A stretch of 64,000 nucleotides of DNA from an uncultured virus (IMG/VR IMGVR_UViG_3300029288_000087) (taxonomy: Duplodnaviria > Heunggongvirae > Uroviricota > Caudoviricetes). The position numbers and the translations under genes were made by a program. This document shows, in pieces, positions 1 through 64,000 of this stretch. The stretch lies in IMG/VR virus record IMGVR_UViG_3300029288_000087; one strand, written 5' to 3'. The notes beneath the pieces are model-generated. The model did no database searches. It worked only from the letters and a program-made list of their open reading frames with translations, and was not told where the DNA came from. The first letter of the stretch is position 1. Each line of letters begins with the position of its first letter.

Positions 1-1612
1 CGGCGGGGAGGGGCATGATGTCCGCGAGCGTCAACGGCTTGTCCACCCAGTCTCCGCACGCTCCCGTGTGCAGGTTGCGTCGCACGCACACCACGCGCCA
101 GCACGTCTCGCACGTCCGCTGCGGCGGGGGCTGCACCATGTGCGGCACGTCTCGCGGCACCGTCGTTGTGTAGTGCTCACCGTGGCAGTCGGAGCACGGC
201 GCCGGGTCGATGCGCGACTTGTCCCAGTAGCAGCCCGCGCACGGGGAAGGCTTCGGGGGCTGCTCAACCTCCTGGTCGCGCGGGTCGGGGTGCGGCGGAG
301 CGAGAGAAGCTTCCATAGCCGCCAGTTTCTCGACTACGATTACCACACTTTGCAGCAGCGCGTTCTCGCTGGACAGGCCGGTAGCCAGGTTGAGTAATCG
401 CATTGCTTCACGCCACTGATACTCCCGATCAGTGAACCCGGGGCCTTGGCTATCGAGCCCCACTGCCTCGACGGCGGAAGGGGGTTGCGAAGGCGCATTC
501 CCATACTGCTTCTCAGGGGCGGGGAGGGGCTTGAATTGCGTGCAGCCGTCGAACGTGAGCACCTTGCACTTCGATGGATCGAAGGCGGCGCACCGACTCT
601 CGCACGTCCGCTGCGCCGCTGGCTCGCACGCATCGGCCAGCTTGCGAAACGCGCTCGCGGTGCCCTTCCAGTCGGTGCCGTCGTCGGTGGGTGAGGGCTG
701 CACAGTGGCAGGGTCGGCAGCGGGGGAGGCGGCATGCATCGGACACGACGCCTTGCTACACCCGTTGCAACCGGCACACTTCCGCGCCGCCTCGACCACC
801 GCGCGCATGGCGTCGCGTTCCTTCTCTACCTCGGTCCTGCGACGAGCTTGATACTGCGCCGTTTCGATCCACTGGGCGCGTCCCCGGTCTGCTTCGATGC
901 GCTCTTTCTCGGCTTTGCACTGCGCCGACACTGCGACAGTGAGCCTTGTGCACGTCTCGCGAAGTTCCGCCTTGTACTCATCCCGCTCCTTCTCGGCCTT
1001 GCGCTGGGAGGCGAGGGCGGCGTCACGCTCCGACTTCACGCCTCCGACCTCGATGCGAAGGTAGGCGATCAGATCCTCCGCATCCCTCACCCGTGCCTGC
1101 GCGGCGTCGCGCTCTGCAATGGCGGCGTTGTACTGCACGAGCCCAGGAACGGTCTCCTGCGCAGGGGCGGAGGCACAAGACGGGCAGAGAGAGGGAGGGG
1201 GCGTCTGTAGGTATACTGGTTTGAACGTCACGGGGTCGTGCGGGTTGTCGTTGTCTCGGTACAGAGTGGCCTGCATGTCGTGCCTATAGTCCGACGATGG
1301 CATCCACAGCGGCTGTCCGTTACTGCTACTGATGGCAACCCACCCGACCGGCTCCCCCTGCGGCGGCGCGGGGACGACTTCGGCGAGACGGCTCTTCAAA
1401 TCCGCCAAGGCGTTGTCGCGAACGGTGCTCACGCGCGCCTCGGAGACGCTGCGCAGAACATACCCGGCCACCTCAAGATCCTTCGGCTCAGCCCGCACAT
1501 ACAGCGATGCGTCCAAAGGACCGCAATCGTCTGCGCCCACCGGAGCCTTGTACAGCCGCATCTTCTGCGGCTCTAGCCATTCAACGGTCTCGATGACATC
1601 GCGGATTTTCAT
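1..1612 (-). CDS. Hypothetical protein with coiled-coil and Cys-rich segments (>537 aa, runs off the window edge)
   Basis: Manual translation: MKIRDVIETVEW... stays open to position 1. ATG overlaps the stop of the HTH gene (ATGA). Missing from the ORF track because no stop lies in the window. Confidence 0.75.
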   Translation of the reverse strand, partial: MKIRDVIETVEWLEPQKMRLYKAPVGADDCGPLDASLYVRAEPKDLEVAGYVLRSVSEARVSTVRDNALADLKSRLAEVVPAPPQGEPVGWVAISSSNGQPLWMPSSDYRHDMQATLYRDNDNPHDPVTFKPVYLQTPPPSLCPSCASAPAQETVPGLVQYNAAIAERDAAQARVRDAEDLIAYLRIEVGGVKSERDAALASQRKAEKERDEYKAELRETCTRLTVAVSAQCKAEKERIEADRGRAQWIETAQYQARRRTEVEKERDAMRAVVEAARKCAGCNGCSKASCPMHAASPAADPATVQPSPTDDGTDWKGTASAFRKLADACEPAAQRTCESRCAAFDPSKCKVLTFDGCTQFKPLPAPEKQYGNAPSQPPSAVEAVGLDSQGPGFTDREYQWREAMRLLNLATGLSSENALLQSVVIVVEKLAAMEASLAPPHPDPRDQEVEQPPKPSPCAGCYWDKSRIDPAPCSDCHGEHYTTTVPRDVPHMVQPPPQRTCETCWRVVCVRRNLHTGACGDWVDKPLTLADIMPLPA

Positions 1613-1896
1613 GCACACCCCCCGCCGACCGCCTTGCGGTTCTCTTCCTTCTTGAACTTGTACGCGACCCGCGTCTCCTTCGGATAGAACCACGCGCGCA
1701 GCTTCACCTTCCCCTTCGTCAGATACTGGATCGCCAGCCTGTACGTCGTGTCCGGGCGGTTCTCTCCGCTGAGCCACCTGTACACGGTCGGCTGCTTGAC
1801 ACCCAGCGTTTCCGCCAGCCACTTCTGACTGCGCCCGAACTTGCGCCCCGACACCAGCCAGTCCCTGAGCATTCTTCCTGCGGAAGGTAGTTCCAT
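1609..1896 (-). CDS. Cro/CI-like (XRE) helix-turn-helix regulator
   Basis: SQKWLAETLGVKQPTVYRWLSGENRP is a typical XRE HTH; gene is divergent from the recombination operon. Confidence 0.85.
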   Translation of the reverse strand: MELPSAGRMLRDWLVSGRKFGRSQKWLAETLGVKQPTVYRWLSGENRPDTTYRLAIQYLTKGKVKLRAWFYPKETRVAYKFKKEENRKAVGGGCA

Positions 1897-1977
1897 GCGG
1901 CCAATATACGCGCCCGTATGAAAAAGTCAACGCATCCGTATTGACTTCCGCTGGACAGATGGATACTCTCAAGCCGC
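1897..1977. promoter_or_regulatory. Back-to-back sigma70-type promoters with two operator-like palindromes
   Basis: Minus: TTGACT(1930-1925)-16-TATATT. Plus: TTGACT(1941-1946)-17-TACTCT. Palindromes ATACG-N4-CGTAT (1906-1919) and CAACG-N4-CGTAT (1928-1941). Confidence 0.7.
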
Positions 1978-3006
1978 ATGGGACTTTCGCTCGCACAGCT
2001 CAAGATGCGCCGCTCTGGCATCACGGCAACGGACATCTCCGCCATCCTTGGTGAGAACCCCTGGCACAAGCCCATCGACGTGTGGATGGACAAAATGGGC
2101 TACACGCCGCTGGAGAAGCCGGGCGGCGAGCGCGCGGACATGGGCAACGCCTTCGAGTCCGCGGTCGCGCAGTATTACAAGAGGACGCAGTGCCCGACCG
2201 GCAAGCACTGGCGCATCTACAAGCCCACGGTCACCATCCGCAGCAAGCAGTGCGAGTGGGCCCTGGCGACCCCGGACAGGTACGTGTTCGAGAACGATGC
2301 GGGCGTGTCCTTCATCAGCGCCAGTGGCTTGGATGCCATGAGCGGAAAGGCGCACCATCTTCTTGAGGTGAAGCTCGTCGGTCCGAGAGCCATGGACAAG
2401 TGGCTCTTGCGTAATGACGAGCCCGAGGTCGAATGTGACGCGGACCGCCTGCCGACGTACGTCTACTGTCAGGTGCAGTGGCAGATGTTCGTGACGGAGC
2501 ACTACAAGCGGTGCGACGTTGCTGCGCAGCTTGGGGGCACCAGCTTCCGGGTCTTCAATATCGACAGGGACGACGCGTTCCTGGATCATGCCGTCAAGAC
2601 AGCGGAACGCTTCTGGGCCCGCAACGTGGTGGGCAAGGCCACCCCCGAGCCTGACGGCAGCGAGTCGTACAAGGGCTTCCTGAACCAAACCTTCCCGGAT
2701 GCGAAGGTCGTCGATCTCGTGCCCGCTCCAGCAGAAGCGGAGCAGATCGCACGCAGCTACAAGGACGCTTGCGCTCTGAAGGCCGAAGCCGATGAAGATC
2801 GTGAGACGTGCTCGCAGCAGCTCAAGACGATCATCGGCAGCGGCGCGGGCATCGAGGGGTCGTGGGGCAAGGCGACGTGGCTTACCTCGCGCGGGCAGGT
2901 GGACTACAAGAAGCTCTGCGAAGCGCTCAAGGTGCCGCAGGGGACGATCGAGAAGTACAGGGGCACGAACCGGGTTCTTCGCGTCACGATGAAGGGTGAG
3001 AAGTAG
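1978..3006 (+). CDS. YqaJ-like (lambda-exonuclease family) recombination nuclease
   Basis: RRSGITATDISAILGENPW, ATPD, LEVK and QVQWQM motifs. Confidence 0.9.
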   Translation: MGLSLAQLKMRRSGITATDISAILGENPWHKPIDVWMDKMGYTPLEKPGGERADMGNAFESAVAQYYKRTQCPTGKHWRIYKPTVTIRSKQCEWALATPDRYVFENDAGVSFISASGLDAMSGKAHHLLEVKLVGPRAMDKWLLRNDEPEVECDADRLPTYVYCQVQWQMFVTEHYKRCDVAAQLGGTSFRVFNIDRDDAFLDHAVKTAERFWARNVVGKATPEPDGSESYKGFLNQTFPDAKVVDLVPAPAEAEQIARSYKDACALKAEADEDRETCSQQLKTIIGSGAGIEGSWGKATWLTSRGQVDYKKLCEALKVPQGTIEKYRGTNRVLRVTMKGEK

Positions 3007-3014
3007 GAGGAAAC

Positions 3015-3704
3015 ATGTTGGGGAACGTCTTGATCTGTGATGTGGAAACGACTGGGTTGGACCCGGACTCGGACTTTGTGATCGAAATCGCCGCGGTCGG
3101 CTACAACGTGCCAAACCATAGTGTCGTCGAAGCATTCTCGTGCGTCGTCAGCTCTACCGACGACAACAAGGCCGAGGCGATCAACCATATTCCATCGGCC
3201 ATCTTGTCGCTCTCCAGTAAGTGGCCAACGGATGTCTGGAACATCGCCAACGCCATGAGCATAGGGTGCGACGCTGTCCTCGCCCACAACGCGTCGTTCG
3301 ATTACCAGTGGGTGGAGAAGACCGTAGCGGAGAGGCTGTACAATCTCCCCTGGATCGACACCTGCGACGGGATCACGTGGCCCAAGCAGGCCAAGCCCGG
3401 CTCCTCGTTGATCTCGCTCGCCCTGGAGCATGGTCTCGCCGTCGTCGATCCTCATCGCGCGCTCTCGGACTGTCTGCTGCTAGCCCGTCTGCTCACGCGT
3501 TGTGCCGAACTCGGCCACGACGTTCAGGCAATGCTCGCCAGGGGGCTGCGCCCACAGACGCTCGTGCAGGCGCTGGTGTCCTTCGAGGAGAGAGACAAGG
3601 CGAAGGAACTTGGCTTTCACTGGGACAGCGCCAACAAGCGATGGATCCGCCGCATGCCCCTTGAGGATTGCGCCGCCCTGCCATTCTCGGTACGACCAGT
3701 CTGA
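3015..3704 (+). CDS. DEDDh 3'-5' exonuclease (DnaQ-like)
   Basis: DVETTG, AHNASFD and HRALSD motifs. Confidence 0.9.
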   Translation: MLGNVLICDVETTGLDPDSDFVIEIAAVGYNVPNHSVVEAFSCVVSSTDDNKAEAINHIPSAILSLSSKWPTDVWNIANAMSIGCDAVLAHNASFDYQWVEKTVAERLYNLPWIDTCDGITWPKQAKPGSSLISLALEHGLAVVDPHRALSDCLLLARLLTRCAELGHDVQAMLARGLRPQTLVQALVSFEERDKAKELGFHWDSANKRWIRRMPLEDCAALPFSVRPV

Positions 3705-3714
3705 GGAGACTACC

Positions 3715-4371
3715 ATGCCGAAGGTTGATACGATCGTCACCAAGTTCACCCAGGAAGAGCTTGCCACTGCGCTGTGCCGCGCCCATCTCGCCTACTTCGG
3801 CGAGACGCCCGCGGATCCGTGCCTTGCCTGCGCATGGGCGCACAACGTGCTGGAGTGCGGCAGGGACGCCCACGGCGTGATCTCCAGCTGCCGGTGTTTC
3901 AACCTGGGCAACATCACCATCGCTGCGAAGGACTACGAGTCCGTCCCCTACTGGCAGATCGTCTGCTCCGAGCAGCAGCGCAACGGCGATGGGTCGCTCA
4001 ACGGCAAGTGGGTCAGCACCGTGATGCGCTTTGCAGCGTTCGACTCGCTGCTGGACGGGGCGATCTTCTACTGGGCGCTTCTTGCGCGTCGGCCTCGCAG
4101 CCTTGCGGCAATGCGGACCGGCGACGGCTACAAGTTCGGCCTAGCCCTTGGGGCCGATCACTACATGACCGCCAACCCTGAGCCATACGCTAGGTCGCTC
4201 GCGTCTCTTGCGCGAGAAGGCGCAGCACTCGTACAGGGCTTGGCAATCCAGGACACCTCTGGTGACGCAGATCGCGCCGGGCAGCTGATGAACATGATCG
4301 CGCTGACTCTGGACGAGTCGGTGCGCGACTTCTTGAATCCACCAAAGGACGAAGGGGAATCTAATACATGA
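3715..4371 (+). CDS. Putative lysozyme-like peptidoglycan hydrolase (GH73/glucosaminidase-like)
   Basis: LECG...FNLGNI...FAAFDSLLDGA...YMTA pattern; RBS GAGGAG before ATG 3715. Confidence 0.5.
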   Translation: MPKVDTIVTKFTQEELATALCRAHLAYFGETPADPCLACAWAHNVLECGRDAHGVISSCRCFNLGNITIAAKDYESVPYWQIVCSEQQRNGDGSLNGKWVSTVMRFAAFDSLLDGAIFYWALLARRPRSLAAMRTGDGYKFGLALGADHYMTANPEPYARSLASLAREGAALVQGLAIQDTSGDADRAGQLMNMIALTLDESVRDFLNPPKDEGESNT

Positions 4372-5243
4372 CCAACGGAAACGTAGAACAGAAGGACTCC
4401 GCCATCACGCTCCTGCGCAAGGACGTGGAATCCCAGATCGAGAGGGCGCGGGCGCTCATCGAGCCTGCGCTGCCGAAGTCGTGTGACTTCAAGCAGCTCG
4501 TTGCCAAGACGCTGGTGGCCATTCAGAGCACGCCCAGCCTCGCGGACACCAACGCCGTCTCGATCTTCTGGTGCTTCGTGCACGCCGCTGAGCTGGGGCT
4601 GTCGCTCGACGTGTCGAGTCAGGAGGCCCACATCATCCCGTTCGAGGACAAGAAGCACGGACGCGGCAAGCGGGCCAAACTCATCACCGGCTACCGCGGC
4701 CTCGTCAAGCTCGCCTTGCAGCATCCGAAGGTGCTCAGTGTCCACGCCAGGGCGGTCTGCGAGAAGGACAAGTTCGAGTACGACGAGGGGTCCACTCCGT
4801 TCGTTGTGCACAAGAGGTTCCTGGGAAGCGATCATCCCGGTGAGGTGATCGCCGCGTATGCGGTCATCAGCCTCCAGAACGGCGGTAGGATCGTCGGTGT
4901 CATGTCCAGGTTCGACGTGGACAAGGTGCGCGCCATGTCCCGCGGGTCGAGCGACCCCGACTCGCCGTGGACGAAGTGGTACGACCAGATGGCGGCGAAG
5001 ACCGTCCTTCGCAACACCCTGAAGCAGAGCCCCAGGTCAGTCGAGGCGGAGAAGGCTCTCGCGCTCGAAGACGCGGCTGAGCAGGGCGTGATCGAGCCCG
5101 GCGAGGAGATCGTCGTGGCCAAGCGCGGCCAGCCAGCCCAGGGACGGGTGAGCAGGATGCGAGGCCGGGTTGCGCAGCAGGCAGAGGCGGAACCGACGAA
5201 CAACGGTCGCGACGAAGAGCCGCCGCCGGATGATCTGCCGTGA
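4368..5243 (+). CDS. recT: RecT-family ssDNA annealing recombinase
   Basis: AELGL, LITGYRGLVKLA, AAYAV and SPWTKWYDQMAAKTVLR motifs; co-located with YqaJ. Confidence 0.9.
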   Translation: MTNGNVEQKDSAITLLRKDVESQIERARALIEPALPKSCDFKQLVAKTLVAIQSTPSLADTNAVSIFWCFVHAAELGLSLDVSSQEAHIIPFEDKKHGRGKRAKLITGYRGLVKLALQHPKVLSVHARAVCEKDKFEYDEGSTPFVVHKRFLGSDHPGEVIAAYAVISLQNGGRIVGVMSRFDVDKVRAMSRGSSDPDSPWTKWYDQMAAKTVLRNTLKQSPRSVEAEKALALEDAAEQGVIEPGEEIVVAKRGQPAQGRVSRMRGRVAQQAEAEPTNNGRDEEPPPDDLP

Positions 5244-5464
5244 TCCTGTACGTGATCTACCGCCCGACCACCTCGGACCACTCTGGCAAGTGGGTTGTGC
5301 GAAAGCACTACATCCTGCCAGGGGTTCCGGTGGGCGTGCCCGACTCAACCGGAGCGGTGCTGGCCGACACCCTGGAGCAGGCCCGTGCCCAAGTCCCCGC
5401 TGGGCTGGAGTGCATCGTGCGGCATCCCGACGACGATCCGGTGATCGAAGAGACTTGGCTGTGA
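5240..5464 (+). CDS. Hypothetical protein
   Basis: GTGA overlap with recT stop; plausible composition. Confidence 0.7.
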   Translation: MILYVIYRPTTSDHSGKWVVRKHYILPGVPVGVPDSTGAVLADTLEQARAQVPAGLECIVRHPDDDPVIEETWL

Positions 5465-5477
5465 TACCATCGATCGC

Positions 5478-5747
5478 ATGAGACTCGCCCTCGTCCTGCT
5501 CTGCACTTTCGTCTGCGGCTGCGGCAACTGCAATCCGGTCCACAACCCCGTCTCCTCCGAGTACCCCTGCGGCACCCGGGCGCATGCGTGCTCGACAGCG
5601 CCGCTGAGCTGCTGCTGGAACGATCTCGTGTGCGGCGGAGAGGTCGGCAGCGGGTGCCCGGCTGGGATGTGCTGCTACGGTGGGGACTCGTTCGCCGCGC
5701 GCCAGGACGGCGGCAACGCCGCACCGTCGAGGCAGTGGCAACCCTGA
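5478..5747 (+). CDS. Small Cys-rich secreted or lipoprotein
   Basis: Hydrophobic signal, VCGC lipobox-like motif, many Cys; TACCAT 7 nt upstream. Confidence 0.65.
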   Translation: MRLALVLLCTFVCGCGNCNPVHNPVSSEYPCGTRAHACSTAPLSCCWNDLVCGGEVGSGCPAGMCCYGGDSFAARQDGGNAAPSRQWQP

Positions 5748-5822
5748 ATCGTTGTGGTACTCTTGAAGCAGTGGCACCGGCTGACGCGGCCCCCCCCTCC
5801 GCGTCGTCGGTGCTGCTCTTTA

Positions 5823-6347
5823 TCAGAAGCCCATGCGGAAGGGCGAGTTCGGATCACTCTCGTGGCGGATCTCGTCCACATCGCCATCGCGATTCATCCC
5901 CTTGTAAAGCCGGTCTGGGAAGTTCACGACGAGCCCTGGAACCGCGCCCACGTTGCGGTACCCGTGCACGACCCCCGGGGGAACGATCAGCATGCACGGG
6001 TTGGAATCGCCCATCCACAGCTTCATCGACTTGCCGTACGTGGGCGAGCCCTTCCGGTTGTCCCAGAGCATGATCAAGAAGTCTGACGGCCCTGTGAAGC
6101 AGAACATGTCCGTCTGCTCCTTATGCTCATGCGGCCCGCGGTCAACGCCGGGGCCGGTCATGGACAAGTAGCACATGGCAGGAACGGGGATGTTGTCGGA
6201 CGCGAACTTCAGGTTCGCCCACTTCGCGCACCGCTTGATCTCGTCGTGCCTAAGAAGCTCGCACAGCCAGCCCCTATCGTCCGTGTGCTTGCTCAGGATC
6301 GCAAAGTATATACCCTCCAACCAGTTGCCTTCTTTTTTGAGTTCCAC
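5823..6347 (-). CDS. rmlC: dTDP-4-dehydrorhamnose 3,5-epimerase
   Basis: DDRGWL, RGPHEH, DNRKGSPTYG and PPGVVHGY motifs; GTG start after GGAGG. Confidence 0.9.
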   Translation of the reverse strand: MELKKEGNWLEGIYFAILSKHTDDRGWLCELLRHDEIKRCAKWANLKFASDNIPVPAMCYLSMTGPGVDRGPHEHKEQTDMFCFTGPSDFLIMLWDNRKGSPTYGKSMKLWMGDSNPCMLIVPPGVVHGYRNVGAVPGLVVNFPDRLYKGMNRDGDVDEIRHESDPNSPFRMGF

Positions 6348-6349
6348 AA

Positions 6350-7429
6350 CTACCTCCTGCCGCACGTGATGACCGTGTCGTCCCCAACGGTGAGAGACAG
6401 CCCGCTGTGCGCCAGCGTGTCCTTGATGACTACGCGCCTTCCGACCAGAGCATCCTCCAGGCGGGGCACGCCGACAATCCGGCTGTCCTCCATGATGACC
6501 GAGTGCGACACGGTAGACTCGACGACGCACGCTCTGTCGCCAATCGACGTGAATGGGTCAATCCTTGAGTTGCAGATGCTCGCGCCCAAACCGATGATGA
6601 CCGGGCCTCGGATCGTGGAGTTCTGGATAATGGCCCCGTTGCCAACGCGTACGCGGCCCCACAGCTTGCTCTTCTCATCTATGTGCGCCCCTGCGCTACC
6701 AGACTCCAGGAGGCTGTCCAGAACCGTGTCGTTCGCGAGCAGGAGGTCGTCCTTCTTGCCGGTGTCGAGCCACCACGATGTGACCATCGAGTAGCCGACC
6801 TTGCCGCCCATCTCGATCAGCTCCTCGATCGCATCGGTGATCTCCAGCTCGCCTCGCTTCGACGGCTTGATTCGATCGATCGCCTCGAAGATGCGCGCGC
6901 GGAACAAGTAGATCCCCACGAGAGCGAGATTCGAGATGCGCTCCTTCGGCTTCTCGATCAGCTGGACGATCCCGCCATCCTTGTTGAGGACAGCAACGCC
7001 ATACGATGCCGGGTTCGAGACCTCCTTGAGCATGACCGCCGCGTCCACGCCCTTCTGCCATACAAACTCCTGGACCGGAGCAACGATCGACGTGCCGATC
7101 AGGTTGTCTCCAAGGTACATGCAGAAGTCGCTGTCGCCCAGAAACGGCTTCGCCACCAGAACCGCGTGGGCAAGCCCAGCAGGCTGCTCCTGGCGGATGA
7201 ATGTGAACTTCACGCCCCACTTAGTTCCGTCCCCGAGCGCTTGCTGAATCTCAAGCCCGGTCTCGGGCGAGATGATCACCCCGATGTCCCTGACGCTCGC
7301 GCGCGCGAGGCTCTCGATGACGTAGAACAGGATCGGCTTGTTCGCCACGGGCACGAGCTGCTTCGCTCCGCTGTACGTGATCGGACGAAGTCGGGTTCCA
7401 CAACCCCCCGCGAGGACGAGTCCCTTCAC
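6350..7429 (-). CDS. rmlA: Glucose-1-phosphate thymidylyltransferase (long form)
   Basis: KGLVLAGGCGTRLRPIT, KQLVPVANKPI, LGDN and RGELEITD motifs; C-terminal hexapeptide repeats. Confidence 0.95.
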   Translation of the reverse strand: MKGLVLAGGCGTRLRPITYSGAKQLVPVANKPILFYVIESLARASVRDIGVIISPETGLEIQQALGDGTKWGVKFTFIRQEQPAGLAHAVLVAKPFLGDSDFCMYLGDNLIGTSIVAPVQEFVWQKGVDAAVMLKEVSNPASYGVAVLNKDGGIVQLIEKPKERISNLALVGIYLFRARIFEAIDRIKPSKRGELEITDAIEELIEMGGKVGYSMVTSWWLDTGKKDDLLLANDTVLDSLLESGSAGAHIDEKSKLWGRVRVGNGAIIQNSTIRGPVIIGLGASICNSRIDPFTSIGDRACVVESTVSHSVIMEDSRIVGVPRLEDALVGRRVVIKDTLAHSGLSLTVGDDTVITCGRR

Positions 7430-8490
7430 TTCGGCCCCACGCCGAGCCCCAAGCGCTCGCGGTTGTACTTTGCCTTGGCCTTCTCGCACCAGTCCAGGTG
7501 CTCCAGGTACCAGCGGACGGTGTGGCGTATGTCTTTCTCGAAGTCGCGCTTCGGCAACCACCCCGTATGCCTCCACAGCTTCGATGCTTCGATTGCGTAG
7601 CGAAAGTCGTGCCCCGGGCGATCCGTCACGAACCCGATCAGCCTGCGGTATCCGTTCTGGTTCTCTCGTAGCCAGCTGAGCGCGTCGCAGATCGAATGCA
7701 CGACCTGTAGCGTGTTCCGCTCTTGGCTACTACCAATGTTGTAGACCTCCCCAGGCGTCCCATCGGTCGCCACACGTATGAGCGCTTCGCAGTGGTCGTC
7801 CACATGGATCCAGTCACGCACGTTCATGCCGTTGCCGTAGACCGGGATGGGCTTGCCCTCGATGGCGTTCAAGATCGTGAGCGGGATGAGCTTCTCGGGG
7901 AACTGGTAGGGGCCGTAGTTGTTCGAGCAGTGCGTGATGATCGTCGGCATCCCGTAGGTCTTGTTGTACGCGCGCACGAGGTGGTCCGACGCGGCCTTCG
8001 TCGCTGCGTAGGGTGAGTTGGGAGCATACGGGCTGTTCTCGGTGAACTTCGCGTCATCCATCCCAAGCGACCCGTAGACTTCATCGGTGGAGACGTGGAT
8101 GAATCGGCACGAGCCTGAGCAGCCGCTGCCGCTGCTCCAGTAGTCCTTCACGGCGTTGAGCATCCTCGCTGTGCCCGCAACGTTGGTTGACACGAACGGC
8201 ATGACCCCGTCGATGGATCGGTCCACGTGGGTTTCAGCGGCGAGGTGGAACACGACCGTGGGCTTGAACCACGCAATCTCGTTGTAGAGATTGCCGGTCC
8301 TGATGTCCAGATCCGCAAACTCGAACCGAGGATCTTCAGCCACGTCGGCGAGGTTCTCCATGCTGCCCGCGTAGGTAAGCGCGTCAATGATGTACACGCT
8401 GACCTCGGGCTCCTTGAGCAGCATGCGCACAAGGTTCGATCCGATGAAGCCTGCGCCACCCGTTATGACGTACCTCTTTTCGCCGCTCAC
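7426..8490 (-). CDS. rmlB: dTDP-glucose 4,6-dehydratase
   Basis: TGGAGFIGS, AAETHVDRSI, STDEVYG, YAATK and NNYGPYQFPEKLIP motifs. Confidence 0.97.
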   Translation of the reverse strand: MSGEKRYVITGGAGFIGSNLVRMLLKEPEVSVYIIDALTYAGSMENLADVAEDPRFEFADLDIRTGNLYNEIAWFKPTVVFHLAAETHVDRSIDGVMPFVSTNVAGTARMLNAVKDYWSSGSGCSGSCRFIHVSTDEVYGSLGMDDAKFTENSPYAPNSPYAATKAASDHLVRAYNKTYGMPTIITHCSNNYGPYQFPEKLIPLTILNAIEGKPIPVYGNGMNVRDWIHVDDHCEALIRVATDGTPGEVYNIGSSQERNTLQVVHSICDALSWLRENQNGYRRLIGFVTDRPGHDFRYAIEASKLWRHTGWLPKRDFEKDIRHTVRWYLEHLDWCEKAKAKYNRERLGLGVGPK

Positions 8491-8861
8491 TTTCCCGGCT
8501 CCCGCTCCCTGGCCTCCGCCGAGATGTTGAAGCGCTGCTCGTACTCGCGACACTTCTTCAGCAGCCGCGTGTTCTCGTTCTTGTACCAGCTGATCTTGTC
8601 CTGCATTGCCCAGTACCGTGAGGCGTACCAGCCCATCTTCTTGCTCAGCGGCGCGAGCACCTTGTACAGCACGTCCACGTCTCCCTTGGAGAGCTTGCCA
8701 AGGAGCACACCCGCAAGCAGAGCCTCCTTGGAGGCCTGCACATCGGCCCCATCCTGCTGGTCAGTGTAGCCAGCTGGCGGGGCCTCTGGGTACTCGTCCG
8801 GGAGACGCGCGGCCCGGTCAAGGTCGGCGGTCTCCACCACAGCTTTCTTCTTTTCAGTCAT
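8487..8861 (-). CDS. Hypothetical protein
   Basis: MTEKKKAVV...; RBS GGAGG; stop overlaps rmlB start. Confidence 0.7.
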   Translation of the reverse strand: MTEKKKAVVETADLDRAARLPDEYPEAPPAGYTDQQDGADVQASKEALLAGVLLGKLSKGDVDVLYKVLAPLSKKMGWYASRYWAMQDKISWYKNENTRLLKKCREYEQRFNISAEAREREPGK

Positions 8862-9243
8862 CGCTTCCTCCGTCTCCCTCCGGAACATCGCCCCCGAGCT
8901 GATCTCGAATCGCCTGCGTAACGACCTCGAACGGCACCACCTGCTTGGGCCGGAAGTTGTACCGAGTGATTCGCTTGCCGTCGATCTCCTCGATCGAGGA
9001 TCGGATCTCGCCCACAACGTGGACCCACATCCCCTTGCGCAGCCTGTCGGCCATCTTCACGGCGAAGTCCCCGAACCACGCGAACGTCACCCAGGTCGTG
9101 TCCTCCTCCCACTTGTCGTTCTTCAAGTAGGGGATGTTCGCGGCAGCAACGACCTGGAGCCGCTTCTGCCCGTTTAGAAGCGTCTTCATCGACGGATCTT
9201 TGGCGATCCGCCCGAGAAATGTGAACGTTGCGATTCCGCGCAT
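8854..9243 (-). CDS. ssb: Single-stranded DNA-binding protein
   Basis: FLGRIAKDP...WEEDTTWV...LRKGMWVHVVGEIR; acidic tail; RBS GAGGAG. Confidence 0.85.
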   Translation of the reverse strand: MRGIATFTFLGRIAKDPSMKTLLNGQKRLQVVAAANIPYLKNDKWEEDTTWVTFAWFGDFAVKMADRLRKGMWVHVVGEIRSSIEEIDGKRITRYNFRPKQVVPFEVVTQAIRDQLGGDVPEGDGGSDD

Positions 9244-9314
9244 CGACGATCTCCTCGCTTTGGGAATATACGAGAGCGTAAAGCGTCGAAAGGGGCCTGT
9301 CAACAGGGAACGGA

Positions 9315-10061
9315 TCAGGCCGCGCGCTTGATGATCTGCGGTCCGAAGTGCTTTCCAGCGAGGTATCCGAGCCCGGCGAAGACGAGCAGGGTGACGATCT
9401 TCCCCGTCGAGAAGCCGCCTGCGTAGTTCGGGGGCACGAGGCACTTGGGCCGGAACGGCAGAAGGTCGGGGTCCACGTGCCCCACGTACTGGATCTCGGA
9501 CAGCTTGCGCTTCTTCGTGCTGATGTACTGGAGCCCGCCGTGATCCTTGTCGGTGTCTCCGCCATCCACGCTCTGAAGCCAGTCCTCCGCGGCGTTCATG
9601 TCCACGCAGGTGAACGTGTGCGTGAGCAGGCCCGAGCCGACGACGAGGTAGCAGCCGGGGAAGAAGGACCAGTCGGCCTTCCATGCGCCGAACTTCCGGG
9701 CGAAGTCGATGAAGCCCTTGTTGTTGCCGCCGCTGAACGCTGTGCCAGCTTCGTAGGGGAGCCACAGGTTCGGGTCTGCGACCCCGCTTCGCCGCTGGTT
9801 GCCACGCACAACGAGGCCGCAGGTGGAGACGCCAACCGTTGCGTACGTCTCGTAGTTCTCGACGTGGAAGGGCCGGTCCAGGTCCCAGTAGGCACCAGGA
9901 GGTAGGGGGCCAAGGATGTCCTCGAACTCCGCACGCGCCGCAGGGTTGCCGCTCCACGCCGAGAGGCCGATCATGCTCTTGGCGTTCGCGATGATGACCT
10001 CGCGCCGCCCCGCCGGGGTGGAAGGAGTTGCGATCTCGCGGAGAGGAATTGCTGCACCCAT
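9315..10061 (-). CDS. C-terminally anchored protein, possible CHAP/NlpC-like amidase
   Basis: STCGL...THTF...SVDGG (Cys-His-Asp order); C-terminal TM helix. Confidence 0.45.
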   Translation of the reverse strand: MGAAIPLREIATPSTPAGRREVIIANAKSMIGLSAWSGNPAARAEFEDILGPLPPGAYWDLDRPFHVENYETYATVGVSTCGLVVRGNQRRSGVADPNLWLPYEAGTAFSGGNNKGFIDFARKFGAWKADWSFFPGCYLVVGSGLLTHTFTCVDMNAAEDWLQSVDGGDTDKDHGGLQYISTKKRKLSEIQYVGHVDPDLLPFRPKCLVPPNYAGGFSTGKIVTLLVFAGLGYLAGKHFGPQIIKRAA

Positions 10062-10064
10062 GGG

Positions 10065-10769
10065 TTAGCCCGTGTACATGATCGACGCGTCGTGCATGGC
10101 CTGCGCGAACGAATACGGTTTCGGATCGTCTTCGCTGAACATGCGCCTGTATGACCAGCTTCCATCCGGGGAGTAGATGAAGATGGTGTCGAAGAACCGC
10201 TCGAAATTGTCCGCGATCTCGAACACACCCTCGTCATCAACAGTGATGTGAAGTAGCTCCGTAACAAACCGCTGGTTTGCCGGATCGCTGAGCCACTTTT
10301 TCTTGGACATGTTGTCGTCCGCGCTCCACGACTTCGCCGCGTTGTCGAATACGGCTTCCACGAACCGACGAACTTCCTCTGGCAACGCGACGCCCTTTGC
10401 GGATCGCCTTACCGCCGCGGGACGGCTACGTTCCACATCGTACCCGAACTTCCCCCCGCGCGCTTTTCGTGTCGCTTTCTCGATCGCGTCCGCGTCGGCA
10501 GTGCTAGGCCCCCACGGAGGCCGCTCTTCACCAGCTTCGCGAGCAGCCGTAGAGAACGACACAATCGACCCGACAGCCATGGCGGCGATCTGGTCGTACG
10601 CCATTGGCTCTCGCGTATCCACGACAGTGCCGTACTCGTCCTCCCATGACTTTGGGGCCTGATCCTCGAAACCGATCTTGATGCCACCTACCTCCACCGT
10701 ACCGGAATATTTGGATCGACCAAGATATTCGACCCGGATCTTCGCGTCGCCAATGTACCGCGTTGCCAT
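10065..10769 (-). CDS. Hypothetical protein
   Basis: MATRYIGDAK...; start directly follows the upstream stop. Confidence 0.7.
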   Translation of the reverse strand: MATRYIGDAKIRVEYLGRSKYSGTVEVGGIKIGFEDQAPKSWEDEYGTVVDTREPMAYDQIAAMAVGSIVSFSTAAREAGEERPPWGPSTADADAIEKATRKARGGKFGYDVERSRPAAVRRSAKGVALPEEVRRFVEAVFDNAAKSWSADDNMSKKKWLSDPANQRFVTELLHITVDDEGVFEIADNFERFFDTIFIYSPDGSWSYRRMFSEDDPKPYSFAQAMHDASIMYTG

Positions 10770-10770
10770 G

Positions 10771-11604
10771 CTACGCCGCCTTCCTCCACAACTGATGGAG
10801 CAGGAAACCAACGATCGCTCCGCCGACAACAGCCGCGACCTTCGCGCTGCCCCCACCCTTAGCGAACACCAGCTCACCGCGCGCCCACGGGGCCAGCAGC
10901 GTGCGCCACACGGCCTCCTGGCACTCGTTGGCTTGGTAGATGTGCGCCTGCTTGTCGTCGGGCGGGAAGTCCGGTGGGTACACGCCCAGGATGAACAGCG
11001 CACCGATCCCAATCGCTTCCGCAACGGGGATGCCCAGGTCGATGTCGATCGGTTTCGCGCCCACGCTGTCGCCCAACGACAGGGCCGTCTCGCGCGTCCC
11101 TGGGTAGGTGGGCGGCAGGATCTTGGAGTGCGTGACGATCATCATCTTCTCGCCGCGCGACGCGCTGGAGGCGAAATCGAGCCAGTGCTGCCCAACCTTC
11201 GTGACCCTCCAGGTCTCGCCCTTCGCTCGCTCTGCGTACGAGGGCTGCGCGCCCTTCCACCCGCCGTGCATGCCATCCACCACGTACAACGCGCTCACCG
11301 CATCGGAGTCACCCGTGTTCTTGATGATCTGTCCGATGCCCCAGCCGCCTGCGGAAAAGCCCACAAGTCCGATGAGCCCGCTCGGGTCTGCGCCATGCTC
11401 TTCGATGAACGGACGCAGGAACTCGCCACCGTGCGCGTCCTGGTAGTTCTTGACCCAGGCCTGATGGTTGTCCGAGCCCGCAGCAGAGACGGGGATCGAC
11501 AGCACGACCGGGCGCACAGATTCGTCAGGCCACAGCTCGCTCAGAAGCGGTCCGCAGATCGTCGGCGTGCAGGAGAAGTCGGTGATCAAGATGGGGCGGG
11601 GCAT
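10771..11604 (-). CDS. Alpha/beta-hydrolase-like protein with C-terminal TM anchor
   Basis: GFSAG nucleophile elbow, DGMH, late His; paralogue of 16553..17860. Confidence 0.7.
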   Translation of the reverse strand: MPRPILITDFSCTPTICGPLLSELWPDESVRPVVLSIPVSAAGSDNHQAWVKNYQDAHGGEFLRPFIEEHGADPSGLIGLVGFSAGGWGIGQIIKNTGDSDAVSALYVVDGMHGGWKGAQPSYAERAKGETWRVTKVGQHWLDFASSASRGEKMMIVTHSKILPPTYPGTRETALSLGDSVGAKPIDIDLGIPVAEAIGIGALFILGVYPPDFPPDDKQAHIYQANECQEAVWRTLLAPWARGELVFAKGGGSAKVAAVVGGAIVGFLLHQLWRKAA

Positions 11605-11614
11605 GTGGGTCTTC

Positions 11615-11911
11615 CTACTTCCAGTCGAACGCCTTCACCCAGAAGTCCAGCCCGGGTCCGTTGCCGAACGTGTGCTGAAGCCTCCTCGTGACAGCTTCCT
11701 CACACGCGGAGAAATTCGGCCCTACGCAGTCGATGTTCACCATCGTCACCAGTTGGTCTTCGTGACCCTTCTGCTTGCTGAAGTCCATACCCTTCGCAAG
11801 TACGTCCTGCGGAGCCCAAGCGTCCACAAGTTGGTAGTAGCGCTTCGTCTCGGAGATGACGGAGCTTTCCACTCGAACAACGCAGCGAATTTTGCCATCT
11901 GACATTTTCAC
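11615..11911 (-). CDS. Hypothetical protein, similar to the N-terminal domain of the adjacent gene
   Basis: IDCVGPNFSACEEAVTRRL vs VECSDPSEKACESAVRDRL. Confidence 0.7.
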   Translation of the reverse strand: MKMSDGKIRCVVRVESSVISETKRYYQLVDAWAPQDVLAKGMDFSKQKGHEDQLVTMVNIDCVGPNFSACEEAVTRRLQHTFGNGPGLDFWVKAFDWK

Positions 11912-11923
11912 GATCGTTCTCCT

Positions 11924-12862
11924 TCACCGCTGGTGCGTCTTGTCCGTCAGCGAGTCGTAGTGCTCACCTTTGTGGCCCTCGTGCAGCGTGCAATAGTGCC
12001 ACCGGCTTCCCGCCTGCCACGCGAACTGGCAGCGGTTCGTGGGGTCCAGGAAGGAGTAGCCGTGGCGAGCGTTCGGGATCAGACGCTGCGTCGCATCGTC
12101 ACACAGCGAGTCCATGTGCTGTCCACTGTGCCCCTTCTCCCTGGTGCACATAAACGTTCGCTTGCCGCTCTTCCACGTGTACTCGCACCGATTTGGGGGC
12201 TTCCAGCCCTGCGCCTTGGGATCCGTCAAGCGACTGTAGGCGTTGGGTGCCGCCCGGCCTGACAGAAACGACTTCACTTCATCCGGCGTGCCCTCGAAGA
12301 TGCGGTGCCACGCGGGTTCGTCCGGTGCCGAAAGCTCGACGACCAGGATCGGAGCCCCACGCTTCTCGGACCAGTAGGCGCACTTCTTCAGGATGCGGAC
12401 CTTGGCACCGGGGAAGCCCGCGACGTTGACGCCGCGGGAGTCGGTCGCGAACTTCTCCGCTTCCTGCGCGACCGTGGCAGCCTTCAAGGCTTCGATGCGA
12501 GGCACAGCGGCTTGAACTACGCGAGCGCTGACGTGAGAGCGCTGGGGAGTCTCGTTGTGACAAGCGTTCTTCTTCGCCCACGCGCTTGGTACTTCCTGTG
12601 CGAAAACCGTGTAGGACTTGCCAAGACGCTCAGACAGCCTGTCTCGCACAGCGGACTCGCAGGCTTTCTCGCTTGGGTCAGAGCACTCGACCACAACCTG
12701 TGTGATCTCTCTCTCGCCTTTCGTCGAACCCATCGGCGCGGTTGTCCGCAGATACGGATCTGCGCTCTTGATGTCTTCTCTCTTGAAACAATCAAGAATC
12801 ATCTGCAAGTTGTGCTTATAACACCTGTTGAAAGGCTGCTCGATAACAACATAACAGATCAT
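11924..12862 (-). CDS. Protein with two C-terminal C-x11-C-x4-GHxGxH putative Zn-finger repeats
   Basis: NRCEYTW...CTREKGHSGQH and NRCQFAW...CTLHEGHKGEH. Confidence 0.7.
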   Translation of the reverse strand: MICYVVIEQPFNRCYKHNLQMILDCFKREDIKSADPYLRTTAPMGSTKGEREITQVVVECSDPSEKACESAVRDRLSERLGKSYTVFAQEVPSAWAKKNACHNETPQRSHVSARVVQAAVPRIEALKAATVAQEAEKFATDSRGVNVAGFPGAKVRILKKCAYWSEKRGAPILVVELSAPDEPAWHRIFEGTPDEVKSFLSGRAAPNAYSRLTDPKAQGWKPPNRCEYTWKSGKRTFMCTREKGHSGQHMDSLCDDATQRLIPNARHGYSFLDPTNRCQFAWQAGSRWHYCTLHEGHKGEHYDSLTDKTHQR

Positions 12863-12870
12863 GACAACTC

Positions 12871-13614
12871 CTATATCGTCTCGACTTCAACCACCGGAGG
12901 GTTCCCCTCCCGATGCCCAACGATTCTCATTCTCCTGCCGAACAAAACCGTCTCCCTGTCATGCGCGGTAGGGGCGGCGAGGAGCCATTCCGAATGCTCT
13001 GTCGTCACAAACACATCCGTCGTCGGGCACGTCAGCTCTGCCACAACCGGGTTGCCGCGCACGACCGTCATCACGTGCTTGCCATACGCGTACTCTGTCG
13101 CCGCCTCAAACGATGGCGTCCACGACTCAAGAGGCCTCGTCTCGACAATCGTTCCGACCTTCGATGACAAGAGCTTGCCACCGTGCGCGCTGTGAAGACC
13201 TCGGTACACGGTGATGGTCGGCTTCCCGATTTTAGCTACCGTCTCGTCCGAAACCGCCTTCATTGCCAAAGCGATCTTCCTCGGATCGTAGTCCTCTTTC
13301 GCACGCTCGCCCGTGAACATGTCTCGCGTCGCGATCTGCATCTTGCCGGTGTCGTAGTGGTAGATCACGGTCCTGCTAAGCGCTCCTCGCGGGTCCAGCG
13401 TGAACCGGAACGTGCCGTCTTCGTCGTCGTACGGAGCCCCCGGTGTATCTGCCCCGGTGGCAAGCCCGCTCGCTTTCGCAATGCTCATCATCACGAGCGT
13501 CGGCTCGCAAACCGCAGACGCCCTCCACTGGCTGACCATGAACTCAAGGATCTGGCGCGTCACCGGGTCCGCAGACCAGTTGCGTCGCGCGCTTCGACTC
13601 CTTCGGCCAGCCAT
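12871..13614 (-). CDS. Putative ADP-ribosyltransferase-fold protein
   Basis: TVYRG...ESWT...DRETV (R-S-E order); leaderless start, TAGAAT 7 nt upstream. Confidence 0.55.
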   Translation of the reverse strand: MAGRRSRSARRNWSADPVTRQILEFMVSQWRASAVCEPTLVMMSIAKASGLATGADTPGAPYDDEDGTFRFTLDPRGALSRTVIYHYDTGKMQIATRDMFTGERAKEDYDPRKIALAMKAVSDETVAKIGKPTITVYRGLHSAHGGKLLSSKVGTIVETRPLESWTPSFEAATEYAYGKHVMTVVRGNPVVAELTCPTTDVFVTTEHSEWLLAAPTAHDRETVLFGRRMRIVGHREGNPPVVEVETI

Positions 13615-13692
13615 GCCCAGGATTCTACAACGACTCGCCAAATTCGACACGCGGCGCGACCCCGCCATCGGCCTGTCGCGAGATCGTATTGG

Positions 13693-14172
13693 TTACCGCT
13701 CGCTCTGCCACAGATCGCAGCAGAACATCTGCGGAGAATACGGCAACTTGGAAGCATCCTTCGGCTTGATACCCGTCGAAAGCCGCCAGTTCTGGTACCC
13801 GACGTTCGCGCACTGCGCTTGCCGGTTGAGCCACCCGCAGTTGGCGCACATGGCCCCGCCGCTTGGCACGCGGGAGCCCCACTTGTGGTCGGGCGGAAAC
13901 GCGAACACCCCGTTCTTGATCCTGCACACGCACTGGCCACCGTCCGCGTGTGTCTCCATCTCGACGAGGTACGTGTAGTAGTGCTCGTTCTCGCGAATGT
14001 GCGCCATTGCGATGGCAAAGTAGACGAAGGGATCCCCGCGCGCGATGTCGGCGTGTTCCTGCTCCACCCACATGCCGACGACCATCTGCTCGACCTGATC
14101 GTCGTTCAGCGCAACGCCCAGGCGCGAAGCGATGTGCTTCACGTCCGCGTTGCTGAAACGCTTGCGAGCCAT
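13693..14172 (-). CDS. DUF5661-like protein with C-terminal Cys cluster
   Basis: GMWVEQEH...IAMAHIRENEHYYTYLVEME. Confidence 0.6.
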   Translation of the reverse strand: MARKRFSNADVKHIASRLGVALNDDQVEQMVVGMWVEQEHADIARGDPFVYFAIAMAHIRENEHYYTYLVEMETHADGGQCVCRIKNGVFAFPPDHKWGSRVPSGGAMCANCGWLNRQAQCANVGYQNWRLSTGIKPKDASKLPYSPQMFCCDLWQSER

Positions 14173-14176
14173 GACC

Positions 14177-14701
14177 TTACTTGGAGATGAGCGTCTTGAT
14201 CGACGCCGCCGCGACGAGCACGCCGACGACGGCTGCGCCCATGGCGATCGGCTTGGCGTACTTGGTGATCGTCAGCACGATGCCCATGTACTTCTTCTCG
14301 TAGGCTGCGGCCAGCGTGTTGATCCGCTTCTCGGCGATCGGCAGCGCGATGTTCAGAAGCTCAGGGATCTTCGGCTTGGCTGCATCCACAAGTCCCGGGA
14401 TCTTCGGCTTCACCACCGTGTCGATCACTTCGGCCAGCTTCGGCTTCGCCGTATCGATCAGCTCGGGCAGGCGTGCCTTCGCAACGTCGATCGCCATGTT
14501 CGCCACGACGGGGACGACCTGATTGATCTTCTCCTCGACGGGGGGCCACACCGCGCCCAGGATCTGCTGGGTCAGCTGGCTCGCGAGCGCCGACACGTCC
14601 AGCGACCCGGTGACGCTGAACCCGAGCCCCTGAAGGTTCGGGGCGGCTGAAAGTCTGCGAACGGGAGGAGCCTTGGGGTAGACCCGGTACATCTCGTACA
14701 T
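14177..14701 (-). CDS. Membrane protein with GLG motif, amphipathic 11-residue repeats and C-terminal TM
   Basis: APNLQGLG; KPKLAEVIDTV / KPKIPGLVDAA repeats; resembles 63414..63809. Confidence 0.75.
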   Translation of the reverse strand: MYEMYRVYPKAPPVRRLSAAPNLQGLGFSVTGSLDVSALASQLTQQILGAVWPPVEEKINQVVPVVANMAIDVAKARLPELIDTAKPKLAEVIDTVVKPKIPGLVDAAKPKIPELLNIALPIAEKRINTLAAAYEKKYMGIVLTITKYAKPIAMGAAVVGVLVAAASIKTLISK

Positions 14702-14722
14702 AGGCCTGATTCTACCGCAGGA

Positions 14723-15196
14723 TCACCGGAAACTGAAAGCGATCGGGTCCGCGATGAGAAGCTCGCCGGGCTGGGCTGGCGCAAGCGAAGCTCCCGCTCT
14801 GAACTCCACGCCCTTCCCGCTCTTGCCGAACAGCGTCAGCAGGGACCGCACGTCGGCCCAGGCGCTGTTGAACTCCGCAAAGACGGTCTTCAGGTCGGGG
14901 GCCTTGCACATCTCGATACAGGCCACCAGGACCGAGTTCGCGGCCTTCAGACCCGCGCCAGCCTTCGCCAGGGCGTCGCGCAAAGGGCCCTTCACGTTTT
15001 CGGGCATGGGCACCGTGTCCACGATGCTCTGCACCTGCGCGAGCGCGAAGGCAGCATCCGCAACGATGCTCTCGGTCTTCACCAGCACCGGCATCACGAC
15101 GTTGCACTTGTTGCATCCCGACGTGGTGATCGCCGCGCCGATCAGCCCGGTCACCACCAGCAGCCCAAGCATGAACGAAACGAAGAAATGTCGCAT
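14723..15196 (-). CDS. Putative lipoprotein (spanin-like, lysis context)
   Basis: Signal peptide ending TSGC, followed by helical segments. Confidence 0.55.
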   Translation of the reverse strand: MRHFFVSFMLGLLVVTGLIGAAITTSGCNKCNVVMPVLVKTESIVADAAFALAQVQSIVDTVPMPENVKGPLRDALAKAGAGLKAANSVLVACIEMCKAPDLKTVFAEFNSAWADVRSLLTLFGKSGKGVEFRAGASLAPAQPGELLIADPIAFSFR

Positions 15197-15205
15197 CCTG
15201 TCCTC

Positions 15206-15442
15206 CTATTCGGGCATCGGCGGCAGCATGATCCGCGGCACGATGTCGTGCGTGTGAAAGTTCGCGAAGTGCTCGATGCGCCAGTAGGCCATGTCGGGGC
15301 CACGAATGCAGACCCAGTCGAATAGCTCGCCGCACTTGTCGCACTCGGCGTGGATCTGGATCTGCCCGCGCCGCATCCCGACCAGCGCGTACTGCACATG
15401 CTGCACGCGAGGGTGACGAACCATCTGCACTGCGTTGCTCAT
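15206..15442 (-). CDS. Small hypothetical protein (CxxC / HxxxH)
   Basis: ECDKC...HFANFH; RBS GAGG. Confidence 0.65.
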   Translation of the reverse strand: MSNAVQMVRHPRVQHVQYALVGMRRGQIQIHAECDKCGELFDWVCIRGPDMAYWRIEHFANFHTHDIVPRIMLPPMPE

Positions 15443-15445
15443 TCC

Positions 15446-15661
15446 TCAGCCTGCCCCAATATCTTTGCAGAAGCCCCACTTGAGCTGCTTGCACGCGAGG
15501 TACAGTACCACGGCGAAGCTGCCCATGCCTAGAGCTGCCTTCTTGGCCTGCGCCACATCCTCGTTGCTCATCTCCGGAGCGTCCTGGACGATCTTGATTG
15601 CGGCGATCGCGCCCAGCCCAACGATGAGGCCTCCTGCGAGCTGTTGGCGGGTCAGCGTCAT
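15446..15661 (-). CDS. Small two-TM membrane protein
   Basis: MTLTRQQLAGG...; ATGA overlap. Confidence 0.65.
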   Translation of the reverse strand: MTLTRQQLAGGLIVGLGAIAAIKIVQDAPEMSNEDVAQAKKAALGMGSFAVVLYLACKQLKWGFCKDIGAG

Positions 15662-16239
15662 TTGCTCGCACTCGCCGCCGGGACCGGCTTCGACGTTGTC
15701 CTGGCGACCGCGACGTTGACCGCGTAGGTCGCCACCGATCCGACGATGAGCATGGCGAGGCCCACAACGGCTGTGAACCGCGCCTTGCTCCACTCGAACT
15801 TCTGCGTCTTGAGCACCATCTGGCTCGCGTGCGCCGCTCCCAGCTTGCTCTCCAGGTCTCGGATATAGAACACCTTGCTGTTCTCGGACATGTCCTCCAA
15901 CTTCTTGGTGATGTCCGTCTTGCCCTGCTCGACCGCCCCGAGCCGCTGCTCGATCCCGCCGTGCTTGAGCGAACACACGCGGTCCTGATCGAGCTTCATC
16001 TCGGTGAAGCGCCGATCCACTTGCTGGGTGTGGCTGGTCAGTGTGGAGTTCAGCGCGATGACACCGTCCGCGGCATGCGTGGTTGCGGCCATGATCTTGC
16101 CGAACATCTCCGTGATCTCACCGCCGCTGTCTCGCACACCCTGGAGTCCTTCCTTGATCTCCTTCAGCTCACGACCATGCGCCGCGAGAATCACGCTATG
16201 CTTCGCGACCGTTGTCTCAAGAGGTTCCGGAGGGGCCAT
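15658..16239 (-). CDS. Coiled-coil protein with C-terminal TM
   Basis: Heptad pattern followed by FTAVVGLAMLIVGSVATYAV. Confidence 0.7.
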   Translation of the reverse strand: MAPPEPLETTVAKHSVILAAHGRELKEIKEGLQGVRDSGGEITEMFGKIMAATTHAADGVIALNSTLTSHTQQVDRRFTEMKLDQDRVCSLKHGGIEQRLGAVEQGKTDITKKLEDMSENSKVFYIRDLESKLGAAHASQMVLKTQKFEWSKARFTAVVGLAMLIVGSVATYAVNVAVARTTSKPVPAASASK

Positions 16240-16549
16240 CGTTGTTACCTGCGTCTTTCGCGGTTGGTTTGTCGTCTGACAGAGGCGCGGCGGGCGATGC
16301 CTTCTGTGCGCTCAGCAGCGCCTTCACAATCACATCCAGAAGCCACGGCAGCTTGAACGTCCCCTTGCTCATGGCGGGCGTGACGACCAGAAGGAGCGCC
16401 GCATGCAGTCCGTTCCAGACCCTCGCCATCGTGTGGTTCTTGGGCTGGGGTAGCTGAGCCCAGGCGACGTTGAAGATCGCCCACGCGATGACCGCGACCT
16501 CCAGCGGGTGAGCCGAGATCCATGCCCAGATTGCCAACAGGTACGTCAT
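16217..16549 (-). CDS. Holin-like membrane protein
   Basis: Small, 2-3 hydrophobic segments, charged tail. Confidence 0.45.
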   Translation of the reverse strand: MTYLLAIWAWISAHPLEVAVIAWAIFNVAWAQLPQPKNHTMARVWNGLHAALLLVVTPAMSKGTFKLPWLLDVIVKALLSAQKASPAAPLSDDKPTAKDAGNNDGPSGTS

Positions 16550-16552
16550 GTT

Positions 16553-17860
16553 CTACTCCGTGTACTTGTCCCACAGCAGCTTGCCGATGAGCCCGACGAG
16601 CGCGAAGCCGCCGACGATCTTGGCCTTCGCGATCAGCTTGGCCCGCTCGATTTCGTCCAGGCTGAACAGGTTCGTGAACACGCCCTCCATGACGCAGGCT
16701 TCGGCGTCATCCTGTCCGAATGCGGATAGGCCTATCGGCACCAAGCGTTTCGGGTTGCGCTTGATGATGGTCCCCGTGGGGCCTCGCCTGGGCGCGACTA
16801 GCGAAGCGGCAGCTTGCAGCCCGAGAACCTTTCCGGACAGCCCTTCGAGCGCGCCCTTGGTGCATTCAGTCTTCCAGCGTTCGGCGAGCACGGTGCGCAC
16901 GACTTCGCGCTGAATCACCTCGGCCTGGAACTCGTGGGCCGGGCCGCTGCTGATGACAGCGCGGCTGCACCCTGGTTCGGGTGACTGATCCTTCACGGCG
17001 ACCCCAAGCGTGATGAAGTTGCCGATGGCCTCGGCGCGCGTGACGCCGTAGGGCGCGCGAAACATCGCCTTGTGCGGGCACCCCTGCCACGCCGGGTACG
17101 GCTCCGTCCAGTACGTGCCCTGCTCGTCGGTATTGTAGCCAACGGGCCAGCTCTCCCGCGCCCCTTCCTCGACGAACAGTGCGGCTGGGTACAGAGACCC
17201 TTCGGGCCGATAGTCGCCAACGTCCTGCTTGACCAGCGAGATCAGCTTCGTGGCGGCTTCCGTGGTGGATGCGTAGGCATCACCCGGCACCACCTGCGAG
17301 TGCGACACGACCATGCACTGCTTGCCCTTGGCCGCTTCGGCGGCAAAGGCCCTGATGTTGTCGAAGTCAGCGTCGCGTACGAAGTCTTGCACCAGCGCGC
17401 CATCGATTCGCTCGTTGAACTGACGCGCGCGCGCCATGTCCACCAGCTTCGTGTCCCACGACGCGTGCATGCCGTCGCAGTAGTACACGAAGTCCACGAG
17501 CGCGCGATCCGCCGGGTTCGCAAGGATCTCGCTCACCGCGCCGCACCCGGCTGAAAAACCCATGATGCCCACGCGACCGATGGTGTAGCCCTTCGGGATC
17601 CTCAGAACTCCCGACGACCCGAGCACCCGCTTCTTCAGCCAAGGAGCGACGAACAGCCCGCCGTTCTCATCCTTGAACGACTTGACGGCAGCTTTGTAGT
17701 GTCCGCTGCCAACCATGCCGCTCGTAGCGGGAAGCGGCACTTCGGTGACGATCGGCGTGGGGGCGTTGCCCACGCTGTACATCCACAGCGTCTCAAGCCA
17801 GTCGCCCATCAGCGGCTTCGCCGAGTAGGCCGTGATCAGCACGTCGATGTACTTCGCCAT
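16553..17860 (-). CDS. Alpha/beta-hydrolase-like protein with C-terminal TM anchor
   Basis: GFSAG, CDGMH, HSQV, AHEFQA; leaderless start with TACAAT. Confidence 0.7.
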   Translation of the reverse strand: MAKYIDVLITAYSAKPLMGDWLETLWMYSVGNAPTPIVTEVPLPATSGMVGSGHYKAAVKSFKDENGGLFVAPWLKKRVLGSSGVLRIPKGYTIGRVGIMGFSAGCGAVSEILANPADRALVDFVYYCDGMHASWDTKLVDMARARQFNERIDGALVQDFVRDADFDNIRAFAAEAAKGKQCMVVSHSQVVPGDAYASTTEAATKLISLVKQDVGDYRPEGSLYPAALFVEEGARESWPVGYNTDEQGTYWTEPYPAWQGCPHKAMFRAPYGVTRAEAIGNFITLGVAVKDQSPEPGCSRAVISSGPAHEFQAEVIQREVVRTVLAERWKTECTKGALEGLSGKVLGLQAAASLVAPRRGPTGTIIKRNPKRLVPIGLSAFGQDDAEACVMEGVFTNLFSLDEIERAKLIAKAKIVGGFALVGLIGKLLWDKYTE

Positions 17861-17909
17861 GCCGCCCATTGTACGCGCAGACTCCGAAACGCCCAAATGG
17901 GGCGAGGTG

Positions 17910-18320
17910 TTACACCTTCTCGGGATCAGGACGCTTCGGAGGGACTTCGACCACGAAGCCGTCCGGGCATTTCTCGGGATTCACCGGGTGTTTCGGCTCA
18001 ACGTGCAGGCTGTGCCAGTGCTCCTGGATCTTGCCGTCCATGAATGGCGTACCGTCCCACTGCCCGGCGATCTGCTTTCGCAGTTCATCGATTTTCTCGC
18101 ACAGGACGTTCTGCGTGTGCTCGAAGTCCCGGCCCATCGCGTTCCAGAGGCGGTACCAGTAATCGCGCTGGTCCGACAGGTCGCACATCGCCTTGTTCAA
18201 ACGAAGCATACGGGCGCGAAGCTCGGTCAGCTCCTTCACCATCGCAGGCACGTCGTCGAGCCTGCCAGCGAGCGCAGAGTAGGCGAGACCGATGCGCTGT
18301 GCGAAGACCTTGACGTTCAC
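17910..18320 (-). CDS. Hypothetical coiled-coil protein
   Basis: GTG start overlaps the upstream stop. Confidence 0.6.
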   Translation of the reverse strand: MNVKVFAQRIGLAYSALAGRLDDVPAMVKELTELRARMLRLNKAMCDLSDQRDYWYRLWNAMGRDFEHTQNVLCEKIDELRKQIAGQWDGTPFMDGKIQEHWHSLHVEPKHPVNPEKCPDGFVVEVPPKRPDPEKV

Positions 18321-18520
18321 CAGCTGTTCTCCTTTTTGGGCGCGCACCATTTGAGGTGCGTCTCGGCAACGACAGATGCCGCTGCCATCCCGCCGTGCTT
18401 GCCGCAGCGGGCCACGATGATTCCGCATTTGCGGCAGAACACCCCATCGGGGGTTTCCTCTGTACAACGAGGCCCCCCGGTCGGCTCATCCTCCCCATGG
18501 GTGCACTTGTAGATTTCCAA
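18317..18520 (-). CDS. Small Cys/His-rich protein
   Basis: CTH...C...CRKC...CGKH; TTG start is inferred. Confidence 0.55.
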   Translation of the reverse strand: MEIYKCTHGEDEPTGGPRCTEETPDGVFCRKCGIIVARCGKHGGMAAASVVAETHLKWCAPKKENSW

Positions 18521-18527
18521 GCCGCAC

Positions 18528-19346
18528 CTACGCCTTCGCCGGTTCTTCCGGAGACGCCTCCGCCACAAGCTCCTCGTCCTTCTCGAAAGGGTTCTTCCCC
18601 TCGAACATCCGCCTGAGCTGCTTGTGTCGGAGAAAGACAAGCTGCGAAAAATCCTTCGAGTCGTCTTCCAGCTCGATACGGAAGCACGGGCACGGGACAT
18701 CCTTGCGCGCCCTTGCGGCCACCGTCTCTCCCCAGTGTTCGCTCAGCTGCGAAGGCTCGATGGTTTCGATCCACTCCATCTTGTAGAGCTTCGTTCCGAT
18801 GACCACGCTCACCCACGCGCCTATCTGCTGCGGAAAATGGACATAACCGTGCAGCGGCACGATGCTCATGGGAGCTTGGTACGGTATCCCATCGTCGTCC
18901 TTCGGTTCCACGATCATGAGAGCGCGCCTAACGGCACCCTCTTCGTCGAGCGGCCCATCGAGAAGCAGCCGAATTTCATGATCGCAGAAGTTCACAAACA
19001 CGACGGCTTTGACGGTATCGGGTAGCCACTGGAGAAGCGCGTGTCGCTCATCAACCGGGTTGTCCCTGTGCGACTCCTTCGCCGGTTCTTCAGCAGCCGC
19101 TCCGTACCTTCGCTCCTCTGTCTCACAAGGGCACGGGAACACCACGGCGTCGAACGCCTCGCTTGCCTGAAGCCATGCCGACAGCCTGTGGCGGGTCCTT
19201 CTGTCGAGCTTGCCGATGGTGCGCATGATGTCGAACTCGTCCAGAATGATCGTGGCCCGACGCTCCTCCGCAGACCCTGGCATGTCCTCTGTGGGGATCG
19301 AAATGGTTTCTTCGGCAGGCCCATCGAAAATACCGTTGCCCATCAC
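18528..19346 (-). CDS. Hypothetical protein
   Basis: 272-aa ORF in operon; RBS AGGAG. Confidence 0.75.
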   Translation of the reverse strand: MMGNGIFDGPAEETISIPTEDMPGSAEERRATIILDEFDIMRTIGKLDRRTRHRLSAWLQASEAFDAVVFPCPCETEERRYGAAAEEPAKESHRDNPVDERHALLQWLPDTVKAVVFVNFCDHEIRLLLDGPLDEEGAVRRALMIVEPKDDDGIPYQAPMSIVPLHGYVHFPQQIGAWVSVVIGTKLYKMEWIETIEPSQLSEHWGETVAARARKDVPCPCFRIELEDDSKDFSQLVFLRHKQLRRMFEGKNPFEKDEELVAEASPEEPAKA

Positions 19347-21758
19347 CTACTCCTTAGCCGGCTCTTCCGGAGCCGCCTCCGCCTCGGGCTCCTTCTGCTG
19401 CTTGGCGATGAATTCCGCCTGCACCTTCATGAGCACGCGCCACACGTCGTCCAGGTAGCGCTTGCCCTTGCCGGTTGCCAGGACAGTCCCGCTGGTCGCC
19501 GGGTCACTGCGCAGGCTCGCGACAAACCTGTCCTTCTCGATGACCTGGGGAATCATCACGACGGTGCTCTCGCCGTTCTGCTCGATGAATGTCTTGACCA
19601 ACACCTCGGGCGGCACCCTGTGAGAGCACGCCTCCTTGATCGTATTCACGAGCCCAGCAACCTGCTCGCGGTTGATCCCTGGGATCCAGTCGAACGAGGA
19701 CCACGGCTCCTTCTTCGGCGCGACGTTCTGCTTGGCCGCGGGCTGCGACACGGGGGTGTCTGCCGCAACGGCCTGAGCCGCCGTCACAGGCCCCTGCGGA
19801 GCCTGTTCGATGACCACTGGCGGCGGGTACTGGGGCTGCTGCACGGGCTGCTGCGGGGCCTGCCGCATCGGCTGCTGCGTGATGGACGGCTGCGTCATCG
19901 GGTTGAACGGGACCGGAGGCATGCCGGGACTGCGCGACGACATGCGGTTGTGCTCGTCTGCGCTCACCTGCGGCCCCGGCAGGTTGTCGAACGAAGACTG
20001 CACGGCTGGCCCCTCGCTGTCGGCGAACTGCACCCGGTGCACACGCCTGGGCGGAGGCAGCATCTGACGAGCCTGCTGCACGGGAGGCACCTGCTGCACC
20101 TGCACCTGCTGCACAGGAGGACTACCCTTCTGGAGCAAGTCCTTGATCTGTGGGATCAGCGTGTCGGCCTGGGAGATGGCCATGAGGATGGCCTTCTGAT
20201 ACCAAGGCGCGTTCGCCGCAGCCGCCGCCATCGCGGCCTCTTCTGGAGTCGGCCCGCCTTCCTTCTCGTCTGTCGCGATCCCGAGCGCAACGGCGGTCTC
20301 CCGAAGCTCCTGCACCTTGTTCAGAAGCGGCTTGTTCTGCTCCGCGAGGTGGGCGTTGACGAGCTGCGCCTTGCTCTGGAGATCCGCCACCGTCGCGGCA
20401 AGCTGGTTCTGAAGCGCGCGCACCTCGAATCCGTGCGCCGCATCGAGCGTCGTCTTGGTGTTCGTCTCGACCGCCTCGCGCATACGCGTTTCGCGATCGT
20501 GACTGCGCTGGATGTCGTCGAGCCGCTGTTGCCCGATGCGCTGCGCTTCTTCCATCGACCGCTTGTGCTCTTCGCGAAGGTAGCGCTCACGCCGATCGAA
20601 GTCGTCCTTCAGCTCGCGCTCCCGGCGTTCGATGATCGTATCCTTGTCGCGCATGCGATCTTCAAGTGAAGCAACACGGGTCTGCATCTCGGACCGAACG
20701 CGCTCGACCTCGCGCTCCTTCTCTCTCTTCTCGATCTCGATCAGCCGCTCGAACTCCCGCTGCCTCATCTCCATCTCGCGTGCGTGCTGCTCCTGCACCG
20801 CGCGCATGTCATCGGAGTTCGCCCCGCCGCGCACCGACGAGTTGATCAGCGCAACGGCCTTGACCATCTCGACCATGTCGTTGGGCTTCTGGCCGATCTC
20901 GGCGATCTGCCTGCGCATCTCCATCATCTCGGCTTGCTTGGCTTCGAGCTGACGTTCCAGAAGCGCAACTTGCTGCTGCGCCATCTCCTTGGTCGAGTCG
21001 ATCGCGCGCTCCTGCTGACGACCCATCACGCTGAAGACCGTATCGGGCAAGCCCTGCTGAGCCTGCTGCGGCCTGTTTGCCATGCGCTCTGCGAAGCTCA
21101 GAAATGGCGCGTAGTCTTGCGGCTGCTGTTGCTGCGGCATCTGCATGCGCATGCCCGCGCCTCCGTAGGGGCTGCCACCACCCGGGAACGTGAACACCAT
21201 AGGTCCCTCACTACTCTCGCTGTCTGCGATCGGAAGGCTCTGCATGTTGGGATCGACAGGTACGGAGAACTCCGCAACGGCAACATCCACCAGCGCGGGA
21301 GGCCCGCCCATGTTCGAGCTGTCACCTTGCTCCATCACGCCGTAGACCCGGTACTTGTACCCGCCGTAGAGCCGCAAGAACTCCTGCGTGCCGATCATCA
21401 TGTTGTGCATGCCGACGATACCGGAAACGCGCTGGCGCTGCCCCGTGCCGGGATCGAGATGCCACTCGGGCTCGATGCGCTGTACGCGCAGCTTGCCGAC
21501 CTTCCGGAGATCCGGGTACGCGCTGTACATCGTCTCAAGAGATGGGAACTTCGGCACGTTCATGCCGCCGCGGCGACGGCTGATCTCGGCACGCCGCTCG
21601 ACATCCTCCATCGGCGCGCGCGACTCGGGAAGCGATCCCATGTCGATCCCGCCCATCGGATCGTACGAAGTAGCAGCAGGACCGCCTGATCGACGGCGCG
21701 CGGGGAACGGGAGTTCGGGCAGCGGCTGTTCTTCAGCCGTCGTGGGTTCGTCGGCCAT
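19347..21758 (-). CDS. Large (803 aa) coiled-coil, Gln/Pro-rich protein
   Basis: Long E/R-rich coiled coil; PQ-rich linkers; RBS GAGGT. Confidence 0.85.
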   Translation of the reverse strand: MADEPTTAEEQPLPELPFPARRRSGGPAATSYDPMGGIDMGSLPESRAPMEDVERRAEISRRRGGMNVPKFPSLETMYSAYPDLRKVGKLRVQRIEPEWHLDPGTGQRQRVSGIVGMHNMMIGTQEFLRLYGGYKYRVYGVMEQGDSSNMGGPPALVDVAVAEFSVPVDPNMQSLPIADSESSEGPMVFTFPGGGSPYGGAGMRMQMPQQQQPQDYAPFLSFAERMANRPQQAQQGLPDTVFSVMGRQQERAIDSTKEMAQQQVALLERQLEAKQAEMMEMRRQIAEIGQKPNDMVEMVKAVALINSSVRGGANSDDMRAVQEQHAREMEMRQREFERLIEIEKREKEREVERVRSEMQTRVASLEDRMRDKDTIIERRERELKDDFDRRERYLREEHKRSMEEAQRIGQQRLDDIQRSHDRETRMREAVETNTKTTLDAAHGFEVRALQNQLAATVADLQSKAQLVNAHLAEQNKPLLNKVQELRETAVALGIATDEKEGGPTPEEAAMAAAAANAPWYQKAILMAISQADTLIPQIKDLLQKGSPPVQQVQVQQVPPVQQARQMLPPPRRVHRVQFADSEGPAVQSSFDNLPGPQVSADEHNRMSSRSPGMPPVPFNPMTQPSITQQPMRQAPQQPVQQPQYPPPVVIEQAPQGPVTAAQAVAADTPVSQPAAKQNVAPKKEPWSSFDWIPGINREQVAGLVNTIKEACSHRVPPEVLVKTFIEQNGESTVVMIPQVIEKDRFVASLRSDPATSGTVLATGKGKRYLDDVWRVLMKVQAEFIAKQQKEPEAEAAPEEPAKE

Positions 21759-21772
21759 GAGCTACCTCACCT

Positions 21773-21883
21773 GTCGCAGACATCGGCCTGTACGCCGTTG
21801 GTTTTGATAGCTCATCGAGCTTGGCGAATCCGTCATCGAAGCCGTGTTGCAGATATCGGCCTGCGCGCCATTGGTTTCGATCG
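21773..21883 (-). CRISPR. CRISPR-like mini-array 1 (repeat, 35-nt spacer, repeat)
   Basis: Repeats 21773-21810 and 21846-21883 (73-bp period). Spacer 21811-21845 matches 21960-21994 inverted at 30/35. Confidence 0.7.
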
Positions 21884-21910
21884 CTACGGGATCGTCGGCC
21901 ATGATCCACC

Positions 21911-22363
21911 TCAGTTTGGTTCAGGCTCGTCGGGCTCTTCTTCGATGACGAGATCCTTGACACCCTCGATGACAGATTCACCAAGCTCGATGAGATCGGC
22001 GAGCTGCGCAGCGATCGGAAGCCCCTGCTTCTTGGACTCCGCATGCTGCGCCTTGAAAATCTCAACGGCCTTCTCGACGAAGGCGAGGATCTTGTCGGCG
22101 TCTTCCTGTTCGAGCTGGCTCGCGCCTTCGGCCTCTTCGAGATCCGCGATCGCGTCTTCGTGGCGCACAACGGCGGCGGCGCACACTCGCACGTCTTCGG
22201 CCAGCATCTTGAGGTTCGGCAGAAGATCATCCTGGATGAAGTCGTGCAGATCGCGAGACCCCTCGTCGGTCTTCACGTCGTTGTCGATCTTCTTCGCGAG
22301 CTTGTCGAGATTCTCCAGCACCATGTCGATCTTCAGCACATCGCCTTCGGTCTCGTCACTCAT
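21911..22363 (-). CDS. Acidic helical hypothetical protein; its 3' end holds the protospacer of array 1
   Basis: 150-aa ORF with RBS GAGGT. Confidence 0.8.
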   Translation of the reverse strand: MSDETEGDVLKIDMVLENLDKLAKKIDNDVKTDEGSRDLHDFIQDDLLPNLKMLAEDVRVCAAAVVRHEDAIADLEEAEGASQLEQEDADKILAFVEKAVEIFKAQHAESKKQGLPIAAQLADLIELGESVIEGVKDLVIEEEPDEPEPN

Positions 22364-23003
22364 CGGTCACCTCTTGGAACTCATCCTTGTCGAGAACCTT
22401 CTTGCCCGCTTCCACATCTTCCTTCGTCTTGAACATGCGGTAGCCCTTGATCTTGCGCGGAGCCTCGCGATCGCCAGAGCCCGCGCCCTCGACGATGACG
22501 CGCGCCTTGCCGATCTCGATCTTCTCCGCGTCGATCGCGTCCAGCACGTTCGTCGCCGCGGGATCAGGCGGATCGCGGAACTCGCAATCGAAGATGGCCG
22601 AGTCCTTCAGACACATCGCTGCGCCATTGATACCGCGAAGCGCTTCGACGGTGCAGAACCGCTCGATGAGCGCAAGGTCGGGAATGTCCGGGCTGATCAC
22701 GCGCTGCCTCTTGTAGAAGCGGCACTTACCGAGCCGGGTCAACCGGCCCTTCTTTGGATCTGGCTCTTGTTCCAGACACGAGAACGTTTGCGGGCACAGC
22801 GGAGGAGGAAGTGCCTGAGAGAAGGTCCACGGCGGATCCTTCTCGATCGGCATACCGTCCGGTCCGTCTCGGTACTCGGGCTGCGCAGGCCGGAATTGCT
22901 CGAAGATGCTGCCGCCGGGAGTCGGGCTTCCGGTTTCAGTCTCCTCTTCGTCGGCTTGTTCTGCTAGTGTCTCGTCCTGTTCGATCGTGGGGTCATCAGC
23001 CAT
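22356..23003 (-). CDS. Hypothetical Cys-containing protein
   Basis: MADDPT...; leaderless after the promoter at 23011-23039. Confidence 0.8.
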   Translation of the reverse strand: MADDPTIEQDETLAEQADEEETETGSPTPGGSIFEQFRPAQPEYRDGPDGMPIEKDPPWTFSQALPPPLCPQTFSCLEQEPDPKKGRLTRLGKCRFYKRQRVISPDIPDLALIERFCTVEALRGINGAAMCLKDSAIFDCEFRDPPDPAATNVLDAIDAEKIEIGKARVIVEGAGSGDREAPRKIKGYRMFKTKEDVEAGKKVLDKDEFQEVTDE

Positions 23004-23010
23004 GACGCAC

Positions 23011-23039
23011 GTTGTCGCAGGAAACGCACAGCGTGTCAA
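23011..23039 (-). promoter_or_regulatory. Sigma70-type promoter overlapped by the protospacer of array 2
   Basis: TTGACA-17-GACAAC-7-ATG. Confidence 0.6.
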
Positions 23040-23045
23040 CGACGA

Positions 23046-23372
23046 TTAGGGGGTGCCTGTTTTCCCGGAGGTTGCGGATATCGGCCCGCACGCCGTTGGT
23101 TGATCGCCATGATCCTCGTTGATACGTCGCACGATACCTGCGAGTTGCGGATATCGGCCCGCACGCCGTTGGTTCTTGAGGCGCAGTATCCTCTTCGGGC
23201 GATAGCCGCAGCACAGATCGCACACGAGGAACGAGGGTTCCTTCACGGTCGAGCCCTTCAGATAGGGACCAGCGTAGAGCGTGGGGACGACGCGCCCGCA
23301 CCACATGCACGGGCGATCGGGCACAACGTCGAAAGGTTCCCACTGCACGGGGATTTTGGGCCAGTGGCTCAT
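23046..23372 (-). CDS. Small Zn-finger-like protein whose 3' end runs through mini-array 2
   Basis: CMWC...CDLC; promoter TTGCCA-17-TACCAT at 23411-23383. Confidence 0.55.
   Translation of the reverse strand: MSHWPKIPVQWEPFDVVPDRPCMWCGRVVPTLYAGPYLKGSTVKEPSFLVCDLCCGYRPKRILRLKNQRRAGRYPQLAGIVRRINEDHGDQPTACGPISATSGKTGTP
23071..23181 (-). CRISPR. CRISPR-like mini-array 2 (repeat, 37-nt spacer, repeat)
   Basis: Identical 31-bp cores at 23071 and 23144 (73-bp period). Spacer 23107-23143 matches 23015-23051 inverted at 27/37. Confidence 0.7.
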
Positions 23373-23552
23373 GATGGGCCAGATGGTATCGCAGGGTCGT
23401 ATAGTTGGCAAGGGGATGTGATGACAAATAGAGGACGCGCGGCACCAAGTGAGGGGGGGAGGACTCGGTCTGCCGCGCGCCAGATTTCGGCCCAAGGTCG
23501 CGATGCGTCTTCGTGGGCCTGAACGGTAGGGTATGCGCAACGGCCCCGCCCG

Positions 23553-23759
23553 TCAACTGTCGTCCACTTCCCACGTCCGAACAATGGTGCTGCCGCAGGG
23601 GCAGTCCCGGTACTCCATCGCTTCGCCCCAGTCGAATACCGTGTAGCCGACCAAGTGGAGCTTCTGCCACTGGGCTTCGGTGTAGAGCTTGCCGCACGGG
23701 CACCGCTTGGGCATCGGGTCCAGGAGCTTGCCGAGGCGGATTGCGGGTGTCGTTGCCAT
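23553..23759 (-). CDS. Small CPCG...CPCG Zn-ribbon protein
   Basis: Two CPCG motifs. Confidence 0.65.
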   Translation of the reverse strand: MATTPAIRLGKLLDPMPKRCPCGKLYTEAQWQKLHLVGYTVFDWGEAMEYRDCPCGSTIVRTWEVDDS

Positions 23760-23765
23760 CTTCGA

Positions 23766-24338
23766 TCAGCCAAAGCGTCCGAGCGAGAACCCGGCTGTCC
23801 CCGCACGACGCCCCTCCGCGATGTCGGCAAGCGAGCAGAACCCCAGAAATCTCGTATCTACGCGGTGATCCGGGACTCGTTTGACAACCGCTCCGCGCTC
23901 CTGCGCGACCTCCGGGCTTGTCACGTCCACGTCGCCGTTCTGCGCGCCAATGCACGCTGCTCGCCCTTCGGGCGGGTACCACTTCTCGACCAGCATGATG
24001 TGGACGGCCTTCTGTGCGCTTCCGAAGAGGGCAACGTCCCCTGGGGTGGGCTCCACAACCTGCGGAAGAGCATGCCAGATCGCGTTCGAGTTCATCTCCA
24101 TCTCGAACCCGGCAGCGCGCGCGCAGTCGATGATGAGCCCCGAGCAGTCCAGGCCCCACGAGCTTACGCCCGCGTGCCCTCCGCCCCACTGGTAGAGCGT
24201 CCCAGCCTTCACATGCTCATCGGCGCGAGCAAGCATTGCCTTGCGCCACGGGGCCAGATTGGAGGCTCCCACGCGGCTCGCGTACACGATCGCTACGATG
24301 GCTGCGATGCCGAGAGCCCACGGAAGCGCGGGGTTCAT
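23766..24338 (-). CDS. NlpC/P60 peptidoglycan endopeptidase with N-terminal TM
   Basis: YQWGG...GLDCSGL...PGDVALFG...HIML. Confidence 0.88.
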   Translation of the reverse strand: MNPALPWALGIAAIVAIVYASRVGASNLAPWRKAMLARADEHVKAGTLYQWGGGHAGVSSWGLDCSGLIIDCARAAGFEMEMNSNAIWHALPQVVEPTPGDVALFGSAQKAVHIMLVEKWYPPEGRAACIGAQNGDVDVTSPEVAQERGAVVKRVPDHRVDTRFLGFCSLADIAEGRRAGTAGFSLGRFG

Positions 24339-24625
24339 CCTTGTCTTCCGCCTAGATACAAGTTCATGTCGCCGTGCTCACCGTGCAGCCGGTACGGCAT
24401 CTTGCCCTCCGCGATGAGCTTCATCCTCCAGATCGCCAACCACAGCAGCACGCCGACGAAGCCGACGACGACTACGCCCACAATGGCCTTGGTCGCCGTG
24501 GAGGTCTCCTTCGCGCAACGGGGCTGGCCGTTCAGGTAGTACAAGGACTGCCCGGGTGGGCAGCTGGCCTGGGCGACCGTAGGCGGGTCCGCGCTGAGAG
24601 AGTGGGGGCGGGTAACCTGGATCAT
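24335..24625 (-). CDS. Small membrane protein
   Basis: CPPG...C module plus TM; leaderless TAGGAT. Confidence 0.7.
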   Translation of the reverse strand: MIQVTRPHSLSADPPTVAQASCPPGQSLYYLNGQPRCAKETSTATKAIVGVVVVGFVGVLLWLAIWRMKLIAEGKMPYRLHGEHGDMNLYLGGRQG

Positions 24626-24648
24626 GCTGCCATCCTACCTCAACCGTC

Positions 24649-25086
24649 TCAAGCCACCAACTTGAGCCGCGCCCTGAACAGCCGGTTCTTGGTGGTCGAG
24701 TCGTTGGCCGCATCGGTCCCAAGCACGGCATCGACGATGGCGCTCCGATCCACAACGGGCATGGCGTCAACCTGCTTCAACACGCTAAGCAGTCTCGCCC
24801 GCGCCTCGATGAGGCTGTCGATGGTGCAGCTGGTCTCGAACTCGGGGACCACAACGGCGGCATGTCGGCAGCGGTCCCGCTTCACTTCGAGGCACTTCAT
24901 GATGACGATGTGGTGCAGCCACGTGCTGACCTTGCACCTGCCATCGAAGGGAGCCGTGAGCGCCTTGATGAACGCCCACTGCACAATGTCCTCCGCATCC
25001 TCGCGGCTGGCCATGATGCGCTGCGCGGCAGCGACGAGCCGCGCCCGGTGCGCCCTGCATTCCCGATCCAACGCCTGCCTGTCCAT
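24649..25086 (-). CDS. ECF-type RNA polymerase sigma factor
   Basis: EDAEDIVQWAFIKA...FDGRCKVSTWLHHI (region 2); TKNRLFRARLKL (region 4 end). Confidence 0.8.
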   Translation of the reverse strand: MDRQALDRECRAHRARLVAAAQRIMASREDAEDIVQWAFIKALTAPFDGRCKVSTWLHHIVIMKCLEVKRDRCRHAAVVVPEFETSCTIDSLIEARARLLSVLKQVDAMPVVDRSAIVDAVLGTDAANDSTTKNRLFRARLKLVA

Positions 25087-25631
25087 CGGACAACCGATGG
25101 TAAGCACGCGCCGCGCCGCTTGCAAGAGTCGCCGCGCGCATGGATACATGATCGAGCGTTCCGACGTTCCTACGATCCATATCCTCTCATACGAGGTCGC
25201 GTCAGCGTTGTGGTAAATGCAAGCTCAACCCAAGCGCCTTCCGATCTCGCAGGCGAGGATCATGCTTTAGCGTTCTGGGTGAAGCAGAGGCTTCGATCCA
25301 ACCATCCCGCTGAAGCGGCGTCCTCCCCTTCCGATGCCATCCTCTCGGAACGAGGATACACATATCACCAACTGATCCAGATCCCGATTCGAGGAAACAC
25401 CTCGGTCTCATCCAAACGTTCGTACCCTACGGGCACTCACTGGGAACACGAAGCGTTATGGCGAATCGGGAAATACGCCACGACGTAAGGTAGATCCCTA
25501 TTAGGCCAGAAAATGGATGGGGTCCACAAGTGAAAAGTGAACGTAGCGTGCCACGATTTCAAAATAGGTAGCATAATGTGAGCGCTATACACACAAAGCG
25601 CGCGACGGATTGGTTGATAGCTGGAAGCGTT

Positions 25632-26363
25632 CTAGTCGGGCTCGATCGCGATGGGATCGACGGGGCCTCGGCGCAAGGCTTCGGTCAATAGAACGGGCGC
25701 GAATTTATCGATCGCCACGTCCATCCCAATACCGATGCAGGCGTATCCAGGGAGCCATACGTCCGACTGGTTGAACCCGAACTTGATTTGCAACTGCTTG
25801 GACGTGAGCGACTTGCAGTGGCTGATGAAGTTCAGAACGTTCGTTCCTATCGACGGAGATATGACGAGTTCGACCATGTTTCTGGTCACCGCTCCGGAAT
25901 TGATGAGAACGCTGTCTGGTCTTTGTTGTCGGACGATGCTTCTGATGAGTTCCTTGTGCTCCATCTCGAAGACTGTAGGAGGCTTTGCTCGCCAGCAAAT
26001 CCACAACGGGTTGTAGTAGAACGACGCTCTTTCGGAGTTGACGAGGTTCGACATGTCCGATGGATCCGGGCATCGTCGATAGAAAATCGTCCAGTCGTAC
26101 GGCTCCTCTGGCGTAAATCCACTTCGTTTCAAAAGAGCAATGATCTCTGGCCCGGGAGCAAACCACTCTCCTCTGATTCTGTAGTGCGCAAAAACACGAT
26201 GGAATTTGTGCTCCGTTTCAACGCCACCGGCAATGACTCCGACGACATTCAACTCCCATGGACACCCGGTCTGTATCTCGTTCTGACGGCTTTTCGCCGT
26301 TCCTGTTGTCGTCCCGATTTTGATTGGTCCACCCCCGGGAATTTGCATGAAGTAAACGCTCAT
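25632..26363 (-). CDS. GIY-YIG (T5orf172/MUG113-like) nuclease-domain protein
   Basis: VYFMQ...IKIG...RQNEIQTGCP...EHKFH...RIRGEWF; lower GC than neighbours. Confidence 0.8.
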   Translation of the reverse strand: MSVYFMQIPGGGPIKIGTTTGTAKSRQNEIQTGCPWELNVVGVIAGGVETEHKFHRVFAHYRIRGEWFAPGPEIIALLKRSGFTPEEPYDWTIFYRRCPDPSDMSNLVNSERASFYYNPLWICWRAKPPTVFEMEHKELIRSIVRQQRPDSVLINSGAVTRNMVELVISPSIGTNVLNFISHCKSLTSKQLQIKFGFNQSDVWLPGYACIGIGMDVAIDKFAPVLLTEALRRGPVDPIAIEPD

Positions 26364-26513
26364 AATGGCATGGTAGCCACGCATTAGGAGCATCTCAAGC
26401 TATCTCTCTCTACTCTGAGTGACACGTAACGTAGTGCCACGCATCGCCACGCATTCAACCTGATGTGCGTGATGTCACGGACAGAAAATCATCGGTAAAC
26501 AGGCTCGAAATGA

Positions 26514-26542
26514 TTGACTGAACGGGCGTGGCTGCGTATCGT
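26514..26542 (+). promoter_or_regulatory. Promoter for the replication operon
   Basis: TTGACT-17-TATCGT. Confidence 0.5.
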
Positions 26543-26670
26543 AGACGGTCCAGGCACAACGAGCGGGAGATAGTTGCAATGGCTACTGCAAGGTCAACGT
26601 GTCTCGACAGAAAGCCGCAAAAACATCCATGGGACGAGGGAGGTGAGGCTCCTGCCCGTGGGTGGCGTCG

Positions 26671-27744
26671 ATGACCCCCGATCGTCTTGAGCTAGCCGTC
26701 CAGGTCATACGTCGTCTCAACCCCCATCCAGGCCGCTTCGCCTGCTACGTCCACCAGCGCAACCAGTACGTTCAGGTTCGCCGCGCCCCCACCGATCAAG
26801 AGGTGGTCGAGCACATACGCGGGCGTCGCCTGCTCGGAGCCGTGAGCGCAGACGACCAGGGGATGACGACAGCCGTGGGGCTGGATCTGGACGCACACGT
26901 GTCCGGTCAGCGCCCGTTGGCTGCGGCCAAGCGCTTCGTGCAAGCGTGTCAGGTGTTCGACATCCCGGTGCTCGTGCACACCAGCAAGAGCGCCAAGGGC
27001 TGCCACGTCCGCACGCTGTTCAACAAGGAGACGCCCAGCTGGATGGCGCGAGCGATGTACGTCGCCCTCGCCGTCTCGTCCGACCTGAACCAGGACAGCG
27101 CCTGCGACAAGGTATGGCCACCGTCACATGGCTATGGGGTGCTCGCTCTGCCGTACCAGGGGCGGTACGCGGTGCAGAACGGCGGCACCATCGCTCTGAA
27201 CCCGAACACGTGGCTCCCGTACCCGCAGGACGTGCAGCTCGACGTTGTGACCGAAGCCCGGGAGATGGACACCGACGACATCGAGGGGGTGCTGCGCACC
27301 TTCGGTATCAACACCGAACGGCAGGCGAAGCTGCTGGCAGGAGCGGCCTTGAGCGGCCCCACGGAGCCGTCGTGCCGCGATGGGACAGATGGCGGCGTGC
27401 AGGAGATGATCAACCACTGCGCCGCCGTGAAGCGGCTGGAGGAGGAGGCTGGGACCGTCCCGTACGTTTTCTGGTTCGGGATGATGACCAACTTCCGCCC
27501 CTTCGCAAACGGCAGGGAGCTGTTCGAGGCGTATTGTGAGCTTGACCCAAAGCGTCACGATCCAAGGGCGCTAGACCGGATGTGGAAGGCGATCACGGGG
27601 AGGCCTAGGATCTGCCTTCACCTTGACCCTCAGTGGACATGTCCGCTTCAGGGCAGGTGTCCCGCGAATGCCCCAGCCGGGTTGCCGTTCGCGGTCAAGA
27701 GAGCGCAGAAGAAGCGGGAGCAGGGCGACAAGAGCGAGGGGTAA
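26671..27744 (+). CDS. AEP-superfamily primase with C-terminal Cys-rich (PriL-like) domain
   Basis: LDLDAH, SKSAKGCHV and LALPY motifs; C-terminal C...C..C..C. Confidence 0.75.
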   Translation: MTPDRLELAVQVIRRLNPHPGRFACYVHQRNQYVQVRRAPTDQEVVEHIRGRRLLGAVSADDQGMTTAVGLDLDAHVSGQRPLAAAKRFVQACQVFDIPVLVHTSKSAKGCHVRTLFNKETPSWMARAMYVALAVSSDLNQDSACDKVWPPSHGYGVLALPYQGRYAVQNGGTIALNPNTWLPYPQDVQLDVVTEAREMDTDDIEGVLRTFGINTERQAKLLAGAALSGPTEPSCRDGTDGGVQEMINHCAAVKRLEEEAGTVPYVFWFGMMTNFRPFANGRELFEAYCELDPKRHDPRALDRMWKAITGRPRICLHLDPQWTCPLQGRCPANAPAGLPFAVKRAQKKREQGDKSEG

Positions 27745-27771
27745 TCATTCTCGGGAAGGGAGCAGGCAGAA

Positions 27772-28374
27772 ATGGCCAAAGGGAGACGTGTCAGCGCACA
27801 TAGCGACACAGGCGTAGGGCACAAATCGACACAGACGGCAGAAGGTGGCTCACAAGGTGCCGAAAGTGGTGCCAAACTGTTCGATGGTCAGGCACAGTTT
27901 GTCACTGATGACATTTCTGAGCCAACAAATGAGCCACCTGTGCCTATCCAGTCGGATTCTGGTGACAATGTTGGCCAATCTGAGCCAGAAGTGACAAATG
28001 GGCCAGAATCGACTGAGCCAGTGGCACGCAGGTACAAGGACTGGGTGTCGGGTCCTCTGATTTGCCCCAAATGCGGCCTGAACGAGCGCGCCTTCGGTAT
28101 GAGGTGGTGCCGGGCCTGTAGAGCTGCTTACATGCGCGCAAACAGGCCAAAATACTCGGAATTGTCCGAAGAAGAGCGCCGACGTAGTTGCTGTAGGTCA
28201 TATACACACACGTTGATCAAGAGGGGCCAGTTGCAGAGGGAACCGTGTATTCGCTGCGGGTCTCCGTACGCGCAAGCCCACCATCCTGACTACTCGGATC
28301 CAAGGAACATCGTTTGGATGTGCCGGGAATGTCACCTGCTTCTGCACGGAGTTTTGTTTGGAGGCCACCTATGA
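27772..28374 (+). CDS. HNH-like endonuclease with Zn ribbons
   Basis: CIRCG...AHHPDYSDPRNIVWMCRECHLLLH; lower GC. Confidence 0.75.
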   Translation: MAKGRRVSAHSDTGVGHKSTQTAEGGSQGAESGAKLFDGQAQFVTDDISEPTNEPPVPIQSDSGDNVGQSEPEVTNGPESTEPVARRYKDWVSGPLICPKCGLNERAFGMRWCRACRAAYMRANRPKYSELSEEERRRSCCRSYTHTLIKRGQLQREPCIRCGSPYAQAHHPDYSDPRNIVWMCRECHLLLHGVLFGGHL

Positions 28375-29795
28375 GCGCAGACGATGCTGAATTTCCGGAG
28401 CCGGTAGACGAATCGATCAAGGAAGCAGACGAGCCGTCTCGGCGCATGCCCGGCGACGACTCGGAGGAACCTGCTGCGTTTCCGAGCCCTCGCGAGAGCA
28501 AGCGCCCGCCGCCGATGCCAGCGTTCGTGCAGGGCGTGGATGACGAGGACCGCATGGACCCGCCCGCGACGTTCGTCCCCAACTCGGAGAAGATCCGGCA
28601 GATGGTCGAGGACAAGGCGAGCCCGGTGCGCGCGGGGGCCGACTACCCCATCGAGCGCAACTTCCCCAAGTGGAGGTCGGCCACAGACCTGAAGCGAGAG
28701 GCCAGCAAGCCCATCAACTGGCAGGTTTCCAATCTCTGGACCGAGCGGGCGAAGATTCTGCTGGCAGCAGAACAAAAGTCTGGAAAGACGTGGATCGTCT
28801 GCCATGCTGGAATATGCGTAGCAGCTGGTCGTCCGCTGTTCGGACACGACCGCTTCCGCATCCTGAAGGGAGGGCCCGTGGGCATCGTTGCGGGCGAGGA
28901 CGACCCGGGCGAGATCGGGCGGCGCATGGACCGGATGTGCCGCGCCATGGGGCTTCTGATGTCGGACTTGCCGATCCACTTCCTCGAAGGCCATGGGATG
29001 CGCCTGAACCGCCAGCGGGATCAGGAGATGATGAAGTCGGCGGTGCGGTCGCTCGGCCTGAAGCTCATCATCTACGACCCGTTGGCGAGGCTCATGGACG
29101 GTGACGAGAACAGCAAGGAAGTCGTCTCGGCGCTGCTCAACCCCGCCAGCCAGCTCGCTCTGGACGAGGACGTGTCCGTGATGGTGGTGCACCACTTGGG
29201 CAAGCAGAACAACGAGAACCCCCGCACATCCATCGCGCGCGTGCGCGGCAGCTCCGACATCACGTCGTGGTTCAGCTGCGGTCTGTTCCTGTCGGGGCAG
29301 ATGCGCGGCGGCAAGCTCGACGTGGAGGTTGTACAGCGCACGAGCGGCAACGTGCCCAACGAGTTCCCGGTCCATGTCCGCGAGGACCAGGACACGAGCG
29401 TGTACGGCCTGGGGACGATGCGGCTGGAGGCAGACCTGTCCGCGCACGAGCAGGACCAACATGGGCGCAATCAGGCGTTGATCGAGGAAGCTGCGCGTGA
29501 GATCCTCCTCCTGGTGCGAGGCAAGGCCGCTCACGGCGTGACGCTGTCCGAGATCCAGGTCCACCTGGGCTACGGGCGCGCGCTGACAAACGCGGCGGTG
29601 AAGAAGCTGGTGCGCGAGGAAGGCGCGATCGGGTTCGAGGACGCGGACGACATCCCGGAGAAGAAGGTGCTCATGCCGCGGATGCAGCGCAGGCCAGTTG
29701 CGGAGCGGCCCGCCCCGGATCCCAAGAAGGAACGGGACGACGATGATGACGACTTCGACCCGCCCGATGGGCAGGGCGAGTTGCCGATCAACTGA
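28371..29795 (+). CDS. AAA_25/RepA-like (SF4-related) replicative helicase
   Basis: Walker A AEQKSGKT, Walker B IIYDP, VVHHLGK and RGSS motifs. Confidence 0.85.
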   Translation: MSADDAEFPEPVDESIKEADEPSRRMPGDDSEEPAAFPSPRESKRPPPMPAFVQGVDDEDRMDPPATFVPNSEKIRQMVEDKASPVRAGADYPIERNFPKWRSATDLKREASKPINWQVSNLWTERAKILLAAEQKSGKTWIVCHAGICVAAGRPLFGHDRFRILKGGPVGIVAGEDDPGEIGRRMDRMCRAMGLLMSDLPIHFLEGHGMRLNRQRDQEMMKSAVRSLGLKLIIYDPLARLMDGDENSKEVVSALLNPASQLALDEDVSVMVVHHLGKQNNENPRTSIARVRGSSDITSWFSCGLFLSGQMRGGKLDVEVVQRTSGNVPNEFPVHVREDQDTSVYGLGTMRLEADLSAHEQDQHGRNQALIEEAAREILLLVRGKAAHGVTLSEIQVHLGYGRALTNAAVKKLVREEGAIGFEDADDIPEKKVLMPRMQRRPVAERPAPDPKKERDDDDDDFDPPDGQGELPIN

Positions 29796-29807
29796 GGGAG
29801 GGAAGCA

Positions 29808-30086
29808 ATGACGAAGCTGACAGACATCGAGGAACGCGTGTTGCCGGTCTCACTGGCCCAGCTGAACGGCAGGGTCACGATAGCGATCATTCTCGCTGAG
29901 CACGAGCCCAACCCGGAGAACCAGCGACTCGCGTGGGCATCGGTCTCAGCCATCGAGGAAGAGATCGCGCTTCACAAAGACGCGAGCGAGCAGGAGCGCA
30001 ACATCGGCAGGCGCGGCGCAATCGAGGCGGCGATCAAGGCCGAATTGTACGGTCGCGCGAAGCACCTGTCGGACACGATGGGGTGA
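29808..30086 (+). CDS. Hypothetical protein
   Basis: RBS GGAGG; in operon. Confidence 0.65.
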   Translation: MTKLTDIEERVLPVSLAQLNGRVTIAIILAEHEPNPENQRLAWASVSAIEEEIALHKDASEQERNIGRRGAIEAAIKAELYGRAKHLSDTMG

Positions 30087-30128
30087 AAAATGTCCTGGCA
30101 CTCCCCATCGAAGAAAGGCGGAAGGAAG

Positions 30129-30374
30129 ATGGCAGACAAGCCGAAGCTCGACACGCGAGAAGCTCGACAGCTCACAAGCCGGGAGTGCTGCAAGATTCTG
30201 GGCGGCACGATCGGTGTCCTGGCGCAGATGGCGAGCCTTGAAGACGTGCGTACAGCGGTCCGGTGGTGGGCGGAGACAGAAGAGGTCTGGACTGCGTACG
30301 CGCTCGGAGCGCCCGCGGTCGATGCAGCAACTCAGGACGCCATCGCGAAGGTCCGAGGTTCCGGAGACAGCTGA
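30129..30374 (+). CDS. Hypothetical protein
   Basis: MADKPKL...; purine-rich RBS. Confidence 0.6.
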   Translation: MADKPKLDTREARQLTSRECCKILGGTIGVLAQMASLEDVRTAVRWWAETEEVWTAYALGAPAVDAATQDAIAKVRGSGDS

Positions 30375-30514
30375 TGACCCTGGAGTTCGCCAAGTTCGAG
30401 TTCAAGCTCCAGGACTTCTGGGTCGGCGTGTTCTGGAAGCGACGCGGCGAGTGGCTGGACGTGTGGATCTGTTTTCTCCCCTGCCTACCGCTTCACCTCG
30501 TCCTTCGCGTATAA
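30374..30514 (+). CDS. Small Trp-rich hydrophobic protein
   Basis: TGATG coupling; DFWVGVFW. Confidence 0.55.
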   Translation: MTLEFAKFEFKLQDFWVGVFWKRRGEWLDVWICFLPCLPLHLVLRV

Positions 30515-30521
30515 TCTCCGC

Positions 30522-30848
30522 ATGTTCATCGTCCAGCGCGACCCCTACCCTACTCGCCCGCTCTTCCACCATGCTGCGACCAGGGAGCCCGTGTTCGCCC
30601 CGAACCCGTGGTATCACCCCGGGTTGCATGGGCTCGGGCTCATGATCGTCCAGGACGACGCAGGCCGCACCACGGGCATCATCAGGAAGTTCGAGAGCCC
30701 ATACCACGCGTACCGGCACTACAACCCGGGCTTCCATGGGCTGGGCGAGATGGACACGAGCACCAAGATGCTCATCGGGTGCGGGGTCGCGCTTTGTACC
30801 TTGATTTTCGGCCTCGCTGTCATGGAAGGCGCGTACGGCAAGCGGTAG
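30522..30848 (+). CDS. GLG-motif membrane protein
   Basis: PGLHGLG and PGFHGLG plus C-terminal TM; TATAAT 6 nt upstream. Confidence 0.75.
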   Translation: MFIVQRDPYPTRPLFHHAATREPVFAPNPWYHPGLHGLGLMIVQDDAGRTTGIIRKFESPYHAYRHYNPGFHGLGEMDTSTKMLIGCGVALCTLIFGLAVMEGAYGKR

Positions 30849-30886
30849 CCCGTTGACACCCGATTTCAAGATCGTATCATCTCGCA

Positions 30887-31201
30887 ATGAACTCAATCGA
30901 CCGTGGCGTGCCCTGGAAAGTTGGAGAAGGACAGGCCGTCTATTACGGCTGCATGCCAGCCTATCCGCTGGAGCCCGGTATCGGCCCGTGGCCTTCTGAT
31001 GGCGATCCCGGCCCGGTCCCGCTTCCGATCAAACCGCTGAGCCCTGATGAGTTTGCCAAGATGATGGCTGCGCTCACGCCCATCCTTGACGAGTTCGCCA
31101 TCATGCGCGCGCTCGACAAGCTCGACGACGCAGCCAAGCGACGAGTGCAAGCGTGGCTCAACGCCCGTTGCGACATGACCCCGAGTGCGGTGCCACGATA
31201 G
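30887..31201 (+). CDS. Hypothetical protein
   Basis: TTGACA-16-TATCAT-6-ATG. Confidence 0.65.
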   Translation: MNSIDRGVPWKVGEGQAVYYGCMPAYPLEPGIGPWPSDGDPGPVPLPIKPLSPDEFAKMMAALTPILDEFAIMRALDKLDDAAKRRVQAWLNARCDMTPSAVPR

Positions 31202-31242
31202 GCCTTGCAACGTATCGCCGTTTCGCAGTACCCTTCCCAACC

Positions 31243-31920
31243 ATGGCCGACGAAGAACCCGCTACTTCCGTGCGAAGTGTACTCGATGCCCTGCTCACCC
31301 ATCTCCGGTTGGCGCGTGACAACAGAATACGGACTCACAAAGCGAAGCTCATGGAGGAGTTCGGAACGGCGCGCAAGCTGCTGAAGGACGCGTACAGGGA
31401 CTACGACCCGCAGGACGTTCCAATCGACATGAACCGGGTGATTCGCGATCTGGAGATCGACCGGGACTCCACGCTCGATGAGGACTGCGAGCAGATCGAG
31501 TCTGAGTACCGGGTCGCCATCGCGATCCTGGGCGAGGTCGCGGACAAGCATCCGGACATCTACCAGCGCGCGGTCGAGAAGGCGTCGGCGAGCCCGCGGT
31601 CCTGGAGACATCCCGCGCGCCCGGTGCAGGTGAGGCGCACCCCGGTCAACGGGATGCCCCTTTCGATTGTGATGCACCTGACCGCCGTTGAGCAGGCGAA
31701 GATCATCCGGGGCCTCATGGAGAACCGCGAGGGGCTGTACCTCCCCAAGCTCTGCGCGCTCACGTCCGACAAGAAGAGCCCGTTCAAGAAGAAGGCCGTG
31801 CGGCAGTTCATGGGGTTTTTGCGAGGGTCCGGGCACGTCAAGGTCGTCGGCACCGGGCGAGCCGCGCGCTACGTGGGGGCCGCGTCCCTCAAGCAGTACA
31901 AGAAACTGTCGCAGCAGTAG
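31243..31920 (+). CDS. Hypothetical protein with possible C-terminal winged helix
   Basis: SGHVKVVGTGRAARY wing-like end. Confidence 0.65.
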   Translation: MADEEPATSVRSVLDALLTHLRLARDNRIRTHKAKLMEEFGTARKLLKDAYRDYDPQDVPIDMNRVIRDLEIDRDSTLDEDCEQIESEYRVAIAILGEVADKHPDIYQRAVEKASASPRSWRHPARPVQVRRTPVNGMPLSIVMHLTAVEQAKIIRGLMENREGLYLPKLCALTSDKKSPFKKKAVRQFMGFLRGSGHVKVVGTGRAARYVGAASLKQYKKLSQQ

Positions 31921-31923
31921 ACC

Positions 31924-33102
31924 ATGGCCATCAGCCTGCGGCTCTACCAGAGGGAGGCGGTGCTCGGCACGCGTGTCCAGTGGCGCGCGGGTAGCATCCA
32001 CACCCTCATCGCCTTGCCAGTTGCAACTGGGAAAACATGGATATTCTGCTTTATGATCCACGCGATTCGCGCGAACGGGCTGCGCTGCCTCGTTCTGGTG
32101 AATCGTGACGAACTCGTCGAGCAGACGGTTCAGAAGCTCGCGCGCATCGGGATCCGTCCTGGGATCGTCAAGGCAGACCGCAACGAGTGGTCACGCGACG
32201 TTGTGGTGGCTTCCGTGCAGACGCTCTGGAGCAAGCGCAGGCTCTACATCATCCCGCCGAACCGCTTCTCGCTCGTCGTTGTGGATGAGTGTCATTACGC
32301 GAACTCCCCCGGCTATCAGCGCGTCCTTCAATACTTCGGCGAGGCCTACCACCTGGGGTGCACGGCGACGCCCTTCCGCGGCGATCACAAATCCCTGGCC
32401 GACGCGGGCTGGCAGAGCGTCGCCTACGTCTACCCGTGGCACAAAGCGGTCGAGGACGGCTGGCTGGCCCCGCTGCGCGTCGAGCGGCTCCAGACGACAA
32501 CGACCCTGGTTGGCGTGTCCTCGAAGTCCGACGCGATGACCGGACAGACGGACTTTACGGCGAGTCGCCTTTCCTCGCGCATCAACACGCCGACTCGGAA
32601 CGACGCTATCGTGCAGGCATGGATCGATAGGATTTCCCCGCGCCGCACGCTTGGGTTCTGCGCAACGGTCGAGCACACCGTGTCGCTCGCGAACGCCTTT
32701 CGTCGCAGGGGTATCGAAGCGCACGCGATCTACGGCGAGATGGGGCCGCGCGAACGCCGCGTGCTCATCGATGGGCACAAGCGGGGCCGCTTCCTCGTGC
32801 TGATAAACTGCCAAGTTCTCACGCACGGCTACGACGACCCGGGTATTCAGGCGATCATCATGGCGAAGCCGACGCAGAGCAAGGTGCTCTACATCCAGTG
32901 CGTCGGGCGCGGTCTGCGACCCGACCGAGACCACGGCAAGCAGGACTGCGTTCTTCTCGACGTTGTGGACATCTCCGATGAGCACTCGATGGCGATCAAC
33001 GCAGAGGTGGCGGGGCTGCTCGGGGAGTTCGGCCAAGATCGCGCGATTGCCGATGGCGCGGTTCCGGAGCTGAAGGGGCCGGAAAGTTGTGAGGAAACTT
33101 GA
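31924..33102 (+). CDS. Superfamily 2 DExH helicase
   Basis: LRLYQ, ATGKT, DECH, TATP and QCVGRGLR motifs. Confidence 0.92.
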   Translation: MAISLRLYQREAVLGTRVQWRAGSIHTLIALPVATGKTWIFCFMIHAIRANGLRCLVLVNRDELVEQTVQKLARIGIRPGIVKADRNEWSRDVVVASVQTLWSKRRLYIIPPNRFSLVVVDECHYANSPGYQRVLQYFGEAYHLGCTATPFRGDHKSLADAGWQSVAYVYPWHKAVEDGWLAPLRVERLQTTTTLVGVSSKSDAMTGQTDFTASRLSSRINTPTRNDAIVQAWIDRISPRRTLGFCATVEHTVSLANAFRRRGIEAHAIYGEMGPRERRVLIDGHKRGRFLVLINCQVLTHGYDDPGIQAIIMAKPTQSKVLYIQCVGRGLRPDRDHGKQDCVLLDVVDISDEHSMAINAEVAGLLGEFGQDRAIADGAVPELKGPESCEET

Positions 33103-33122
33103 TCATCATGTAGGATACCGCC

Positions 33123-34994
33123 ATGGGTAACGGCATCTACTCACCTAGGTATTTTGCTCTTCCTGACATCATCGGGCTCGCGACCCACCTGGAGGACGAT
33201 CCAGCGGTCAGCGGGGACCGCGGCGTTTTCGCCCTGGCGGTGCGAAACGACCTTGCCGCGACAATTCTCACAAGCGCGAACGGCGACTACAGCGGGATTG
33301 CCGTAGACGACCGGGGGCGGCTTTTCACGCTCAGTGGTCCGTCCCCGGCGGGGACGTGGCAGACGCTGCGTGTCTTCGCCGCGACCATCGCTGACGTTGC
33401 GACGCCTGCGGTGATTCAGGTGCTTGGCCCTGGCGCTGTCAACTTGGCCGGTCTCGTCTACCCCGTGAACGCTCTCATCGGCTTGACCGTCACGATCAAC
33501 GGGCAGACGTGCACGTTCATCGCGGCTGACGTTGTCAGCCAAGCGGCAATCCTCAACGCGCTCAACGTCGGCATGCCCGACATAACGTGGACGGACCCTG
33601 GGAACTTCCTGCTCGCCACGAAGGACACGCCCGGCAACATCGTTCTCAGCGGCACTGCGCTGGTGATCCTCGGGCTCAATCTGCTGCCAGCTACGACGGG
33701 TCCGTGGGTGGCGTTCCCGGTCAGCTCTCCGATGATCGAGATCGGATACCCTCCTGGCTTCAGCGTGGCGAACGCTCCGCAGGAAGTCATCCTTCGGGTG
33801 TGGCGGCTGAGCGGGGCCACGGGGGGTGTTGCGGACATCTGCGGAGAGATGCGGATGAACGCGACGGACATCAACTCGCAGGAGTCGCGCCGGTTCAGCT
33901 TCGACGGGACACACGCCTACGCGACTGTGGAGTTCGTGGGGGGCACAGCTCCGACGATCACTGGCACGCTCGACATCCGTCCGGTGTTCGATGGCGACCA
34001 AGCAATCGAGGCCCCGACGTTCCACGCGGTTGGCCCGAGCATTCTCGCCCACGACTTCTGGGACAACGCCCCGACGCAGGCCGTCTACAACTACTCGACC
34101 CTCAAGGGTGACGGCACGGCGGTTCGGCTGGCGAACACCACGATCACGTTCACCATCACGCCCGGCCTGACGGCTCCGATTTCGTCGCAGCTTTGCCGGG
34201 TGCGCGTGTTCATTGATGCGACCACCAAGCCGCTTGTGTGGGAGCAGGGGCGCAACGCGATCCTGAGCATCGCGGCGGGAGTCATCACGGTCAACGCGCT
34301 CGACGGCACTGTCATCACTGTGCCCGTTGCAGCAACGCTCGTGGAGGTGATGTGGAGCGGGCCGGAGAAGGGCGTAGCGTTGGAAGACAGCGCGCACGTA
34401 TCCGGCGAGTACATCACCAAGGGCGGGCGTGTGCGGCGGGACGTGCCCGTGAACAGCGCGGGATCGGATGGCGAATGGTGCGCGCCGGGCACTGACGCAG
34501 ACGGATACGACTACACGCGCGACAAGGCGTATGACGCGGCTGGCAACGACAACCGCGTTGCGGAGATCGCGCCTTTGTGGTCGAAAAATGTACTGACTCC
34601 CATCAACGTGATTGCGGCGGCGCAGAACATCGCTGTGGCGTGGGCAGACCTCGGCCCTGAGATCGGTTGCCAGGGGTACAAGACGTTCTGTCTCCAGGTG
34701 GACGTGGACATCAACACCTGCGTCAACGTGAGGTTCCGTGCACTTGCCCTCACGTCGGCTGGTGGCGCGAAGGAGTTTGCGCTGCCGTGCAAGGTCGTGG
34801 ATTCGACAGCAGCAGCGTGGCTCGTGAAGGTGCAGCCGCACGTCTACGAGCTTGACCTGGACGTAGACCAGAAGCAACTCCTGGACTGGGTGACGGACAA
34901 CGCGATATCGACCATTCAGTTTCAGGTTAGTTGTGAGTCCATGCCCGGGGCTGCGGGCCAAGTCCTCACGGCTGAACTCACCTACGGGTACTAG
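33123..34994 (+). CDS. Beta-rich putative virion (spike/vertex) protein
   Basis: 623 aa, T/V/G/A-rich; first gene of the structural block. Confidence 0.6.
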   Translation: MGNGIYSPRYFALPDIIGLATHLEDDPAVSGDRGVFALAVRNDLAATILTSANGDYSGIAVDDRGRLFTLSGPSPAGTWQTLRVFAATIADVATPAVIQVLGPGAVNLAGLVYPVNALIGLTVTINGQTCTFIAADVVSQAAILNALNVGMPDITWTDPGNFLLATKDTPGNIVLSGTALVILGLNLLPATTGPWVAFPVSSPMIEIGYPPGFSVANAPQEVILRVWRLSGATGGVADICGEMRMNATDINSQESRRFSFDGTHAYATVEFVGGTAPTITGTLDIRPVFDGDQAIEAPTFHAVGPSILAHDFWDNAPTQAVYNYSTLKGDGTAVRLANTTITFTITPGLTAPISSQLCRVRVFIDATTKPLVWEQGRNAILSIAAGVITVNALDGTVITVPVAATLVEVMWSGPEKGVALEDSAHVSGEYITKGGRVRRDVPVNSAGSDGEWCAPGTDADGYDYTRDKAYDAAGNDNRVAEIAPLWSKNVLTPINVIAAAQNIAVAWADLGPEIGCQGYKTFCLQVDVDINTCVNVRFRALALTSAGGAKEFALPCKVVDSTAAAWLVKVQPHVYELDLDVDQKQLLDWVTDNAISTIQFQVSCESMPGAAGQVLTAELTYGY

Positions 34995-35003
34995 GAGATC
35001 GTC

Positions 35004-35525
35004 ATGGCTATCGGTGCGACGGGCTTCCGCTCTGGCATCAACGACACGATCATTCTTTCCGCCAACCTCAAGACGCTGGTGGGGGCGCTCGGCACCATCT
35101 ACGTGCCTGTGTTCCGCATCACCGGGGTGCTGCGCATCCTGCGGTTGTGGGGCATCGTGAGCACACAGATCGGCGCGAATCACACAGCCGCCAGCTTCCG
35201 CTTGAACGACGCGGGAGGTGCCCCCAAGCAGATTTCGTTGTTGGCTGGGCCGGACCTCAGCGGGAAGGTCGCCGGGACGTGCATCAATCGCAAGGGGCTT
35301 GTCACCCTGGCACTGGCCGTATGCGACGCTGCGGCGTGCGGCTTCACCGACCCGGTATACGAAGGCAGCACGGCTGACACCGAGTTCATCGTGCAGCAGA
35401 AGTTCGGCGTGAACACGGACATCGAGTACGTCTACACCACGACGGACAACCCGACGACCGGGGCCATCCAGTTCTACTGCGAGTACCAGCCCAGGAACGT
35501 AGACGGCTCTATTGCGGTTATCTGA
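35004..35525 (+). CDS. Putative small beta-sandwich virion protein
   Basis: Beta-rich; RBS AGGAG. Confidence 0.55.
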   Translation: MAIGATGFRSGINDTIILSANLKTLVGALGTIYVPVFRITGVLRILRLWGIVSTQIGANHTAASFRLNDAGGAPKQISLLAGPDLSGKVAGTCINRKGLVTLALAVCDAAACGFTDPVYEGSTADTEFIVQQKFGVNTDIEYVYTTTDNPTTGAIQFYCEYQPRNVDGSIAVI

Positions 35526-35533
35526 GGTGAATC

Positions 35534-35878
35534 ATGGCGAAGACGATTGCAGAGTTGGCCCCGACGCTGGTTGCAGGCGGGCTGAGCGAGACCGAGATCA
35601 AGGACGCTGCGCACGCAGAGCCGGTGGTGAAGCCGCCTGCGCAGGATGCGCCCATTCAGCCGAAGCGATACCGGGAGGCGATGGCGCTGCTGCTTGCGGA
35701 GCCGGGCATCAGCGATGCGGACGTGGTGAAGCGCGTTGCATCAATGCGGCTCGACGTGGTGGCGAAGCTGCGCGGCGAGGTGGCGGCGGTGAAGGCAGAC
35801 AAGACAGCCGTCGTCACGCCGGTCGAGGAAGCGAAGCCGCTGGAGCCGGTTGAGGGCGACCCCAAGGTGATCGGATGA
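35534..35878 (+). CDS. Hypothetical protein
   Basis: RBS GAGGT. Confidence 0.7.
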   Translation: MAKTIAELAPTLVAGGLSETEIKDAAHAEPVVKPPAQDAPIQPKRYREAMALLLAEPGISDADVVKRVASMRLDVVAKLRGEVAAVKADKTAVVTPVEEAKPLEPVEGDPKVIG

Positions 35879-36543
35879 GCATCCAGCCCGTACACGTCGC
35901 TGGGGATGGACTGGTCTGGTCCTGCGAGTTCTACAACTCGCTGTGCGTCTCGGACCAGGGAGGCGTGGTCATAGCTGGTGCGCCGGTCATCAACAAGGGC
36001 GTGACGGCGAGCGGGGACAACACGGACCTGATCCGGTTCAGCGGCAACGCTACGAACCTGCTCATCGGCGCGACGCGGGCGACGTGGCGCGTGAAGTTCC
36101 GCACGGGGGCGAACGTCTTCAATGACAACATGCCGCTGACTCGCTACACAGCAGCGGGCAATGGTTCGTTCTGGTTTGGTTCGTATGGGGCAGGCGTTTT
36201 GGATGGTCGTCTCGCCAATCCCGCAGGAGCAGATCGTATTCATCGTTACACGGGCATCTTGGCGAACTCGGAGTACGATTTCACCTTCACGTACAGTGGA
36301 CCTGGGGCACGCTTTCTTGCGTACCTCAACGGTGCTCCGGTCGCGTTTCCTTCTGCTTCTGGAGCCTTCCCCGCGTCATTGAACATCTACAACGGCCCGC
36401 TGGAAGTGTTCGGGCTGGCCGGGGTGAAGTACGCGCGCACTGGCTTCAAGCTCTACGCTGCCTACGTGTTCGATTTCGAGATGGACGCTGCCGCAGTTGC
36501 GGACTGGTACGCGAAGACCACGAACCGGGAGATCACGCCGTGA
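35875..36543 (+). CDS. LamG/concanavalin-like domain protein
   Basis: FTFTY...AYLNG...AYVFD pattern. Confidence 0.6.
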   Translation: MSIQPVHVAGDGLVWSCEFYNSLCVSDQGGVVIAGAPVINKGVTASGDNTDLIRFSGNATNLLIGATRATWRVKFRTGANVFNDNMPLTRYTAAGNGSFWFGSYGAGVLDGRLANPAGADRIHRYTGILANSEYDFTFTYSGPGARFLAYLNGAPVAFPSASGAFPASLNIYNGPLEVFGLAGVKYARTGFKLYAAYVFDFEMDAAAVADWYAKTTNREITP

Positions 36544-37205
36544 GCCGCCCCCTCATCTGGTTGCCGCTGCAAGTAGCGTACGTCGATGCGGGGCTCATGG
36601 TCACGCCCAACCTGGGCTCGGCCAGTAGCACGGTTCTCGTTGGTGACGGAACGACGGCTGCGAGGATGCCCGCGTTGGTCAGCCCCAGCGTCAACCTGCG
36701 CCACGGGATGACATGCCCGACGAATTTGCGTTATCTGCGCGGGACTATTCCAGCGCTCGGAAGTGACGGCACGCTGGTTTGCCAATGGATATTTCCAGAC
36801 ACGCAGGCCGCAGCATCAGCTTCCATCATGCAGATAGGTACGGGAGTTATCGGTGCCGGGGAGGTGCTTCTCTACGTTGTGTATGGCACCAAAACCCTCT
36901 ATGGCTTTTGGGGCGGGGTGGCTGGCCCAGTGACAGCAGCGGTCTTCATGGCTGGACTGCACACTCTAATGCTTTCGTCGGCTGCCGGTCTCGCTTCTCT
37001 GTACTGGGACGGTCGGTTGGTTGCTGGTCCAGGCGCTATTGCCGCTCCTGTTACGGCTACGGACTGGTGCGCCATGGGAGACCCCGTGGTCGCATACGAT
37101 ACGACGGCTGGCATCATGGCGCACGCTTCCGTCTGGCCCTTCGGCTTCACGGGCCAGCAGGCGAGCATCATGCACCAACGGTTGACGAAAGACCTCTCAT
37201 GCTAG
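36540..37205 (+). CDS. LamG/concanavalin-like domain protein
   Basis: HTLML...SLYWDGRLV pattern. Confidence 0.55.
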   Translation: MSRPLIWLPLQVAYVDAGLMVTPNLGSASSTVLVGDGTTAARMPALVSPSVNLRHGMTCPTNLRYLRGTIPALGSDGTLVCQWIFPDTQAAASASIMQIGTGVIGAGEVLLYVVYGTKTLYGFWGGVAGPVTAAVFMAGLHTLMLSSAAGLASLYWDGRLVAGPGAIAAPVTATDWCAMGDPVVAYDTTAGIMAHASVWPFGFTGQQASIMHQRLTKDLSC

Positions 37206-37345
37206 ATCGCCCCAAGCTGGTCTCTGACCTCCCCGACCCGCCCGTGCTCACGGAAGCGGACATCGAGCGCTTGTACGCGCAGGAGCGCGCGTGGACTGAG
37301 TGGCTGCGGGAGAAGAAGGAAGCGATGGAGGCGATCCGTGGCTGA
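37199..37345 (+). CDS. Small hypothetical protein
   Basis: Fills the gap between genes and overlaps both neighbours. Confidence 0.45.
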   Translation: MLDRPKLVSDLPDPPVLTEADIERLYAQERAWTEWLREKKEAMEAIRG

Positions 37346-39926
37346 CACGATGGTCAACGAGTTGCGCGCGGCCTCCCGGCTGCAACTGGAGCTTCGCTAC
37401 CAGCGTGGGAGTCTGCTCGACCTGAGCCCGTCTCCGCTTGCTGCGCCTGCCCTGGCTGATACGCCCATGTGGATCGAAAGCGAGAAGGGCCGGGGCATTG
37501 CAACGCCGATTGCGCGCGGGAGCCTGAACTACGGAGCCGCTGCGAAGCTCGACTTCGGGGCCACCGGAGCGTTCTTCTGCGCCTTCGTTGCGCCGCCTTC
37601 CGGTGTGGACCACGCGCTGTTCCGCAAGATGAACTACGGTGCTGGGACGAACGGCTACTGCTTCTTCGTTGGTGCAGGTGGTGGGTTGGTGTTTCAAGTG
37701 GGGGATGCGATAGGCAATGTTCTTGCGGTCAACAGATCGCTCACGCCCGAGATGGCTAGGATGCGCGCGAACACATGGTGCGTGCGCTGGACTGGCGGGC
37801 AGGTGTGGGCTGATTTCAACGGGGGGAACGTCGTATCTGCGGCTGCCATGGTGAAGACACCGACGCCAGCGGGTCAGAACTTCATCGTGGGGCGTGATGC
37901 GGTGGTTGATTTCGCGAACCCGTCGCCGCTGCTGGAGCTTGTGGCGAGCAACACGTTCCTAACGGCAGCGGAGTCGGCGCGGCTCTATTCTGACTGGCTA
38001 CGCGAGACGTATCCGAAGGATCTGGCGAGGCGTGGCTTCGTCTACAAGTACCCCTCCAAGAACGCGACCGAGTACGCGGCGGCGGGGATCGCGCTGGACA
38101 CCGACTTCGGATCCGAGATGAACGGCACCACGCGCCGGATCCGTGACCTGACGAACAACTACCCGGGGACGATCACGGGCGTCGTCATCCCGGGGCAGAA
38201 CGGGGAGGGGCAGAAGACATCTTCTACTAATGATGGTGTAGACTGGGGTGCGTTTACTCCACTAAACAGCGCGGCGTATTTCAGCCTGGAACACTGGCTC
38301 GAATTTCCCGCTGGAAACATTGCCGTGGGCTACATTGATTGGAGAATCAGTGGCGCTGACGGTTGTGCCATAGGTAACATCATTGCTGCTGCCAACCCGC
38401 AGAAACTTGCATTTCGCGTCATCAACGGAACTGGTGATGCGGCGACGACGACAGCACAGTTGCGCGGAGGAACGCGACAGCATTTGCTGTGCGTGTTCAA
38501 CGGCCCTGGAGCGACGAATCCGGAAAAGGGTCAGGTCTACATTGACGGCGAGTCGGTGCCACTAACCTTCGCCTCGAACTTCCCGGCCACAACGGCTAAT
38601 CTGGCAGCGCGCCAGTTGTACACCGGGCAGGGCCTTGGAGTGGCAGGACTTCCAGCAACGCATCACGGCCTACGTTTTTATTCAGGCGTTGCCCTGACCC
38701 CCACCCAAGCTCGCGCCGCCTACGTGAACAACTTCGCCAAGAAGCTGCTCCTTCGCGAGACTCTTGAGGACGTGCCCGTGTCCCTGGTGGCGTCCGTGGG
38801 AGCGGGCGGCAAGATCGGGCCGTGGGATGTTATCTATGGCACCTGGAAGTGTAGCGAGACCTCGGACGGCAAGAGGTGGCTGGAGTGCGTGACGGCTGGA
38901 GATGCTGTCGTGCCTATCCCGGACTGCTCGTTCGGTACGCACACCTTCTACGTGCAGAAGCACCAGTTGCCCTCTGACACACGCATTGTCCTGGGGACAT
39001 CGCGCTCGCCTGTAGGCACTGCGCTCGCCGGGTCGAATGGGTACTGCACGATCCTCGACGACAACCGGCGCGTGAGAATGAGCCGCTACACTGCGGGCAT
39101 CATCGACGCAAACCTGTGGGTGACCGCCAACAATTTCTACGCTGTGGACACGACGTACCAGTTCACCGTTGCGCGTCGCGTGTCCGATGGTCGCTTCCAG
39201 CAATGGATCAAGGGCGGCGCGTACACGGTTGACACAACCACGGGTGGCCCAGCGGCTGACGCGACGTACACGGGGCTGGCGTGGCTGCACTTCCAAGGTG
39301 GAGCAGGCGACAAGCTCTGCCTGTACGACCCTCGCGATCCCACCGTTGCGTTCAGCGTGTACCAGGGCTGCTTGAACCCCACGATGGGCGAATTGCCCTC
39401 GTCCGTTTTGCTGAACATGCTGCGCTACAGCGAGCAGTTCGACAACGCGCTGTGGACGAAGGCGAACCTGACCGTCACACCGAACGTGGCTGCGAGCCCG
39501 TTCGGTACGCCAAGCGTCGTTGACCTTCTCACCGCAACGGCAGGCGCATCGACAGCCGTCATCGGGCAGTCCGTCACCGCCAACCCCGCTGCGCAGTACA
39601 CGCAGTCGGTCTACACGAAGGCATCCGTGGGGACGGCCTTCACGCTGCACCTCGCAGACACCGTGACCGGCGAATGCTCAGCGGTCTTCAACCCGGCAAC
39701 GGGCGCGCTGACCACGCTGACCGCAGGAGTCTACGGCAACGTGTCGGCGGGCTCAGAGGCTCTCCCCGGCGGCTGGTGGCGCTACTGGATCAGCGGCTCG
39801 CAACCGGCAGCACAGACCACCCTGCGCTCGTACACGTCGCTGCCGAACAACGCGGACGCGATCTACTACTACGCAGAGCAGCTTGTGCAGGGACCGTGCG
39901 CGGGCGCTTACAGGGAGACGCAGTAG
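37338..39926 (+). CDS. Multi-LamG receptor-binding/spike protein (862 aa)
   Basis: QHLLCVFNG...QVYIDG...LRFYS; C-terminal NMLRYSEQFDNALWTK domain. Confidence 0.7.
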   Translation: MADTMVNELRAASRLQLELRYQRGSLLDLSPSPLAAPALADTPMWIESEKGRGIATPIARGSLNYGAAAKLDFGATGAFFCAFVAPPSGVDHALFRKMNYGAGTNGYCFFVGAGGGLVFQVGDAIGNVLAVNRSLTPEMARMRANTWCVRWTGGQVWADFNGGNVVSAAAMVKTPTPAGQNFIVGRDAVVDFANPSPLLELVASNTFLTAAESARLYSDWLRETYPKDLARRGFVYKYPSKNATEYAAAGIALDTDFGSEMNGTTRRIRDLTNNYPGTITGVVIPGQNGEGQKTSSTNDGVDWGAFTPLNSAAYFSLEHWLEFPAGNIAVGYIDWRISGADGCAIGNIIAAANPQKLAFRVINGTGDAATTTAQLRGGTRQHLLCVFNGPGATNPEKGQVYIDGESVPLTFASNFPATTANLAARQLYTGQGLGVAGLPATHHGLRFYSGVALTPTQARAAYVNNFAKKLLLRETLEDVPVSLVASVGAGGKIGPWDVIYGTWKCSETSDGKRWLECVTAGDAVVPIPDCSFGTHTFYVQKHQLPSDTRIVLGTSRSPVGTALAGSNGYCTILDDNRRVRMSRYTAGIIDANLWVTANNFYAVDTTYQFTVARRVSDGRFQQWIKGGAYTVDTTTGGPAADATYTGLAWLHFQGGAGDKLCLYDPRDPTVAFSVYQGCLNPTMGELPSSVLLNMLRYSEQFDNALWTKANLTVTPNVAASPFGTPSVVDLLTATAGASTAVIGQSVTANPAAQYTQSVYTKASVGTAFTLHLADTVTGECSAVFNPATGALTTLTAGVYGNVSAGSEALPGGWWRYWISGSQPAAQTTLRSYTSLPNNADAIYYYAEQLVQGPCAGAYRETQ

Positions 39927-39974
39927 GGCGACGGCGCGCGTGACGAAATTCGTAACACGGGGTACTATTCGGCC

Positions 39975-40601
39975 ATGGATGAGTTCACTTACGAAGGCGC
40001 TGGGCAGAGGCAATGGTCGGATTCCGAGCTTTTCCCGAGGGCTCCTCTTCAGATCCCGGGCATGGATGCCGGTCCTCCGCAGCAGACCTTCCAGCAGCCC
40101 ATGCAGCCGCAGATGCAGCAGCAGCCCATGGCTCAGCCTGGGCAGGGCAGTCCGCGCCAGCAGGAGCCGCTGTTCGTGGCTCCGGGGACCAACCCACAGA
40201 ACGACCCGTTCGCGCCCCCATCCGCTCGCAGCTACGCGCACCCCAGGCTTGCCCCCACGTGGCAGCACGCCTCTGTGGGGGCCGTTGCGGGCACGGACAC
40301 AGTAGATGCTGTGCACCGCCTGCTGGTCATCGGTCTGGGGGTGGGACTAGGCTACGCCGCCACGGGCAGCTGGAAGGGCGCTGCTTCGGGCGGGCTTCTG
40401 GGCATCGGCGTGAACCAGATCGGGCAGTTTGCGCTGACGAAGTCGCTCCCGAGGCTTCTGGCCGGGCTCGGCGGGCTCGGCGGGGGCGGCTACTGGATGT
40501 GGAAGCTCAAGGGAGGCCGTCTGCCTGCTGCGATCGCCAACCACACGCCGAAGTGGCTCAAGCCGTGCACAGAAAACTGCGGTGACGGCCCCGAGGAATG
40601 A
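39975..40601 (+). CDS. Membrane protein with Gln/Pro-rich N-terminus and glycine-zipper TMs
   Basis: GLGVGLG, GGLLGIG; AIAN near the C-terminus. Confidence 0.75.
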   Translation: MDEFTYEGAGQRQWSDSELFPRAPLQIPGMDAGPPQQTFQQPMQPQMQQQPMAQPGQGSPRQQEPLFVAPGTNPQNDPFAPPSARSYAHPRLAPTWQHASVGAVAGTDTVDAVHRLLVIGLGVGLGYAATGSWKGAASGGLLGIGVNQIGQFALTKSLPRLLAGLGGLGGGGYWMWKLKGGRLPAAIANHTPKWLKPCTENCGDGPEE

Positions 40602-40632
40602 TCGTACAATACGCGCCTCCGGAGGTGATCAC

Positions 40633-41679
40633 GTGACAGCAAGGAAGAGTACGGCAGAACTCGGTACCGAGCGGCTACTTCGTCCCGGTTGGAACTTCGA
40701 GATCGACTACGACGGCATCGGCGGGAACGTCCCAGTCGTTTTCACATGGCCCACGCCCGCGGTCCCGCTTGCTGTCAACACGCCGGATCTGTCGGTCCTC
40801 GACGATGAAGCGAGAAGCGATCCTCCCCCGGACGGGATTTCTCCCGTACTGACGAAGTTCGTGCCGGTCGCATGCGGTTCGACGATGCTTTTCTTCATCC
40901 CGATCGTACCTGCCGAGAACCCGGCCCCGGCAGACAAGTGGATGTACGTTTGGAAGATCCTCTTCCGGTGGCGCAGCGCCGCGGACTGGGTGCGCAACAG
41001 GCGGAAACGCAAGGCCTACCAGATTGGCAAGACGACGCTTGCCTGCCCCGATACGCGTGTCGATACCGTCTACGGGCGCATCAGCCAAGTCACGGGCGTC
41101 CAGCTCCTGGTTGCGGGCAACCGTTACCTCATGCCCGTGACGAGCGAAGCTATCATCTACGGCAAGCCCGAGCAGAACATGATCCCCGCGGTGCCACCTG
41201 CGTACCCACCGCAGCTGGACACGATCCTGCCCGACAGCGCATCGGTCCCGGCGAGCGCGAGCATGGTCGGGGCCTCTCCCTTGTACCCGGGCTATTCGCT
41301 GATGGCGGCTGGCGACATGCACACGATGGATCATCAGCAGGGCGTGCTCGATCCGAACTTCCCTGGCATCACGCCCGCTCCAGCAAATCCCAACGGCTTC
41401 AGGCCGACGCAGGCCACGCACCTGACCAAGTGGATCAAGAGCGCTGGCAACGAGTTCGTGGTCGAGGTCTTCAAGTTCAACTACGTGGACCCGGCTCAGC
41501 CGCAGACGTTCACGCCCCGCAACTGGGACTTCAACATCGCCGCTGGCATCCCGCAGCCGGGCTCCGAAGACTACCCGTTCAGCGTCATGTTCGGCATCGG
41601 TGGGCAATCGTCCGTGCCCGCGCATACGATCACCCCGTACACAGGCGTGAGGGTTGTATCGGGCCTCGCGCCGTTGTAG
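40633..41679 (+). CDS. Pro-rich putative virion protein
   Basis: RBS GGAGGT with GTG start. Confidence 0.7.
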   Translation: MTARKSTAELGTERLLRPGWNFEIDYDGIGGNVPVVFTWPTPAVPLAVNTPDLSVLDDEARSDPPPDGISPVLTKFVPVACGSTMLFFIPIVPAENPAPADKWMYVWKILFRWRSAADWVRNRRKRKAYQIGKTTLACPDTRVDTVYGRISQVTGVQLLVAGNRYLMPVTSEAIIYGKPEQNMIPAVPPAYPPQLDTILPDSASVPASASMVGASPLYPGYSLMAAGDMHTMDHQQGVLDPNFPGITPAPANPNGFRPTQATHLTKWIKSAGNEFVVEVFKFNYVDPAQPQTFTPRNWDFNIAAGIPQPGSEDYPFSVMFGIGGQSSVPAHTITPYTGVRVVSGLAPL

Positions 41680-41704
41680 TAGTTGGACGATAGGAGAACC
41701 GAAC

Positions 41705-42163
41705 ATGGCGAAAGAACTCAACCCATCCCAGTACGGCATTTTTGCCGGTTCCGAAGCGCTCGGCGATATGGACGACCCCGCTCCTTCGAGCGATGGGACC
41801 GGCTACAAGAAGCGCCGCTACTGCGAGTATTGCTCTGCGGTCAATCAGGTCGAGATGACATGGGCGGAGCTGTACTGCTTGAGCTACGGCCTGCTGCCGC
41901 AGCAGGTTGGCCAGAGGATCCACAGGCCCGACATCTTCCCGACCATCTGGCAGTACAACCAGAAGCACCAGTGCTTTCACCCGCGCGCGTTCTGCCAGTG
42001 CGGCGACCCTCGCGCGATGCTGCTGTTCGACATGACCCCGACCGAAGCCGAACGGCTCGTGAGCACGGCGGCGCGCAACGGCGTCATGTCGCAGGAGCAG
42101 AAGGCCATCATCGGCGGCATCCAGCCGGTCGTCACAGAGCTTTCGGCCAACCGGCGGGGGTAG
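41705..42163 (+). CDS. Hypothetical Cys-containing protein
   Basis: YGIF...ALG N-terminus; CEYC; ends SANRRG. Confidence 0.75.
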   Translation: MAKELNPSQYGIFAGSEALGDMDDPAPSSDGTGYKKRRYCEYCSAVNQVEMTWAELYCLSYGLLPQQVGQRIHRPDIFPTIWQYNQKHQCFHPRAFCQCGDPRAMLLFDMTPTEAERLVSTAARNGVMSQEQKAIIGGIQPVVTELSANRRG

Positions 42164-42166
42164 TTC

Positions 42167-42676
42167 GTGGTCGAGCGAGCAATCTCCGACGAAGAAGCGT
42201 GGGAGGTGCTGGAGCCTCACTGGCGGCTCGTCACCGAACGGTTCGAGAGGAAGGGCTTCGACGTGGACGGCTTCGGTCGGTTGGTGATCGATAGCTCGGC
42301 GCACGACTCGTGCAGGCACTTCGCCAAGACGTACACGGACGCGAGCGAGGTCATGCTCGCCCCCGAGATGGTGCACCTGCCCGTGCCGTCGATCCAGGCC
42401 ATCATGGCTCACGAGCTGGGCCACGTTGTGGATGTGTCCAGGCCTGGGTACTGCTGGTACCGCAAAGGGGCGCTGGTCATCCTGCCCGAGCTTCCATCGA
42501 AAGGACTCCGCAAGCTCCTGCGTCAGTGGCAAGAGCGATCGGACGATGAGGTGGAGCGTGTGGCCGATGCGATTGCAGAGGTCGCAATGGGGCAAAAGAT
42601 CGGCTATGTTGGCTCAAGCTCCTGCCTCGTCGAATGTCTCGGCAAGGGCAAGGCGCGACCAAAGGGGCTTCGATGA
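42167..42676 (+). CDS. Putative Zn metalloprotease
   Basis: AHELGH...EVERVAD. Confidence 0.65.
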   Translation: MVERAISDEEAWEVLEPHWRLVTERFERKGFDVDGFGRLVIDSSAHDSCRHFAKTYTDASEVMLAPEMVHLPVPSIQAIMAHELGHVVDVSRPGYCWYRKGALVILPELPSKGLRKLLRQWQERSDDEVERVADAIAEVAMGQKIGYVGSSSCLVECLGKGKARPKGLR

Positions 42677-43044
42677 ACAATAGCAGCGTCGATACGAAAG
42701 AGGCGGAGAGCGCGCCCGTTTTTCCGGCGAGCGTTATCGGTGCGATGGCCGATGCGGTGAAGGATGATGAGTCCGAGCCGATGTCGGACGAGGAGTTCTG
42801 GGCGAAGCTGACGGAGATGGCCACCCGGCTCGTCAAGCTCTGTGAAATCGAGCGCGACGTGATCAACGCGCACGAGCAGCGTGTCCTGGCTGCGCGAAGG
42901 TTTGCCGCAGCGATGAAGCGCGGGGACAAGCAGGACGCGACCGCGCAGCTGATTCGGTGGAGTCAGCTTGCCCCTCGCGTCGAGCATCACACCAGCCGTC
43001 TGACCACCGCGGCAGCGGAAGCACTTGCCGAGATCGAGGGTTGA
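42673..43044 (+). CDS. Hypothetical helical protein
   Basis: ATGA coupling. Confidence 0.65.
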   Translation: MNNSSVDTKEAESAPVFPASVIGAMADAVKDDESEPMSDEEFWAKLTEMATRLVKLCEIERDVINAHEQRVLAARRFAAAMKRGDKQDATAQLIRWSQLAPRVEHHTSRLTTAAAEALAEIEG

Positions 43045-43046
43045 GG

Positions 43047-43499
43047 ATGGACGCCGATCGCATCACGGGGAATCTGTGGGTGGGCAGCGCGCCTCCGCCG
43101 AGTACGGGGCTTCGCCAGAAGTTCGACGTGCTCGTGCTGTGCGCGGAGGAGTACCAGCCGAAGTCGTACAACTTCCCGGGCGTGACCGTTGTGCATGCGG
43201 GGTTCGACGACACGCAGGAGCTGAGCCGCAAGGACAAGCAGGTTGTGCAGTCCGCGGCGTACCTCGTTCGGCAAGCGCTCGACCGGAACATGCGTGTACT
43301 TGTCACCTGTCACGCCGGGCTCAACCGTTCAGCGCTTGTCGCGGGGCTCGCGCTGCGGCTCCCCGGGCGCGGGCGGTCCACGCCTTCCTGTATGAATGGG
43401 GACGAGGTCGTGCACTTGCTGAAGTCGCGACGCGACCCCAACGCGCTGATGAACCCCCTCTTCCAGAAGATCGTTCGGCGGGCTCAGGTGTGTCGATAG
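43047..43499 (+). CDS. Dual-specificity / tyrosine phosphatase family protein
   Basis: NLWVGS, FDD and VLVTCHAGLNRS (CX5R) motifs. Confidence 0.85.
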   Translation: MDADRITGNLWVGSAPPPSTGLRQKFDVLVLCAEEYQPKSYNFPGVTVVHAGFDDTQELSRKDKQVVQSAAYLVRQALDRNMRVLVTCHAGLNRSALVAGLALRLPGRGRSTPSCMNGDEVVHLLKSRRDPNALMNPLFQKIVRRAQVCR

Positions 43500-43549
43500 A
43501 TTGTTCGATACCCGGCCTTGACGCCGCGCGATCGATGCGTACTATGCGG

Positions 43550-43610
43550 GTAGCAGCTTGCTCCTGCTTGAGTGGCCCGATCGCCCGCAACGGCGATCGG
43601 GCTTCTCGCT
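43550..43610 (+). ncRNA. Putative ~55-60 nt small RNA
   Basis: TTGACG-16-TACTAT promoter (43518-43545) followed by a terminator-like hairpin with no credible ORF. Confidence 0.5.
43575..43608 (+). terminator. Intrinsic terminator-like hairpin
   Basis: GCCCGATCGCC-cgcaac-GGCGATCGGGC (11-bp stem) followed by TTCTC. Confidence 0.65.
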
Positions 43611-43648
43611 ATTTGGGGTTCTGAGCGCCATCGCGTAGAATCAGGGGC

Positions 43649-44188
43649 ATGCCGCTCCTCCTGACGAACGACGGGACCGCCTCCCTGGGCACTTTCAAGG
43701 GCACCCCGCAAACCGTTGCGCTGATGCGGGACTACGCGCTCGGCCCTGATGGCGAGCAGAACTTCTTCGTGCGGCAGTGCACAGAAGCGATCATCCGGGA
43801 CGTTTCGCCCAAGGACTACCTCTCCGAGATCCTGGCGCTGTACGGCTGGGCGAAGTCGCCCTTCCTGCGGTACACGAACGACGCGCTGCATGTCGAGCAG
43901 GTGAAGTCTCCCTTCCGGGTCCTCACCGAGGTCCAGAAGACCGGCAAGGCCCTGGTGGACTGCGACTGCGTGACCGTGCTGCTCGCGACCATGGGGCTCG
44001 TGCTGGGCAGGGAAGTCGAGTTCGTCGTGGCGGGGTTCATGACCCCCGGCGTTTACACCCACGTGTTCCCTAGAATCCGTGAGCCGCGAAGCAAGGAATG
44101 GATCATCCTGGACACAGTTGCGGGCACCCGGGACGCTGAGATGGCCAGAAAGATCGTCACTTTCAAGACGTACCCCGTGGATTCCTGA
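43649..44188 (+). CDS. Transglutaminase-like cysteine protease
   Basis: DCDC...THVF...WIILD (Cys-His-Asp triad). Confidence 0.75.
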   Translation: MPLLLTNDGTASLGTFKGTPQTVALMRDYALGPDGEQNFFVRQCTEAIIRDVSPKDYLSEILALYGWAKSPFLRYTNDALHVEQVKSPFRVLTEVQKTGKALVDCDCVTVLLATMGLVLGREVEFVVAGFMTPGVYTHVFPRIREPRSKEWIILDTVAGTRDAEMARKIVTFKTYPVDS

Positions 44189-44236
44189 GCGTGTCGAAAC
44201 TTTGAGGATCTGGGGTTGCAGTATAGAATCTGCGCC

Positions 44237-44581
44237 ATGACCACAGTGTTTATCCCGGCGAAGAAGGCTCCGAGGACGCGGCTTTCCGGTTTCGGCGGCG
44301 TTTCGAGCCAGTCAATCTTCATGGCGACAAATAGGCCGAAGCCGATTCCTCGCGGGATGGGCGCGGCTGACGGCGCGGCGCTGGTGTCCGCAGCTCTGCG
44401 TCGTCCGCTTCAGGGTCTCGGCGCGCAGATGATCGCGGCCAAGTTCAACCCGATCCAGGCGCAGTTCACGCCCGTGAGCACGTCTACAGACGGCGGCTCC
44501 ACGACGGCGTGGCTGATCGGCGGGGTGGTCATCATCGCAGCGGTTGGTGGGCTCGTCTACCTGAGCACGAGGAAGAGGTAG
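44237..44581 (+). CDS. GLG-motif protein with C-terminal TM
   Basis: RGMG, LQGLG, TM, RKR. Confidence 0.8.
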   Translation: MTTVFIPAKKAPRTRLSGFGGVSSQSIFMATNRPKPIPRGMGAADGAALVSAALRRPLQGLGAQMIAAKFNPIQAQFTPVSTSTDGGSTTAWLIGGVVIIAAVGGLVYLSTRKR

Positions 44582-44585
44582 CGTC

Positions 44586-45458
44586 ATGAAGGTAGCCCGC
44601 TTCGGCCCTACTCCGATTTGCGGCGAGCCGCCCGCTGTGCCGAGTCCGTACGACGTGCAGCCCGGCGGCATGAACATGCAGGCGATGAGGCAAAGTACCA
44701 TGCAATACGGAAGGCAGCTTCGTGGGCTCGGGGGCGGAGGCCACCATGGGGGCGGCGGTCATCACGGTGGGGGTGGCCACGGTGGCGGCGGAGGTCACCA
44801 CTGGGGTGGCGGCGGGATGTACTGGGGTGGCTACCCGTACTACGACGGTCCGCGCACGGGCTTCTTCGAGACCGTGGTTGCCGACTGCGGTCCGAACTGC
44901 ATCTGGGACGGCTACTCATGCCTGTGCCCGGACATGCCTCCGAAGCCGATCAAGCCCGAGGCCCCTGCCGCGGTGAAGGGTCTGCTCGGCCTGGGCGCGG
45001 TGCCACGATCGAAGTACCACCACGACTCGTGGTCGGGCGACGATCCCGCGGTGCTCGAAGCCGATGAGCAGGACGACGCGGTCGGCAACGGCATCTTCGA
45101 CGGCGCGGGCGCGGCCCCTGTGCAGCACGCTGGCAACGGCGTGTTCGAGGCGAGCTACGCGGAGCCGGGCTACCTCTACAGGGAGCGCTTCGGGCAGCCC
45201 AGCGAGATCCTGGACGCGACAACGGGCAACCCCATCGTCTACCACCCCAACGCGGGACAGTCCTCGCACGAAGACATCCTGCGCACGTATCGCAGGTGGG
45301 ACCTGGAGACGCCGCGGCACTACGGTCCCGCGCGCACGCCGCTCCAGGGGCTCGGGCAAGGGGCTTCCGAGACGACAGCTCTTCTGCCGTACGCCGTGGG
45401 AGGGATCCTTCTCGGCGTCGCGGCAGGCATCCTCTACACGGTCGTGAAAGGCAAGTGA
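44586..45458 (+). CDS. GLG-motif protein with Gly/His tract and C-terminal TM
   Basis: LRGLG, LLGLG, LQGLG; GNGIFD / GNGVFE. Confidence 0.8.
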   Translation: MKVARFGPTPICGEPPAVPSPYDVQPGGMNMQAMRQSTMQYGRQLRGLGGGGHHGGGGHHGGGGHGGGGGHHWGGGGMYWGGYPYYDGPRTGFFETVVADCGPNCIWDGYSCLCPDMPPKPIKPEAPAAVKGLLGLGAVPRSKYHHDSWSGDDPAVLEADEQDDAVGNGIFDGAGAAPVQHAGNGVFEASYAEPGYLYRERFGQPSEILDATTGNPIVYHPNAGQSSHEDILRTYRRWDLETPRHYGPARTPLQGLGQGASETTALLPYAVGGILLGVAAGILYTVVKGK

Positions 45459-45459
45459 C

Positions 45460-45834
45460 ATGGACGGCCTTGGCTCATACTTCAAGTCCTCGCCTCTCGA
45501 CGGCGTTGCGATGGGTGCCTACTACGCTTCGCCGGTCCCGGCGATCGTCGCGCCCACCCCGATCCTCACCAAGTCGATCCAGCCCATCTCGTCTCTCGCA
45601 GGGACGAGCGGTCTGAGTTCGTTCGGGACAGGATCAATCCTGACCGTGGTGATTGCTGCGGCAGCCGGGTACTTCGTCGGCAAGCAGCTGGGCTACCCGG
45701 TCGCAGGCGCAGTCGCAACGGGGCTGCTCGGCTTGCCCGGCATGCTCGGCGTTGCGGTGTACTCCTCCTACAAGAGGAAGGGGCTCGCGGTTGCCAACCG
45801 CCGTCGCAGCCGTCGTCGTAGGAGCCGCCGATGA
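45460..45834 (+). CDS. Two-TM protein with AN-Arg tail
   Basis: MDGLG...AVANRRRSRRRRSRR. Confidence 0.8.
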   Translation: MDGLGSYFKSSPLDGVAMGAYYASPVPAIVAPTPILTKSIQPISSLAGTSGLSSFGTGSILTVVIAAAAGYFVGKQLGYPVAGAVATGLLGLPGMLGVAVYSSYKRKGLAVANRRRSRRRRSRR

Positions 45835-46448
45835 GCAAGAATCTCGCATGCTCGAACTGGTGCCAGTTGAACAGCAAGGGCAGCAGCGACGCGTACCTGC
45901 TGTGCCTCAACAAGTGCCCGCAGGAAGGCGTGAAGTGGTCGCCGCCGTCCTCGCTCACGTTCACGGGCAAGACGACTTCCGGGGTCAGCGTGCCCAGCCC
46001 GGTGGCCACGGCCTCCAAGACGATCTCGTCTTCGTCGATCACCCGGCTGCTTCCGACGAAGCCCGCGCCCAGCTTGGTCATCGCGGGCAAGGCCTCTTCG
46101 GCGACCGCTGAGCAGAGCGCGCCGCTTCCCGACAGCATCTCCCCGTCGCTGGACCCGGGCCCAGGTCCGGGGATGGAGGCTGAGCTTCCGCCGTCCTGGC
46201 TTTCGCAAAACAAGCTGCTGGTCGCGGGGATCGCAGCCGCTGCCATCTTCGCGGGCGTGATGGTCGTGAGAAGCCGGAAGCGCGCTGTGGCGAATGGGGT
46301 AGCGTGGATCGACCGCCTGATTGCCCAGCTGGATGAGCCCAGCAAGCCGATAACGAAAGCCGAGATGAGGGCTCTCAAAGCCAAGCTCAGGAAGCGATTC
46401 AAGCCCGAGACGGGAAAGAGGAAGCGTCAGAAGAGGAGCGGTAGATGA
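45831..46448 (+). CDS. Cys-module protein with TM, AN motif and basic tail
   Basis: RKRAVANG...KRKRQKRSGR. Confidence 0.8.
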   Translation: MSKNLACSNWCQLNSKGSSDAYLLCLNKCPQEGVKWSPPSSLTFTGKTTSGVSVPSPVATASKTISSSSITRLLPTKPAPSLVIAGKASSATAEQSAPLPDSISPSLDPGPGPGMEAELPPSWLSQNKLLVAGIAAAAIFAGVMVVRSRKRAVANGVAWIDRLIAQLDEPSKPITKAEMRALKAKLRKRFKPETGKRKRQKRSGR

Positions 46449-46801
46449 ACGCACTTGGAGCAGCCTTTGGCATATACGACCCTGCAAAAGTCGTTCGCGC
46501 GGCGAAGAACTTCATGGCCGTCACGGGCGGCGACGTGTCCACGCATGTCGTTGCAGCGCGGGCAGGGCTTCGCGGTCTCGGTGCGGATCCTGCCCCGGCC
46601 CCGGCTCCTGCAACGAGCACGGCAGGGGCGGGCACGGTGCTCGCCGTTGTGGGCGGGATCGTGCTGGTGGTGGTCGCGCTACGCGGGGCAGCGGGCTGGT
46701 ACATCGGCAAGCAGTTCAAGCGCCCGTATCTGGGGATCGCCGCGGGTGCGATCGGCGGCGCTCCTGGTCTCGGAATCCTTTCTCTCTTCCCCGGTAGGTG
46801 A
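46445..46801 (+). CDS. GLG-motif two-TM protein
   Basis: LRGLG; TM hairpin similar to 45460..45834. Confidence 0.8.
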   Translation: MNALGAAFGIYDPAKVVRAAKNFMAVTGGDVSTHVVAARAGLRGLGADPAPAPAPATSTAGAGTVLAVVGGIVLVVVALRGAAGWYIGKQFKRPYLGIAAGAIGGAPGLGILSLFPGR

Positions 46802-46804
46802 TTC

Positions 46805-47533
46805 ATGCCGCGCTACCTCCCCATCCGTTCGCCCTTCTACGCGCAGTTCGAGCGCTGGCCGTACACGCGCGGGCCGAACTACACGCGGGCGATGTTCCGC
46901 GAGCAGGGGCCGGGCGGGTACTTCACGGCGCAGCCGATGAACCGGATGCCACCGCTTCTGGGGCTCGGGTACGTGGGGACGGGGGAGACTCCTGAGAACT
47001 GCACGAAGATTTGCACCGATGGGTGTGGGTCGCTCGACAAGGACTGCTTCAACGGCTGCTACAGCCAGTGTATGGGCATTTCGGTCCCTGTGACCCCCGA
47101 CAACAAGAGGGAAGGCGAGACCATCGACTGCAACGCCGCGTGTGCTGGGAAGACCGGAGAGGCGCTCTCCAGGTGCGTGTTCGATTGCGGCACCGGACGC
47201 GCTGTACCGAAGTCTGCGCAGGCCGGTTTCTTCGCGGACTTCTGGTCGAGCCCGGTCAAGATGGTCGGCACGCTCGCCGTTGTGGGCGGGCTGCTGTGGT
47301 GGGTGACGAGCAGGAAGCGAGCGACGGCGAACCCTACGAAGCTCCGCGCTGGGGACACGGTTTATTTTCTGAGCGGGGAAAGAGAAGGGAAGCTCGCTCG
47401 CGTATCGAAGCGGTGGAAGGACAAAAACGGGCACGTTTGGGTGATCTTGAGGGAGCGCGAACCGGGCGCTTGGCAATGGCGCGCGCGCGAAAGGGATGTT
47501 CTCCGGTACGCGGTGAGCGTAGCAACTTTCTGA
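46805..47533 (+). CDS. GLG, Cys-rich, TM and ANP motifs plus a small beta domain
   Basis: LLGLG; CxxxC repeats; RKRATANPTKLRAGDTV. Confidence 0.8.
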   Translation: MPRYLPIRSPFYAQFERWPYTRGPNYTRAMFREQGPGGYFTAQPMNRMPPLLGLGYVGTGETPENCTKICTDGCGSLDKDCFNGCYSQCMGISVPVTPDNKREGETIDCNAACAGKTGEALSRCVFDCGTGRAVPKSAQAGFFADFWSSPVKMVGTLAVVGGLLWWVTSRKRATANPTKLRAGDTVYFLSGEREGKLARVSKRWKDKNGHVWVILREREPGAWQWRARERDVLRYAVSVATF

Positions 47534-47543
47534 GGAAATCACG

Positions 47544-48197
47544 ATGAACAAGCACGGCGGCATCTTCAACGCTCTGTCTTCTCTCGGCTGCGCAGTCGGC
47601 TTGGGCGCAGACGCTCCGATCAAGAAGTCGTGTACGTTCGCGACGGGTCTGTACTCCGAGGGCGCGAAGGCGATCCAGCAGGTGCTCATCAGTCGCGGGG
47701 CCACCAAGCTCAAGGCTGACGGGCTGTGGGGACCGTGTTCCGAGAGCGCGTTCGAGAAGGTGACAGGCGGCAAGCTGACCCAGGCATCGATCCTGGCGCA
47801 GTTCAACATCAGCTGTAGCCCGTACATCAAGAACGTGATCGGCACGTCGTGCAGCAACGGCACCGACGCCTATACGCCGCCTGCCGTGAGCCCGGACGAC
47901 ATCTCGCCCAACATCCCGCCTACCGAGAAGGCTCCTCCTGTCGGCACCGTCGTGTGCCCCCCTGGCACCGATCCGATCATGCAAGGCACCCAGGTCATGT
48001 GCCAAGCGCCGGTCGTGGCGAACCAGCCTCCTCCCCCCGTTGTGGCCCCCGTGCGCGCGAACCTGATTCCCGGCGTGCCCAACATGTACCTGGGCATCGG
48101 AGTCGGCGTGCTGGTGCTCGGCGGGCTTGCGTACTTCATGCTCAAGCCGAAGACGGCGGCGGCGAATAGGCGGCGGCACCGAAGGCATCACAGGTAG
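47544..48197 (+). CDS. Membrane protein with peptidoglycan-binding-like motif and AN-Arg tail
   Basis: GGIF...VGLG; ADGLWGP; AAANRRRHRRHHR. Confidence 0.8.
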   Translation: MNKHGGIFNALSSLGCAVGLGADAPIKKSCTFATGLYSEGAKAIQQVLISRGATKLKADGLWGPCSESAFEKVTGGKLTQASILAQFNISCSPYIKNVIGTSCSNGTDAYTPPAVSPDDISPNIPPTEKAPPVGTVVCPPGTDPIMQGTQVMCQAPVVANQPPPPVVAPVRANLIPGVPNMYLGIGVGVLVLGGLAYFMLKPKTAAANRRRHRRHHR

Positions 48198-48254
48198 CCG
48201 ATGGATGGCGTCTTCAACACCAACTCGAATCGGTCGTAGACAAAGGACACGGAC

Positions 48255-49019
48255 ATGTCGATTTTTGGAAGCCGAAAGAAGCAGCTGCGCGGATGCGGAT
48301 GCCAGGGCGTCGGCCTGGGCGCAGTCGAAGTGCCGTGGTGGTGCTGGAGTACCGAGGGCTTCAAGGCATGTTCCGACGAGTCCCTCTCTTGGGCGCAGAA
48401 CGCGTGCAAGGCCGACTGGGAGAACGGTGAGAAGGTCACCAACTCGGTCAACAACGAGCCGTACGCGAACTACGCCGACTGTGTGGCGCGCACTCAGCAG
48501 TACAGGTTCGAGAATGGCTGCATGCCCAAGTGCCCCTCGCAGCAGCCTGGGACGGCGACCACGGCAACGACAACCGGCGGCTCCGTCGTGTGCCCTCCTG
48601 GCCAGTGGCCCGACGCGTCATTCAACAGCTGCGTGAAAAGCTCTGGGGCGTGCTCCGACGCGAACGTGATCAAGAGCGTGCAGGCGCAGATCGGCACCAC
48701 GGTGGACGGCAAGTGGGGTCCGAACAGCGCAGCAGCTCTCAAGGCATCCGGCAAGACGTACCAGCAGCTTGCCCCCGGGTGCTCAGGAGCGGTGCCCGGC
48801 GGCGGCACGGGTGGAGGGAGCGGCACGTACAAGCCCCCTGCGACAACCAAGACGCCGATCGGTACGCAACCGGGAGTCGCGCAGGCCAGCGGTTTTCTCG
48901 GCATCCCGCTCATCGCGTGGGCCGGGGTCGCAGCAGTCGCGGGCGTACTGCTGTACGCGAAGTCGAGGAAGAAGCAGGCGGTCGCAAACAGGCGTCGTCG
49001 GCGTCACCATCGCAGGTAG
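48255..49019 (+). CDS. Cys-rich membrane protein with PG-binding-like motif and AN-Arg tail
   Basis: VGLG; VDGKWGPNS; AVANRRRRRHHRR. Confidence 0.8.
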   Translation: MSIFGSRKKQLRGCGCQGVGLGAVEVPWWCWSTEGFKACSDESLSWAQNACKADWENGEKVTNSVNNEPYANYADCVARTQQYRFENGCMPKCPSQQPGTATTATTTGGSVVCPPGQWPDASFNSCVKSSGACSDANVIKSVQAQIGTTVDGKWGPNSAAALKASGKTYQQLAPGCSGAVPGGGTGGGSGTYKPPATTKTPIGTQPGVAQASGFLGIPLIAWAGVAAVAGVLLYAKSRKKQAVANRRRRRHHRR

Positions 49020-49028
49020 GAGACCACA

Positions 49029-49775
49029 ATGAGTCGCATGGGAATCTTCACGGCGCTCAACGGCGCAGGCTTCGGCGGCTTCCTGGGGCTCGGCCTGACG
49101 CCAGCAGAGCAGTACGCGGCAACGTGCAAGCAGAACTGCGAGAACATCCCCGGCACGCAGACCGTTGCGGAGTGCCAAGCCGACTGCGACAAGTTCACCG
49201 CCGCTGCGGTGACATGCGCTCCAGCGTGCGCACAGTTTCGCCAGGACTCGAACGAGTGGGTCTACTGCATCCAGAAGTGCCACGGGCTGACCCCTTCGCA
49301 GGCGTACGACGAAGCGCAGAAGTCGCTGTGTTCCAAGCAGGGCATGACGTACTCGTGGCTTGAGAACAAGTGCGTCGATACGAACGCGTATAAGAGCTGT
49401 CCCGCTGGGACCGTCTACGCGATCTACCCTGACGGCAATCGGTGCATCGGCATCAACACCGATCTGACGAAGACGACGTGCCCTGCTGGCACCTCTCTGA
49501 AGATCGTGCCGTCCACGACTGGGGGGCCATCGGGGCAGGCATGTGTGTCCCCTGTGACGCCGACCCCTGCGAAGAAGACGCCTGTTCCGGTGAAGCCCAA
49601 TCCTGTCATCGTAGGAGACGGTGGCGGCGGGGGCGGGACCTTGCTTGCTGGCATGGGCACCGGCTGGATGCTCGTGGGCGTCGGCGCGCTTGCGCTCATC
49701 GGAATCGTCGTGCTCGCGAAGAAAAAGAAGAAGCCGCTGGGCGCTGCGCCCAACAGGCGGCGAAGAAGGAGATAG
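49029..49775 (+). CDS. Cys-rich membrane protein with PN-Arg tail
   Basis: GIF...LGLG; AAPNRRRRRR. Confidence 0.8.
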   Translation: MSRMGIFTALNGAGFGGFLGLGLTPAEQYAATCKQNCENIPGTQTVAECQADCDKFTAAAVTCAPACAQFRQDSNEWVYCIQKCHGLTPSQAYDEAQKSLCSKQGMTYSWLENKCVDTNAYKSCPAGTVYAIYPDGNRCIGINTDLTKTTCPAGTSLKIVPSTTGGPSGQACVSPVTPTPAKKTPVPVKPNPVIVGDGGGGGGTLLAGMGTGWMLVGVGALALIGIVVLAKKKKKPLGAAPNRRRRRR

Positions 49776-49777
49776 TC

Positions 49778-50431
49778 ATGCGTGAGGGCGGCATTTTTGA
49801 TCTTCCGTCAGCGCTCGGCATCGAAGTCGCGATGAGCGACGCCGTCACCGAGATGGACAGCTGCAACCTCTCCGGGACGTTCTCTGAATCGGCCCAGTGG
49901 CTCCAGAACCTCCTGAAGGAGAAGGGCGCACTGTCCCTCGTCGTGGACGGCAAGTGGGGGCCGTGCTCCGAGAGCGCGTTCTACGGACTGTTCGGCGTTC
50001 GCACGAGCCAAGCCTCCGTTGCGGAGAAGACCGGCCTGTCGTGTGCGAAGTTCGTGAACTACTACGGTACCGTTGGCGGAAACTGCAACGGCAGCGACAT
50101 CATCTACGAGCAGCAGGGTACGCCGCCTCCCGCTCCGACCGGGACGAAGAAGGTCGCCGTCATCAAGAAGGCTGAGCCCAAGCCGGTCAGCCTTTCCGTG
50201 GTGAAGTCCCCGTTCAAAATGGCGACGGCAACGCCCCCCACACAGGTCGTGCAAGCCGACACAGCTGGCACTTCCAAGACGTGGATCTACGTGATCGGAG
50301 GGCTCGCGCTGCTCGGCATCGTCGGCTTTTTCTTCCTCAAGAAGAAGTCCCCTGCTCCGGTCGCGCCGCCCCCCGCCATCCCCAACAGGCGTCATCGCCG
50401 CCGGTCTCACCGCATTCGGCTTCTCAAGTAA
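49778..50431 (+). CDS. Membrane protein with PG-binding-like motif and PN-Arg tail (paralogue of 47544..48197)
   Basis: GGIF...ALG; DGKWGPCSESAF; AIPNRRHRRR. Confidence 0.8.
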   Translation: MREGGIFDLPSALGIEVAMSDAVTEMDSCNLSGTFSESAQWLQNLLKEKGALSLVVDGKWGPCSESAFYGLFGVRTSQASVAEKTGLSCAKFVNYYGTVGGNCNGSDIIYEQQGTPPPAPTGTKKVAVIKKAEPKPVSLSVVKSPFKMATATPPTQVVQADTAGTSKTWIYVIGGLALLGIVGFFFLKKKSPAPVAPPPAIPNRRHRRRSHRIRLLK

Positions 50432-50595
50432 CCCGCGCCAGACGACCGTCTCTTGTTGGAACGGGCCACTGTCCTGCGTCTTCGGGGCGATTGAGTCCGG
50501 GCTTCGACATGGGCCGCGGAATCTAGCCGTTGCGGGCTCAGTGTCAAGGCCTCGTGCGCTGGACGAAACCCGTCATCCCGTGGATAATCAGGCCC

Positions 50596-51465
50596 ATGGC
50601 TAATCGTGGTGGCATCTTCAAGGGTACGGCTCTCGGGCTTCTTGGCGCTGGCAGCATCGAATGCACGGGCACGACGCTGTTCAACGCGGTCAAGGCTGCA
50701 CTTGTGGCCAAGGGCTACACCGGGCTCGCTCTCAAGAACAGCTGGGACGGCTGCTTCCAGGCGGCGATCGTCAAGGAGCTTGGTCATCCGATGCTCACGG
50801 TCGGCGACGTGCGTACGCTCACCGGCAGCGGCTGCACGAAGGGCTACTTCGATGCGGGCCTGAACGACATGAACCCGCTCGTCGCGGGCGCTGGGCCGAC
50901 CGACGTGGCCTCGTGCTCGGACGGAAGCGACGTGAAGGGCAAGCTGCCGACGACGATCGATCCGTCTGGACCGCTGAGCACGGACTGCTTGGGTGGCTGC
51001 GCGAAGCTGCCGTTTCTGTCTGCGGACTGGCAGGGGTGCGTCACCAAGTGCGGCGGCAGCATCCTTCAGCCCCCGGCTCCTACGCCCGGCACTCCCGCGT
51101 GCGCTCCCGGGATGTTCTACGACACGAACGCGGCCAGCTGCATGCTCATGATCGATCCGCTCAACTGCGGATCGAAGTGCAACCAGTTCCCGGCGTTCAG
51201 CTCCGAGTGGGTACAGTGCATGGTCAACTGCGGCGCGAAGGCAGTCGGTCCGCAGGGCACCCCCGTTGTGGTGCCCGGCACGAACCCTCCCGTGAAGACC
51301 GGCATGTCGATGGCAGACGTGTTCGGCAAGAACTGGCTGGTCATCGCCGCAGCGCTTGCGATCGGTGTCGGCGCAGTCGTCTACTTCAACAACAAGAAGC
51401 GGAAGGAACGACTGGGGGCAGTCGCAGCGCCGAACCGAAGGCGTCGCCGTCGTCATCACCGCTAG
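50596..51465 (+). CDS. Cys-rich membrane protein with PN-Arg tail
   Basis: GGIF...ALGLLG; AAPNRRRRRRHHR; GATAAT 7 nt upstream. Confidence 0.8.
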   Translation: MANRGGIFKGTALGLLGAGSIECTGTTLFNAVKAALVAKGYTGLALKNSWDGCFQAAIVKELGHPMLTVGDVRTLTGSGCTKGYFDAGLNDMNPLVAGAGPTDVASCSDGSDVKGKLPTTIDPSGPLSTDCLGGCAKLPFLSADWQGCVTKCGGSILQPPAPTPGTPACAPGMFYDTNAASCMLMIDPLNCGSKCNQFPAFSSEWVQCMVNCGAKAVGPQGTPVVVPGTNPPVKTGMSMADVFGKNWLVIAAALAIGVGAVVYFNNKKRKERLGAVAAPNRRRRRRHHR

Positions 51466-51474
51466 GAGATCACC

Positions 51475-52476
51475 ATGCCGCTGTCCGATGTCGAATCGTT
51501 GGCGAAGCAGGTGCAGCCGCTCTACCCGGAGATGGCGACGCCGGAAGATCGGCTCATGGCGGCGTACAAGGCCGCGCGCGCAGCGTTGATCGAGACGTTG
51601 CCCAAAGGCACGACCGTTGATCCGTTGGCAGCAACGATCGCGCAGCAGACCGTGGAGCAGCAGTTCGATGCGCGCGTCCCGGCTCTTCAGTCGTCCTTCC
51701 AGAACAACACCGATCTCTCGGCTGACGATGCGGCGAAGCTGACCGCTGAGCAGAGCAGGCAGCACTACCTGTACAAGTACCTCATCGCGTGCGACGGGCT
51801 CGGCCTGTACGCGAGCGGGTACGCAAAGCAGCTCGATGCCAACGGGGAGTTCCCGGGCGACTACAACAAGAGCGTCGAGGACAGAATCCGCATCTTTTCC
51901 GAGATCACGCATGCGCACGGGACAGGGGCACTCGTCGGTCTGGTGAACAACGAAGCCGTCGTGCAGCAGGCTGCCCAGCGAGCCGCGATGTCGGGGCTCG
52001 GCGGAGTCGGGCAGGGGCAGGTGACCACGTTCATCGGATCCAAGGGCATGACGATCACCCTGCCGTCTTCGAGCGGCGCAGCCGGGCTGGGCGCACCCTT
52101 GCCATGGCAGGCCTGGGTTTTGATCGGTGTCGGCACCATCGTCGCAGGCGTCGTCATCTACCTGCTGGGAAGCAAGCGGATCGAGACGACAGCTGAGACG
52201 ACCAGAATCATCTGCCTCAAGCTCATCGAGAGCGGGGACAAGGCAGCCGCCAAGAGCTGCATCGACCTCCAGAAGGAAGCGACAAACATCGGCGGCGTTG
52301 GCGACATCATTGGCAAGGAGACCATGCAGACGCTCACGAAGTACGCGTTCGTCGGTGGTCTGCTCATCCTCACCGTGATGTTCCTGCCGACGATCGTGGG
52401 CTCCGTCACCCAGGCGCAGACGACGTACCAGATGCACAAGGCTGTGCGCGCGGCAGCGAACCGTCGAAGGCGATGA
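51475..52476 (+). CDS. Two-TM protein with GLG motifs and AN-Arg tail
   Basis: MSGLG, AGLG; AAANRRRR. Confidence 0.8.
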   Translation: MPLSDVESLAKQVQPLYPEMATPEDRLMAAYKAARAALIETLPKGTTVDPLAATIAQQTVEQQFDARVPALQSSFQNNTDLSADDAAKLTAEQSRQHYLYKYLIACDGLGLYASGYAKQLDANGEFPGDYNKSVEDRIRIFSEITHAHGTGALVGLVNNEAVVQQAAQRAAMSGLGGVGQGQVTTFIGSKGMTITLPSSSGAAGLGAPLPWQAWVLIGVGTIVAGVVIYLLGSKRIETTAETTRIICLKLIESGDKAAAKSCIDLQKEATNIGGVGDIIGKETMQTLTKYAFVGGLLILTVMFLPTIVGSVTQAQTTYQMHKAVRAAANRRRR

Positions 52477-52877
52477 TGCGGTACTCGGTCCACAACGTGA
52501 TGCGCGGCGGGTTCGACTACTACGACGGGCCGGATGTCACTCCGATCAACGATGACCAGCCCACGCCCTCGTTCGACTCCTCCATCCGCACCCCGCTCGG
52601 GATCCCCGCGAGCCTCGCAGGCAGGCCTCTGCCTCCCAACGCCTCCATCCGCGGGCACGGCGCGACGGCGCAAGGCGCGGTGTCTTCGGGCAAGCGCGGA
52701 TCGTGGTCCACCACCGCAGCCAGGAATGGCGGCATGCCGTCTGGCATCGGCGCTGCGCTCGGGCTCGACGACTCCACGAGCAGGATGCTCCAGGCCGTTG
52801 TGGGCATCGTGGGGTTCGCCGGAATCTTCTATCTCATCACCCGTTTCGGCGACAGGGAGCGTAAACGTGTCCGCTAG
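52473..52877 (+). CDS. Membrane protein with C-terminal TM
   Basis: FDYYDG N-terminus; ALGL; TM; basic tail. Confidence 0.75.
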   Translation: MMRYSVHNVMRGGFDYYDGPDVTPINDDQPTPSFDSSIRTPLGIPASLAGRPLPPNASIRGHGATAQGAVSSGKRGSWSTTAARNGGMPSGIGAALGLDDSTSRMLQAVVGIVGFAGIFYLITRFGDRERKRVR

Positions 52878-53436
52878 CCGCAACTTCTCGACCGAGCCGT
52901 CGCGTCGCACCGTTGTTCTCGACCTACCCGAGATATACGAACGTGCAAAGCAGATGCGCAAGGTCTTCCAGGGTGAGAAGCCAAAGAAGCGCGTAGAGAT
53001 GCCATTTACGTGGCCCAGCTACTTCGTGTACGTGGGCCGCGCGCTCTCCGAGCTGTACTTCTCCGACAAGAAGCTCAACGGCGGGAAGTGGGAGATTTAC
53101 AAGCACGTTGCGGAGGCTGGGCAGGATCTCTACGTCAATCCGAAGATCACGACGCTCATCAAGGATGACGGGCGCAAGATGCAGTACCGCGGCGACCGCT
53201 TCTGTCTGGAGGGCGCGATGCCGAAGGACATCGCCGTGCTCGCAGAGAACAGGGGCGTGCAGGTTGTGACGAAGAGCGGCGAATACTACGAGATTCGCAT
53301 GCCGCACTCCACAACGGCGGCAGCGGTGCACCCCGAGACGGGCGAGACGTTCCTGCTTGTCTACTCGAAGGAAGGTGTGCATTTCATCATCACGGGCGAC
53401 GAGCTGACGATTGGGAAGGACGGCATTGCCGGATGA
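52867..53436 (+). CDS. Hypothetical beta-rich protein
   Basis: GTG start after GGAG; MSASRNF. Confidence 0.7.
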   Translation: MSASRNFSTEPSRRTVVLDLPEIYERAKQMRKVFQGEKPKKRVEMPFTWPSYFVYVGRALSELYFSDKKLNGGKWEIYKHVAEAGQDLYVNPKITTLIKDDGRKMQYRGDRFCLEGAMPKDIAVLAENRGVQVVTKSGEYYEIRMPHSTTAAAVHPETGETFLLVYSKEGVHFIITGDELTIGKDGIAG

Positions 53437-53795
53437 GAGCCAACGACGCGCAGGTGCTTCAGGTGTGGACCGCCGCGTGGTCCTGGAAGGATGCTGCGGA
53501 GCCCTGCGAGTACGTGTTCGCCAGGACGGAGTCGGAGTGCCTGGGTCTTCTCGGGCGCAGACTTCACAAGGCCAAGAATGTGCTCGTGAGGCTCAAGATC
53601 GTGCGCAACGGGAAGCTGGCGTCCACATACTTGAAGGACGCGAAGCCCAGGGTTGTGGACATCTTCGACCCCGAGCTTCGGGATTTCGCCAAGGACTTGC
53701 TGCCCGACTTCAACAGGGCGGGTGCGGCGGTCCGAAGTTCGGACGAATACGCCGATCTCGTCGAGTGCGCCGACCTCAGTCTCGGCGACCTCTGA
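53433..53795 (+). CDS. Hypothetical protein
   Basis: ATGA coupling. Confidence 0.7.
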   Translation: MRANDAQVLQVWTAAWSWKDAAEPCEYVFARTESECLGLLGRRLHKAKNVLVRLKIVRNGKLASTYLKDAKPRVVDIFDPELRDFAKDLLPDFNRAGAAVRSSDEYADLVECADLSLGDL

Positions 53796-53811
53796 GCGCG
53801 CCCTCGGGAAC

Positions 53812-53841
53812 TTGACACCGTTGCGGATCTTGCCGTAGACT
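53812..53841 (+). promoter_or_regulatory. Promoter upstream of the core/capsid operon
   Basis: TTGACA-18-TAGACT. Confidence 0.6.
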
Positions 53842-53913
53842 GCCTCTCACGTAGCAAGAGCCTCGTTGGCCCAGGGTGACGAGTTCAGCTCCCGCGAACT
53901 GAGCGGAGTTGTA

Positions 53914-53944
53914 TTCCAACGGCGTGCAGGCCGATATCTGCAAT
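53914..53944 (+). repeat. Solo fifth copy of the mini-array repeat
   Basis: CCAACGGCGTGCAGGCCGATATCTGCAA, 26/28 identical to the array-2 core. Confidence 0.85.
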
Positions 53945-53953
53945 CATCACCCG

Positions 53954-56386
53954 ATGGCACGAGGAAGGATTTTCCGGATCACGAAGGCCCAGGCAAAGGC
54001 CTACGAAATCCTGGATCCGCCCTCGACGCGCTCGGCCCGCCCGAACCCAGGCGTCACGGCCATCATGGGGATCACCAACGGTCGCGGAGCTGCGAAGCGC
54101 GGGGCTCGCAAGGGCAAGGCTCGCAAGTCGGTCCGCATGCTCGGCGGCATCAGCTGCCCCAAGACGGCTCCGAAGAAGCACCGCATGGCAGGGGCGACGA
54201 AGCGCTCAGACTACGCGCTGCCGCAGTGCTTCCACTACCCGGTGCGCACGCGCGGCAAGGCTTCCGTCTTGAAGATCCGGCGAGCCCTGACCCGCTACGG
54301 CACGCACAAGAGCAGGTACTCGCCCGCCGTCCGCAGGCAGATCGAGCGCGGGATCGCGAAGGCTGCGAAAGAAGCCGGGATGACGAGTCCCGTGGCGATG
54401 AAGTACCGCAAGAAGTTCGCACTGGCGAATGCAAAAGGAGAAAGCCCCATGTTCGTCGTCCCCAATGCCGCGCGCAAGCGCGCAAGGCGCAAGTCCAAGT
54501 CGCGCAAGCTGTCCCCGGCTCATGCCTTCTTCTTGTACCCGACCACCAAGGGCAAGATCGGCGCGTCGGCGTCCCCGAACCGCAAGCGCAAGGCGCGCAA
54601 GGCCCGGAAGGGTGCTCGCAAGCTGAAGTTTGGCTCGCCCGCATGGCAGAAGAAGTTCAACCCGCTGTACGGCGGCAAGGGCAAGACGCGCAAGGGCAAG
54701 AAGTCGACTGCCAAGCGTCGGACCGCGCGTCGGATGGTTACGTCGGGCGTTCGTCGCGTGACCGTTCGTCGTGGCAAGGGCAAGCGCCGCAGCGGTCTGA
54801 GCGTCGCTCTGCGCAACATGTCGATCCTTCCTGCGGTGCCGAACAAGCGTCGCCGCTCGACCAAGAAGTACAGCGCCGCGTGGCATCGCAAGATGACGCA
54901 TGCGGTCGCGAACCGCTATCGTCGGCGCGCTCGGCGCAACGCAGAGGGCGAGGGGATCTTCTTCCCGGGCGAGGGCGGAGGTTCGTTCATGGACGAGCCC
55001 TCCACCATCATGTCCGAGGCGCAGGAGAAGAAGCTCGCTGCTGCCGCCACTGCCGAAGGCATCGCTCAAGACATGTTCAAGACTCAGGCGGATTTCGACG
55101 CGTGGTTCGCGAACATGTACAAGAGCAAGACGTTCCGCAAGTTCTACATGTCATTCAGACGAAGGCGCACTGCGCTCTCCAAGCGAGGTAGGAAGATGGC
55201 AACCAGGAAGAAGGGCAAGAAGGCTGCGGGCCGCAAGCCTCGCAAGGGCAAGAAGGCTCGCAAGGCACGCAAGGGAACCCGCAAGCTGAAGTTCGGCTCG
55301 CCCGCATGGCGCAAGAAGTACGCGCGCAAGATCGCGGCGGGTCGGCGCAAGGCGAAGCGGCACGGCACGCGCAAGGCTGCGAAGCGTCGCAAGAGCGGCT
55401 CGCGCAGCAAGCGCCGGGTCACGCGTCGTCGAGGCACCGCACGTCGTCGGAGCGCAGCGCGCCGCCGCACGGGTGGTCGTAGGCTCAAGTTCGGCTCGAA
55501 GGCGTACAACAAGAAGTACGCGGCCAAGCGCAAGCGCAACCTTCGGTCGGCGAAGCGTCACGGCAAGCGCAGGGCTCGCCGGAACTTCAGCTTCCGTGCC
55601 ATCCCGAACCAGCTGCTCATGCGCGTCAAGGCCATGGCGATCCCTGGGCTCATCGCGCTCGGTGGCTACGCCATCCATCGCGTTGTGACCAAGGTTCTGT
55701 CCAAGGCCATCGGCGGCACGGTCACGAGCTACGCCGAACCCCTGAGCGGGCTCGTCGCGATCGCGGCTGGCACCTGGGCGGTTGGCAAGTTCCTGCCGCA
55801 GCACTCTCATGCTGCGATCATGGGCATGGCCGTCAGCTTCGGCGCGTTGCTCCTCAAGAGCTTCCTGCCCGACGTTGCGACCTACCTGGGCATGGGCTCG
55901 GTCGGATCGCAGAACCAGCGCGTGCGCTGGGGCATGCAGGGACCGGAGTTCATGCAGGCGGCTGCTGGCCCGGAGTTCATGCAGGCGGCTGCTGGCCCGG
56001 GGTTCCTCCAGGCGGCTGCTGACTACTACCAGCCCGCGAGCGGGATCGGCGAGTACGTCAGCGATGGTTCGCTCTCTCCCGTGAGCGACTTCGGCGAGTA
56101 CGTCGCGAGCAATCTCGACGTGAGCGGCTGGGGTGACTACGAGGTGAGCACCCAGTACCAGACCGGCGCGGACGGCTACGGAGCCATCAACGACGGGATC
56201 CAGCCGGGCGGCAATCTCGATCAGCAGTTCAACATCATGGAAGCGGCGGCGGGGCTCGGTCTGAACAGCCCCGGCAGCTCGTCCACCTACGTCCCGCACG
56301 AGGGCATGCGCAACGTGGCCTCTGCGGAATCGAGCGACAGCTCGGGCGTGTTCGATGTCGGCGGAGGCAACGGCGTCCTGGGCTGA
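53954..56386 (+). CDS. Very Arg/Lys-rich protein with TM block and acidic Gly-rich tail; putative DNA-condensing core (poly)protein
   Basis: About 540 aa basic region with repeated PN/AN/RN and LKFGS motifs, then 3 hydrophobic helices, GPEFMQAAA x3 and GEY repeats; start codon uncertain. Confidence 0.75.
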   Translation: MARGRIFRITKAQAKAYEILDPPSTRSARPNPGVTAIMGITNGRGAAKRGARKGKARKSVRMLGGISCPKTAPKKHRMAGATKRSDYALPQCFHYPVRTRGKASVLKIRRALTRYGTHKSRYSPAVRRQIERGIAKAAKEAGMTSPVAMKYRKKFALANAKGESPMFVVPNAARKRARRKSKSRKLSPAHAFFLYPTTKGKIGASASPNRKRKARKARKGARKLKFGSPAWQKKFNPLYGGKGKTRKGKKSTAKRRTARRMVTSGVRRVTVRRGKGKRRSGLSVALRNMSILPAVPNKRRRSTKKYSAAWHRKMTHAVANRYRRRARRNAEGEGIFFPGEGGGSFMDEPSTIMSEAQEKKLAAAATAEGIAQDMFKTQADFDAWFANMYKSKTFRKFYMSFRRRRTALSKRGRKMATRKKGKKAAGRKPRKGKKARKARKGTRKLKFGSPAWRKKYARKIAAGRRKAKRHGTRKAAKRRKSGSRSKRRVTRRRGTARRRSAARRRTGGRRLKFGSKAYNKKYAAKRKRNLRSAKRHGKRRARRNFSFRAIPNQLLMRVKAMAIPGLIALGGYAIHRVVTKVLSKAIGGTVTSYAEPLSGLVAIAAGTWAVGKFLPQHSHAAIMGMAVSFGALLLKSFLPDVATYLGMGSVGSQNQRVRWGMQGPEFMQAAAGPEFMQAAAGPGFLQAAADYYQPASGIGEYVSDGSLSPVSDFGEYVASNLDVSGWGDYEVSTQYQTGADGYGAINDGIQPGGNLDQQFNIMEAAAGLGLNSPGSSSTYVPHEGMRNVASAESSDSSGVFDVGGGNGVLG
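55940..56020 (+). repeat. 27-bp tandem repeat x3 (GPEFMQAAA)
   Basis: GGMCCGGAGTTCATGCAGGCGGCTGCT repeated; third copy degenerate. Confidence 0.9.
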
Positions 56387-56515
56387 GCCAGGGCGAAGTG
56401 ATCGGATCCGGATAGTGGCAGGAGCAAGCTAGGAAACGTCAGTCTGGAGAGCCAGCGGCATAGAGGAACCAGCCTCTCAAATCATGGTACCGCTGGCAGA
56501 AAGAGAAACGCAGTC

Positions 56516-57280
56516 ATGGCAAAGATTCTCAACATCCGCGAACGTGTTCATCAACCCTTTCGTGACGCGCTGTGTCGGACAGCCGGTCTGTTTCAGGGTG
56601 CCCTGAATCAGACGACCGACTTGTTCATCACGCAGGGGCGTGACGAGGGCTTCACGAACCTCAAGACGAGCGCCGTGCTTCCGAACGACTCGTCCATGAT
56701 CATCCTCGCGGCGAGGGTGCTTCAGTGGTTCCGCGCTCCGGTGCGCCGCAACTTCAATCCGGATGGCACCGTTCTGACGAACGGCGACTACGGTCCCATC
56801 GGCCTCGCGGCGTGGGTGTGGCCGAACGGTGCGGGCGCAGTCGCGCTCGGCAACGCCCCGGCGAACTACGAGGACGTGTACCGCATGCACTGGCAGTGCG
56901 CCGAGGGTCTGTTCTGGACGATCGGCGCTGGCGAGAAGGACTCGCTGCGCAGCATGCCGACGATGTACTTCCCCATGGGCGGCGGTCTGCACGGGGACAT
57001 CGGCGGGGCGACGGACCTCATCCACTTCAACAACGGCTCACCGAGCCACACGTCGATCCTTCGGATCGCGCGCGCTATCACCATCACCCCGCGCCAGCTG
57101 ATCAAGGCGCAGGTGACCGCCGTGTCGTACCCGGCTGGTGGAAACCAGACGATCTTCGGCACTTCGACGGCGCAGGGGCGCGACATGCTGAACCCGATCA
57201 GCAACCTGAACTGCGTCGATGCGATGGGCAAGGTCGTTGCCCTCGTGATCGACGGGTTGCTGAGCCGCGACGTTCAGTAA
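56516..57280 (+). CDS. Putative major capsid protein, paralogue 1 (jelly-roll inferred)
   Basis: QPFRD...LF...TNL...LP pattern; strong codon bias; lies after the core protein; near-duplicate follows. Confidence 0.55.
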   Translation: MAKILNIRERVHQPFRDALCRTAGLFQGALNQTTDLFITQGRDEGFTNLKTSAVLPNDSSMIILAARVLQWFRAPVRRNFNPDGTVLTNGDYGPIGLAAWVWPNGAGAVALGNAPANYEDVYRMHWQCAEGLFWTIGAGEKDSLRSMPTMYFPMGGGLHGDIGGATDLIHFNNGSPSHTSILRIARAITITPRQLIKAQVTAVSYPAGGNQTIFGTSTAQGRDMLNPISNLNCVDAMGKVVALVIDGLLSRDVQ

Positions 57281-57296
57281 CCAGAACAGGGCAGCC

Positions 57297-57327
57297 GCCC
57301 CGGAGACCCGATCTCGCGCTCCGGGGC
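57297..57327 (+). terminator. GC-rich hairpin between the capsid paralogues
   Basis: GCCCCGGAG-N13-CTCCGGGGC; no U-tract. Confidence 0.5.
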
Positions 57328-57358
57328 GTCGGTCCATCACTGGAAAGGAAGGCTCCTC

Positions 57359-58177
57359 GTGGCCAAGATTCTGAACATTCGAGAGAGGGTTCACCAGCCC
57401 TTTCGCGACGCGCTGTGCCGCACGGCGGGCCTCTCGCGAGGCAACCTGAACCAGACAACCGACCTGTTCATCGCGCAGGGCCGGGACGAAGGTTTCACGA
57501 ACCTCAAGACGAGCGCCGTACTTCCGAACGACGCGTCCATGATCATCCTCGCGGCCCGCGTCATGCAGTGGTTCCGCAGGCCGGTCCCTCGCGATATGGC
57601 CGATGCCACCAACGTCACCCTGAACGGTGACTACGGGATGATCGACGGAACGGTCCCGTTCGCGTGGCCGAATGCGGTCGGTGGCGTAGCAGAGGGAAAC
57701 GCTCCTGGGCTACACAACGATGTGTACCGGTTGCACTGGCAGTGCGCCGAAGGTCTGTTCTGGACGATCGGCGCTGGCGAGAAGGACTCGCTGCGCAGCA
57801 TGCCGACGATGTACTTCCCGGCAGGTGGCGGGCTTCACGGCAAGATCGGCGCAAGAACAGGCATCATCTGGTGGTTCGACAGGCAGGGGCAGTACGTCCA
57901 CTTCCATGCCCCGCTGATCCACTACAACAACGGCTGTCCGACGCACACCGCGATTTTGCGGCTCGCGCGCGCCATCACCATCACCCCGCGCCAGCTGATC
58001 AAGGCGCAGGTGACGGCGGTCCGCTATCCCGATGGCGGCAACGCCACGCTTTTCGGGACAACGACCGCCAATGGCCGGGACATGCTCAACCCGATCGACA
58101 ACCTCAACGCCGTCGATGCGTGCGGCAAGGTCGTGTCCCTGATCCTGGACGGCCTCCTGAGCCGTGACGTGCAGTAG
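57359..58177 (+). CDS. Putative major capsid protein, paralogue 2
   Basis: Same first 24 aa and DGLLSRDVQ end as paralogue 1; GTG start; extra loop GIIWWFDRQGQYVHFHAP. Confidence 0.55.
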   Translation: MAKILNIRERVHQPFRDALCRTAGLSRGNLNQTTDLFIAQGRDEGFTNLKTSAVLPNDASMIILAARVMQWFRRPVPRDMADATNVTLNGDYGMIDGTVPFAWPNAVGGVAEGNAPGLHNDVYRLHWQCAEGLFWTIGAGEKDSLRSMPTMYFPAGGGLHGKIGARTGIIWWFDRQGQYVHFHAPLIHYNNGCPTHTAILRLARAITITPRQLIKAQVTAVRYPDGGNATLFGTTTANGRDMLNPIDNLNAVDACGKVVSLILDGLLSRDVQ

Positions 58178-58279
58178 CCGGATGCGGGCAGACGCGCCCG
58201 TAAACGGTCCTCAAGTCTGATTGGTCTCGCGCCGGGCGGCAGCGTCGGCCACCCGGCGCTCCGCAAGGAGCGAACCAAA

Positions 58280-59266
58280 GTGATCAACGAAGCGGCACTT
58301 CAGCAATTTCTCAACCAGATCCAATCCGCCGCCAACGGGGCAGCGAAGATGGCCCGAGACGGCCTCGCCGCTGCGCAGGACGCGCGGGCCACGGCTGCGC
58401 AGCTCCGTGGTGAGCACGCGGAAGCACAGAAGAAGATGCAGGAGTGGGACTCCAAGGTTGGGGGTCTCAAGATCCGGTCTTCGGTCGGCGCGGGCATGGG
58501 GCGACCCGACCTCCTGATGATCGAGGACATCCCCGGTCGCCGGATCCCGTTCGACGTGATCGTTCCGCTCGGCATCCCCGCGAACCTGACAACGTCGGTG
58601 CCGGGGACCTATCAGGTCTCGATGGACGGGCCGTTCGTGGCGACGAGTCGGTTCGCCATCTTCGTGTCGAGCTACACGTTCCAGGTCACGGTCCAGTCTT
58701 CGACGACGCGGTTCGTGGGCCGGTCGTTCGGCAGGCAGAGGCCGATCAGCTCCGTGAACGACATCATGGACGCGATGAGCGGCTGGGCCAACACGAACTT
58801 CGACGCGGACACCTGGGCATGCCCGGCAACGCTTCCTCAAGAGGCGTCGATGGCGATCCCGGTCAACAAGTCCGGGTTCCGCACCATGGAAGGTGACTTC
58901 TACATCCAGGTGCGCGATCAGGCATACCCCCGACAGAACCAAGCCGTTCCGTCTGGCGTGTGGGCTCCTGGCTTCAAGCAGTCGATGGGCCTGTCGGTGC
59001 TCGACTACTGGGAGAAGGGCACGACGATCCAGATCGATGTCGAGCCCGCTCACGTCAACAACCCGCCCAACGGCAACATCGCATCGCTGTTCGGTACCTA
59101 TCCGTACCTGGACTCGCAGTACGACGTGCACGAGGGCATCATGTACCCGCCGTATGCGTGCACTGGCGTGACGAGCGATTCGGTCACGCGTAACCCGATC
59201 GGGACACTGATCTGCGGCTACCACGGCTTCCGGATCCTGCATCCCGCAGGCGTTGCGGTGAGGTAA
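58280..59266 (+). CDS. Putative minor capsid protein (N-terminal coiled coil plus beta domain)
   Basis: RBS AAGGAG; beta-rich; ends GYHGFRIL. Confidence 0.5.
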   Translation: MINEAALQQFLNQIQSAANGAAKMARDGLAAAQDARATAAQLRGEHAEAQKKMQEWDSKVGGLKIRSSVGAGMGRPDLLMIEDIPGRRIPFDVIVPLGIPANLTTSVPGTYQVSMDGPFVATSRFAIFVSSYTFQVTVQSSTTRFVGRSFGRQRPISSVNDIMDAMSGWANTNFDADTWACPATLPQEASMAIPVNKSGFRTMEGDFYIQVRDQAYPRQNQAVPSGVWAPGFKQSMGLSVLDYWEKGTTIQIDVEPAHVNNPPNGNIASLFGTYPYLDSQYDVHEGIMYPPYACTGVTSDSVTRNPIGTLICGYHGFRILHPAGVAVR

Positions 59267-59267
59267 C

Positions 59268-60041
59268 ATGGCCCAGTATCCCCCGGCCAACGTGTGCCCG
59301 GCCACCCCGGTCGGCCCGACTTCTGCGATGCCCGGCGGCGGGATCGCACCCGGAGACATCAAGCGAACGCTGGAGCTTGCGGGGCCGTTCTCTGCGTACA
59401 CGCGGCACCCTGAGCTTGAAGACTTCGAGCAGATGTTCCGCGTCGAGCCAGACGACAGCTGGTTCTCGGTCGATAGGTCACCGAACAGCCCGATCCAGTT
59501 CGAGATCGCGGCGGTGACGACGGGCGACAACCAGATGCTCTTCATCTACGACTACTCGGTGCAGGTGTTCGGCTTCTCCGGGATCAACGCTCACGACTTC
59601 GAGCCGTTGGAGGACGGGCGGCACTCGGGCGCGTTCGGCTACGTGCTCAGAATCAACGGACGGTCCCCCGGGGCCCTTCACTACCGGCTCGACCCGGTCT
59701 CCCCGAACCTTCGCCCGATCGCTATCCAGCTTCAGGGTGCGTGGCCGAACCCTACGGCCATCCCCGGGCCCGACCCGTACGCGCGGGCCCTCGCGGACCA
59801 GTTCGCGTCCTCTGCTGGCTTCGGCGCATCCATCCATCCCCAGAGCCCGGGGAGGTTCGGCGCGCACAACGCGAAGTTCACGCTGTTCGTACAGCCGAAT
59901 CAGGCCCTGGACGTGACAGGCGTGATCTTCAACATGATCGAGAGCCCCATCGCATTCATCCAGGCGAGACTCAGCGGCTACGTGTGCTCGGTCAACCTTG
60001 GCAACAAGATTCTGGCTGACATGCGATCCTGCCTGCGCTAG
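59268..60041 (+). CDS. Putative minor capsid / penton-like beta protein
   Basis: Beta-rich; ARLSGY C-terminal strand. Confidence 0.45.
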   Translation: MAQYPPANVCPATPVGPTSAMPGGGIAPGDIKRTLELAGPFSAYTRHPELEDFEQMFRVEPDDSWFSVDRSPNSPIQFEIAAVTTGDNQMLFIYDYSVQVFGFSGINAHDFEPLEDGRHSGAFGYVLRINGRSPGALHYRLDPVSPNLRPIAIQLQGAWPNPTAIPGPDPYARALADQFASSAGFGASIHPQSPGRFGAHNAKFTLFVQPNQALDVTGVIFNMIESPIAFIQARLSGYVCSVNLGNKILADMRSCLR

Positions 60042-60138
60042 TTTGGGATCTTCCGGCCCTGGTGTAGAATCGAGACTCCTGCGGAGGCAGCGCAAAAGCC
60101 CGAGCAGACCCTGGATCGATCTACATCGGGGCCACTTC

Positions 60139-61086
60139 ATGCAAACACCCGCATCGTCAGGATTCAATCTCACGCGCTGGTACTTCTACGCAGACGCGGA
60201 GAGTACGAAGCAGGCCGCGTGGTCCGTGGACAGGGACGCGCTGTACGTCGTGCGCTTCTTCGTCAAGAACTGGAGCCGGGAGTCGCAGCTCTCAACGAGC
60301 GGGGGAGCAAGCGGCAGCAGCTGGAAGCTGTTCAAGAACCTGTGCGGCGTTCTCGCGCGAAGCATCGAGCGGTACACGGTGCGCGGCGTGACGATGCTGC
60401 ATGTCGCGAAGATGACCGATCAGATCGGCGTGCTCGCCCCCCTCTGGAGCCTTGATCGTCTTGGATGGATGGACACGGACGAAGGCTCGTGGATCATCGA
60501 TCTGGTGATCAGGGCAGATGACGACCAGACCATCTTCAAGCCAGAACTCGGGGTATGGACCGCCGAAGTTGCAAAAGCGCTTGCGGGAGCAGGGTACCAA
60601 AGCCCTTCTGTCCACGTCATGGGCATCGTTACGCTTCATTGCGGACCGAGCACTTCGGTATGCAGGCTCAACACCCCACAGGACTCCACTCCGGAAATCA
60701 CAGCCGAGGTCGAGTCGTACTGGATGGGGATGCCAGACCTGATACGCGTCACGCTTCCGAAGGCGGAGCTGGATGCCGGGAAGACCGAGCCCCATACCGA
60801 GCTTCTCGACCCGTACGTGGACTGGTCAACGAAAAGGAGCTGCATCGGCTACGGCGGCGCGCAGTACGCTATCGGGCTTCACGACCACATCGGCCTGTAC
60901 GGCGAGCTGAAGCCCATCTTCGAGTGCTCTGGGACGAAAGAGACGATCCTGGACGACATCGCGAAGGCGGTGCCGAAGGCCGCTGCCACCGTGGCTGGCT
61001 TTTCGACGAGCCAGAAGATCGTGGTCGGGATTTTTGTCCTCGCGGGCTTCGTGATTGGAGTGAAATGGCGTAGAATGCGCGTATGA
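60139..61086 (+). CDS. Hypothetical protein with C-terminal TM
   Basis: IVVGIFVLAGFVIGVKWRR. Confidence 0.7.
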   Translation: MQTPASSGFNLTRWYFYADAESTKQAAWSVDRDALYVVRFFVKNWSRESQLSTSGGASGSSWKLFKNLCGVLARSIERYTVRGVTMLHVAKMTDQIGVLAPLWSLDRLGWMDTDEGSWIIDLVIRADDDQTIFKPELGVWTAEVAKALAGAGYQSPSVHVMGIVTLHCGPSTSVCRLNTPQDSTPEITAEVESYWMGMPDLIRVTLPKAELDAGKTEPHTELLDPYVDWSTKRSCIGYGGAQYAIGLHDHIGLYGELKPIFECSGTKETILDDIAKAVPKAAATVAGFSTSQKIVVGIFVLAGFVIGVKWRRMRV

Positions 61087-61508
61087 GTTGCCCATCCTGC
61101 ATCATGGCCCTATCCGGGACGGACGGTTTCGACCCCTCCCCTACCAAGAACACCGCCCTGGGCGCAGTGGTTGGCGCTGCGGCAGGCTTCCTGCTGGCCG
61201 GAAGGCGATACCGCTGGGCTGGCCTCGCCGCCGGGGCAGTTGCGGGCTATCTGCTGGCCCCAACCGTCGTGCAGAGGGTCGCCAGCGCCTCCAGCCGCCC
61301 CGCTGCGGCCCCCGCTGCCCAGCCCCCGCCTCCTGAGCTGCTGCCGCCAGGAGGACGGCCTCCAGCCGCCAAGCTGACATCTCAGGCGATCCGCATCATG
61401 CCCGCCACAGCCTTGCAGCCTCCGCCCGAAATCACGCAGCAGACCGAGACGGACTCGTTTCTGGATGAGTGGATGCGGGGGCCTGACTCGGGGCCGCTTT
61501 CGTACTGA
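61083..61508 (+). CDS. Glycine-zipper two-TM protein
   Basis: LGAVVGAAAG / GLAAGAVAG. Confidence 0.75.
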   Translation: MSCPSCIMALSGTDGFDPSPTKNTALGAVVGAAAGFLLAGRRYRWAGLAAGAVAGYLLAPTVVQRVASASSRPAAAPAAQPPPPELLPPGGRPPAAKLTSQAIRIMPATALQPPPEITQQTETDSFLDEWMRGPDSGPLSY

Positions 61509-61522
61509 TCGGAGAATCGACC

Positions 61523-62500
61523 ATGGACCTGAAGTGCGTTGCAATCAACGTCGGTGCGGTAGCTCTCGGGGCGTATGCGGGGTACAGGTTCGTGCCCGGC
61601 CACAAGAAGGTTGGCGCTGCGGCGGGTGCTGCGGGAGGATTCGCGATTGCGTCCTTCTTGCTCGGCTGCAAGCTCTGGGATGAAACCCCGGTCATGGTCG
61701 CACTGCCTGCGACGCCTGAAGGTGTCCCGACGACGCCTCCGATCCTTCAAGCGATCAGCCCGGACGGAGCGCCGATGCTCACTCCCAAGCCGCTGATCGT
61801 TCCGGCGAAGACGTTCAAGCTGCCGTTGACGTTCAGCAAGACTGTCATGCCCACCCAGATTGCCCCGAGCGGGTCCGGGCTCTCCACACTCGTCGCGAGG
61901 TTGCAGGCCGGGATCGCAAGCGCGATGCCGGGGGCGAAAAAGGTCGCCGTCATCAAGCAGACGCAGCCCGTCAGCATCAAGCCCGCGGGAGTCATCACGC
62001 AAGAGCAGCTGTACAAGACTTGCTACGACGGGTGCATCGTCGAGCACAAGGGCCAGTGGAGCCCGAACATGTGGCTCTACTGCGAGAGGACATGCAAGGA
62101 GCAGACTGGCCTGCCTCAACCGGTCAGCCAAGTGCAAGGGGCGCAGATGAAAGACCCCGCGTGCATGAAGGCGTGCAGCGACAATAACCCAGCCGACTTC
62201 ATTGCCTCGGGCATGTGCAAAGACCGCTGTCCCGTGATCACCGTCTCGTCAGGGACGCTCTCCAATCTACTTGCGCGCGCCTCCGCGGTCCTGACGCCAT
62301 CGAAGACTACGGCTTCCCCGGCGGCTGTGCCCGCGTACGCCCCGAAGCAGACTCCTTCGGCGGTATCCACCACAAGCTCTGTGGTGGCTCCGTCCTCGAC
62401 GGGCGTGTTCCGTCTGGTTGCTGCCCCCACGACGAACACGTCGAAGACGAGCATCCCAGCTGGGACTTCGGCTGGGGTGCAGCCGGTGCCGGTGACCTGA
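61523..62500 (+). CDS. N-terminal two-TM protein with Cys modules and Pro/Thr linkers
   Basis: CYDGC...CERTC and CMKAC...CKDRC. Confidence 0.75.
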   Translation: MDLKCVAINVGAVALGAYAGYRFVPGHKKVGAAAGAAGGFAIASFLLGCKLWDETPVMVALPATPEGVPTTPPILQAISPDGAPMLTPKPLIVPAKTFKLPLTFSKTVMPTQIAPSGSGLSTLVARLQAGIASAMPGAKKVAVIKQTQPVSIKPAGVITQEQLYKTCYDGCIVEHKGQWSPNMWLYCERTCKEQTGLPQPVSQVQGAQMKDPACMKACSDNNPADFIASGMCKDRCPVITVSSGTLSNLLARASAVLTPSKTTASPAAVPAYAPKQTPSAVSTTSSVVAPSSTGVFRLVAAPTTNTSKTSIPAGTSAGVQPVPVT

Positions 62501-62700
62501 TGCTGGGCGCTCTTCTCATGAACGGGCGGGTACAGAAGTACGCCAAGTTCGCGTTCGGTCTGAGAGGCAGCGACGTGCGCGACCTGGACAGCTACGGCAT
62601 CCCCGTCTGGTCGGTCGTGCTCGCATCGTTCGTCATCGGCGGCTACGTGACCCTGCGGTTCGCACCGAACTTTCTGGTGGGATGGGTGCGACCGAAGTGA
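62500..62700 (+). CDS. Small membrane protein
   Basis: FGLRG plus TM; TGATG coupling. Confidence 0.65.
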   Translation: MLGALLMNGRVQKYAKFAFGLRGSDVRDLDSYGIPVWSVVLASFVIGGYVTLRFAPNFLVGWVRPK

Positions 62701-62711
62701 GAGGATAGGGG

Positions 62712-63404
62712 ATGCCCGGACTTCTGGAGTTCTTCCGATCGGCTATCAAGGGCGGCAACGGTGCCGGTGGCCCAGAGGACTTTCGTGCAGCTGCGAACCT
62801 CATCGACGGCGCAACGTTCGTGCAGCAGACCGTGAGTGCGCTGTCTGGCGAGCGCGCGCAGGCGCTGCTGTTCGAGGTGCTGCTTCCGTGGGCGGGGCAG
62901 GTTGCGGGCTTGGCCGTGAACAGATGGACCTCGATGCGATCGGGTCGGCGATCGCACTGCCGCCTTCAGGTGAAGGGTGAGCCGTGCCGCAGAGCGAGCG
63001 CCTCAACCTGCTTCGGTTGCGGCAAGCCCGTGTGTCTCGAACACGCGTTCGTCGGATCGGACTCGACGCTGGTGTGTTGGGAGTGCATGCGCGTCGGGGT
63101 GAACACCGCCGTCAAGGGGCGCAAGCATTCGGAGCATCAGCCGCCGCCCGAGAACTGGAACTGGGACAACTCCGCCGCTCCGTCTCCGGAGGAGCAGCAG
63201 AAGAAGGACATCGGCTGGGCATACGCAACCATCGGCGTGGCCGAAACAGCGACCGATGACGAGATCAAGTCCGCGTACCGCAAGGCGAGCGCGAAGTGGC
63301 ACCCGGACCGCGCGAAGGACCCGCAGGAAGCCAAGAGCCACGCGGAGATGTTCAAGTCGATTCAGCTCGCGATGCAGACCATCAGGCAGCAGCGCAACGT
63401 CTAG
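62712..63404 (+). CDS. J-domain (DnaJ-like) protein with B-box-like Zn finger
   Basis: AYATIGV...EIKSAYRK...WHPDR; CFGCGKPVCLEH...CWEC. Confidence 0.85.
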   Translation: MPGLLEFFRSAIKGGNGAGGPEDFRAAANLIDGATFVQQTVSALSGERAQALLFEVLLPWAGQVAGLAVNRWTSMRSGRRSHCRLQVKGEPCRRASASTCFGCGKPVCLEHAFVGSDSTLVCWECMRVGVNTAVKGRKHSEHQPPPENWNWDNSAAPSPEEQQKKDIGWAYATIGVAETATDDEIKSAYRKASAKWHPDRAKDPQEAKSHAEMFKSIQLAMQTIRQQRNV

Positions 63405-63413
63405 GAGATCGCG

Positions 63414-63809
63414 ATGTTCTACAAACACCAAGCAATCCAGCCGACCCCAGGCCTCGCGTTCGAGGCCTTCGATCGCCGGTATCGCAACCCGATGATGCCC
63501 CAGCAGGCATACAGGCCGCGCGCGGCGGGCCCGGAGTTCCTGGCCACAGACGGGACCGACCACGCGTACATGACCGCGTTCCGGAGCCGCAACCCGGTGA
63601 ACCTTCGAGGCTTCGGGCTCGACGTGAACCAGCTGCTCGGGGATCAGGTGGGTCAGGTCATCGACGCGGCGATCGAGCGTAGCTGGCCCAAGATCCAGGT
63701 GAAGCTCAACGAGAGCCTCAAGCCCGTCATGTACATGCTCGGAGCCGCCGTCCTGCTTTCTGCCGCGGGCGCGACGCTGTCCTACCTCACGTACTCGAAA
63801 AGGGCTTGA
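63414..63809 (+). CDS. GxG-motif protein with C-terminal TM
   Basis: RNP x2, NLRGFG; resembles 14177..14701. Confidence 0.75.
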   Translation: MFYKHQAIQPTPGLAFEAFDRRYRNPMMPQQAYRPRAAGPEFLATDGTDHAYMTAFRSRNPVNLRGFGLDVNQLLGDQVGQVIDAAIERSWPKIQVKLNESLKPVMYMLGAAVLLSAAGATLSYLTYSKRA

Positions 63810-63817
63810 CGGTTGCC

Positions 63818-64000
63818 CTAGCGACGTGAGACCTTTCGGCTCATGTCGCAGCCCCCGCCGAAGGTCGAAACGCCTACCCCTTCCGCCGATACCTTGAACG
63901 ATAGCCCAGCCGAAACAATTCCCGCTCCTTCGCCTGCGGAAGCGCCGAAAGATGAGCTTGAGGCAATGGCCGAAGGGTGCGAGGCCAACCTCTCGATCAT
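63818..64000 (-). CDS. Possible 3' end of a convergent gene entering from the right edge
   Basis: Open frame to the window edge; product not assignable. Confidence 0.3.
   Translation of the reverse strand: MIERLASHPSAIASSSSFGASAGEGAGIVSAGLSFKVSAEGVGVSTFGGGCDMSRKVSRR

Follow-up and report, generated by a model that had tools for sequence, protein, structure and literature searches.

What are two CRISPR-like units doing in a phage genome when each holds a single spacer that nearly matches the DNA beside it? The question is raised by a 64,000-nt stretch of DNA (the window) on a contig of 134 kb, the viral nature of which is indicated by YqaJ, RecT, a primase, a helicase, a head-spike-fibre-like protein, and NlpC/P60, all recognized by profile or sequence searches. 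The first-pass annotation of this DNA had proposed that the guides come from, and are aimed at, the allelic version of the neighboring locus in a related virus, had cited viral mini-arrays that borrow Cas proteins from the host, and had taken the placement beside the target to suggest RNA-guided homing, with self-repression as the alternative.

Two mini-arrays and a solitary repeat

Repeat finding in the window recovered four direct copies of a repeat, at 21772-21812, 21845-21885, 23070-23110, and 23143-23183, with start-to-start spacings of 73, 1225, and 73 nt, and these are the sites at which the first-pass annotation had placed two repeat-spacer-repeat units of 73-nt period. CRISPR arrays are built from repeats of about 23-50 nt and spacers of similar length, and both units have this form (36-nt repeat, 37-nt spacer, 36-nt repeat). 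The repeat itself measures about 31-36 nt, and its 31-nt core, which found a match in 0 of 100 shuffles, is exact on the minus strand at 23071-23101 and 23144-23174; both copies in mini-array 1 are diverged. The cassettes, their targets, and the genes that bear on them are listed below.

1978-3006 and 4368-5243: YqaJ (RecE-like) gene and RecT gene
19347..21758, minus strand: 803-aa gene directly downstream of mini-array 1, with no family or nuclease match
21744..21769: direct repeat D3a, holding the Shine-Dalgarno sequence, ATG, and first codons of the 803-aa gene
21773..21808, minus strand: repeat D, terminal repeat of mini-array 1 and the most diverged copy, ending 14 nt short of the 803-aa gene's ATG
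21809..21845, minus strand: spacer 1, 37 nt, matched part 21811-21845
21846..21881, minus strand: repeat C, first repeat of mini-array 1, from repeat finding and alignment
21888..21913: direct repeat D3b, a duplicated stop, Shine-Dalgarno sequence, and ATG on the far side of cassette 1
21911..22363, minus strand: 150-aa gene that holds target 1, an ORF with high GC3
21957..21994, plus strand: near-cognate self target 1 with its 5'-TTG (21957-59), inside the 3' end of the 150-aa gene
22356..23005, minus strand: gene downstream of mini-array 2, an ORF with its ATG at 23005
23012..23051, plus strand: near-cognate self target 2 (23015-51) with its 5'-TTG (23012-14), non-coding, just upstream of the ATG at 23005
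23046..23372 (ORF 23046..23540), minus strand: small Cys-rich ORF whose frame continues through both repeats of mini-array 2
23071..23106, minus strand: repeat B, terminal repeat of mini-array 2, with exact core
23107..23143, minus strand: spacer 2, 37 nt
23144..23179, minus strand: repeat A, first repeat of mini-array 2, 36 nt, with exact core at 23144-23174
24649-25149: gene for a Sigma70_r2 protein, 1.5 kb upstream

When 27 distinct repeat copies were aligned, columns 17-21 of the repeat paired with columns 30-34 to form a hairpin. Pairing held in 97.8% of the cells, against at most 49% in slid controls, and two of the pairs had changed on both sides (A-U to G-C in six copies, G-C to U-A in one). 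These values of pairing and covariation were reached by 0 of 500 shuffles.

A fifth copy, absent from the first-pass annotation, stands by itself further along the window.

53812..53841, plus strand: sigma-70-like promoter match (10/12), about 68 nt upstream of repeat E
53909..53944, plus strand: solitary repeat E

Two mini-arrays and one lone repeat are thus a real feature of this large uncultured phage. A very basic 810-aa protein has its ATG at 53954, 9 nt past the end of repeat E, which places the repeat in an mRNA leader and not in a small-RNA gene of its own. The promoter-like match was the one site that a promoter scan found (shuffle mean, 0.0). Being single, in a virus, without a nearby cas gene, and downstream of a promoter-like site, repeat E has the makeup of a solitary repeat unit, and in these respects it is like the phage Racr units described in the available part of PMC10651486; it differs from them in that it sits in an mRNA leader and that the system it would mimic is phage-borne, and inhibition is putative here. 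The likeness brings up the reading that the transcribed repeats, above all repeat E, are RNA anti-CRISPR decoys that titrate a type V effector belonging to a rival phage or to the host, with the spacer matches as leftovers. Two other viral contigs speak for it: G001 (90% complete by CheckV) carries four solitary copies of the repeat without an effector, and in G006 four tandem copies follow one another every 37 nt, which leaves no space for spacers. A decoy, however, leaves unaccounted for the two next-door spacer matches, which run from base 1 behind the same TTG, and likewise the codon pattern described below. As an account of the whole locus we hold it to be very improbable; a decoy role may apply to repeat E alone, beside the explanation that we prefer.

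The repeat and its candidate effectors in other phages

Scans of the 84 ORFs of the window against Pfam and PHROGs revealed no cas gene and nothing contrary to the first-pass annotation on this point, and sequence searches of three large unassigned ORFs of the window against solved structures gave no nuclease. The first-pass annotation had suggested scanning the rest of the contig for more cassettes and for a nuclease gene. On the 134-kb contig no cognate effector was found, the sole hit being the following.

C3:125423-125620: divergent TnpB-like ORF with no repeat alongside

No tRNA genes were found in the window by a tRNA scan. Rfam gave no match for the whole window at gathering thresholds, and only chance-level hits for 21600-23400 at E<=10.

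The lack of an Rfam family match would suit a motif that has nothing to do with CRISPR, either a phage promoter for the Sigma70_r2 protein (24649-25149) or a hairpin for RNA processing or stability ahead of genes. All five copies are in fact oriented in sense with the local genes and ahead of start codons, the sigma-like gene lies 1.5 kb upstream, and we take the loop of the repeat hairpin to resemble the -10 box of sigma-28/sigma-D. A conserved -35/-10 spacing could not be fitted, however, and phages with hardly any proteins in common with the phage of the window have a near-identical repeat. In viral contig G002, moreover, a Cas12f1-like gene is followed by an array in which the repeat is interspersed with 10 unique spacers, and on that basis the motif reading, which we find barely credible, was dropped.

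The array of G002 has 10 copies of the same repeat at a 71-75-nt period with unique spacers, and starts about 40 nt past the stop codon of a gene for a 434-aa TnpB-like protein with Pfam matches to Cas12f1-like_TNB (4e-18), HTH_OrfB_IS605, and OrfB_IS605. A 46%-identical homologue is encoded in viral contig G003, where it is flanked by the same repeat, with repeat-spacer-repeat upstream and repeat-spacer-repeat-spacer-repeat downstream. The third carrier, contig C12, comes from the same bin as the window and is a phage with terminase, portal, major head protein, and tape measure genes. It encodes a 39%-identical homologue and has a 15-repeat array and five solitary copies of a sister repeat that keeps the layout of an ACCAAC box, a 5-bp hairpin, and a terminal AC. 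The three effectors are 434-496 aa long and match Pfam families PF07282, PF12323, and PF01385. Across 18 aligned homologues, D260, E342, D417, and four Cys residues are invariant, and by their placement in the alignment we read D260, E342, and D417 as a putative RuvC triad. With a predicted RuvC domain in a single effector and a TNB/zinc ribbon, all three proteins have the apparent composition of type V effectors.

Among solved structures, the nearest natural protein to the effector was ISDra2 TnpB (about 9e-11), and the top match overall was an AI-designed RNA-guided nuclease (6e-13). At E<=0.01 there were 19 matching solved sequences, among which no Cas12 chain outscored TnpB and Cas12 hacker did not appear by name. 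A duplex scan for a tracrRNA or anti-repeat around the three effector genes returned as its top hits only the opposite strands of the arrays themselves. From a T-rich flank and the order of repeat and guide, the first-pass annotation had noted a fit to type V and to some type I systems, and the type V reading is supported by the same repeat behind a Cas12f1-like_TNB/OrfB gene in G002 and beside the 46% homologue in G003. Judged from these loci, the window repeat is a genuine CRISPR repeat of what appears to be a compact type V family.

Effector homologues at E<=1e-20 formed 103 clusters, nearly all of them with 1-3 member sequences and on one or two contigs. When viral contigs were searched with the effector alignment, 505 stretches were confirmed and 79 distinct loci kept, of which G002 and G003 alone were full-length (42-100% identity). 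The remaining loci had 24-33% identity, nearly all in the C-terminal half only, and were taken for generic TnpBs.

The idea of borrowed host Cas calls for revision: all three effector carriers are phages, and a search of 92 further genomes from the host phylum yielded neither repeat nor effector. The bin likewise held no further repeat copies outside the window's contig, a kind of negative that has to be read with the poor assembly of arrays in metagenome bins. A scan for the 20-nt core in species-representative genomes produced 54 hits, all single and with at most 6 of the 10 bases of the upstream repeat part, which we read as falling in coding sequence.

Near-self targets and the carrier's own copy

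Spacer 1 agrees with the plus strand at 21960-21994 in 30 of 35 positions and spacer 2 with 23015-23051 in 27 of 37, which reproduces the earlier counts as well as the start of both matches at the repeat's 3' end and the TTG in front. Both alignments begin at spacer base 1, the first base past the hairpin end of the repeat. The near-copies are inverted, and spacer 1 and target 1 also emerged from repeat finding as a 29-nt inverted repeat (I1, 93%). Spacer 2 matches at bases 1-7 and has its mismatches at positions 8, 10, 13, 14, 16, 17, 21, 29, 33, and 35. Within +/-300 nt, the observed score was equalled by 0 of 5000 shuffles of each spacer, while among random 35-mers from the window 6 of 3000 reached at least 27 and 1 of 3000 reached at least 30.

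Near-self matches were also found in two of the effector-bearing phages. The last spacer of G002 matches the next gene at 34 of 39 positions, with TTC in front, and all five differences are synonymous; spacer 1 of C12 differs from that phage's own effector gene at five positions, again all synonymous. The PAM, TT(G/C), is inferred from three flanks (TTG twice in the window and TTC in G002), and the two C12 flanks are TGC and TGG. In the window, four of the five differences between spacer 1 and the carrier gene are at third positions (three synonymous codons and one Gly/Ala codon). For the coding near-self targets of the window, G002, and C12 pooled, 14 of 15 differences were counted at synonymous positions, and 11 of the 15 mismatches fell in PAM-proximal spacer bases 1-12 (binomial P = 0.002). 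Spacer 3 of C12 encodes a diverged homologue (3 of 12 amino acids changed) of the gene just upstream of the C12 effector and therefore derives from a relative and not from the carrier. The mismatch pattern fits guides that would be directed against rival alleles, with the carrier copy recoded.

The earlier claim about the origin and aim of the guides is thus supported indirectly, through the codon signature in the window, G002 (5/5), and C12 (5/5). No perfect protospacer was found, and a degenerate pattern for the target-1 peptide had 0 hits in metagenome contigs. Blastn of 19300-25200 against the phage collection returned no record at E<=1e-5, and no relatives emerged from viral contigs when the proteins of 150 and 803 aa served as queries. 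An alignment of the 150-aa homologues, run against metagenome contigs, gave 595 pattern hits, of which 0 were confirmed as relatives, and among 22 genomes of the same order, own genome included, the locus DNA matched the own genome alone. Relatives are known here from proteins alone, at 65-89% identity, with homologues of the 150-aa protein at 89%, 70%, and 69%. Spacer 1 encodes the peptide LIELGESVIEAV, where the carrier protein has ...EGV; protein relatives P0007, P0008, and P0009 show two to three differences each from the spacer-1 peptide, and none is exact.

A match to self could also serve regulation, if the units gave crRNA-like RNAs with which an effector binds the phage's own DNA or mRNA without cutting and tunes the neighboring genes. 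Mini-arrays encoding regulatory RNAs of this kind are described in the available parts of 10.1101/2023.03.03.530964 and 10.1101/2024.10.29.618823. Target 2 would suit such a role, as it lies in the non-coding stretch before the ATG at 23005 with the TTG kept and spacer bases 1-7 perfect. Spacer 1 is antisense to the mRNA of the 150-aa gene, and if two RNAs paired here, four of its five mismatches would form G-U wobbles, so that an RNA-RNA role is conceivable. Type V binding starts at the PAM-proximal bases, however, and it is there that the mismatches of the coding targets cluster (11/15), the opposite of a seed-only regulatory match. Differences at synonymous positions in three unrelated phages are what escape or allelic divergence predicts, whereas regulation needs none; target 1, at the 3' end of its gene, is a poor site for repression; and the effector family keeps its putative catalytic triad. 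We judge self-regulation to be improbable.

The explanation that we favor, and regard as probable, is that the cassettes are virus-borne mini-CRISPR arrays, together with a solitary repeat at 53909-53944, of a compact, phage-carried type V family whose guides would be directed against rival alleles. The mini-array units, being within the minus-strand operon, would be co-transcribed with it, and their architecture predicts one crRNA per unit, in which a 5' repeat handle ending in the 5-bp hairpin precedes a 3' guide. The effector must act in trans because it is not encoded in the window, and could be supplied by a co-resident phage, a prophage, or the host. The guides would be aimed at close relatives' allelic versions of the cassette-adjacent DNA next to a 5'-TT(G/C) flank. 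The carrier's own copy would escape because its sequence differs from the guide, with differences that are mostly PAM-proximal and, where the target is coding, synonymous. Guide and immune allele are tightly linked, so recombinants would avoid cutting themselves, and if a rival genome were cut and the carrier served as repair template, the rival would tend to gain both.

It is also possible, though unlikely, that the main function of a cassette is its own spread by RNA-guided homing. A one-guide array would then travel with its recoded immune target: in co-infecting relatives, a borrowed phage nuclease would cut the rival allele, which lacks the cassette, next to the insertion point, the YqaJ/RecE-like protein and RecT would repair the break from the carrier, and recombination would copy both in. 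The phage does carry YqaJ (1978-3006) and RecT (4368-5243). Targets lie close to their spacers, at 114 and 129 nt in the window, and the adjacency recurs in G002 (202 nt) and C12 (229 nt and 1.9 kb); in the available part of PMC6858448 the proximity of viral mini-array spacers to their targets is left unexplained, and TnpB relatives are reported, in that of PMC10705468, to spread via cleavage and homologous recombination. Linkage of weapon and immunity alleles, however, accounts for the adjacency without any drive. Near-neighbor targeting is also not general across the spacers of these phages, which counts against the favored explanation as well: most long-array spacers in G002 and C12 are without a neighboring target (found for 1 of 10 in G002 and 2 of 13 distinct spacers in C12), and none was found for the four guides of G003, where a 6.3-kb locus was searched, or the four of G001.

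The surroundings of the cassettes bear on homing as well. Each lies within an open reading frame. On the two sides of cassette 1, D3a and D3b form a duplication of the kind that a recent insertion would leave; they are 26 nt long, 88% identical, and cover a Shine-Dalgarno sequence, an ATG, and four codons. The duplication was recovered again in a second comparison (26/35), and D3b opens a 46-aa ORF that crosses the cassette. Repair by homologous recombination, on the other hand, does not itself create a 26-nt flanking duplication. Nor was a cassette-less allele seen, with no cassette-less joints in four DNA runs, in which cover of the cassettes was poor outside the likely source sample. Comparison with contigs of these runs at 80% likeness or more showed an identical cassette 1 (21771-21921) in a second sample (X2). 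In two further samples (X3 and X4) the cassette parts are without cover and parts of the flanking genes are covered, a pattern that speaks neither for nor against a cassette-less allele.

Relation to known systems and significance

The mini-array cases from archaea (SPV) reportedly use type I, whereas the family here is TnpB-like and apparently type V. Virus-borne mini-CRISPR arrays that target nearby genes of related viruses, in carriers whose own loci are mutated, are described in the available part of Medvedeva et al. 2019 (PMC6858448), and the same pattern is described for other viruses in that of PMC11656645; both excerpts cite Faure et al. 2019 on viral mini-arrays. Spacer-target proximity and mutated own loci have therefore been known for mini-arrays since 2019, as the excerpt of PMC6858448 states. 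The cassettes are like those interviral arrays in having one or two spacers, no adjacent cas genes, genes of related viruses as putative targets, and near-matches close by, and the carrier's loci are mutated, with 5 and 10 mismatches to the guides. The published repeats in that excerpt are identical to host CRISPR repeats, whereas here no host array was found and the effector is phage-carried. A further difference is that no matching rival genome was found here, relatives having been compared as proteins alone.

Phage RuvC nucleases of TnpB size that adjoin arrays are also described, in the available text of PMC12607003, among the TnpB-like, V-U, and Cas14-like effectors of landfill viromes, and a phage-encoded RuvC nuclease beside an array is described for Cas12 hacker/Cas12p in the available part of 10.1101/2025.01.20.633832. 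Cas12 hacker, as given there, has 500-700 aa and a GTN PAM, in contrast to 434-496 aa and TT(G/C) flanks here, and we do not count the present effectors among its members. The nearest sequence relative is the TnpB of IS200/IS605 elements, with its omega-RNA, and a 5' T-rich flank is common to both. TnpB with the omega-RNA of these elements is reportedly the subject of work by Meers et al. in 2023. A TnpB transposon of that kind is a multi-copy element with defined ends, and its omega-RNA overlaps the 3' end of tnpB. Here, guides in repeat-spacer arrays with unique spacers replace the single guide, and homologue clusters lie nearly all on one or two contigs. Guides adjoin their targets in both systems, and TnpB relatives are reported to spread by cutting and recombination (PMC10705468, available part). 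CreA/CreR mini-arrays, as portrayed in the available source text, share the repeat-pseudospacer-repeat form and a partial adjacent match that keeps the PAM. The CreA/CreR match falls in promoters of cas or toxin genes, with its PAM-proximal end preserved, whereas the coding targets here are mismatched at that end.

This locus and the two further phages sharpen the picture of mini-arrays in a different CRISPR type, in which the target is kept but recoded. The putative effector represents a TnpB-sized clade, seen here in phage contigs only, for which the database label is only "transposase". Proteins of the window and of G001 gave two BLASTP hits at E<=1e-5 despite the near-identical repeats, and such repeats in phages sharing almost no genes suggest a common effector pool that several phages draw on or defend against. 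The effector and repeat pairs are, in addition, candidates for very small genome-editing nucleases. Homing, if true, would give homing endonuclease genes a CRISPR counterpart and would explain why viral mini-arrays have their targets close by. Should guide and immune allele be linked as a rule, that proximity would turn into a testable weapon-antidote model, possibly with gene conversion.

Repeats, cassettes and gene context of the window

A repeat search found one repeat four times on the minus strand, arranged as two pairs with a start-to-start distance of 73 nt, and a solitary fifth copy, repeat E, lies on the plus strand:
21773-21881, minus strand: cassette 1 (repeat-spacer-repeat), with diverged repeat copies at 21773-21808 and 21846-21881
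23071-23179, minus strand: cassette 2 (repeat-spacer-repeat), with a 31-nt repeat core exact at 23071-23101 and 23144-23174
53909-53944, plus strand: repeat E, solitary

Shuffles of the window gave no match to the 31-nt core, and the entire 3.57-Mb bin holds only these five copies, every one within the window. Open reading frames enclose both cassettes. Cassette 2 is read through by a small Cys-rich frame, while cassette 1 is bracketed by a 26-nt direct repeat holding a stop, a Shine-Dalgarno site, an ATG, and the first codons, and lies within a 46-aa frame opened by the duplicated ATG. This frame (21762-21902, minus strand) is in frame with the 803-aa gene, with only TAG and one codon between them. 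On C12, a second phage contig in the same bin, the 24 bases following a solitary repeat (1941-1964) are repeated in the same orientation 104 nt upstream (1836-1859, 23/24); like the 26-nt duplication at cassette 1, this recurrence may mark the mode in which these units insert.

The window covers the opening 64 kb of contig C3 (134 kb), which carries mostly unknown genes and which we take for a large phage. Its recombination and replication genes include a YqaJ/RecE-like exonuclease, RecT, a 3'-5' exonuclease, an AEP primase, and helicases, alongside a small Sigma70_r2 protein, NlpC/P60, sugar-nucleotide enzymes, and a gene-transfer-agent head spike fibre-like protein. The sugar-nucleotide genes (5823-8553, minus strand) encode a nucleotidyl transferase, an NAD-dependent dehydratase/epimerase, and a dTDP-sugar epimerase-like protein. 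Sigma-70 region 2 is the sole match of the 166-aa protein at 24649-25149 (minus strand), which is possibly a phage sigma factor heading a minus-strand operon.

The first-pass annotation saw no cas gene in the window, and nothing contradicted this: a scan of 84 ORFs found none that is cas-like, and three large unknown ORFs have no nuclease relatives among solved structures. The effector that accompanies the repeat in other phages (below) was likewise not found on the 134-kb contig. In the rest of the contig, the sole TNB-domain match (125423-125620, E = 3.7e-13) falls in a divergent TnpB-like ORF (125324-127018, minus strand) that lacks the usual zinc-ribbon cysteines, has no repeat or array beside it, and was not among the matches of the effector search at E<=10. 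Bin G000, from which the contig comes, measures 3.57 Mb against 1.8 Mb for the genus's other genome, includes two or more phage contigs (C3, 134 kb, and C12, 50 kb), and has many TnpB-like genes on contigs C2, C16, and C36; for these reasons, host assignment from the bin is unsafe.

A TnpB-like effector family beside the repeats of other phages

Since the window copies lie in sense with local genes, before start codons, and near a sigma-like gene, they were first supposed to be a phage promoter or RNA hairpin. A motif scan of viral contigs, however, recovered near-identical copies in phages otherwise almost unlike the window phage. One of these, G001, has two BLASTP matches to the window at E<=1e-5, the better being a helicase at 27% identity. 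With these copies and the array of another viral contig, G002, the promoter or hairpin reading was rejected, the array being decisive. In G002, the same repeat occurs 10 times at a period of 71-75 nt with unique spacers, beginning about 40 nt past the stop of a 434-aa ORF. The encoded protein matches Cas12f1-like_TNB, HTH_OrfB_IS605, and OrfB_IS605; among solved structures its nearest natural relative is ISDra2 TnpB, and the overall top match is an AI-designed RNA-guided nuclease. The earlier proposal that the cassettes are CRISPR-like and of type V nature was thus correct, and they are best explained as mini-CRISPR arrays of a phage-borne type V family.

Two further contigs pair the effector with repeats. 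The viral contig G003 encodes a homologue 46% identical, preceded by a repeat-spacer-repeat unit and followed by a three-repeat unit. On C12 a homologue 39% identical is followed by 15 copies of a sister repeat that keeps the layout of the window type (an ACCAAC box, a 5-bp hairpin, and a terminal AC), so that this effector pairs with a hairpin of different sequence from that of the window repeat. Genes for terminase, portal, major head protein, tape measure, baseplate, and DNA polymerase show that C12, too, is a phage. Its features (loci L110, L202-L204) are:
6496-7866, plus strand: complete TnpB-like effector
about 7846-8870: array of 15 repeats
ending at 1939, plus strand, and at 47327, 46174, 43901, and 26795, minus strand: five solitary repeats

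Two spacer pairs of the C12 array are duplicated, and several spacers are short (19-26 nt).

In 18 aligned effector homologues, D260, E342, D417, and four cysteines are invariant; from the alignment, we read the three acidic residues as the putative RuvC triad. At E<=1e-20 the protein collection has 103 clusters of this clade, nearly all seen on one or two contigs, and their source names are only "transposase" or "hypothetical." Among the 79 distinct IMG/VR loci retained out of 505 confirmed stretches, full-length effector matches (42-100% identity) occur in G002 and G003 alone. Searches of 92 further genomes from the host phylum recovered no copy of the repeat and no close homologue of the effector. 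When species-representative genomes were scanned with the 20-nt core, leaving out the G002 loop variant, 54 matches appeared, each single and, by our reading, within coding sequence; none has the upstream part of the repeat (<=6/10 bases).

Repeat hairpin and repeats before start codons

The hairpin was examined in 27 of the 28 distinct window-type 36-mers, the omitted one being a G002 variant that differs solely at its 5' end. Seven C12-type repeats were left out because their hairpin differs, and rows L069, L079, and L083, in which the upstream box is missing, had for that reason been set aside as probable chance matches (two of these would pair via G-U, and one has an A-C mismatch). Across the 27 rows, 97.8% of the cells of a 5-bp helix ending two bases ahead of the spacer are paired, and in two pairs both partners change. 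None of 500 shuffles equalled the pairing or the covariation seen here, and slid controls were at most 49% paired. Single-repeat folding energies were not unusual, and Rfam gave no result for the repeat region.

Repeat E stops 9 nt short of a start codon. It fits the solitary repeat unit described in PMC10651486 in being a single copy, in having no nearby cas gene, and in the promoter-like site that lies 68 nt upstream of it. The 810-aa protein directly behind it (53954-56386, plus strand) has long Lys/Arg-rich runs followed by a hydrophobic and Gly-rich tail, and no family match was found for it. Terminal or solitary repeats stop 8-45 nt ahead of a Shine-Dalgarno site and ATG in several phages:
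window 21773-21758 and 53944-53954: repeat end to ATG
G003 (L124), locus positions 4181 and 2461: repeat ends
loci L077 and L086: repeats shortly before ATG

At such distances the downstream mRNA leaders would start with or contain the repeat hairpin, or the spacing may only reflect short intergenic gaps. In the viral contig G006 (L094), four repeats stand head to tail at 54615-54751 with a 37-nt period and no space for spacers; they may represent either a collapsed array or a decoy built in tandem. L071, an IMG/VR contig of 221 kb, has a single repeat directly after a T-arm-like sequence resembling a tRNA 3' end.

Guides and their adjoining targets

Each spacer has a match on the opposite strand, spacer 1 at 21960-21994 (30/35) and spacer 2 at 23015-23051 (27/37). 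These figures were already correct in the first-pass annotation, as were the start of both matches at the first post-repeat base and the TTG ahead of each. Within 300 nt, none of 5,000 shuffled spacers scored as high as the real ones, and among 3,000 random window 35-mers, six had a neighboring match of at least 27 and one of at least 30. Neither match is due to chance. Target 1 lies in the 3' end of the 150-aa gene that immediately precedes cassette 1; read in that gene's frame, spacer 1 differs from it at three third positions, all synonymous, and in one Gly/Ala codon. Target 2 is non-coding and more diverged; it lies shortly before the ATG at 23005, and its 10 mismatches all fall past base 7.

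Similar pairs occur in G002 and C12, which carry the effector. The last G002 spacer has a 34/39 match, with TTC preceding, in the start region of the gene that follows, at a distance of 202 nt, and all five differences are synonymous. The first C12 spacer has a 30/35 match in C12's own effector gene, at a distance of 229 nt, and again all five differences are synonymous, at third positions. The third C12 spacer (26/35) codes for a diverged form of the gene that immediately precedes the effector; 3 of its 12 residues are changed, and it was therefore taken from a relative. Neighboring near-matches were found for 2/2 spacers in the window, 1/10 in G002, 2/13 distinct spacers in C12, 0/4 in G001, and 0/4 in G003, the last count covering its 6.3-kb locus only; guides without a local match score at best 20-25 of 35 anywhere in their own contig. 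In the three coding cases (window, G002, and C12), spacer bases 1-12 contain 11 of the 15 mismatches (P = 0.002). The guides thus appear, from these alignments, to correspond to allelic versions of the DNA adjoining the cassettes, and the carrier's own copy differs where it would matter for a PAM-proximal seed and where coding permits.

Relatives of the 803-aa protein (65% and 62% identity) and of the 150-aa protein (89%, 70%, and 69%) were found, and the exact spacer-encoded peptide is absent from all of them. Searches of viral contigs, metagenome contigs, and same-order genomes gave no relative of the cassette locus. Among the contigs of four sequencing runs, those of a second sample carry cassette 1 in identical form, and no joint lacking the cassette was found, cassette coverage being poor outside the likely source sample.

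The cassettes probably belong to a known class, the viral mini-arrays used between viruses. In mini-array viruses, the loci orthologous to the targets bear point mutations or deletions that prevent self-targeting, according to Medvedeva et al. (2019; PMC6858448), who also report, with no explanation offered, that such targets are found near the arrays. Compared with known mini-arrays, the effector family here is phage-borne and TnpB-sized, the repeats are common to unrelated phages and were not found in hosts, and the adjacent target bears an unusually clear signature of recoding. PMC12607003 describes compact phage-encoded type V/TnpB-like effectors beside arrays in landfill viromes, and a report on Cas12 hacker (bioRxiv 10.1101/2025.01.20.633832) gives a GTN PAM for that family, which is different from and larger than the effectors here. 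No proposal of homing for viral mini-arrays was found in the literature searched, and a term search of a game-theory article (PMC7099407) found no mention of proximity, linkage, or homing; homing is a reasonable candidate extension of the mini-array reading. The differences between guide and target could have arisen either because the spacers came from a relative or because the carrier's own gene escaped self-targeting, and either origin would imply an active effector where the window phage grows.

Follow-up and report, generated by a model that had tools for sequence, protein, structure and literature searches.

A likely orphan CRISPR mini-array beside a recoded match to its own spacer on a phage- or plasmid-like mobile element

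Introduction

Why should a mobile element carry, antisense and next to one of its genes, a recoded copy of that gene's last codons? The question is raised by a window of 64,000 nucleotides from an uncultured virus assigned to the Caudoviricetes (IMG/VR IMGVR_UViG_3300029288_000087), in which a short segment between two repeats nearly duplicates the 3′ end of the adjacent gene. The original prediction, made from the letters alone, took this segment for a CRISPR spacer acquired from a functional orthologue of that gene, with mismatches beside the PAM protecting the element itself, and named as an alternative an RNA hairpin regulating the downstream gene. Several questions follow. Does the unit belong to a CRISPR family? 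Where did the spacer come from? Which nuclease could use it, and against what?

A spacer resembling the end of the neighbouring gene

The spacer, S1, is 35 nt long (21811..21845, minus strand, read 21845->21811; plus strand of 21811-21845, CTCATCGAGCTTGGCGAATCCGTCATCGAAGCCGT) and antisense to the gene of a 150-aa protein. Compared with the opposite strand at the 3′ end of that gene (reverse complement of 21960-21994, CTCATCGAGCTTGGTGAATCTGTCATCGAGGGTGT), it is identical at 30 of 35 positions, and an inverted-repeat search lists the core of the pair as 29 nt at 93%. When the 205 contigs of the 3.57-Mb bin were scanned on both strands without gaps, the next-best match of S1 was 25/35. The homology, 35 nt long, starts precisely where the repeat ends on its 3′ side. 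A 5′ T-rich flank such as TTG is of the kind used by Cas12/TnpB enzymes. Such a TTG (21957-21959) directly precedes the imperfect protospacer at 21960-21994 on the plus strand (together 21957..21994), in the last codons of the 150-aa gene, and among the 86,394 TTG-flanked sites in the bin this neighbouring site ranks first for S1, with 30 matching positions, the next having 24.

As ORF 21911..22363 on the minus strand has a codon start at 21994, the differences from S1 fall at codon positions 3, 3, 3, 2 and 3; numbered from the end beside the upstream repeat, they occupy guide positions 3, 4, 6, 15 and 21. By hand calculation, at least four of five differences at third positions correspond to p of about 0.045, and at least three of five within the first 6 of 35 guide positions to p of about 0.03, both modest values to be read with the caveat that two adjacent codons hold three of the five differences. 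The claims that S1 is a recoded version of the adjacent gene (30/35, with four of five differences at third codon positions) and that its mismatches cluster by the PAM (three of them at guide positions 3, 4 and 6) are thus confirmed; reading the sequence also bears out that four of the five mismatches are compatible with G-U pairing in minus-strand RNA. A diversity-generating retroelement or invertible segment was rejected as a reading of this pair, as the pair is an inverted repeat of just 35 nt and no reverse transcriptase or invertase was seen near it.

Repeats of a TnpB-like type V family

S1 is flanked by two 38-nt repeats on the minus strand. R2 (21846..21883; 50.3 bits), the first repeat of mini-array 1, ends in a 3′ hairpin, GCAG-GCCGATAT-CTGC, followed by AAC, and R1 (21773..21810; 48.6 bits), the distal repeat, has a weakened stem (TACAG/CTGCG), with the ATG of an 803-aa ORF 14 nt further on. 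The stems of both R1 and R2 are weakened, which counts against the reading favoured below. In total, the window holds two mini-arrays of the form repeat-spacer-repeat, with a repeat period of 73 in both pairs and spacers of 35 and 37 nt, and one solitary repeat. A 27-nt repeat motif has five matches in the window and none in 100 shuffles; all five copies share the direction of the flanking genes, and the motif was found nowhere else in the 205 contigs of the bin.

A covariance model built on 10 copies of the repeat, including one from viral contig L310 and none from viral contigs L309 or L311, scores the five window repeats at 48.6-52.9 bits. It also matches arrays that lie beside genes of TnpB-like effectors: L310 at 44.8-46.3 bits and, among arrays that contributed nothing to its training, L309 at 20.8-33.0 and L311 at 24.6-25.9 bits. 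A 13-mer and a 3′ 7-mer are common to the window repeats and L310. In the 3′ hairpin next to the spacer, 97.4% of 115 cells pair in a 5-bp stem, an alignment that was fitted to the covariance model and so leans towards structure. Arrays of the family have 34-39-nt spacers and periods of 70-74 where they are regular (contig C12, L310, L311), regularity being lost in L306 and in the distal portion of C12.

The same repeat core is kept in unrelated viral contigs. G001, which has almost no genes in common with the 134-kb contig carrying the window (C3), holds at least four solitary copies of the window repeat, and further solitary copies occur in intergenic leaders of viral contigs L391, L397 and L398. 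Among 259 loci examined from the metagenome and genome matches listed, the full motif was present in the window and G001 loci only. In 93 genomes of the class, allowing up to three mismatches, the repeat was matched at 13 places in 11 genomes besides the five of the window; these are scattered copies with 2-3 mismatches each, none of which forms an array.

Other readings of the repeat were tried. A coded peptide was rejected, as the frames vary relative to nearby ATGs and the 73-nt spacing is not a multiple of 3. Judged by eye, the motif does not fit a sigma-54 promoter, having GG-N9-GC where GG-N10-GC would be needed, and an ECF-type promoter was set aside because the window's ECF-like sigma factor (24649-25149) has no homologue in G001, which bears the motif; once the CRISPR repeat family had been found, both promoter readings were dropped. 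We consider it highly probable that 21773-21883 represents a CRISPR mini-array whose repeats belong to the TnpB-like type V family, and the claim that S1 is a CRISPR spacer between repeats is borne out by the fit to the covariance model, the 35-nt length, the edge of the homology and the TTG.

The second mini-array and a solitary repeat

Mini-array 2 lies on the same strand and consists of R4 (23144..23181; 52.7 bits), its first repeat, the 37-nt spacer S2 (23107..23143) and R3 (23071..23106; 52.9 bits), its second repeat. Over a stretch of 31 nt, R3 and R4 have the same sequence. The stem of R4 reads TGCGG/CCGCA, and the compensatory change from A-U to G-C in R3/R4 concerns one pair (2 cells) and is reached by 4 of 500 shuffles. 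Like S1, S2 has an imperfect match nearby: a TTG at 23012-23014 is followed on the plus strand by a 27/37 match (together 23012..23051), located between R3 and the start of a 215-aa ORF (ATG at 23003). Guide positions 1-7 match perfectly and the rest is patchy, giving ten mismatches. Of the bin's 86,387 TTG-flanked sites, this is the top one for S2, with 27/37, ~55 nt from its own array, and an alignment that disregards the flank places S2 at the same site. Thus, for both S1 and S2 the best TTG-flanked match in the whole bin lies within 150 nt of the spacer's own array.

The solitary repeat R5 (53907..53944, plus strand; 50.6 bits) is situated in the leader of the region of an 825-aa ORF, ~65 nt after hexamers that by eye read TTGACA-18 nt-TAGACT. 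Solitary copies and arrays may simply serve different roles.

Neighbouring genes, the insert and its carrier

The gene at 21911..22363 (minus strand) encodes an acidic 150-aa protein of no family with three homologues, known only as proteins; no relatives were found in IMG/VR, INPHARED or PLSDB, and the Protein Atlas gave no usable match. Downstream of array 1, the 803-aa ORF (19347..21758, minus strand) encodes a Q-rich protein of no family that shows no sign of being a nuclease; its relatives are absent from IMG/VR and INPHARED, and among 61 related genomes it occurs in its own genome only. Two copies of a 26-nt direct repeat (88%, minus strand) bracket a 144-nt insert carrying array 1. Copy a (21744..21769) comprises the ribosome-binding site and ATGGCCGACGAnCCC, the actual start of the 803-aa ORF, and copy b (21888..21913) lies upstream of R2, where it opens a 46-codon ORF through R2, S1 and R1 that is probably not a gene.

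A survey of 137 ORFs of C3 with PHROGs and Pfam found recombination, replication, partition and methylase genes and recognised no capsid, portal or terminase gene. The carrier is therefore described here as a 134-kb phage- or plasmid-like mobile element, the term 'virus' not being established.

Effectors of the repeat family

Which nuclease could use these repeats? In viral contigs, arrays of the family start right after the stop codon of the gene for a small TnpB-like type V effector. The effector clade is of ~440-460 aa, keeps the RuvC D-E-D residues and a zinc finger, and has TnpB, TranC and Cas12f as its closest solved relatives (by PDB titles). Effectors beside arrays that match the covariance model are 29-36% identical to a 447-aa protein of C12, a phage contig that holds the only effector of the clade and the only array in the bin. 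The gene of this 447-aa effector precedes a 14-repeat array, the spacers of which are mostly 35-39 nt, with a period of 71-74 where it is regular and four irregular distal gaps. The C12 repeat subfamily has no covariance-model match at E <= 10, and only the architecture is common to it and the window.

No match to the C12 or L310 effector was found on C3, nor any effector of the clade in G001. The absence of such an effector from C3 is the reason for calling the mini-arrays 'orphan'. A TnpB-family ORF of C3 (125324-126985) was rejected as the effector, since it belongs to another clade and has its zinc-finger cysteines replaced; it is ~100 kb from the arrays and has no repeat beside it. For the spacers of C12 and L306-L311, no informative match turned up in the bin, G001 or the fetched loci, and for this reason the PAM is not independently derivable; one L309 spacer has a 27/40 match 2 kb away that lacks a TTG flank. 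A promoter scan of 21500-23600 gave one weak site, at neither array nor either spacer target. The six sequencing runs listed are all of DNA, and no RNA run was found.

Related DNA and the source of the spacer

Orthologous DNA was recovered in one contig, of 261 nt, from run X2. It matches 21936-22122 with 11 differences and then resumes at 21758, skipping 177 nt that include array 1 and joining the 150-aa and 803-aa genes; this joint without the array is seen in a single contig at a depth of 2.5. Run X5, from another study, provides two 151-nt contigs (21600-21750 and 21771-21921) with 0 differences, so that array 1 is letter-identical in a second run, while in runs X3 and X4 no contig covers 21768-21935, which is evidence neither way. 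Array 1 thus shows presence/absence polymorphism.

Was S1 taken from a functional orthologue, as originally predicted? The support for this is indirect. The differences are mostly synonymous. Within the 150-aa gene, the X2 contig and the window disagree at 21974, 21977 and 21980, each time by a synonymous change at a third position, and at two of these three sites (in Gly and Ser codons) S1 differs too; homologue P0004 has the IEAV motif of S1, its peptide differing from that of S1 at two other residues. The exact spacer allele was looked for, as originally proposed for orthologues of 21911..22363; neither the S1 nor the S2 allele was found, and the X2 DNA, the one piece of orthologous DNA recovered, differs from S1 at six positions and is no nearer to S1 than the window's own copy is.

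A proposed guide against relatives, or a possible homing cassette

On balance, we favour the explanation that an orphan mini-CRISPR array on a mobile element bears a spacer derived from an orthologous allele and acts against relatives while sparing its own copy. It starts from the anatomy of the arrays, their membership of the repeat family and the recoded, TTG-flanked self-match of both spacers, all of which are observed. The array would be transcribed along with the surrounding minus-strand genes, and an effector provided in trans, either by the host or by a co-resident phage, would convert it into a guide RNA consisting of repeat hairpin and spacer. This guide would direct cutting of related elements in which the 150-aa gene has a matching allele beside TTG. 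The element's own copy would be spared by the five mostly synonymous differences, three of which fall in the PAM-proximal seed, and the outcome would be exclusion of close relatives. The mismatches at the own sites, five for S1 and ten for S2, would thus prevent targeting; self-protection fits S2 less well than S1, as the own site of S2 still matches the 7-nt seed perfectly.

If DNA had simply been captured from a rival, matches adjacent to the array would not be predicted, and for both spacers an added explanation is needed. One candidate, which we regard as unlikely, is a homing cassette, in which the mini-array and the recoded allele of its neighbour together form an RNA-guided, nuclease-free selfish element. 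In a cell shared with a relative without the array, the guide and a TnpB-like effector acting in trans would cut the sensitive allele of that relative, a few dozen bases from the empty site, and recombinational repair from the array-bearing genome would give the relative copies of the array and of the resistant allele. If true, this would account for both spacers aiming beside their own arrays, for the synonymous nature of the resistant differences and for the lack of precisely the array segment in a relative, and the element would be borrowing the nuclease of another.

Alternative explanations

Could the pair instead be a cis-acting RNA hairpin, in which the 3′ end of the gene pairs with S1 in the minus-strand transcript, as a stem of ~35 bp including four G-U pairs, and serves as a processing or stability signal for the 803-aa gene? 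The long stem is present in the predicted minus-strand fold of 21740-22010 (-110.4 kcal/mol vs -90.3 +/- 4.9 in shuffles, z = -4.1), on the transcribed strand each of the four transition differences allows a G-U pair (a chance of 1 in 16 given transitions, by hand calculation), and locus 2 also forms an imperfect long stem around R3. However, the plus strand folds equally well (z = -4.2), so that folding energy favours neither strand, and the whole fold of locus 2 is ordinary (z = -1.48, 15 of 200 shuffles being as good). The stem encloses different parts at each locus, whereas the geometry of repeat, spacer and TTG-flanked target is constant, and the edge of its arm is the end of a CRISPR repeat. 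The arm is also absent from the X2 relative, in which the stem is therefore not kept (one low-depth contig), no Rfam match was found in 19000-26000 at E <= 1, and an antisense spacer would yield such a stem as a by-product anyway. With X2 lacking the array, the geometry of locus 2 being different and neither strand preferred, this alternative of the original prediction is disfavoured, and we judge it very unlikely.

The repeats could also be mimics, RNA anti-CRISPRs of the Racr kind, so that decoy RNAs load and block TnpB-like type V effectors, whether from a host or from a rival phage, and what the spacer contains is incidental. This has a rather small chance of being right. The solitary copy in the window (53907-53944), at least four more in G001 and the others in leaders of L391, L397 and L398 speak for it, as do the lack of an effector on both C3 and G001 and the presence of such a system in a rival phage of the same bin, C12; Racrs, as described in the portion of the source available, are solitary repeat units in viral genomes, those of type V-A inhibiting Cas12a (PMC10651486). 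A decoy, however, needs no spacer of the length typical of the family, and mimicry accounts neither for the adjacent best TTG-flanked matches nor for the synonymous recoding. Those matches are what self-regulation would use: crRNA-like guides would bind the element's own DNA or mRNA by the arrays without cutting and tune the 215-aa, 150-aa and 803-aa genes, in the manner of CreA/CreR-type mini-arrays of cas loci. Both spacers match adjacent TTG-flanked sites, guide positions 1-7 of S2 pair perfectly just upstream of the start of the 215-aa ORF, both guides are antisense to the local transcript, and partly complementary crRNA-like regulators, some of them viral, are described in the available parts of two preprints (bioRxiv 10.1101/2024.10.29.618823; 10.1101/2023.03.03.530964). 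Self-regulation nevertheless seems quite improbable, as S1 is mismatched in the seed (3, 4, 6), the opposite of known regulators, the element has no effector of its own, the X2 relative does without the array and no promoter is predicted at either target. Finally, the arrays might be relics, decaying remnants of a CRISPR locus or a captured fragment with no present function, as would suit a contig without an effector, the imperfect stems of R1 and R2, the mere two repeats per array and an S2 match of just 27/37. Decay is hard to square with R3 and R4 being identical over 31 nt and bearing a compensatory stem change, with the gene orientation kept by all five copies, with array 1 being letter-identical in a run from another study and with the same core being kept in unrelated viral contigs; we give this reading little credence.

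Comparison with known systems

The nearest parallel to the favoured reading, an orphan array acting against relatives, is provided by the Saccharolobus portogloboviruses SPV1 and SPV2, which bear mini-CRISPR arrays (Medvedeva et al., 2019, PMC6858448). As far as the available part of that study describes them, these arrays resemble those of the window in having one or two spacers, no cas genes on the element, an intergenic location and stand-alone repeats elsewhere; their spacers likewise relate to the carrier's own kind, the orthologous site in the carrier being point-mutated, and their targets are likewise close to the arrays, a closeness left unexplained there (PMC6858448). The same part of the study also indicates differences: the SPV1/SPV2 repeats are those of the archaeal host's arrays, whereas the window repeats are of type V with their nearest arrays on other viral contigs; the SPV1/SPV2 arrays have leader promoters, whereas none is predicted at the window arrays; and the SPV1/SPV2 spacers have 100% matches in the sister virus, confirmed in enrichment cultures, whereas none was found for the window spacers (PMC6858448).

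Racrs, on the available text of their description, mimic CRISPR repeats from mobile elements that lack cas genes (Camara-Wilpert et al., 2023, PMC10651486), as the window repeats may do too, and the solitary copies (53907-53944; G001, L391, L397, L398) fit that description. Unlike Racrs as presented there, the repeats of the window arrays are paired 73 nt apart with a meaningful spacer; the Racr search tool itself is stated to class a full and a partial repeat (at least 90% identity) within 100 bp as a mini-array and not as a solitary unit (PMC10651486). In CreA/CreR and the viral 'Cracr' RNAs, according to the accessible portions of the preprints, a spacer partly matches a nearby PAM-flanked site, as in the window (bioRxiv 10.1101/2024.10.29.618823; Shmakov et al., bioRxiv 10.1101/2023.03.03.530964), and such crRNA-like regulators modulate transcription of cas or toxin genes, the viral ones acting on those of the host (Liu et al., bioRxiv 10.1101/2024.10.29.618823). 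In S1, unlike in CreA/CreR, the seed is mismatched and the distal part nearly perfect, and the partial targets are the element's own neighbour genes. Regulators of the CreA/CreR type keep the seed, the PAM-proximal part, matched.

Compact type V or TnpB-like systems of phages (PMC12607003; Cas12 'hacker', bioRxiv 10.1101/2025.01.20.633832; TranC) have, in what is available of these reports, an effector clade of the kind found beside the family's arrays, likewise on viral contigs. Unlike them, the window has the RNA part only. Free-standing phage homing endonucleases aim a nuclease at the empty allele, while the carrier allele is resistant. Homing by TnpB and omega-RNA, as outlined in the available sections of two preprints, is similar to the cassette considered above in that a guide is aimed at the 'empty' allele near the insertion site and the carrier allele is resistant (bioRxiv 10.1101/2023.03.14.532601, 10.1101/2023.11.20.567912). 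In TnpB/omega-RNA homing, as outlined there, the element encodes the nuclease and the guide is flanking DNA, whereas homing in the window is a proposal from sequence.

Implications

To our knowledge, experimentally documented viral mini-CRISPR arrays are mainly those of archaeal viruses that borrow type I host systems. If true, the favoured reading would mean that the smallest type V (TnpB-like) systems, found on phage contigs in the data examined, are exploited in this way as well. The borrowed effector may then belong to another phage and not to the host, which would make a three-party conflict. The closeness of target and array, unexplained in the portogloboviruses, recurs in an unrelated system and offers a concrete case for an explanation of the homing type. 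For annotation, standard CRISPR finders overlook arrays that have just two repeats and no cas genes, and the inverted repeat that such an array makes is long and may pass for a regulatory hairpin.

Repeats and Spacers in the Window

The locus has the layout of an orphan mini-CRISPR array. Two 38-nt repeats on the minus strand (21883→21846 and 21810→21773), 73 nt apart, flank a spacer, S1, and a second minus-strand pair (23181→23071) has the same 73-nt spacing around a 37-nt insert, S2, unrelated to S1. A fifth copy stands alone on the plus strand (53907-53944), and all five are oriented like their neighbouring genes. A 27-nt repeat pattern matches five times in the window versus never in 100 shuffles, and a scan found it nowhere in the rest of the bin (G000; 205 contigs, 3.57 Mb). 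Rfam gave no match in the repeat region. The idea that the repeat is a coded peptide was rejected, as the copies lie in differing reading frames. A 46-codon ORF (21762-21902, minus) spans S1 and both of its repeats (R2 and R1); its start is the duplicated ribosome-binding site and first five codons of the downstream 803-aa gene (19347..21758, minus), and it is probably a by-product of insertion. The solitary repeat is preceded, at a distance of about 65 nt, by hexamers TTGACA and TAGACT, seen by eye at 53812-53841 with 18 nt between them.

What do the spacers resemble? The original prediction described S1 as a recoded copy of the adjacent gene, and this description stands as written. The plus-strand segment 21811-21845 is an inverted copy of 21960-21994 with 30/35 identity, the second arm lying in the last codons of a 150-aa gene (ORF 21911..22363, minus), a codon of which begins at 21994. 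The five differences fall at codon positions 3, 3, 3, 2 and 3, and their sole effect on the peptide is to change ...IEGV to ...IEAV. Read from 21845 to 21811, S1 is homologous to the gene from the first base past the repeat, and the homology is over after 35 nt. Elsewhere in the 205 contigs, no ungapped match on either strand exceeded 25/35.

In TnpB and Cas12 systems, the guide sits 3′ of the repeat hairpin and the target bears a 5′ flanking motif. The site matching S1 is directly preceded by TTG (21957-21959) and is the best among TTG-flanked sites of the bin, with 30/35 versus 24 for the next best. The predicted seed-side mismatches were borne out, the five falling at guide positions 3, 4, 6, 15 and 21. 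For S2 (23143→23107), the best plus-strand match on C3, the 134-kb contig that begins with the window, is at 23015-23046 and starts from guide position 1 (local alignment, flanks ignored); its score of 24, versus 21-31 for shuffled spacers on this contig, is no better by score alone. This site is also preceded by TTG, and it is the top of 86,387 TTG-flanked sites in the bin (27/37 versus 23 for the next best), with a perfect 7-nt seed. Thus, the best PAM-flanked match of each spacer in 3.57 Mb is on the opposite strand, about 150 nt or less from the array to which the spacer belongs.

Relationship to TnpB-Like CRISPR Systems

The sole ordinary CRISPR array of the bin is on C12, a myovirus-like phage contig with terminase, portal, major head, sheath, tape measure and baseplate genes. 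It has 14 repeats of 36 nt, spacers of mostly 35-39 nt, a period of 71-74 where regular and four irregular distal gaps (19, 24, 26 and 96 nt), and it begins at the last bases of the gene for a 447-aa protein (effector and array, G000 contig C12:6496-8833, locus L269). This protein matches the RNA-guided TnpB family with 109 bits (cut-off 100) and, at scores below cut-off, type V models as well. The C12 repeat and the window unit have a common architecture: ACCAAC, 4 nt, a 5-bp stem, a loop, the stem, AC and the spacer. Lone extra copies of the C12 repeat occur at about C12:1523 and 1924 and, on the other strand, at 26822 among structural genes.

The C12 effector has 14 metagenomic homologues (29-49% identity), and an IMG/VR scan with the effector-homologue alignment yielded 458 relatives; the best 80 were retained, and the nine top loci were inspected. 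Arrays were found in six of these nine by a k-mer test and in a seventh, L309, by covariance model. The array starts at the effector stop codon in L305 (the C12 locus itself) and L310, and the downstream array of L309 starts about 200 nt past the effector gene. L309, L310 and L311 carry repeats of the same subfamily as those in the window; GGCGTGCAGGCCG and CTGCAAC are common to the L310 and window repeats, and the sequence of the L309 repeat is ..AAAACCAACGGAG.GCAGTCCGATACCTGCAAC. A covariance model built on ten copies (five from the window, two from the 51-kb viral contig G001 and one each from L310 and the viral contigs L391 and L398) scored the window copies at 48.6-52.9 bits, L310 at 44.8-46.3 bits (one L310 copy being in the training set), L309 at 20.8-33.0 bits and L311 at 24.6-25.9 bits. 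The 24 matches with E ≤ 0.005 were aligned by fitting to the model, and 97.4% of their stem cells are paired. Within the subfamily there is one covariation event, the compensatory replacement of A-U by G-C in the repeats around S2 (R3/R4). The effector clade retains the RuvC D, E and D residues and four zinc-finger cysteines, and its nearest solved structures are TnpB, TranC and Cas12f. That the window unit is CRISPR in nature is well supported and, in our judgment, highly probable.

On the 149-kb viral contig of L309, a two-repeat mini-array (2850-2961) ends 40 nt before the start of the effector gene (3001-4305), and the last of the three repeats of the downstream array (4505-4681) leads directly to the ribosome-binding site and ATG of the next gene. 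The 5′ half of R2 (GATCGAAACCAATGGCGC) resembles C3:125432-125452, which encodes the RuvC-III motif (DRDYNGA) of a TnpB ORF (18/20 with a gap), and a fainter resemblance links the L310 repeat to the 3′ end of the effector gene at that locus. Such likeness could be accidental, or it could reflect an origin of the repeats from the 3′ ends of tnpB-like genes.

Array Polymorphism among Relatives

The 150-aa protein has three homologues, known as proteins only (89, 70 and 69% identity), one of which carries ...IEAV, the spacer's version. Parts of the stretch were found in six sequencing runs, four of which were compared with the window. Run X5, from a different study, agrees with the window letter for letter over 21600-21750 and 21771-21921, each covered by one 151-nt contig. 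Run X2 offers one contig (261 nt, depth 2.5), which matches 21936-22122 with 11 differences and resumes at 21758; its 45 unaccounted letters are too few for the 144-nt array, so this relative joins both genes directly. In the window, the part missing from X2 is bracketed by a 26-nt direct repeat of the start of the 803-aa gene. X2 differs from the window at 21974, 21977 and 21980, all synonymous third positions (Ser, Glu and Gly), and at two of these the spacer has yet another synonymous codon. The spacer's own allele was not seen in any sequence. An origin of S1 from an orthologue would be plausible, with indirect support from the IEAV homologue and the synonymous X2 sites, and so would the self-protection by seed mismatches that was originally predicted.

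Possible Functions of the Mini-Arrays

The most likely mechanism is a guide against relatives: the mini-array would provide a guide aimed at related elements, an effector supplied in trans would use this guide, and the carrier's own allele would be spared through seed mismatches. The mini-arrays of portoglobovirus are the closest described case (PMC6858448). We give a function against relatives roughly an even chance; the perfect seed of S2 at its own site counts against the plain version of it, as do the negative searches for a sequence with the matching allele and for a suitable effector on C3.

The same observations can be read in other ways. The arrays might be a homing cassette borrowing a nuclease, which is unlikely but would fit with both targets lying next to their arrays, with a resistant allele that is synonymous and with a relative that lacks the array. 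Such a cassette would be analogous to TnpB-guided transposon retention, and free-standing phage homing endonucleases would be a further analogue. A narrow literature search turned up one review, on an unrelated matter, and no precedent for homing by a mini-array, an idea that may still have been published. A decoy role of the type of Racr, an RNA anti-CRISPR made of a solitary repeat unit (PMC10651486), is similarly unlikely; self-regulation via partial matches (bioRxiv 10.1101/2024.10.29.618823) is quite unlikely, and it is very unlikely that the arrays are a relic. The weakest of these last rivals, and a highly improbable one, is the RNA hairpin that the original prediction offered as a cis-acting alternative: an antisense spacer necessarily creates such a hairpin, its stability on the transcribed strand does not exceed that on the other, its geometry differs between the two loci, and the related X2 contig lacks it.

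Compact TnpB-like CRISPR systems on phages are known from landfill and other viromes (PMC12607003; bioRxiv 10.1101/2025.01.20.633832). New here is an orphan type V mini-array with neighbour-directed spacers.

The Carrier and Solitary Repeats Elsewhere

C3 is a phage- or plasmid-like mobile element. Its genes include those for YqaJ, RecT, AEP primase, helicases, an ECF-like sigma factor, ParB, an integrase-like protein, methylases and lysis-type enzymes, whereas a scan of 137 ORFs recognised no capsid, portal or terminase gene. C3 has no match to either the C12 or the L310 effector, and its one TnpB-family ORF (C3:125324-126985; locus L288:5324-6985, minus) falls in a different clade, with no repeat next to it. 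Other residues take the place of the four zinc-finger cysteines of this ORF (TSKTVSWTG..., RSAKTG...), the RuvC D, E and D positions seem intact, and the reality of a long S/T-rich N-terminal extension is doubtful. A 166-aa protein (24649-25149, minus) has an ECF-like sigma-70 region 2 and no homologue on G001. Sugar-nucleotide genes at 5823-8553 (minus) encode a dTDP-sugar epimerase-like protein, a nucleotidyl transferase and an NAD-dependent dehydratase/epimerase; near C3:122-124 kb are a UDP-glucose dehydrogenase-like gene and methyltransferases. A 1301-aa ORF (L265:4429-8334; C3:68429-72334, minus) has an integrase-like region (PHROG 1, residues 228-518).

G001, which has almost no genes in common with C3 and no TnpB-family gene, carries at least four dispersed solitary repeat copies, all on one strand (L261:3997-4034; L262:8256-8293, 11964-12001 and 12959-12996). 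Solitary copies in the viral contigs L391, L397 and L398 lie immediately upstream of genes. Two of the G001 copies are nearer to the L309 version of the repeat, and one is located just past a strong hairpin that comes after a 382-aa gene.

Follow-up and report, generated by a model that had tools for sequence, protein, structure and literature searches.

Two mini-arrays among leftward phage genes

The window, that is, the whole stretch of DNA analysed here (64,000 nt), is the first 64 kb of C3, a 134,037-bp contig in an assembly (G000) of 205 contigs and 3.57 Mb. Searches of the window and contig proteins against Pfam and PHROGs reveal a phage-like gene content. Besides a sigma-70 region-2 protein (Table 1), the window encodes an NlpC/P60 protein, an AEP primase, an AAA_25 helicase, an SF2 helicase, RecT, YqaJ, and an SSB-like protein; many other window proteins have no family match. 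From ~26 kb the genes run leftward, and from 26.6 kb they run rightward. C3 may be less than the whole genome, since a search for terminal repeats on it found none.

A profile search finds 5 copies of a 31-nt repeat in the 3.57-Mb assembly (E <= 3.7e-7; the next match has E = 0.71), all of them within the window and each in the orientation of the flanking genes. Four make up two mini-arrays, each with a period of exactly 73 nt, and the fifth is solitary. In mini-array 2, 42 nt separate the two 31-nt repeats. The period places the copies in different reading frames, which rules out a protein repeat. An Rfam search of 21600-23500 gave no match at E <= 1, either to a curated CRISPR-DR family or to any other.

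Table 1. Features of the locus and of related loci (window coordinates unless another contig or locus is named)
Feature	Position	Strand	Remarks
803-aa gene	ATG 21758		starts MADEP
Downstream repeat, mini-array 1	21773..21803	-	more degenerate; 14 nt before ATG 21758 of the 803-aa gene
Spacer 1, 37 nt	21809..21845	-	
Upstream repeat, mini-array 1	21846..21876	-	87% identical to the array 2 repeat
150-aa gene	21911-22363	-	3' end holds the spacer 1 target
Protospacer-like site, spacer 1	21960..21996	+	31/37; inside gene 21911-22363(-); TTG at 21957-21959
215-aa gene	22356..23003	-	first behind the promoter-like site; no family match in Pfam, PHROGs, or PADLOC
Promoter-like TTGACA-17-GACAAC	23011..23039	-	TTGACA 23039-23034, GACAAC 23016-23011; 7 nt before ATG 23003
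TTG, candidate PAM	23012..23014	+	directly 5' of the spacer 2 target; inside the -10-like hexamer of the other strand
Protospacer-like site, spacer 2	23015..23051	+	27/37; nt 1-7 perfect
Downstream repeat, mini-array 2	23071..23101	-	identical to the upstream copy
5 nt after spacer 2	23102-23106	-	degenerate 5' end of the next repeat, taking the 36-nt repeat of L187
Spacer 2, 37 nt	23107..23143	-	target homology stops at spacer nt 37
Upstream repeat, mini-array 2	23144..23174	-	31 nt conserved; sense reading AACCAACGGCGTGCGGGCCGATATCCGCAAC; pseudoknot handle
Promoter-like TTGCCA-17-TACCAT	23383..23411	-	from the consensus scan; upstream of ORF 23046-23372 and mini-array 2
Sigma-70 region-2 protein	24649-25107		family match
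Solitary repeat copy	53914..53944	+	co-directional with its flanking genes; ATG 53954 follows after 9 nt
810-codon ORF	ATG 53954		behind the solitary repeat
Further handles just before ATGs	L133:2500-2523, 3495-3518, 4783-4806		as at window 53914-53944 and 21773-21803
IS607-type TnpB	C3:125324-126643		Pfam, PADLOC
C12 effector and array	L199 6496-8869		array adjoins the gene without a gap

A search of IMG/VR found no relatives of the genes for the 215-aa and 150-aa proteins, and among 93 genomes of the phylum G000 itself gave the only match. The start of the 803-aa gene, with its ribosome-binding site and first codons (21733-21772), is duplicated across mini-array 1 (21890-21913; 20/24 identical), suggesting that this array was inserted into the start of the gene with a duplication that leaves ~30 nt on both sides. 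The duplicated gene start opens a 46-codon ORF beginning MADDP, and the 215-aa protein begins MADDP as well. Mini-array 2 lies within a 108-codon ORF with CxxC...CxxCC motifs (23046-23372, minus strand), which stays open across spacer 2 and the two repeats; the 3' end of this ORF may have received the array as an insertion or may be extended by it.

Farther to the right, the 810-codon ORF contains several Lys/Arg/Gly-rich direct repeats (54588-55517) and three tandem 27-nt units (55940-56020). Beyond the window, C3:68429-72334 (L195:5429-9334) is a 1301-aa ORF whose sole family match is a phage-integrase domain at residues 299-514. The sequence CTTGACACC occurs near three handles (window 53812-53841, 21957-21962). 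One copy of it, TTGACA-18-TAGACT, precedes the solitary repeat by 100 nt; behind this copy comes a stretch, GTTGCGGAT, that resembles the antisense start of the repeat.

The repeat family, its RNA handle, and its effectors

Metagenome contigs were scanned with the core of the repeat, and two of the loci obtained show what the window repeat belongs to. L187 has 9 matches to the repeat pattern at a spacing of ~54-75 nt with unique spacers between them; its repeat is 36 nt long, and the 3' 31 nt of it match the window repeat. L160 holds the leader side of a related array, namely a leader and 2 repeats. The 3' 24-25 nt of the repeat are found as exact single copies in two IMG/VR viruses and in several other metagenome contigs, and solitary copies outside the window lie in L132, L133, L157-L159, L182, and L183. 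In solitary copies, conservation is limited to the 3' 25 nt of the repeat, which hints at a handle that would need crRNA only and would be free of a tracrRNA. When one genome for each of 185,579 species was searched with the repeat pattern, 20 single matches were obtained, none of them in an array; among 22 genomes of the order, the repeat is present only in G000. Thus the repeat has been seen beside an effector in a phage-like contig and not, as would be expected of virus-borne mini-arrays, as the repeat of a host.

The conserved part of the repeat is predicted to fold. In 23 copies (alignment A1) two short helices are kept: helix 1, CGNN...NNCG around a GUGCAG loop, and helix 2, GCRG...CYGC, in which the loop pairs with the following bases to give a pseudoknot that is followed by AAC and then by the spacer. 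Within A1, some variants of which were gathered with a filter demanding pairing, 99.5% of the cells pair, and 4 of the 8 pairs vary on both sides (14 cells). The covariation score is reached by none of 500 shuffles, and slid controls pair at only 6.5-48%. The members from L188, which were picked by tandem position, display four different stem versions by themselves. A U-G pair in one of the window handle copies agrees with the sense orientation. The orientation assigned to the crRNA rests on the leader and degenerate last repeat of L160 and L187, on co-directional effectors in L188 and C12, and on the conservation of the 3' part of the repeat. Type V crRNAs carry their handle 5' of the guide, and the layout in the window is alike.

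The window repeats are real CRISPR repeats, as is indicated by the multi-repeat array in L187, the effector-adjacent array in L188, and the covarying handle. An earlier thought, that solitary copies just before ATGs represent a motif for a sigma factor or for a phage RNAP promoter, was dropped once the tandem array and the covarying helices were recognized. Placement before ATGs is nonetheless recurrent: among 13 handles examined that are solitary or stand last in an array, 5 are followed after 2-14 nt by the ATG of an ORF with at least 50 codons. At such a handle the guide part would be the gene's own ribosome-binding and start region. A TnpB-like logic for the solitary copies, in which a TAM and the flank specify the target, was rejected; only the copy at 53914 has TTG just upstream, and the other upstream flanks examined have none.

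L188 is part of a 100-kb contig, three genes of which have homologues in the window (52.4-54 kb). The locus contains a 484-aa ORF and then, within 74 nt, 6-7 diverged repeats. The 484-aa protein has Cas12f1-like TNB, OrfB_IS605, and HTH_OrfB domains, and its best relatives of solved structure are Cas12f/TnpB-type chains. Its motifs GIDVG, IRIERL, CxxC..CxxC, and RDVNAARNI align to conserved positions of the RuvC domain and zinc finger, with D/E/D aligned. The repeats of this array (L188:2178-2576) differ from one another by compensatory stem changes (CGAG/CTCG, CGAT/ATCG, CGTG/CACG, and CGGC/GCCG). Such variation within an array is unusual for CRISPR and suggests guides that have long been fixed.

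C12, another phage-like contig of G000, encodes a 447-aa Cas12f/TnpB-like effector together with an array of 15 copies of a different 36-nt repeat. The first spacer of that array is a diverged inverted copy (23/24 plus an indel) of 7608-7642, within the effector gene itself. The C12 effector was rejected as the partner of the window arrays; the repeat of its array differs, and no protein is common to C12 and C3 at E < 1e-5. Nor did the C12 array appear to target C3: among the matches listed, those of its spacers to C3 were short and at chance level.

An effector with RuvC and TNB zinc finger, as in type V-F-like (Cas12f/TnpB-derived) CRISPR, thus lies beside an array in L188 and C12, but not in the window. 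No cas gene was found near the two mini-arrays (Pfam, PADLOC) or elsewhere on C3 (Pfam with 149 proteins and 18 window ORFs, PADLOC with 148 proteins), where the only candidate is the IS607-type TnpB, ~100 kb away. A tblastn search with the L188 effector gave no match on C3 and matched C12 at 30% identity. The IS607-type pair, inside C3:125324-127050 (L198:5324-7050), consists of a MerR-HTH serine recombinase and a 439-aa TnpB with D/E/D motifs. This TnpB was rejected as the effector, having no similarity to that of L188 and no handle nearby. The two IMG/VR viruses with solitary handles, whose genomes are estimated to be 90% and 100% complete, likewise lack an effector. The mini-arrays probably belong to a hypercompact type V (Cas12f/TnpB-like) family that was found only in phage-like contigs.

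Spacers that resemble neighbouring sequence

The sequence-only reading held that spacer 2 overlies the promoter element TTGACA-17-GACAAC, that the 7 PAM-proximal bases match perfectly and the distal ones do not, and that the spacer carries a variant -35, TTGATA. All three observations are borne out: the element lies on the minus strand, guide nt 1-7 are perfect within a match having 10 mismatches in 37, and TTGATA stands in the spacer at the place aligned with the resident TTGACA. With the crRNA sense taken as the minus strand and compared to the plus strand, the match is 29/42 when extended to 23056. Among 7,126,874 positions (both strands, all 205 contigs) only spacer 2 itself and this site reach 27/37, and one further position reaches 26/37. 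From these position counts, a match of this strength within ~130 nt of the spacer would be expected by chance at ~1e-4. The -35 region and the bases beside the -10 are best kept, and the stretch between them less so. As a guide, spacer 2 would pair with the resident site at 14 of the first 20 positions, 7 of them contiguous.

Whether this site is indeed the promoter of the operon that begins at 23003, as had also been proposed, is less certain. In favour are the TTGACA hexamer, the gap, and the position of the ATG. The start has a leaderless geometry with no Shine-Dalgarno sequence, and a leaderless promoter is plausible there because an intergenic TTGACA-16-TATCAT, 6 nt from an ATG at 30853, shares this geometry. 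Against it, the -10 is weak: GACAAC shares 3 of its 6 bases with TATAAT and does not end in T, which is why the element is absent from the consensus promoter scan. TTGACA hexamers number 12 in the window. The scan did list TTGCCA-17-TACCAT, a possible source of the array 2 transcript; it listed no terminator-like site between 23383 and 23003, and read-through from this element into the operon is possible.

For spacer 1 the best non-self match in the whole assembly lies within the 150-aa gene. Five of the 6 mismatches fall on third codon positions (P = 0.018); guide nt 3, 4, and 6 are among the 6. The target stretch reads DLIELGESVIEG in the resident allele and ELIELGESVIEA in the spacer allele. 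Since spacers are under no coding constraint, this third-position pattern indicates that spacer 1 and its resident counterpart are alleles of a single gene. Either a relative was the source of the spacer, or the resident escaped through changes that are mostly silent. BLASTP finds 3 relatives of the 150-aa protein (69-89% identity), which are polymorphic in the target 1 stretch, one of them having Ala at its Gly position.

The two targets have several properties in common. Both lie 51-115 nt from their own arrays. In both, similarity goes no further than nt 37, which is how long the spacers would be with a 36-nt repeat like that of L187. TTG directly precedes both, and given its frequency of 0.0128 per position, two such occurrences by chance have a probability of 1.6e-4. 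The candidate 5' T-rich PAM or TAM is drawn from these two near-matches, both of which carry 5'-TTG; no independent protospacer was found. As in known virus-borne mini-arrays, the window arrays have 1-2 spacers between bona fide repeats in a viral genome, and the resident loci are mismatched to their own spacers (10/37 for spacer 2 and 6/37 for spacer 1).

Close relatives of this phage do exist, as seen from two sediment runs in which short, low-depth contigs align to portions of 20820-22311 and 24031-24200, differing at 4-22 positions per 141-289 nt. These contigs reach the target sites only at 21985-21996, where one relative has the resident allele, and none of them covers 22624-23991, the array 2 region. 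The divergence of spacer 2 (10/37) exceeds the 2-8% seen in coding pieces of the relatives. Exact matches to spacer 1 or 2 were sought in IMG/VR and number zero; BLAST against GenBank phages gave no match, and 505 kb of other loci gave chance-level matches only. For 30 guides taken from 10 related loci, no match lies nearby, and against G000 and the other loci they returned nothing beyond duplicate loci, except one 17-nt match.

Proposed action of the guides against relatives, and other readings

The sequence-only reading had left a choice between CRISPRi-like autoregulation of the leftward operon and attack on the promoter of a sister virus. The second fits better, given the full-length match, the pattern in array 1, the existence of relatives, and a search of C3 that found no cognate effector; the first is weaker. 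We give about an even chance to the view that the guides act against close relatives, as a weapon between viruses. It is favoured by the full-length similarity, by retention of the candidate PAM at each site, by a divergence of the coding type in spacer 1, and by the closeness of targets to arrays. From this arrangement we infer expression, processing, a PAM, an effector in trans, and cutting of relatives, in the following way. The arrays are probably transcribed with the leftward operon, and each crRNA would consist of the 3' part of the repeat, as a pseudoknot handle ending in AAC, and a 37-nt guide. The guides would be alleles of neighbouring sequence, spacer 2 of the region before the 215-aa gene and spacer 1 of the 3' end of the 150-aa gene. 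A perfect copy flanked by TTG, as in a close relative, would then be cut by an effector acting in trans, whose source would be the host or a co-resident phage, and the resident copies would be spared because of their 10 and 6 mismatches. At target 2 the intact TTG and 7 PAM-proximal bases run counter to what is expected of an escape; promoter constraint may explain their retention, which is also what a regulator would show. The partial match of spacer 2 to a promoter is nonetheless better read as shared ancestry with the resident allele than as a regulatory operator.

A related but unlikely view is that the mini-arrays are cassettes for RNA-guided homing, or marker exclusion, whose guide is aimed at the allele next to the cassette in relatives without it. 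A TnpB-like nuclease acting in trans would cut the rival allele during co-infection, and recombinational repair would copy the cassette along with the linked resistant allele into the rival, much as with phage homing endonucleases and TnpB-assisted retention of transposons. Such homing would explain the distance of 51-115 nt between target and array, the self-derived first spacer of C12, and the duplicated start of the 803-aa gene.

Among the alternatives to guides that act on relatives, autoregulation is unlikely. It proposes that the spacer 2 crRNA and a Cas12f-like effector bind the -35/-10 region without cutting and lower transcription of the operon at 23003. It is kept alive because TTG and the 7-nt PAM-proximal stretch are intact on a promoter-like site; the match is significant, and the site has a leaderless geometry like that at 30853. 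For Cas12-type seeds, however, 14 matched positions of 20 are poor for stable binding, and only 7 pairs are contiguous. The similarity also continues at lower density to nt 37, as in diverged homologues and unlike a seed-only operator, and mini-array 1 has the same design against a coding sequence, with mismatches within the first guide positions (nt 3, 4, and 6). The -10 is weak and unlisted, and the upstream promoter-like site may read through; no effector was found on C3, and 0 of 30 guides in 10 related loci have a match nearby. A precedent does exist in regulatory mini-arrays of the CreR/CreA types, known to match adjacent promoters in part (10.1101/2024.10.29.618823).

Three further readings would give the spacers no present function as guides. 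It is improbable that the arrays are frozen relics, left by past self-targeting or as recombination debris and now neutral. The many mismatches, a broken stem pair in the downstream repeat of array 1, and the flanking copies of the 803-aa gene start, which suggest insertion by recombination, would agree with this, but the repeats of array 2 are identical, 4 of 5 handles keep both helices (one by a compensatory change), and the 73-nt period is exact in both arrays. About equally improbable is that the repeats are RNA decoys, Racr-like, which titrate a Cas12f-like effector belonging to the host or to a competing phage, whatever the spacer contains. Solitary repeat units acting as RNA anti-CRISPRs have been described (PMC10651486; PMC11656645). 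C3 has 5 handles and no effector, and the two IMG/VR viruses with solitary handles have none either; yet a decoy leaves it unexplained that the spacers are full-length, diverged copies of TTG-flanked neighbouring sequence, although it could still hold for 53914-53944. Finally, it is hardly credible that spacer and inverted copy form a long hairpin in the operon transcript for processing or attenuation. In favour, the two copies lie close together in inverted orientation, spacer 2 is paired with its downstream copy in the minimum-energy fold, and in the sense RNA G-U pairs would form at 4 of the 6 mismatches of spacer 1. However, the fold energy of 22990-23200(-) is ordinary (z = -0.16; 86 of 200 shuffles fold as well), and neither the TTG flanks nor the codon-position pattern is predicted by a hairpin.

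If the guides do act against relatives, virus-versus-virus CRISPR would extend from archaeal viruses that use a host type I system to phage-like elements that use a phage-carried TnpB-like nuclease, with the carrier keeping only a 31-nt RNA handle and a guide. The work also provides a compact, covariation-supported crRNA handle for a nuclease of ~480 aa and raises a testable idea of why the targets of viral mini-arrays adjoin the arrays.

The closest parallel is with the archaeal viruses SPV1 and SPV2. They are described as having mini-arrays without cas genes, spacers against close relatives, and targets near the arrays, with point mutations or deletions in the orthologous loci of the carrier (Medvedeva et al. 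2019, PMC6858448). The window phage resembles them in having one spacer between two repeats, no cas genes, near targets, and a mismatched locus of its own. It differs in that SPV1 and SPV2 use host type I repeats and host-like leaders, whereas the repeat family here is found only in phage-like contigs, beside a Cas12f/TnpB-like gene, and in that no perfectly matching relative was found for the window spacers in the searches above.

CreR/CreA and the viral crlRNAs (Cracr; 10.1101/2024.10.29.618823) have, like mini-array 2, two repeats around a spacer that in part resembles a nearby promoter region with a flanking PAM. They lie in, beside, or hijack cas loci and target cas promoters or the promoters of linked toxins with a match limited to the seed. 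Here there is no cas locus, and the target precedes a phage operon that starts with the 215-aa gene, which has no family match. The PAM-proximal partial match is represented by TTG and 7 contiguous pairs; similarity, however, spans the whole spacer to nt 37 (27/37).

Stand-alone repeats in effector-less viral genomes, such as that at 53914-53944, recall the Racrs (PMC10651486). Of the 13 handles of the window family, 5 stand 2-14 nt ahead of an ATG that opens an ORF of at least 50 codons, and Racr activity is no more than a candidate role for them. To our knowledge, placement next to an ATG has not been described for Racrs.

Hypercompact type V effectors encoded by phages, Cas12f/Cas14-like and derived from TnpB, have been reported (PMC12607003). 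L188 and C12 are like them, each having a 447-484-aa protein with RuvC and TNB zinc finger directly before an array; the window, unlike them, has the RNA parts only. In the dCas12f-sigmaE system, a nuclease-dead Cas12f is found beside an ECF sigma factor, and transcription starts 46 bp downstream of the TAM, in the direction of the regulated gene (PMC12259090). Transcription of this kind was rejected for the window: the L188 effector keeps D/E/D, the sigma-70 gene is not beside an effector, and with either TTG as the TAM, transcription from such a start would run rightward, antisense to the operon.
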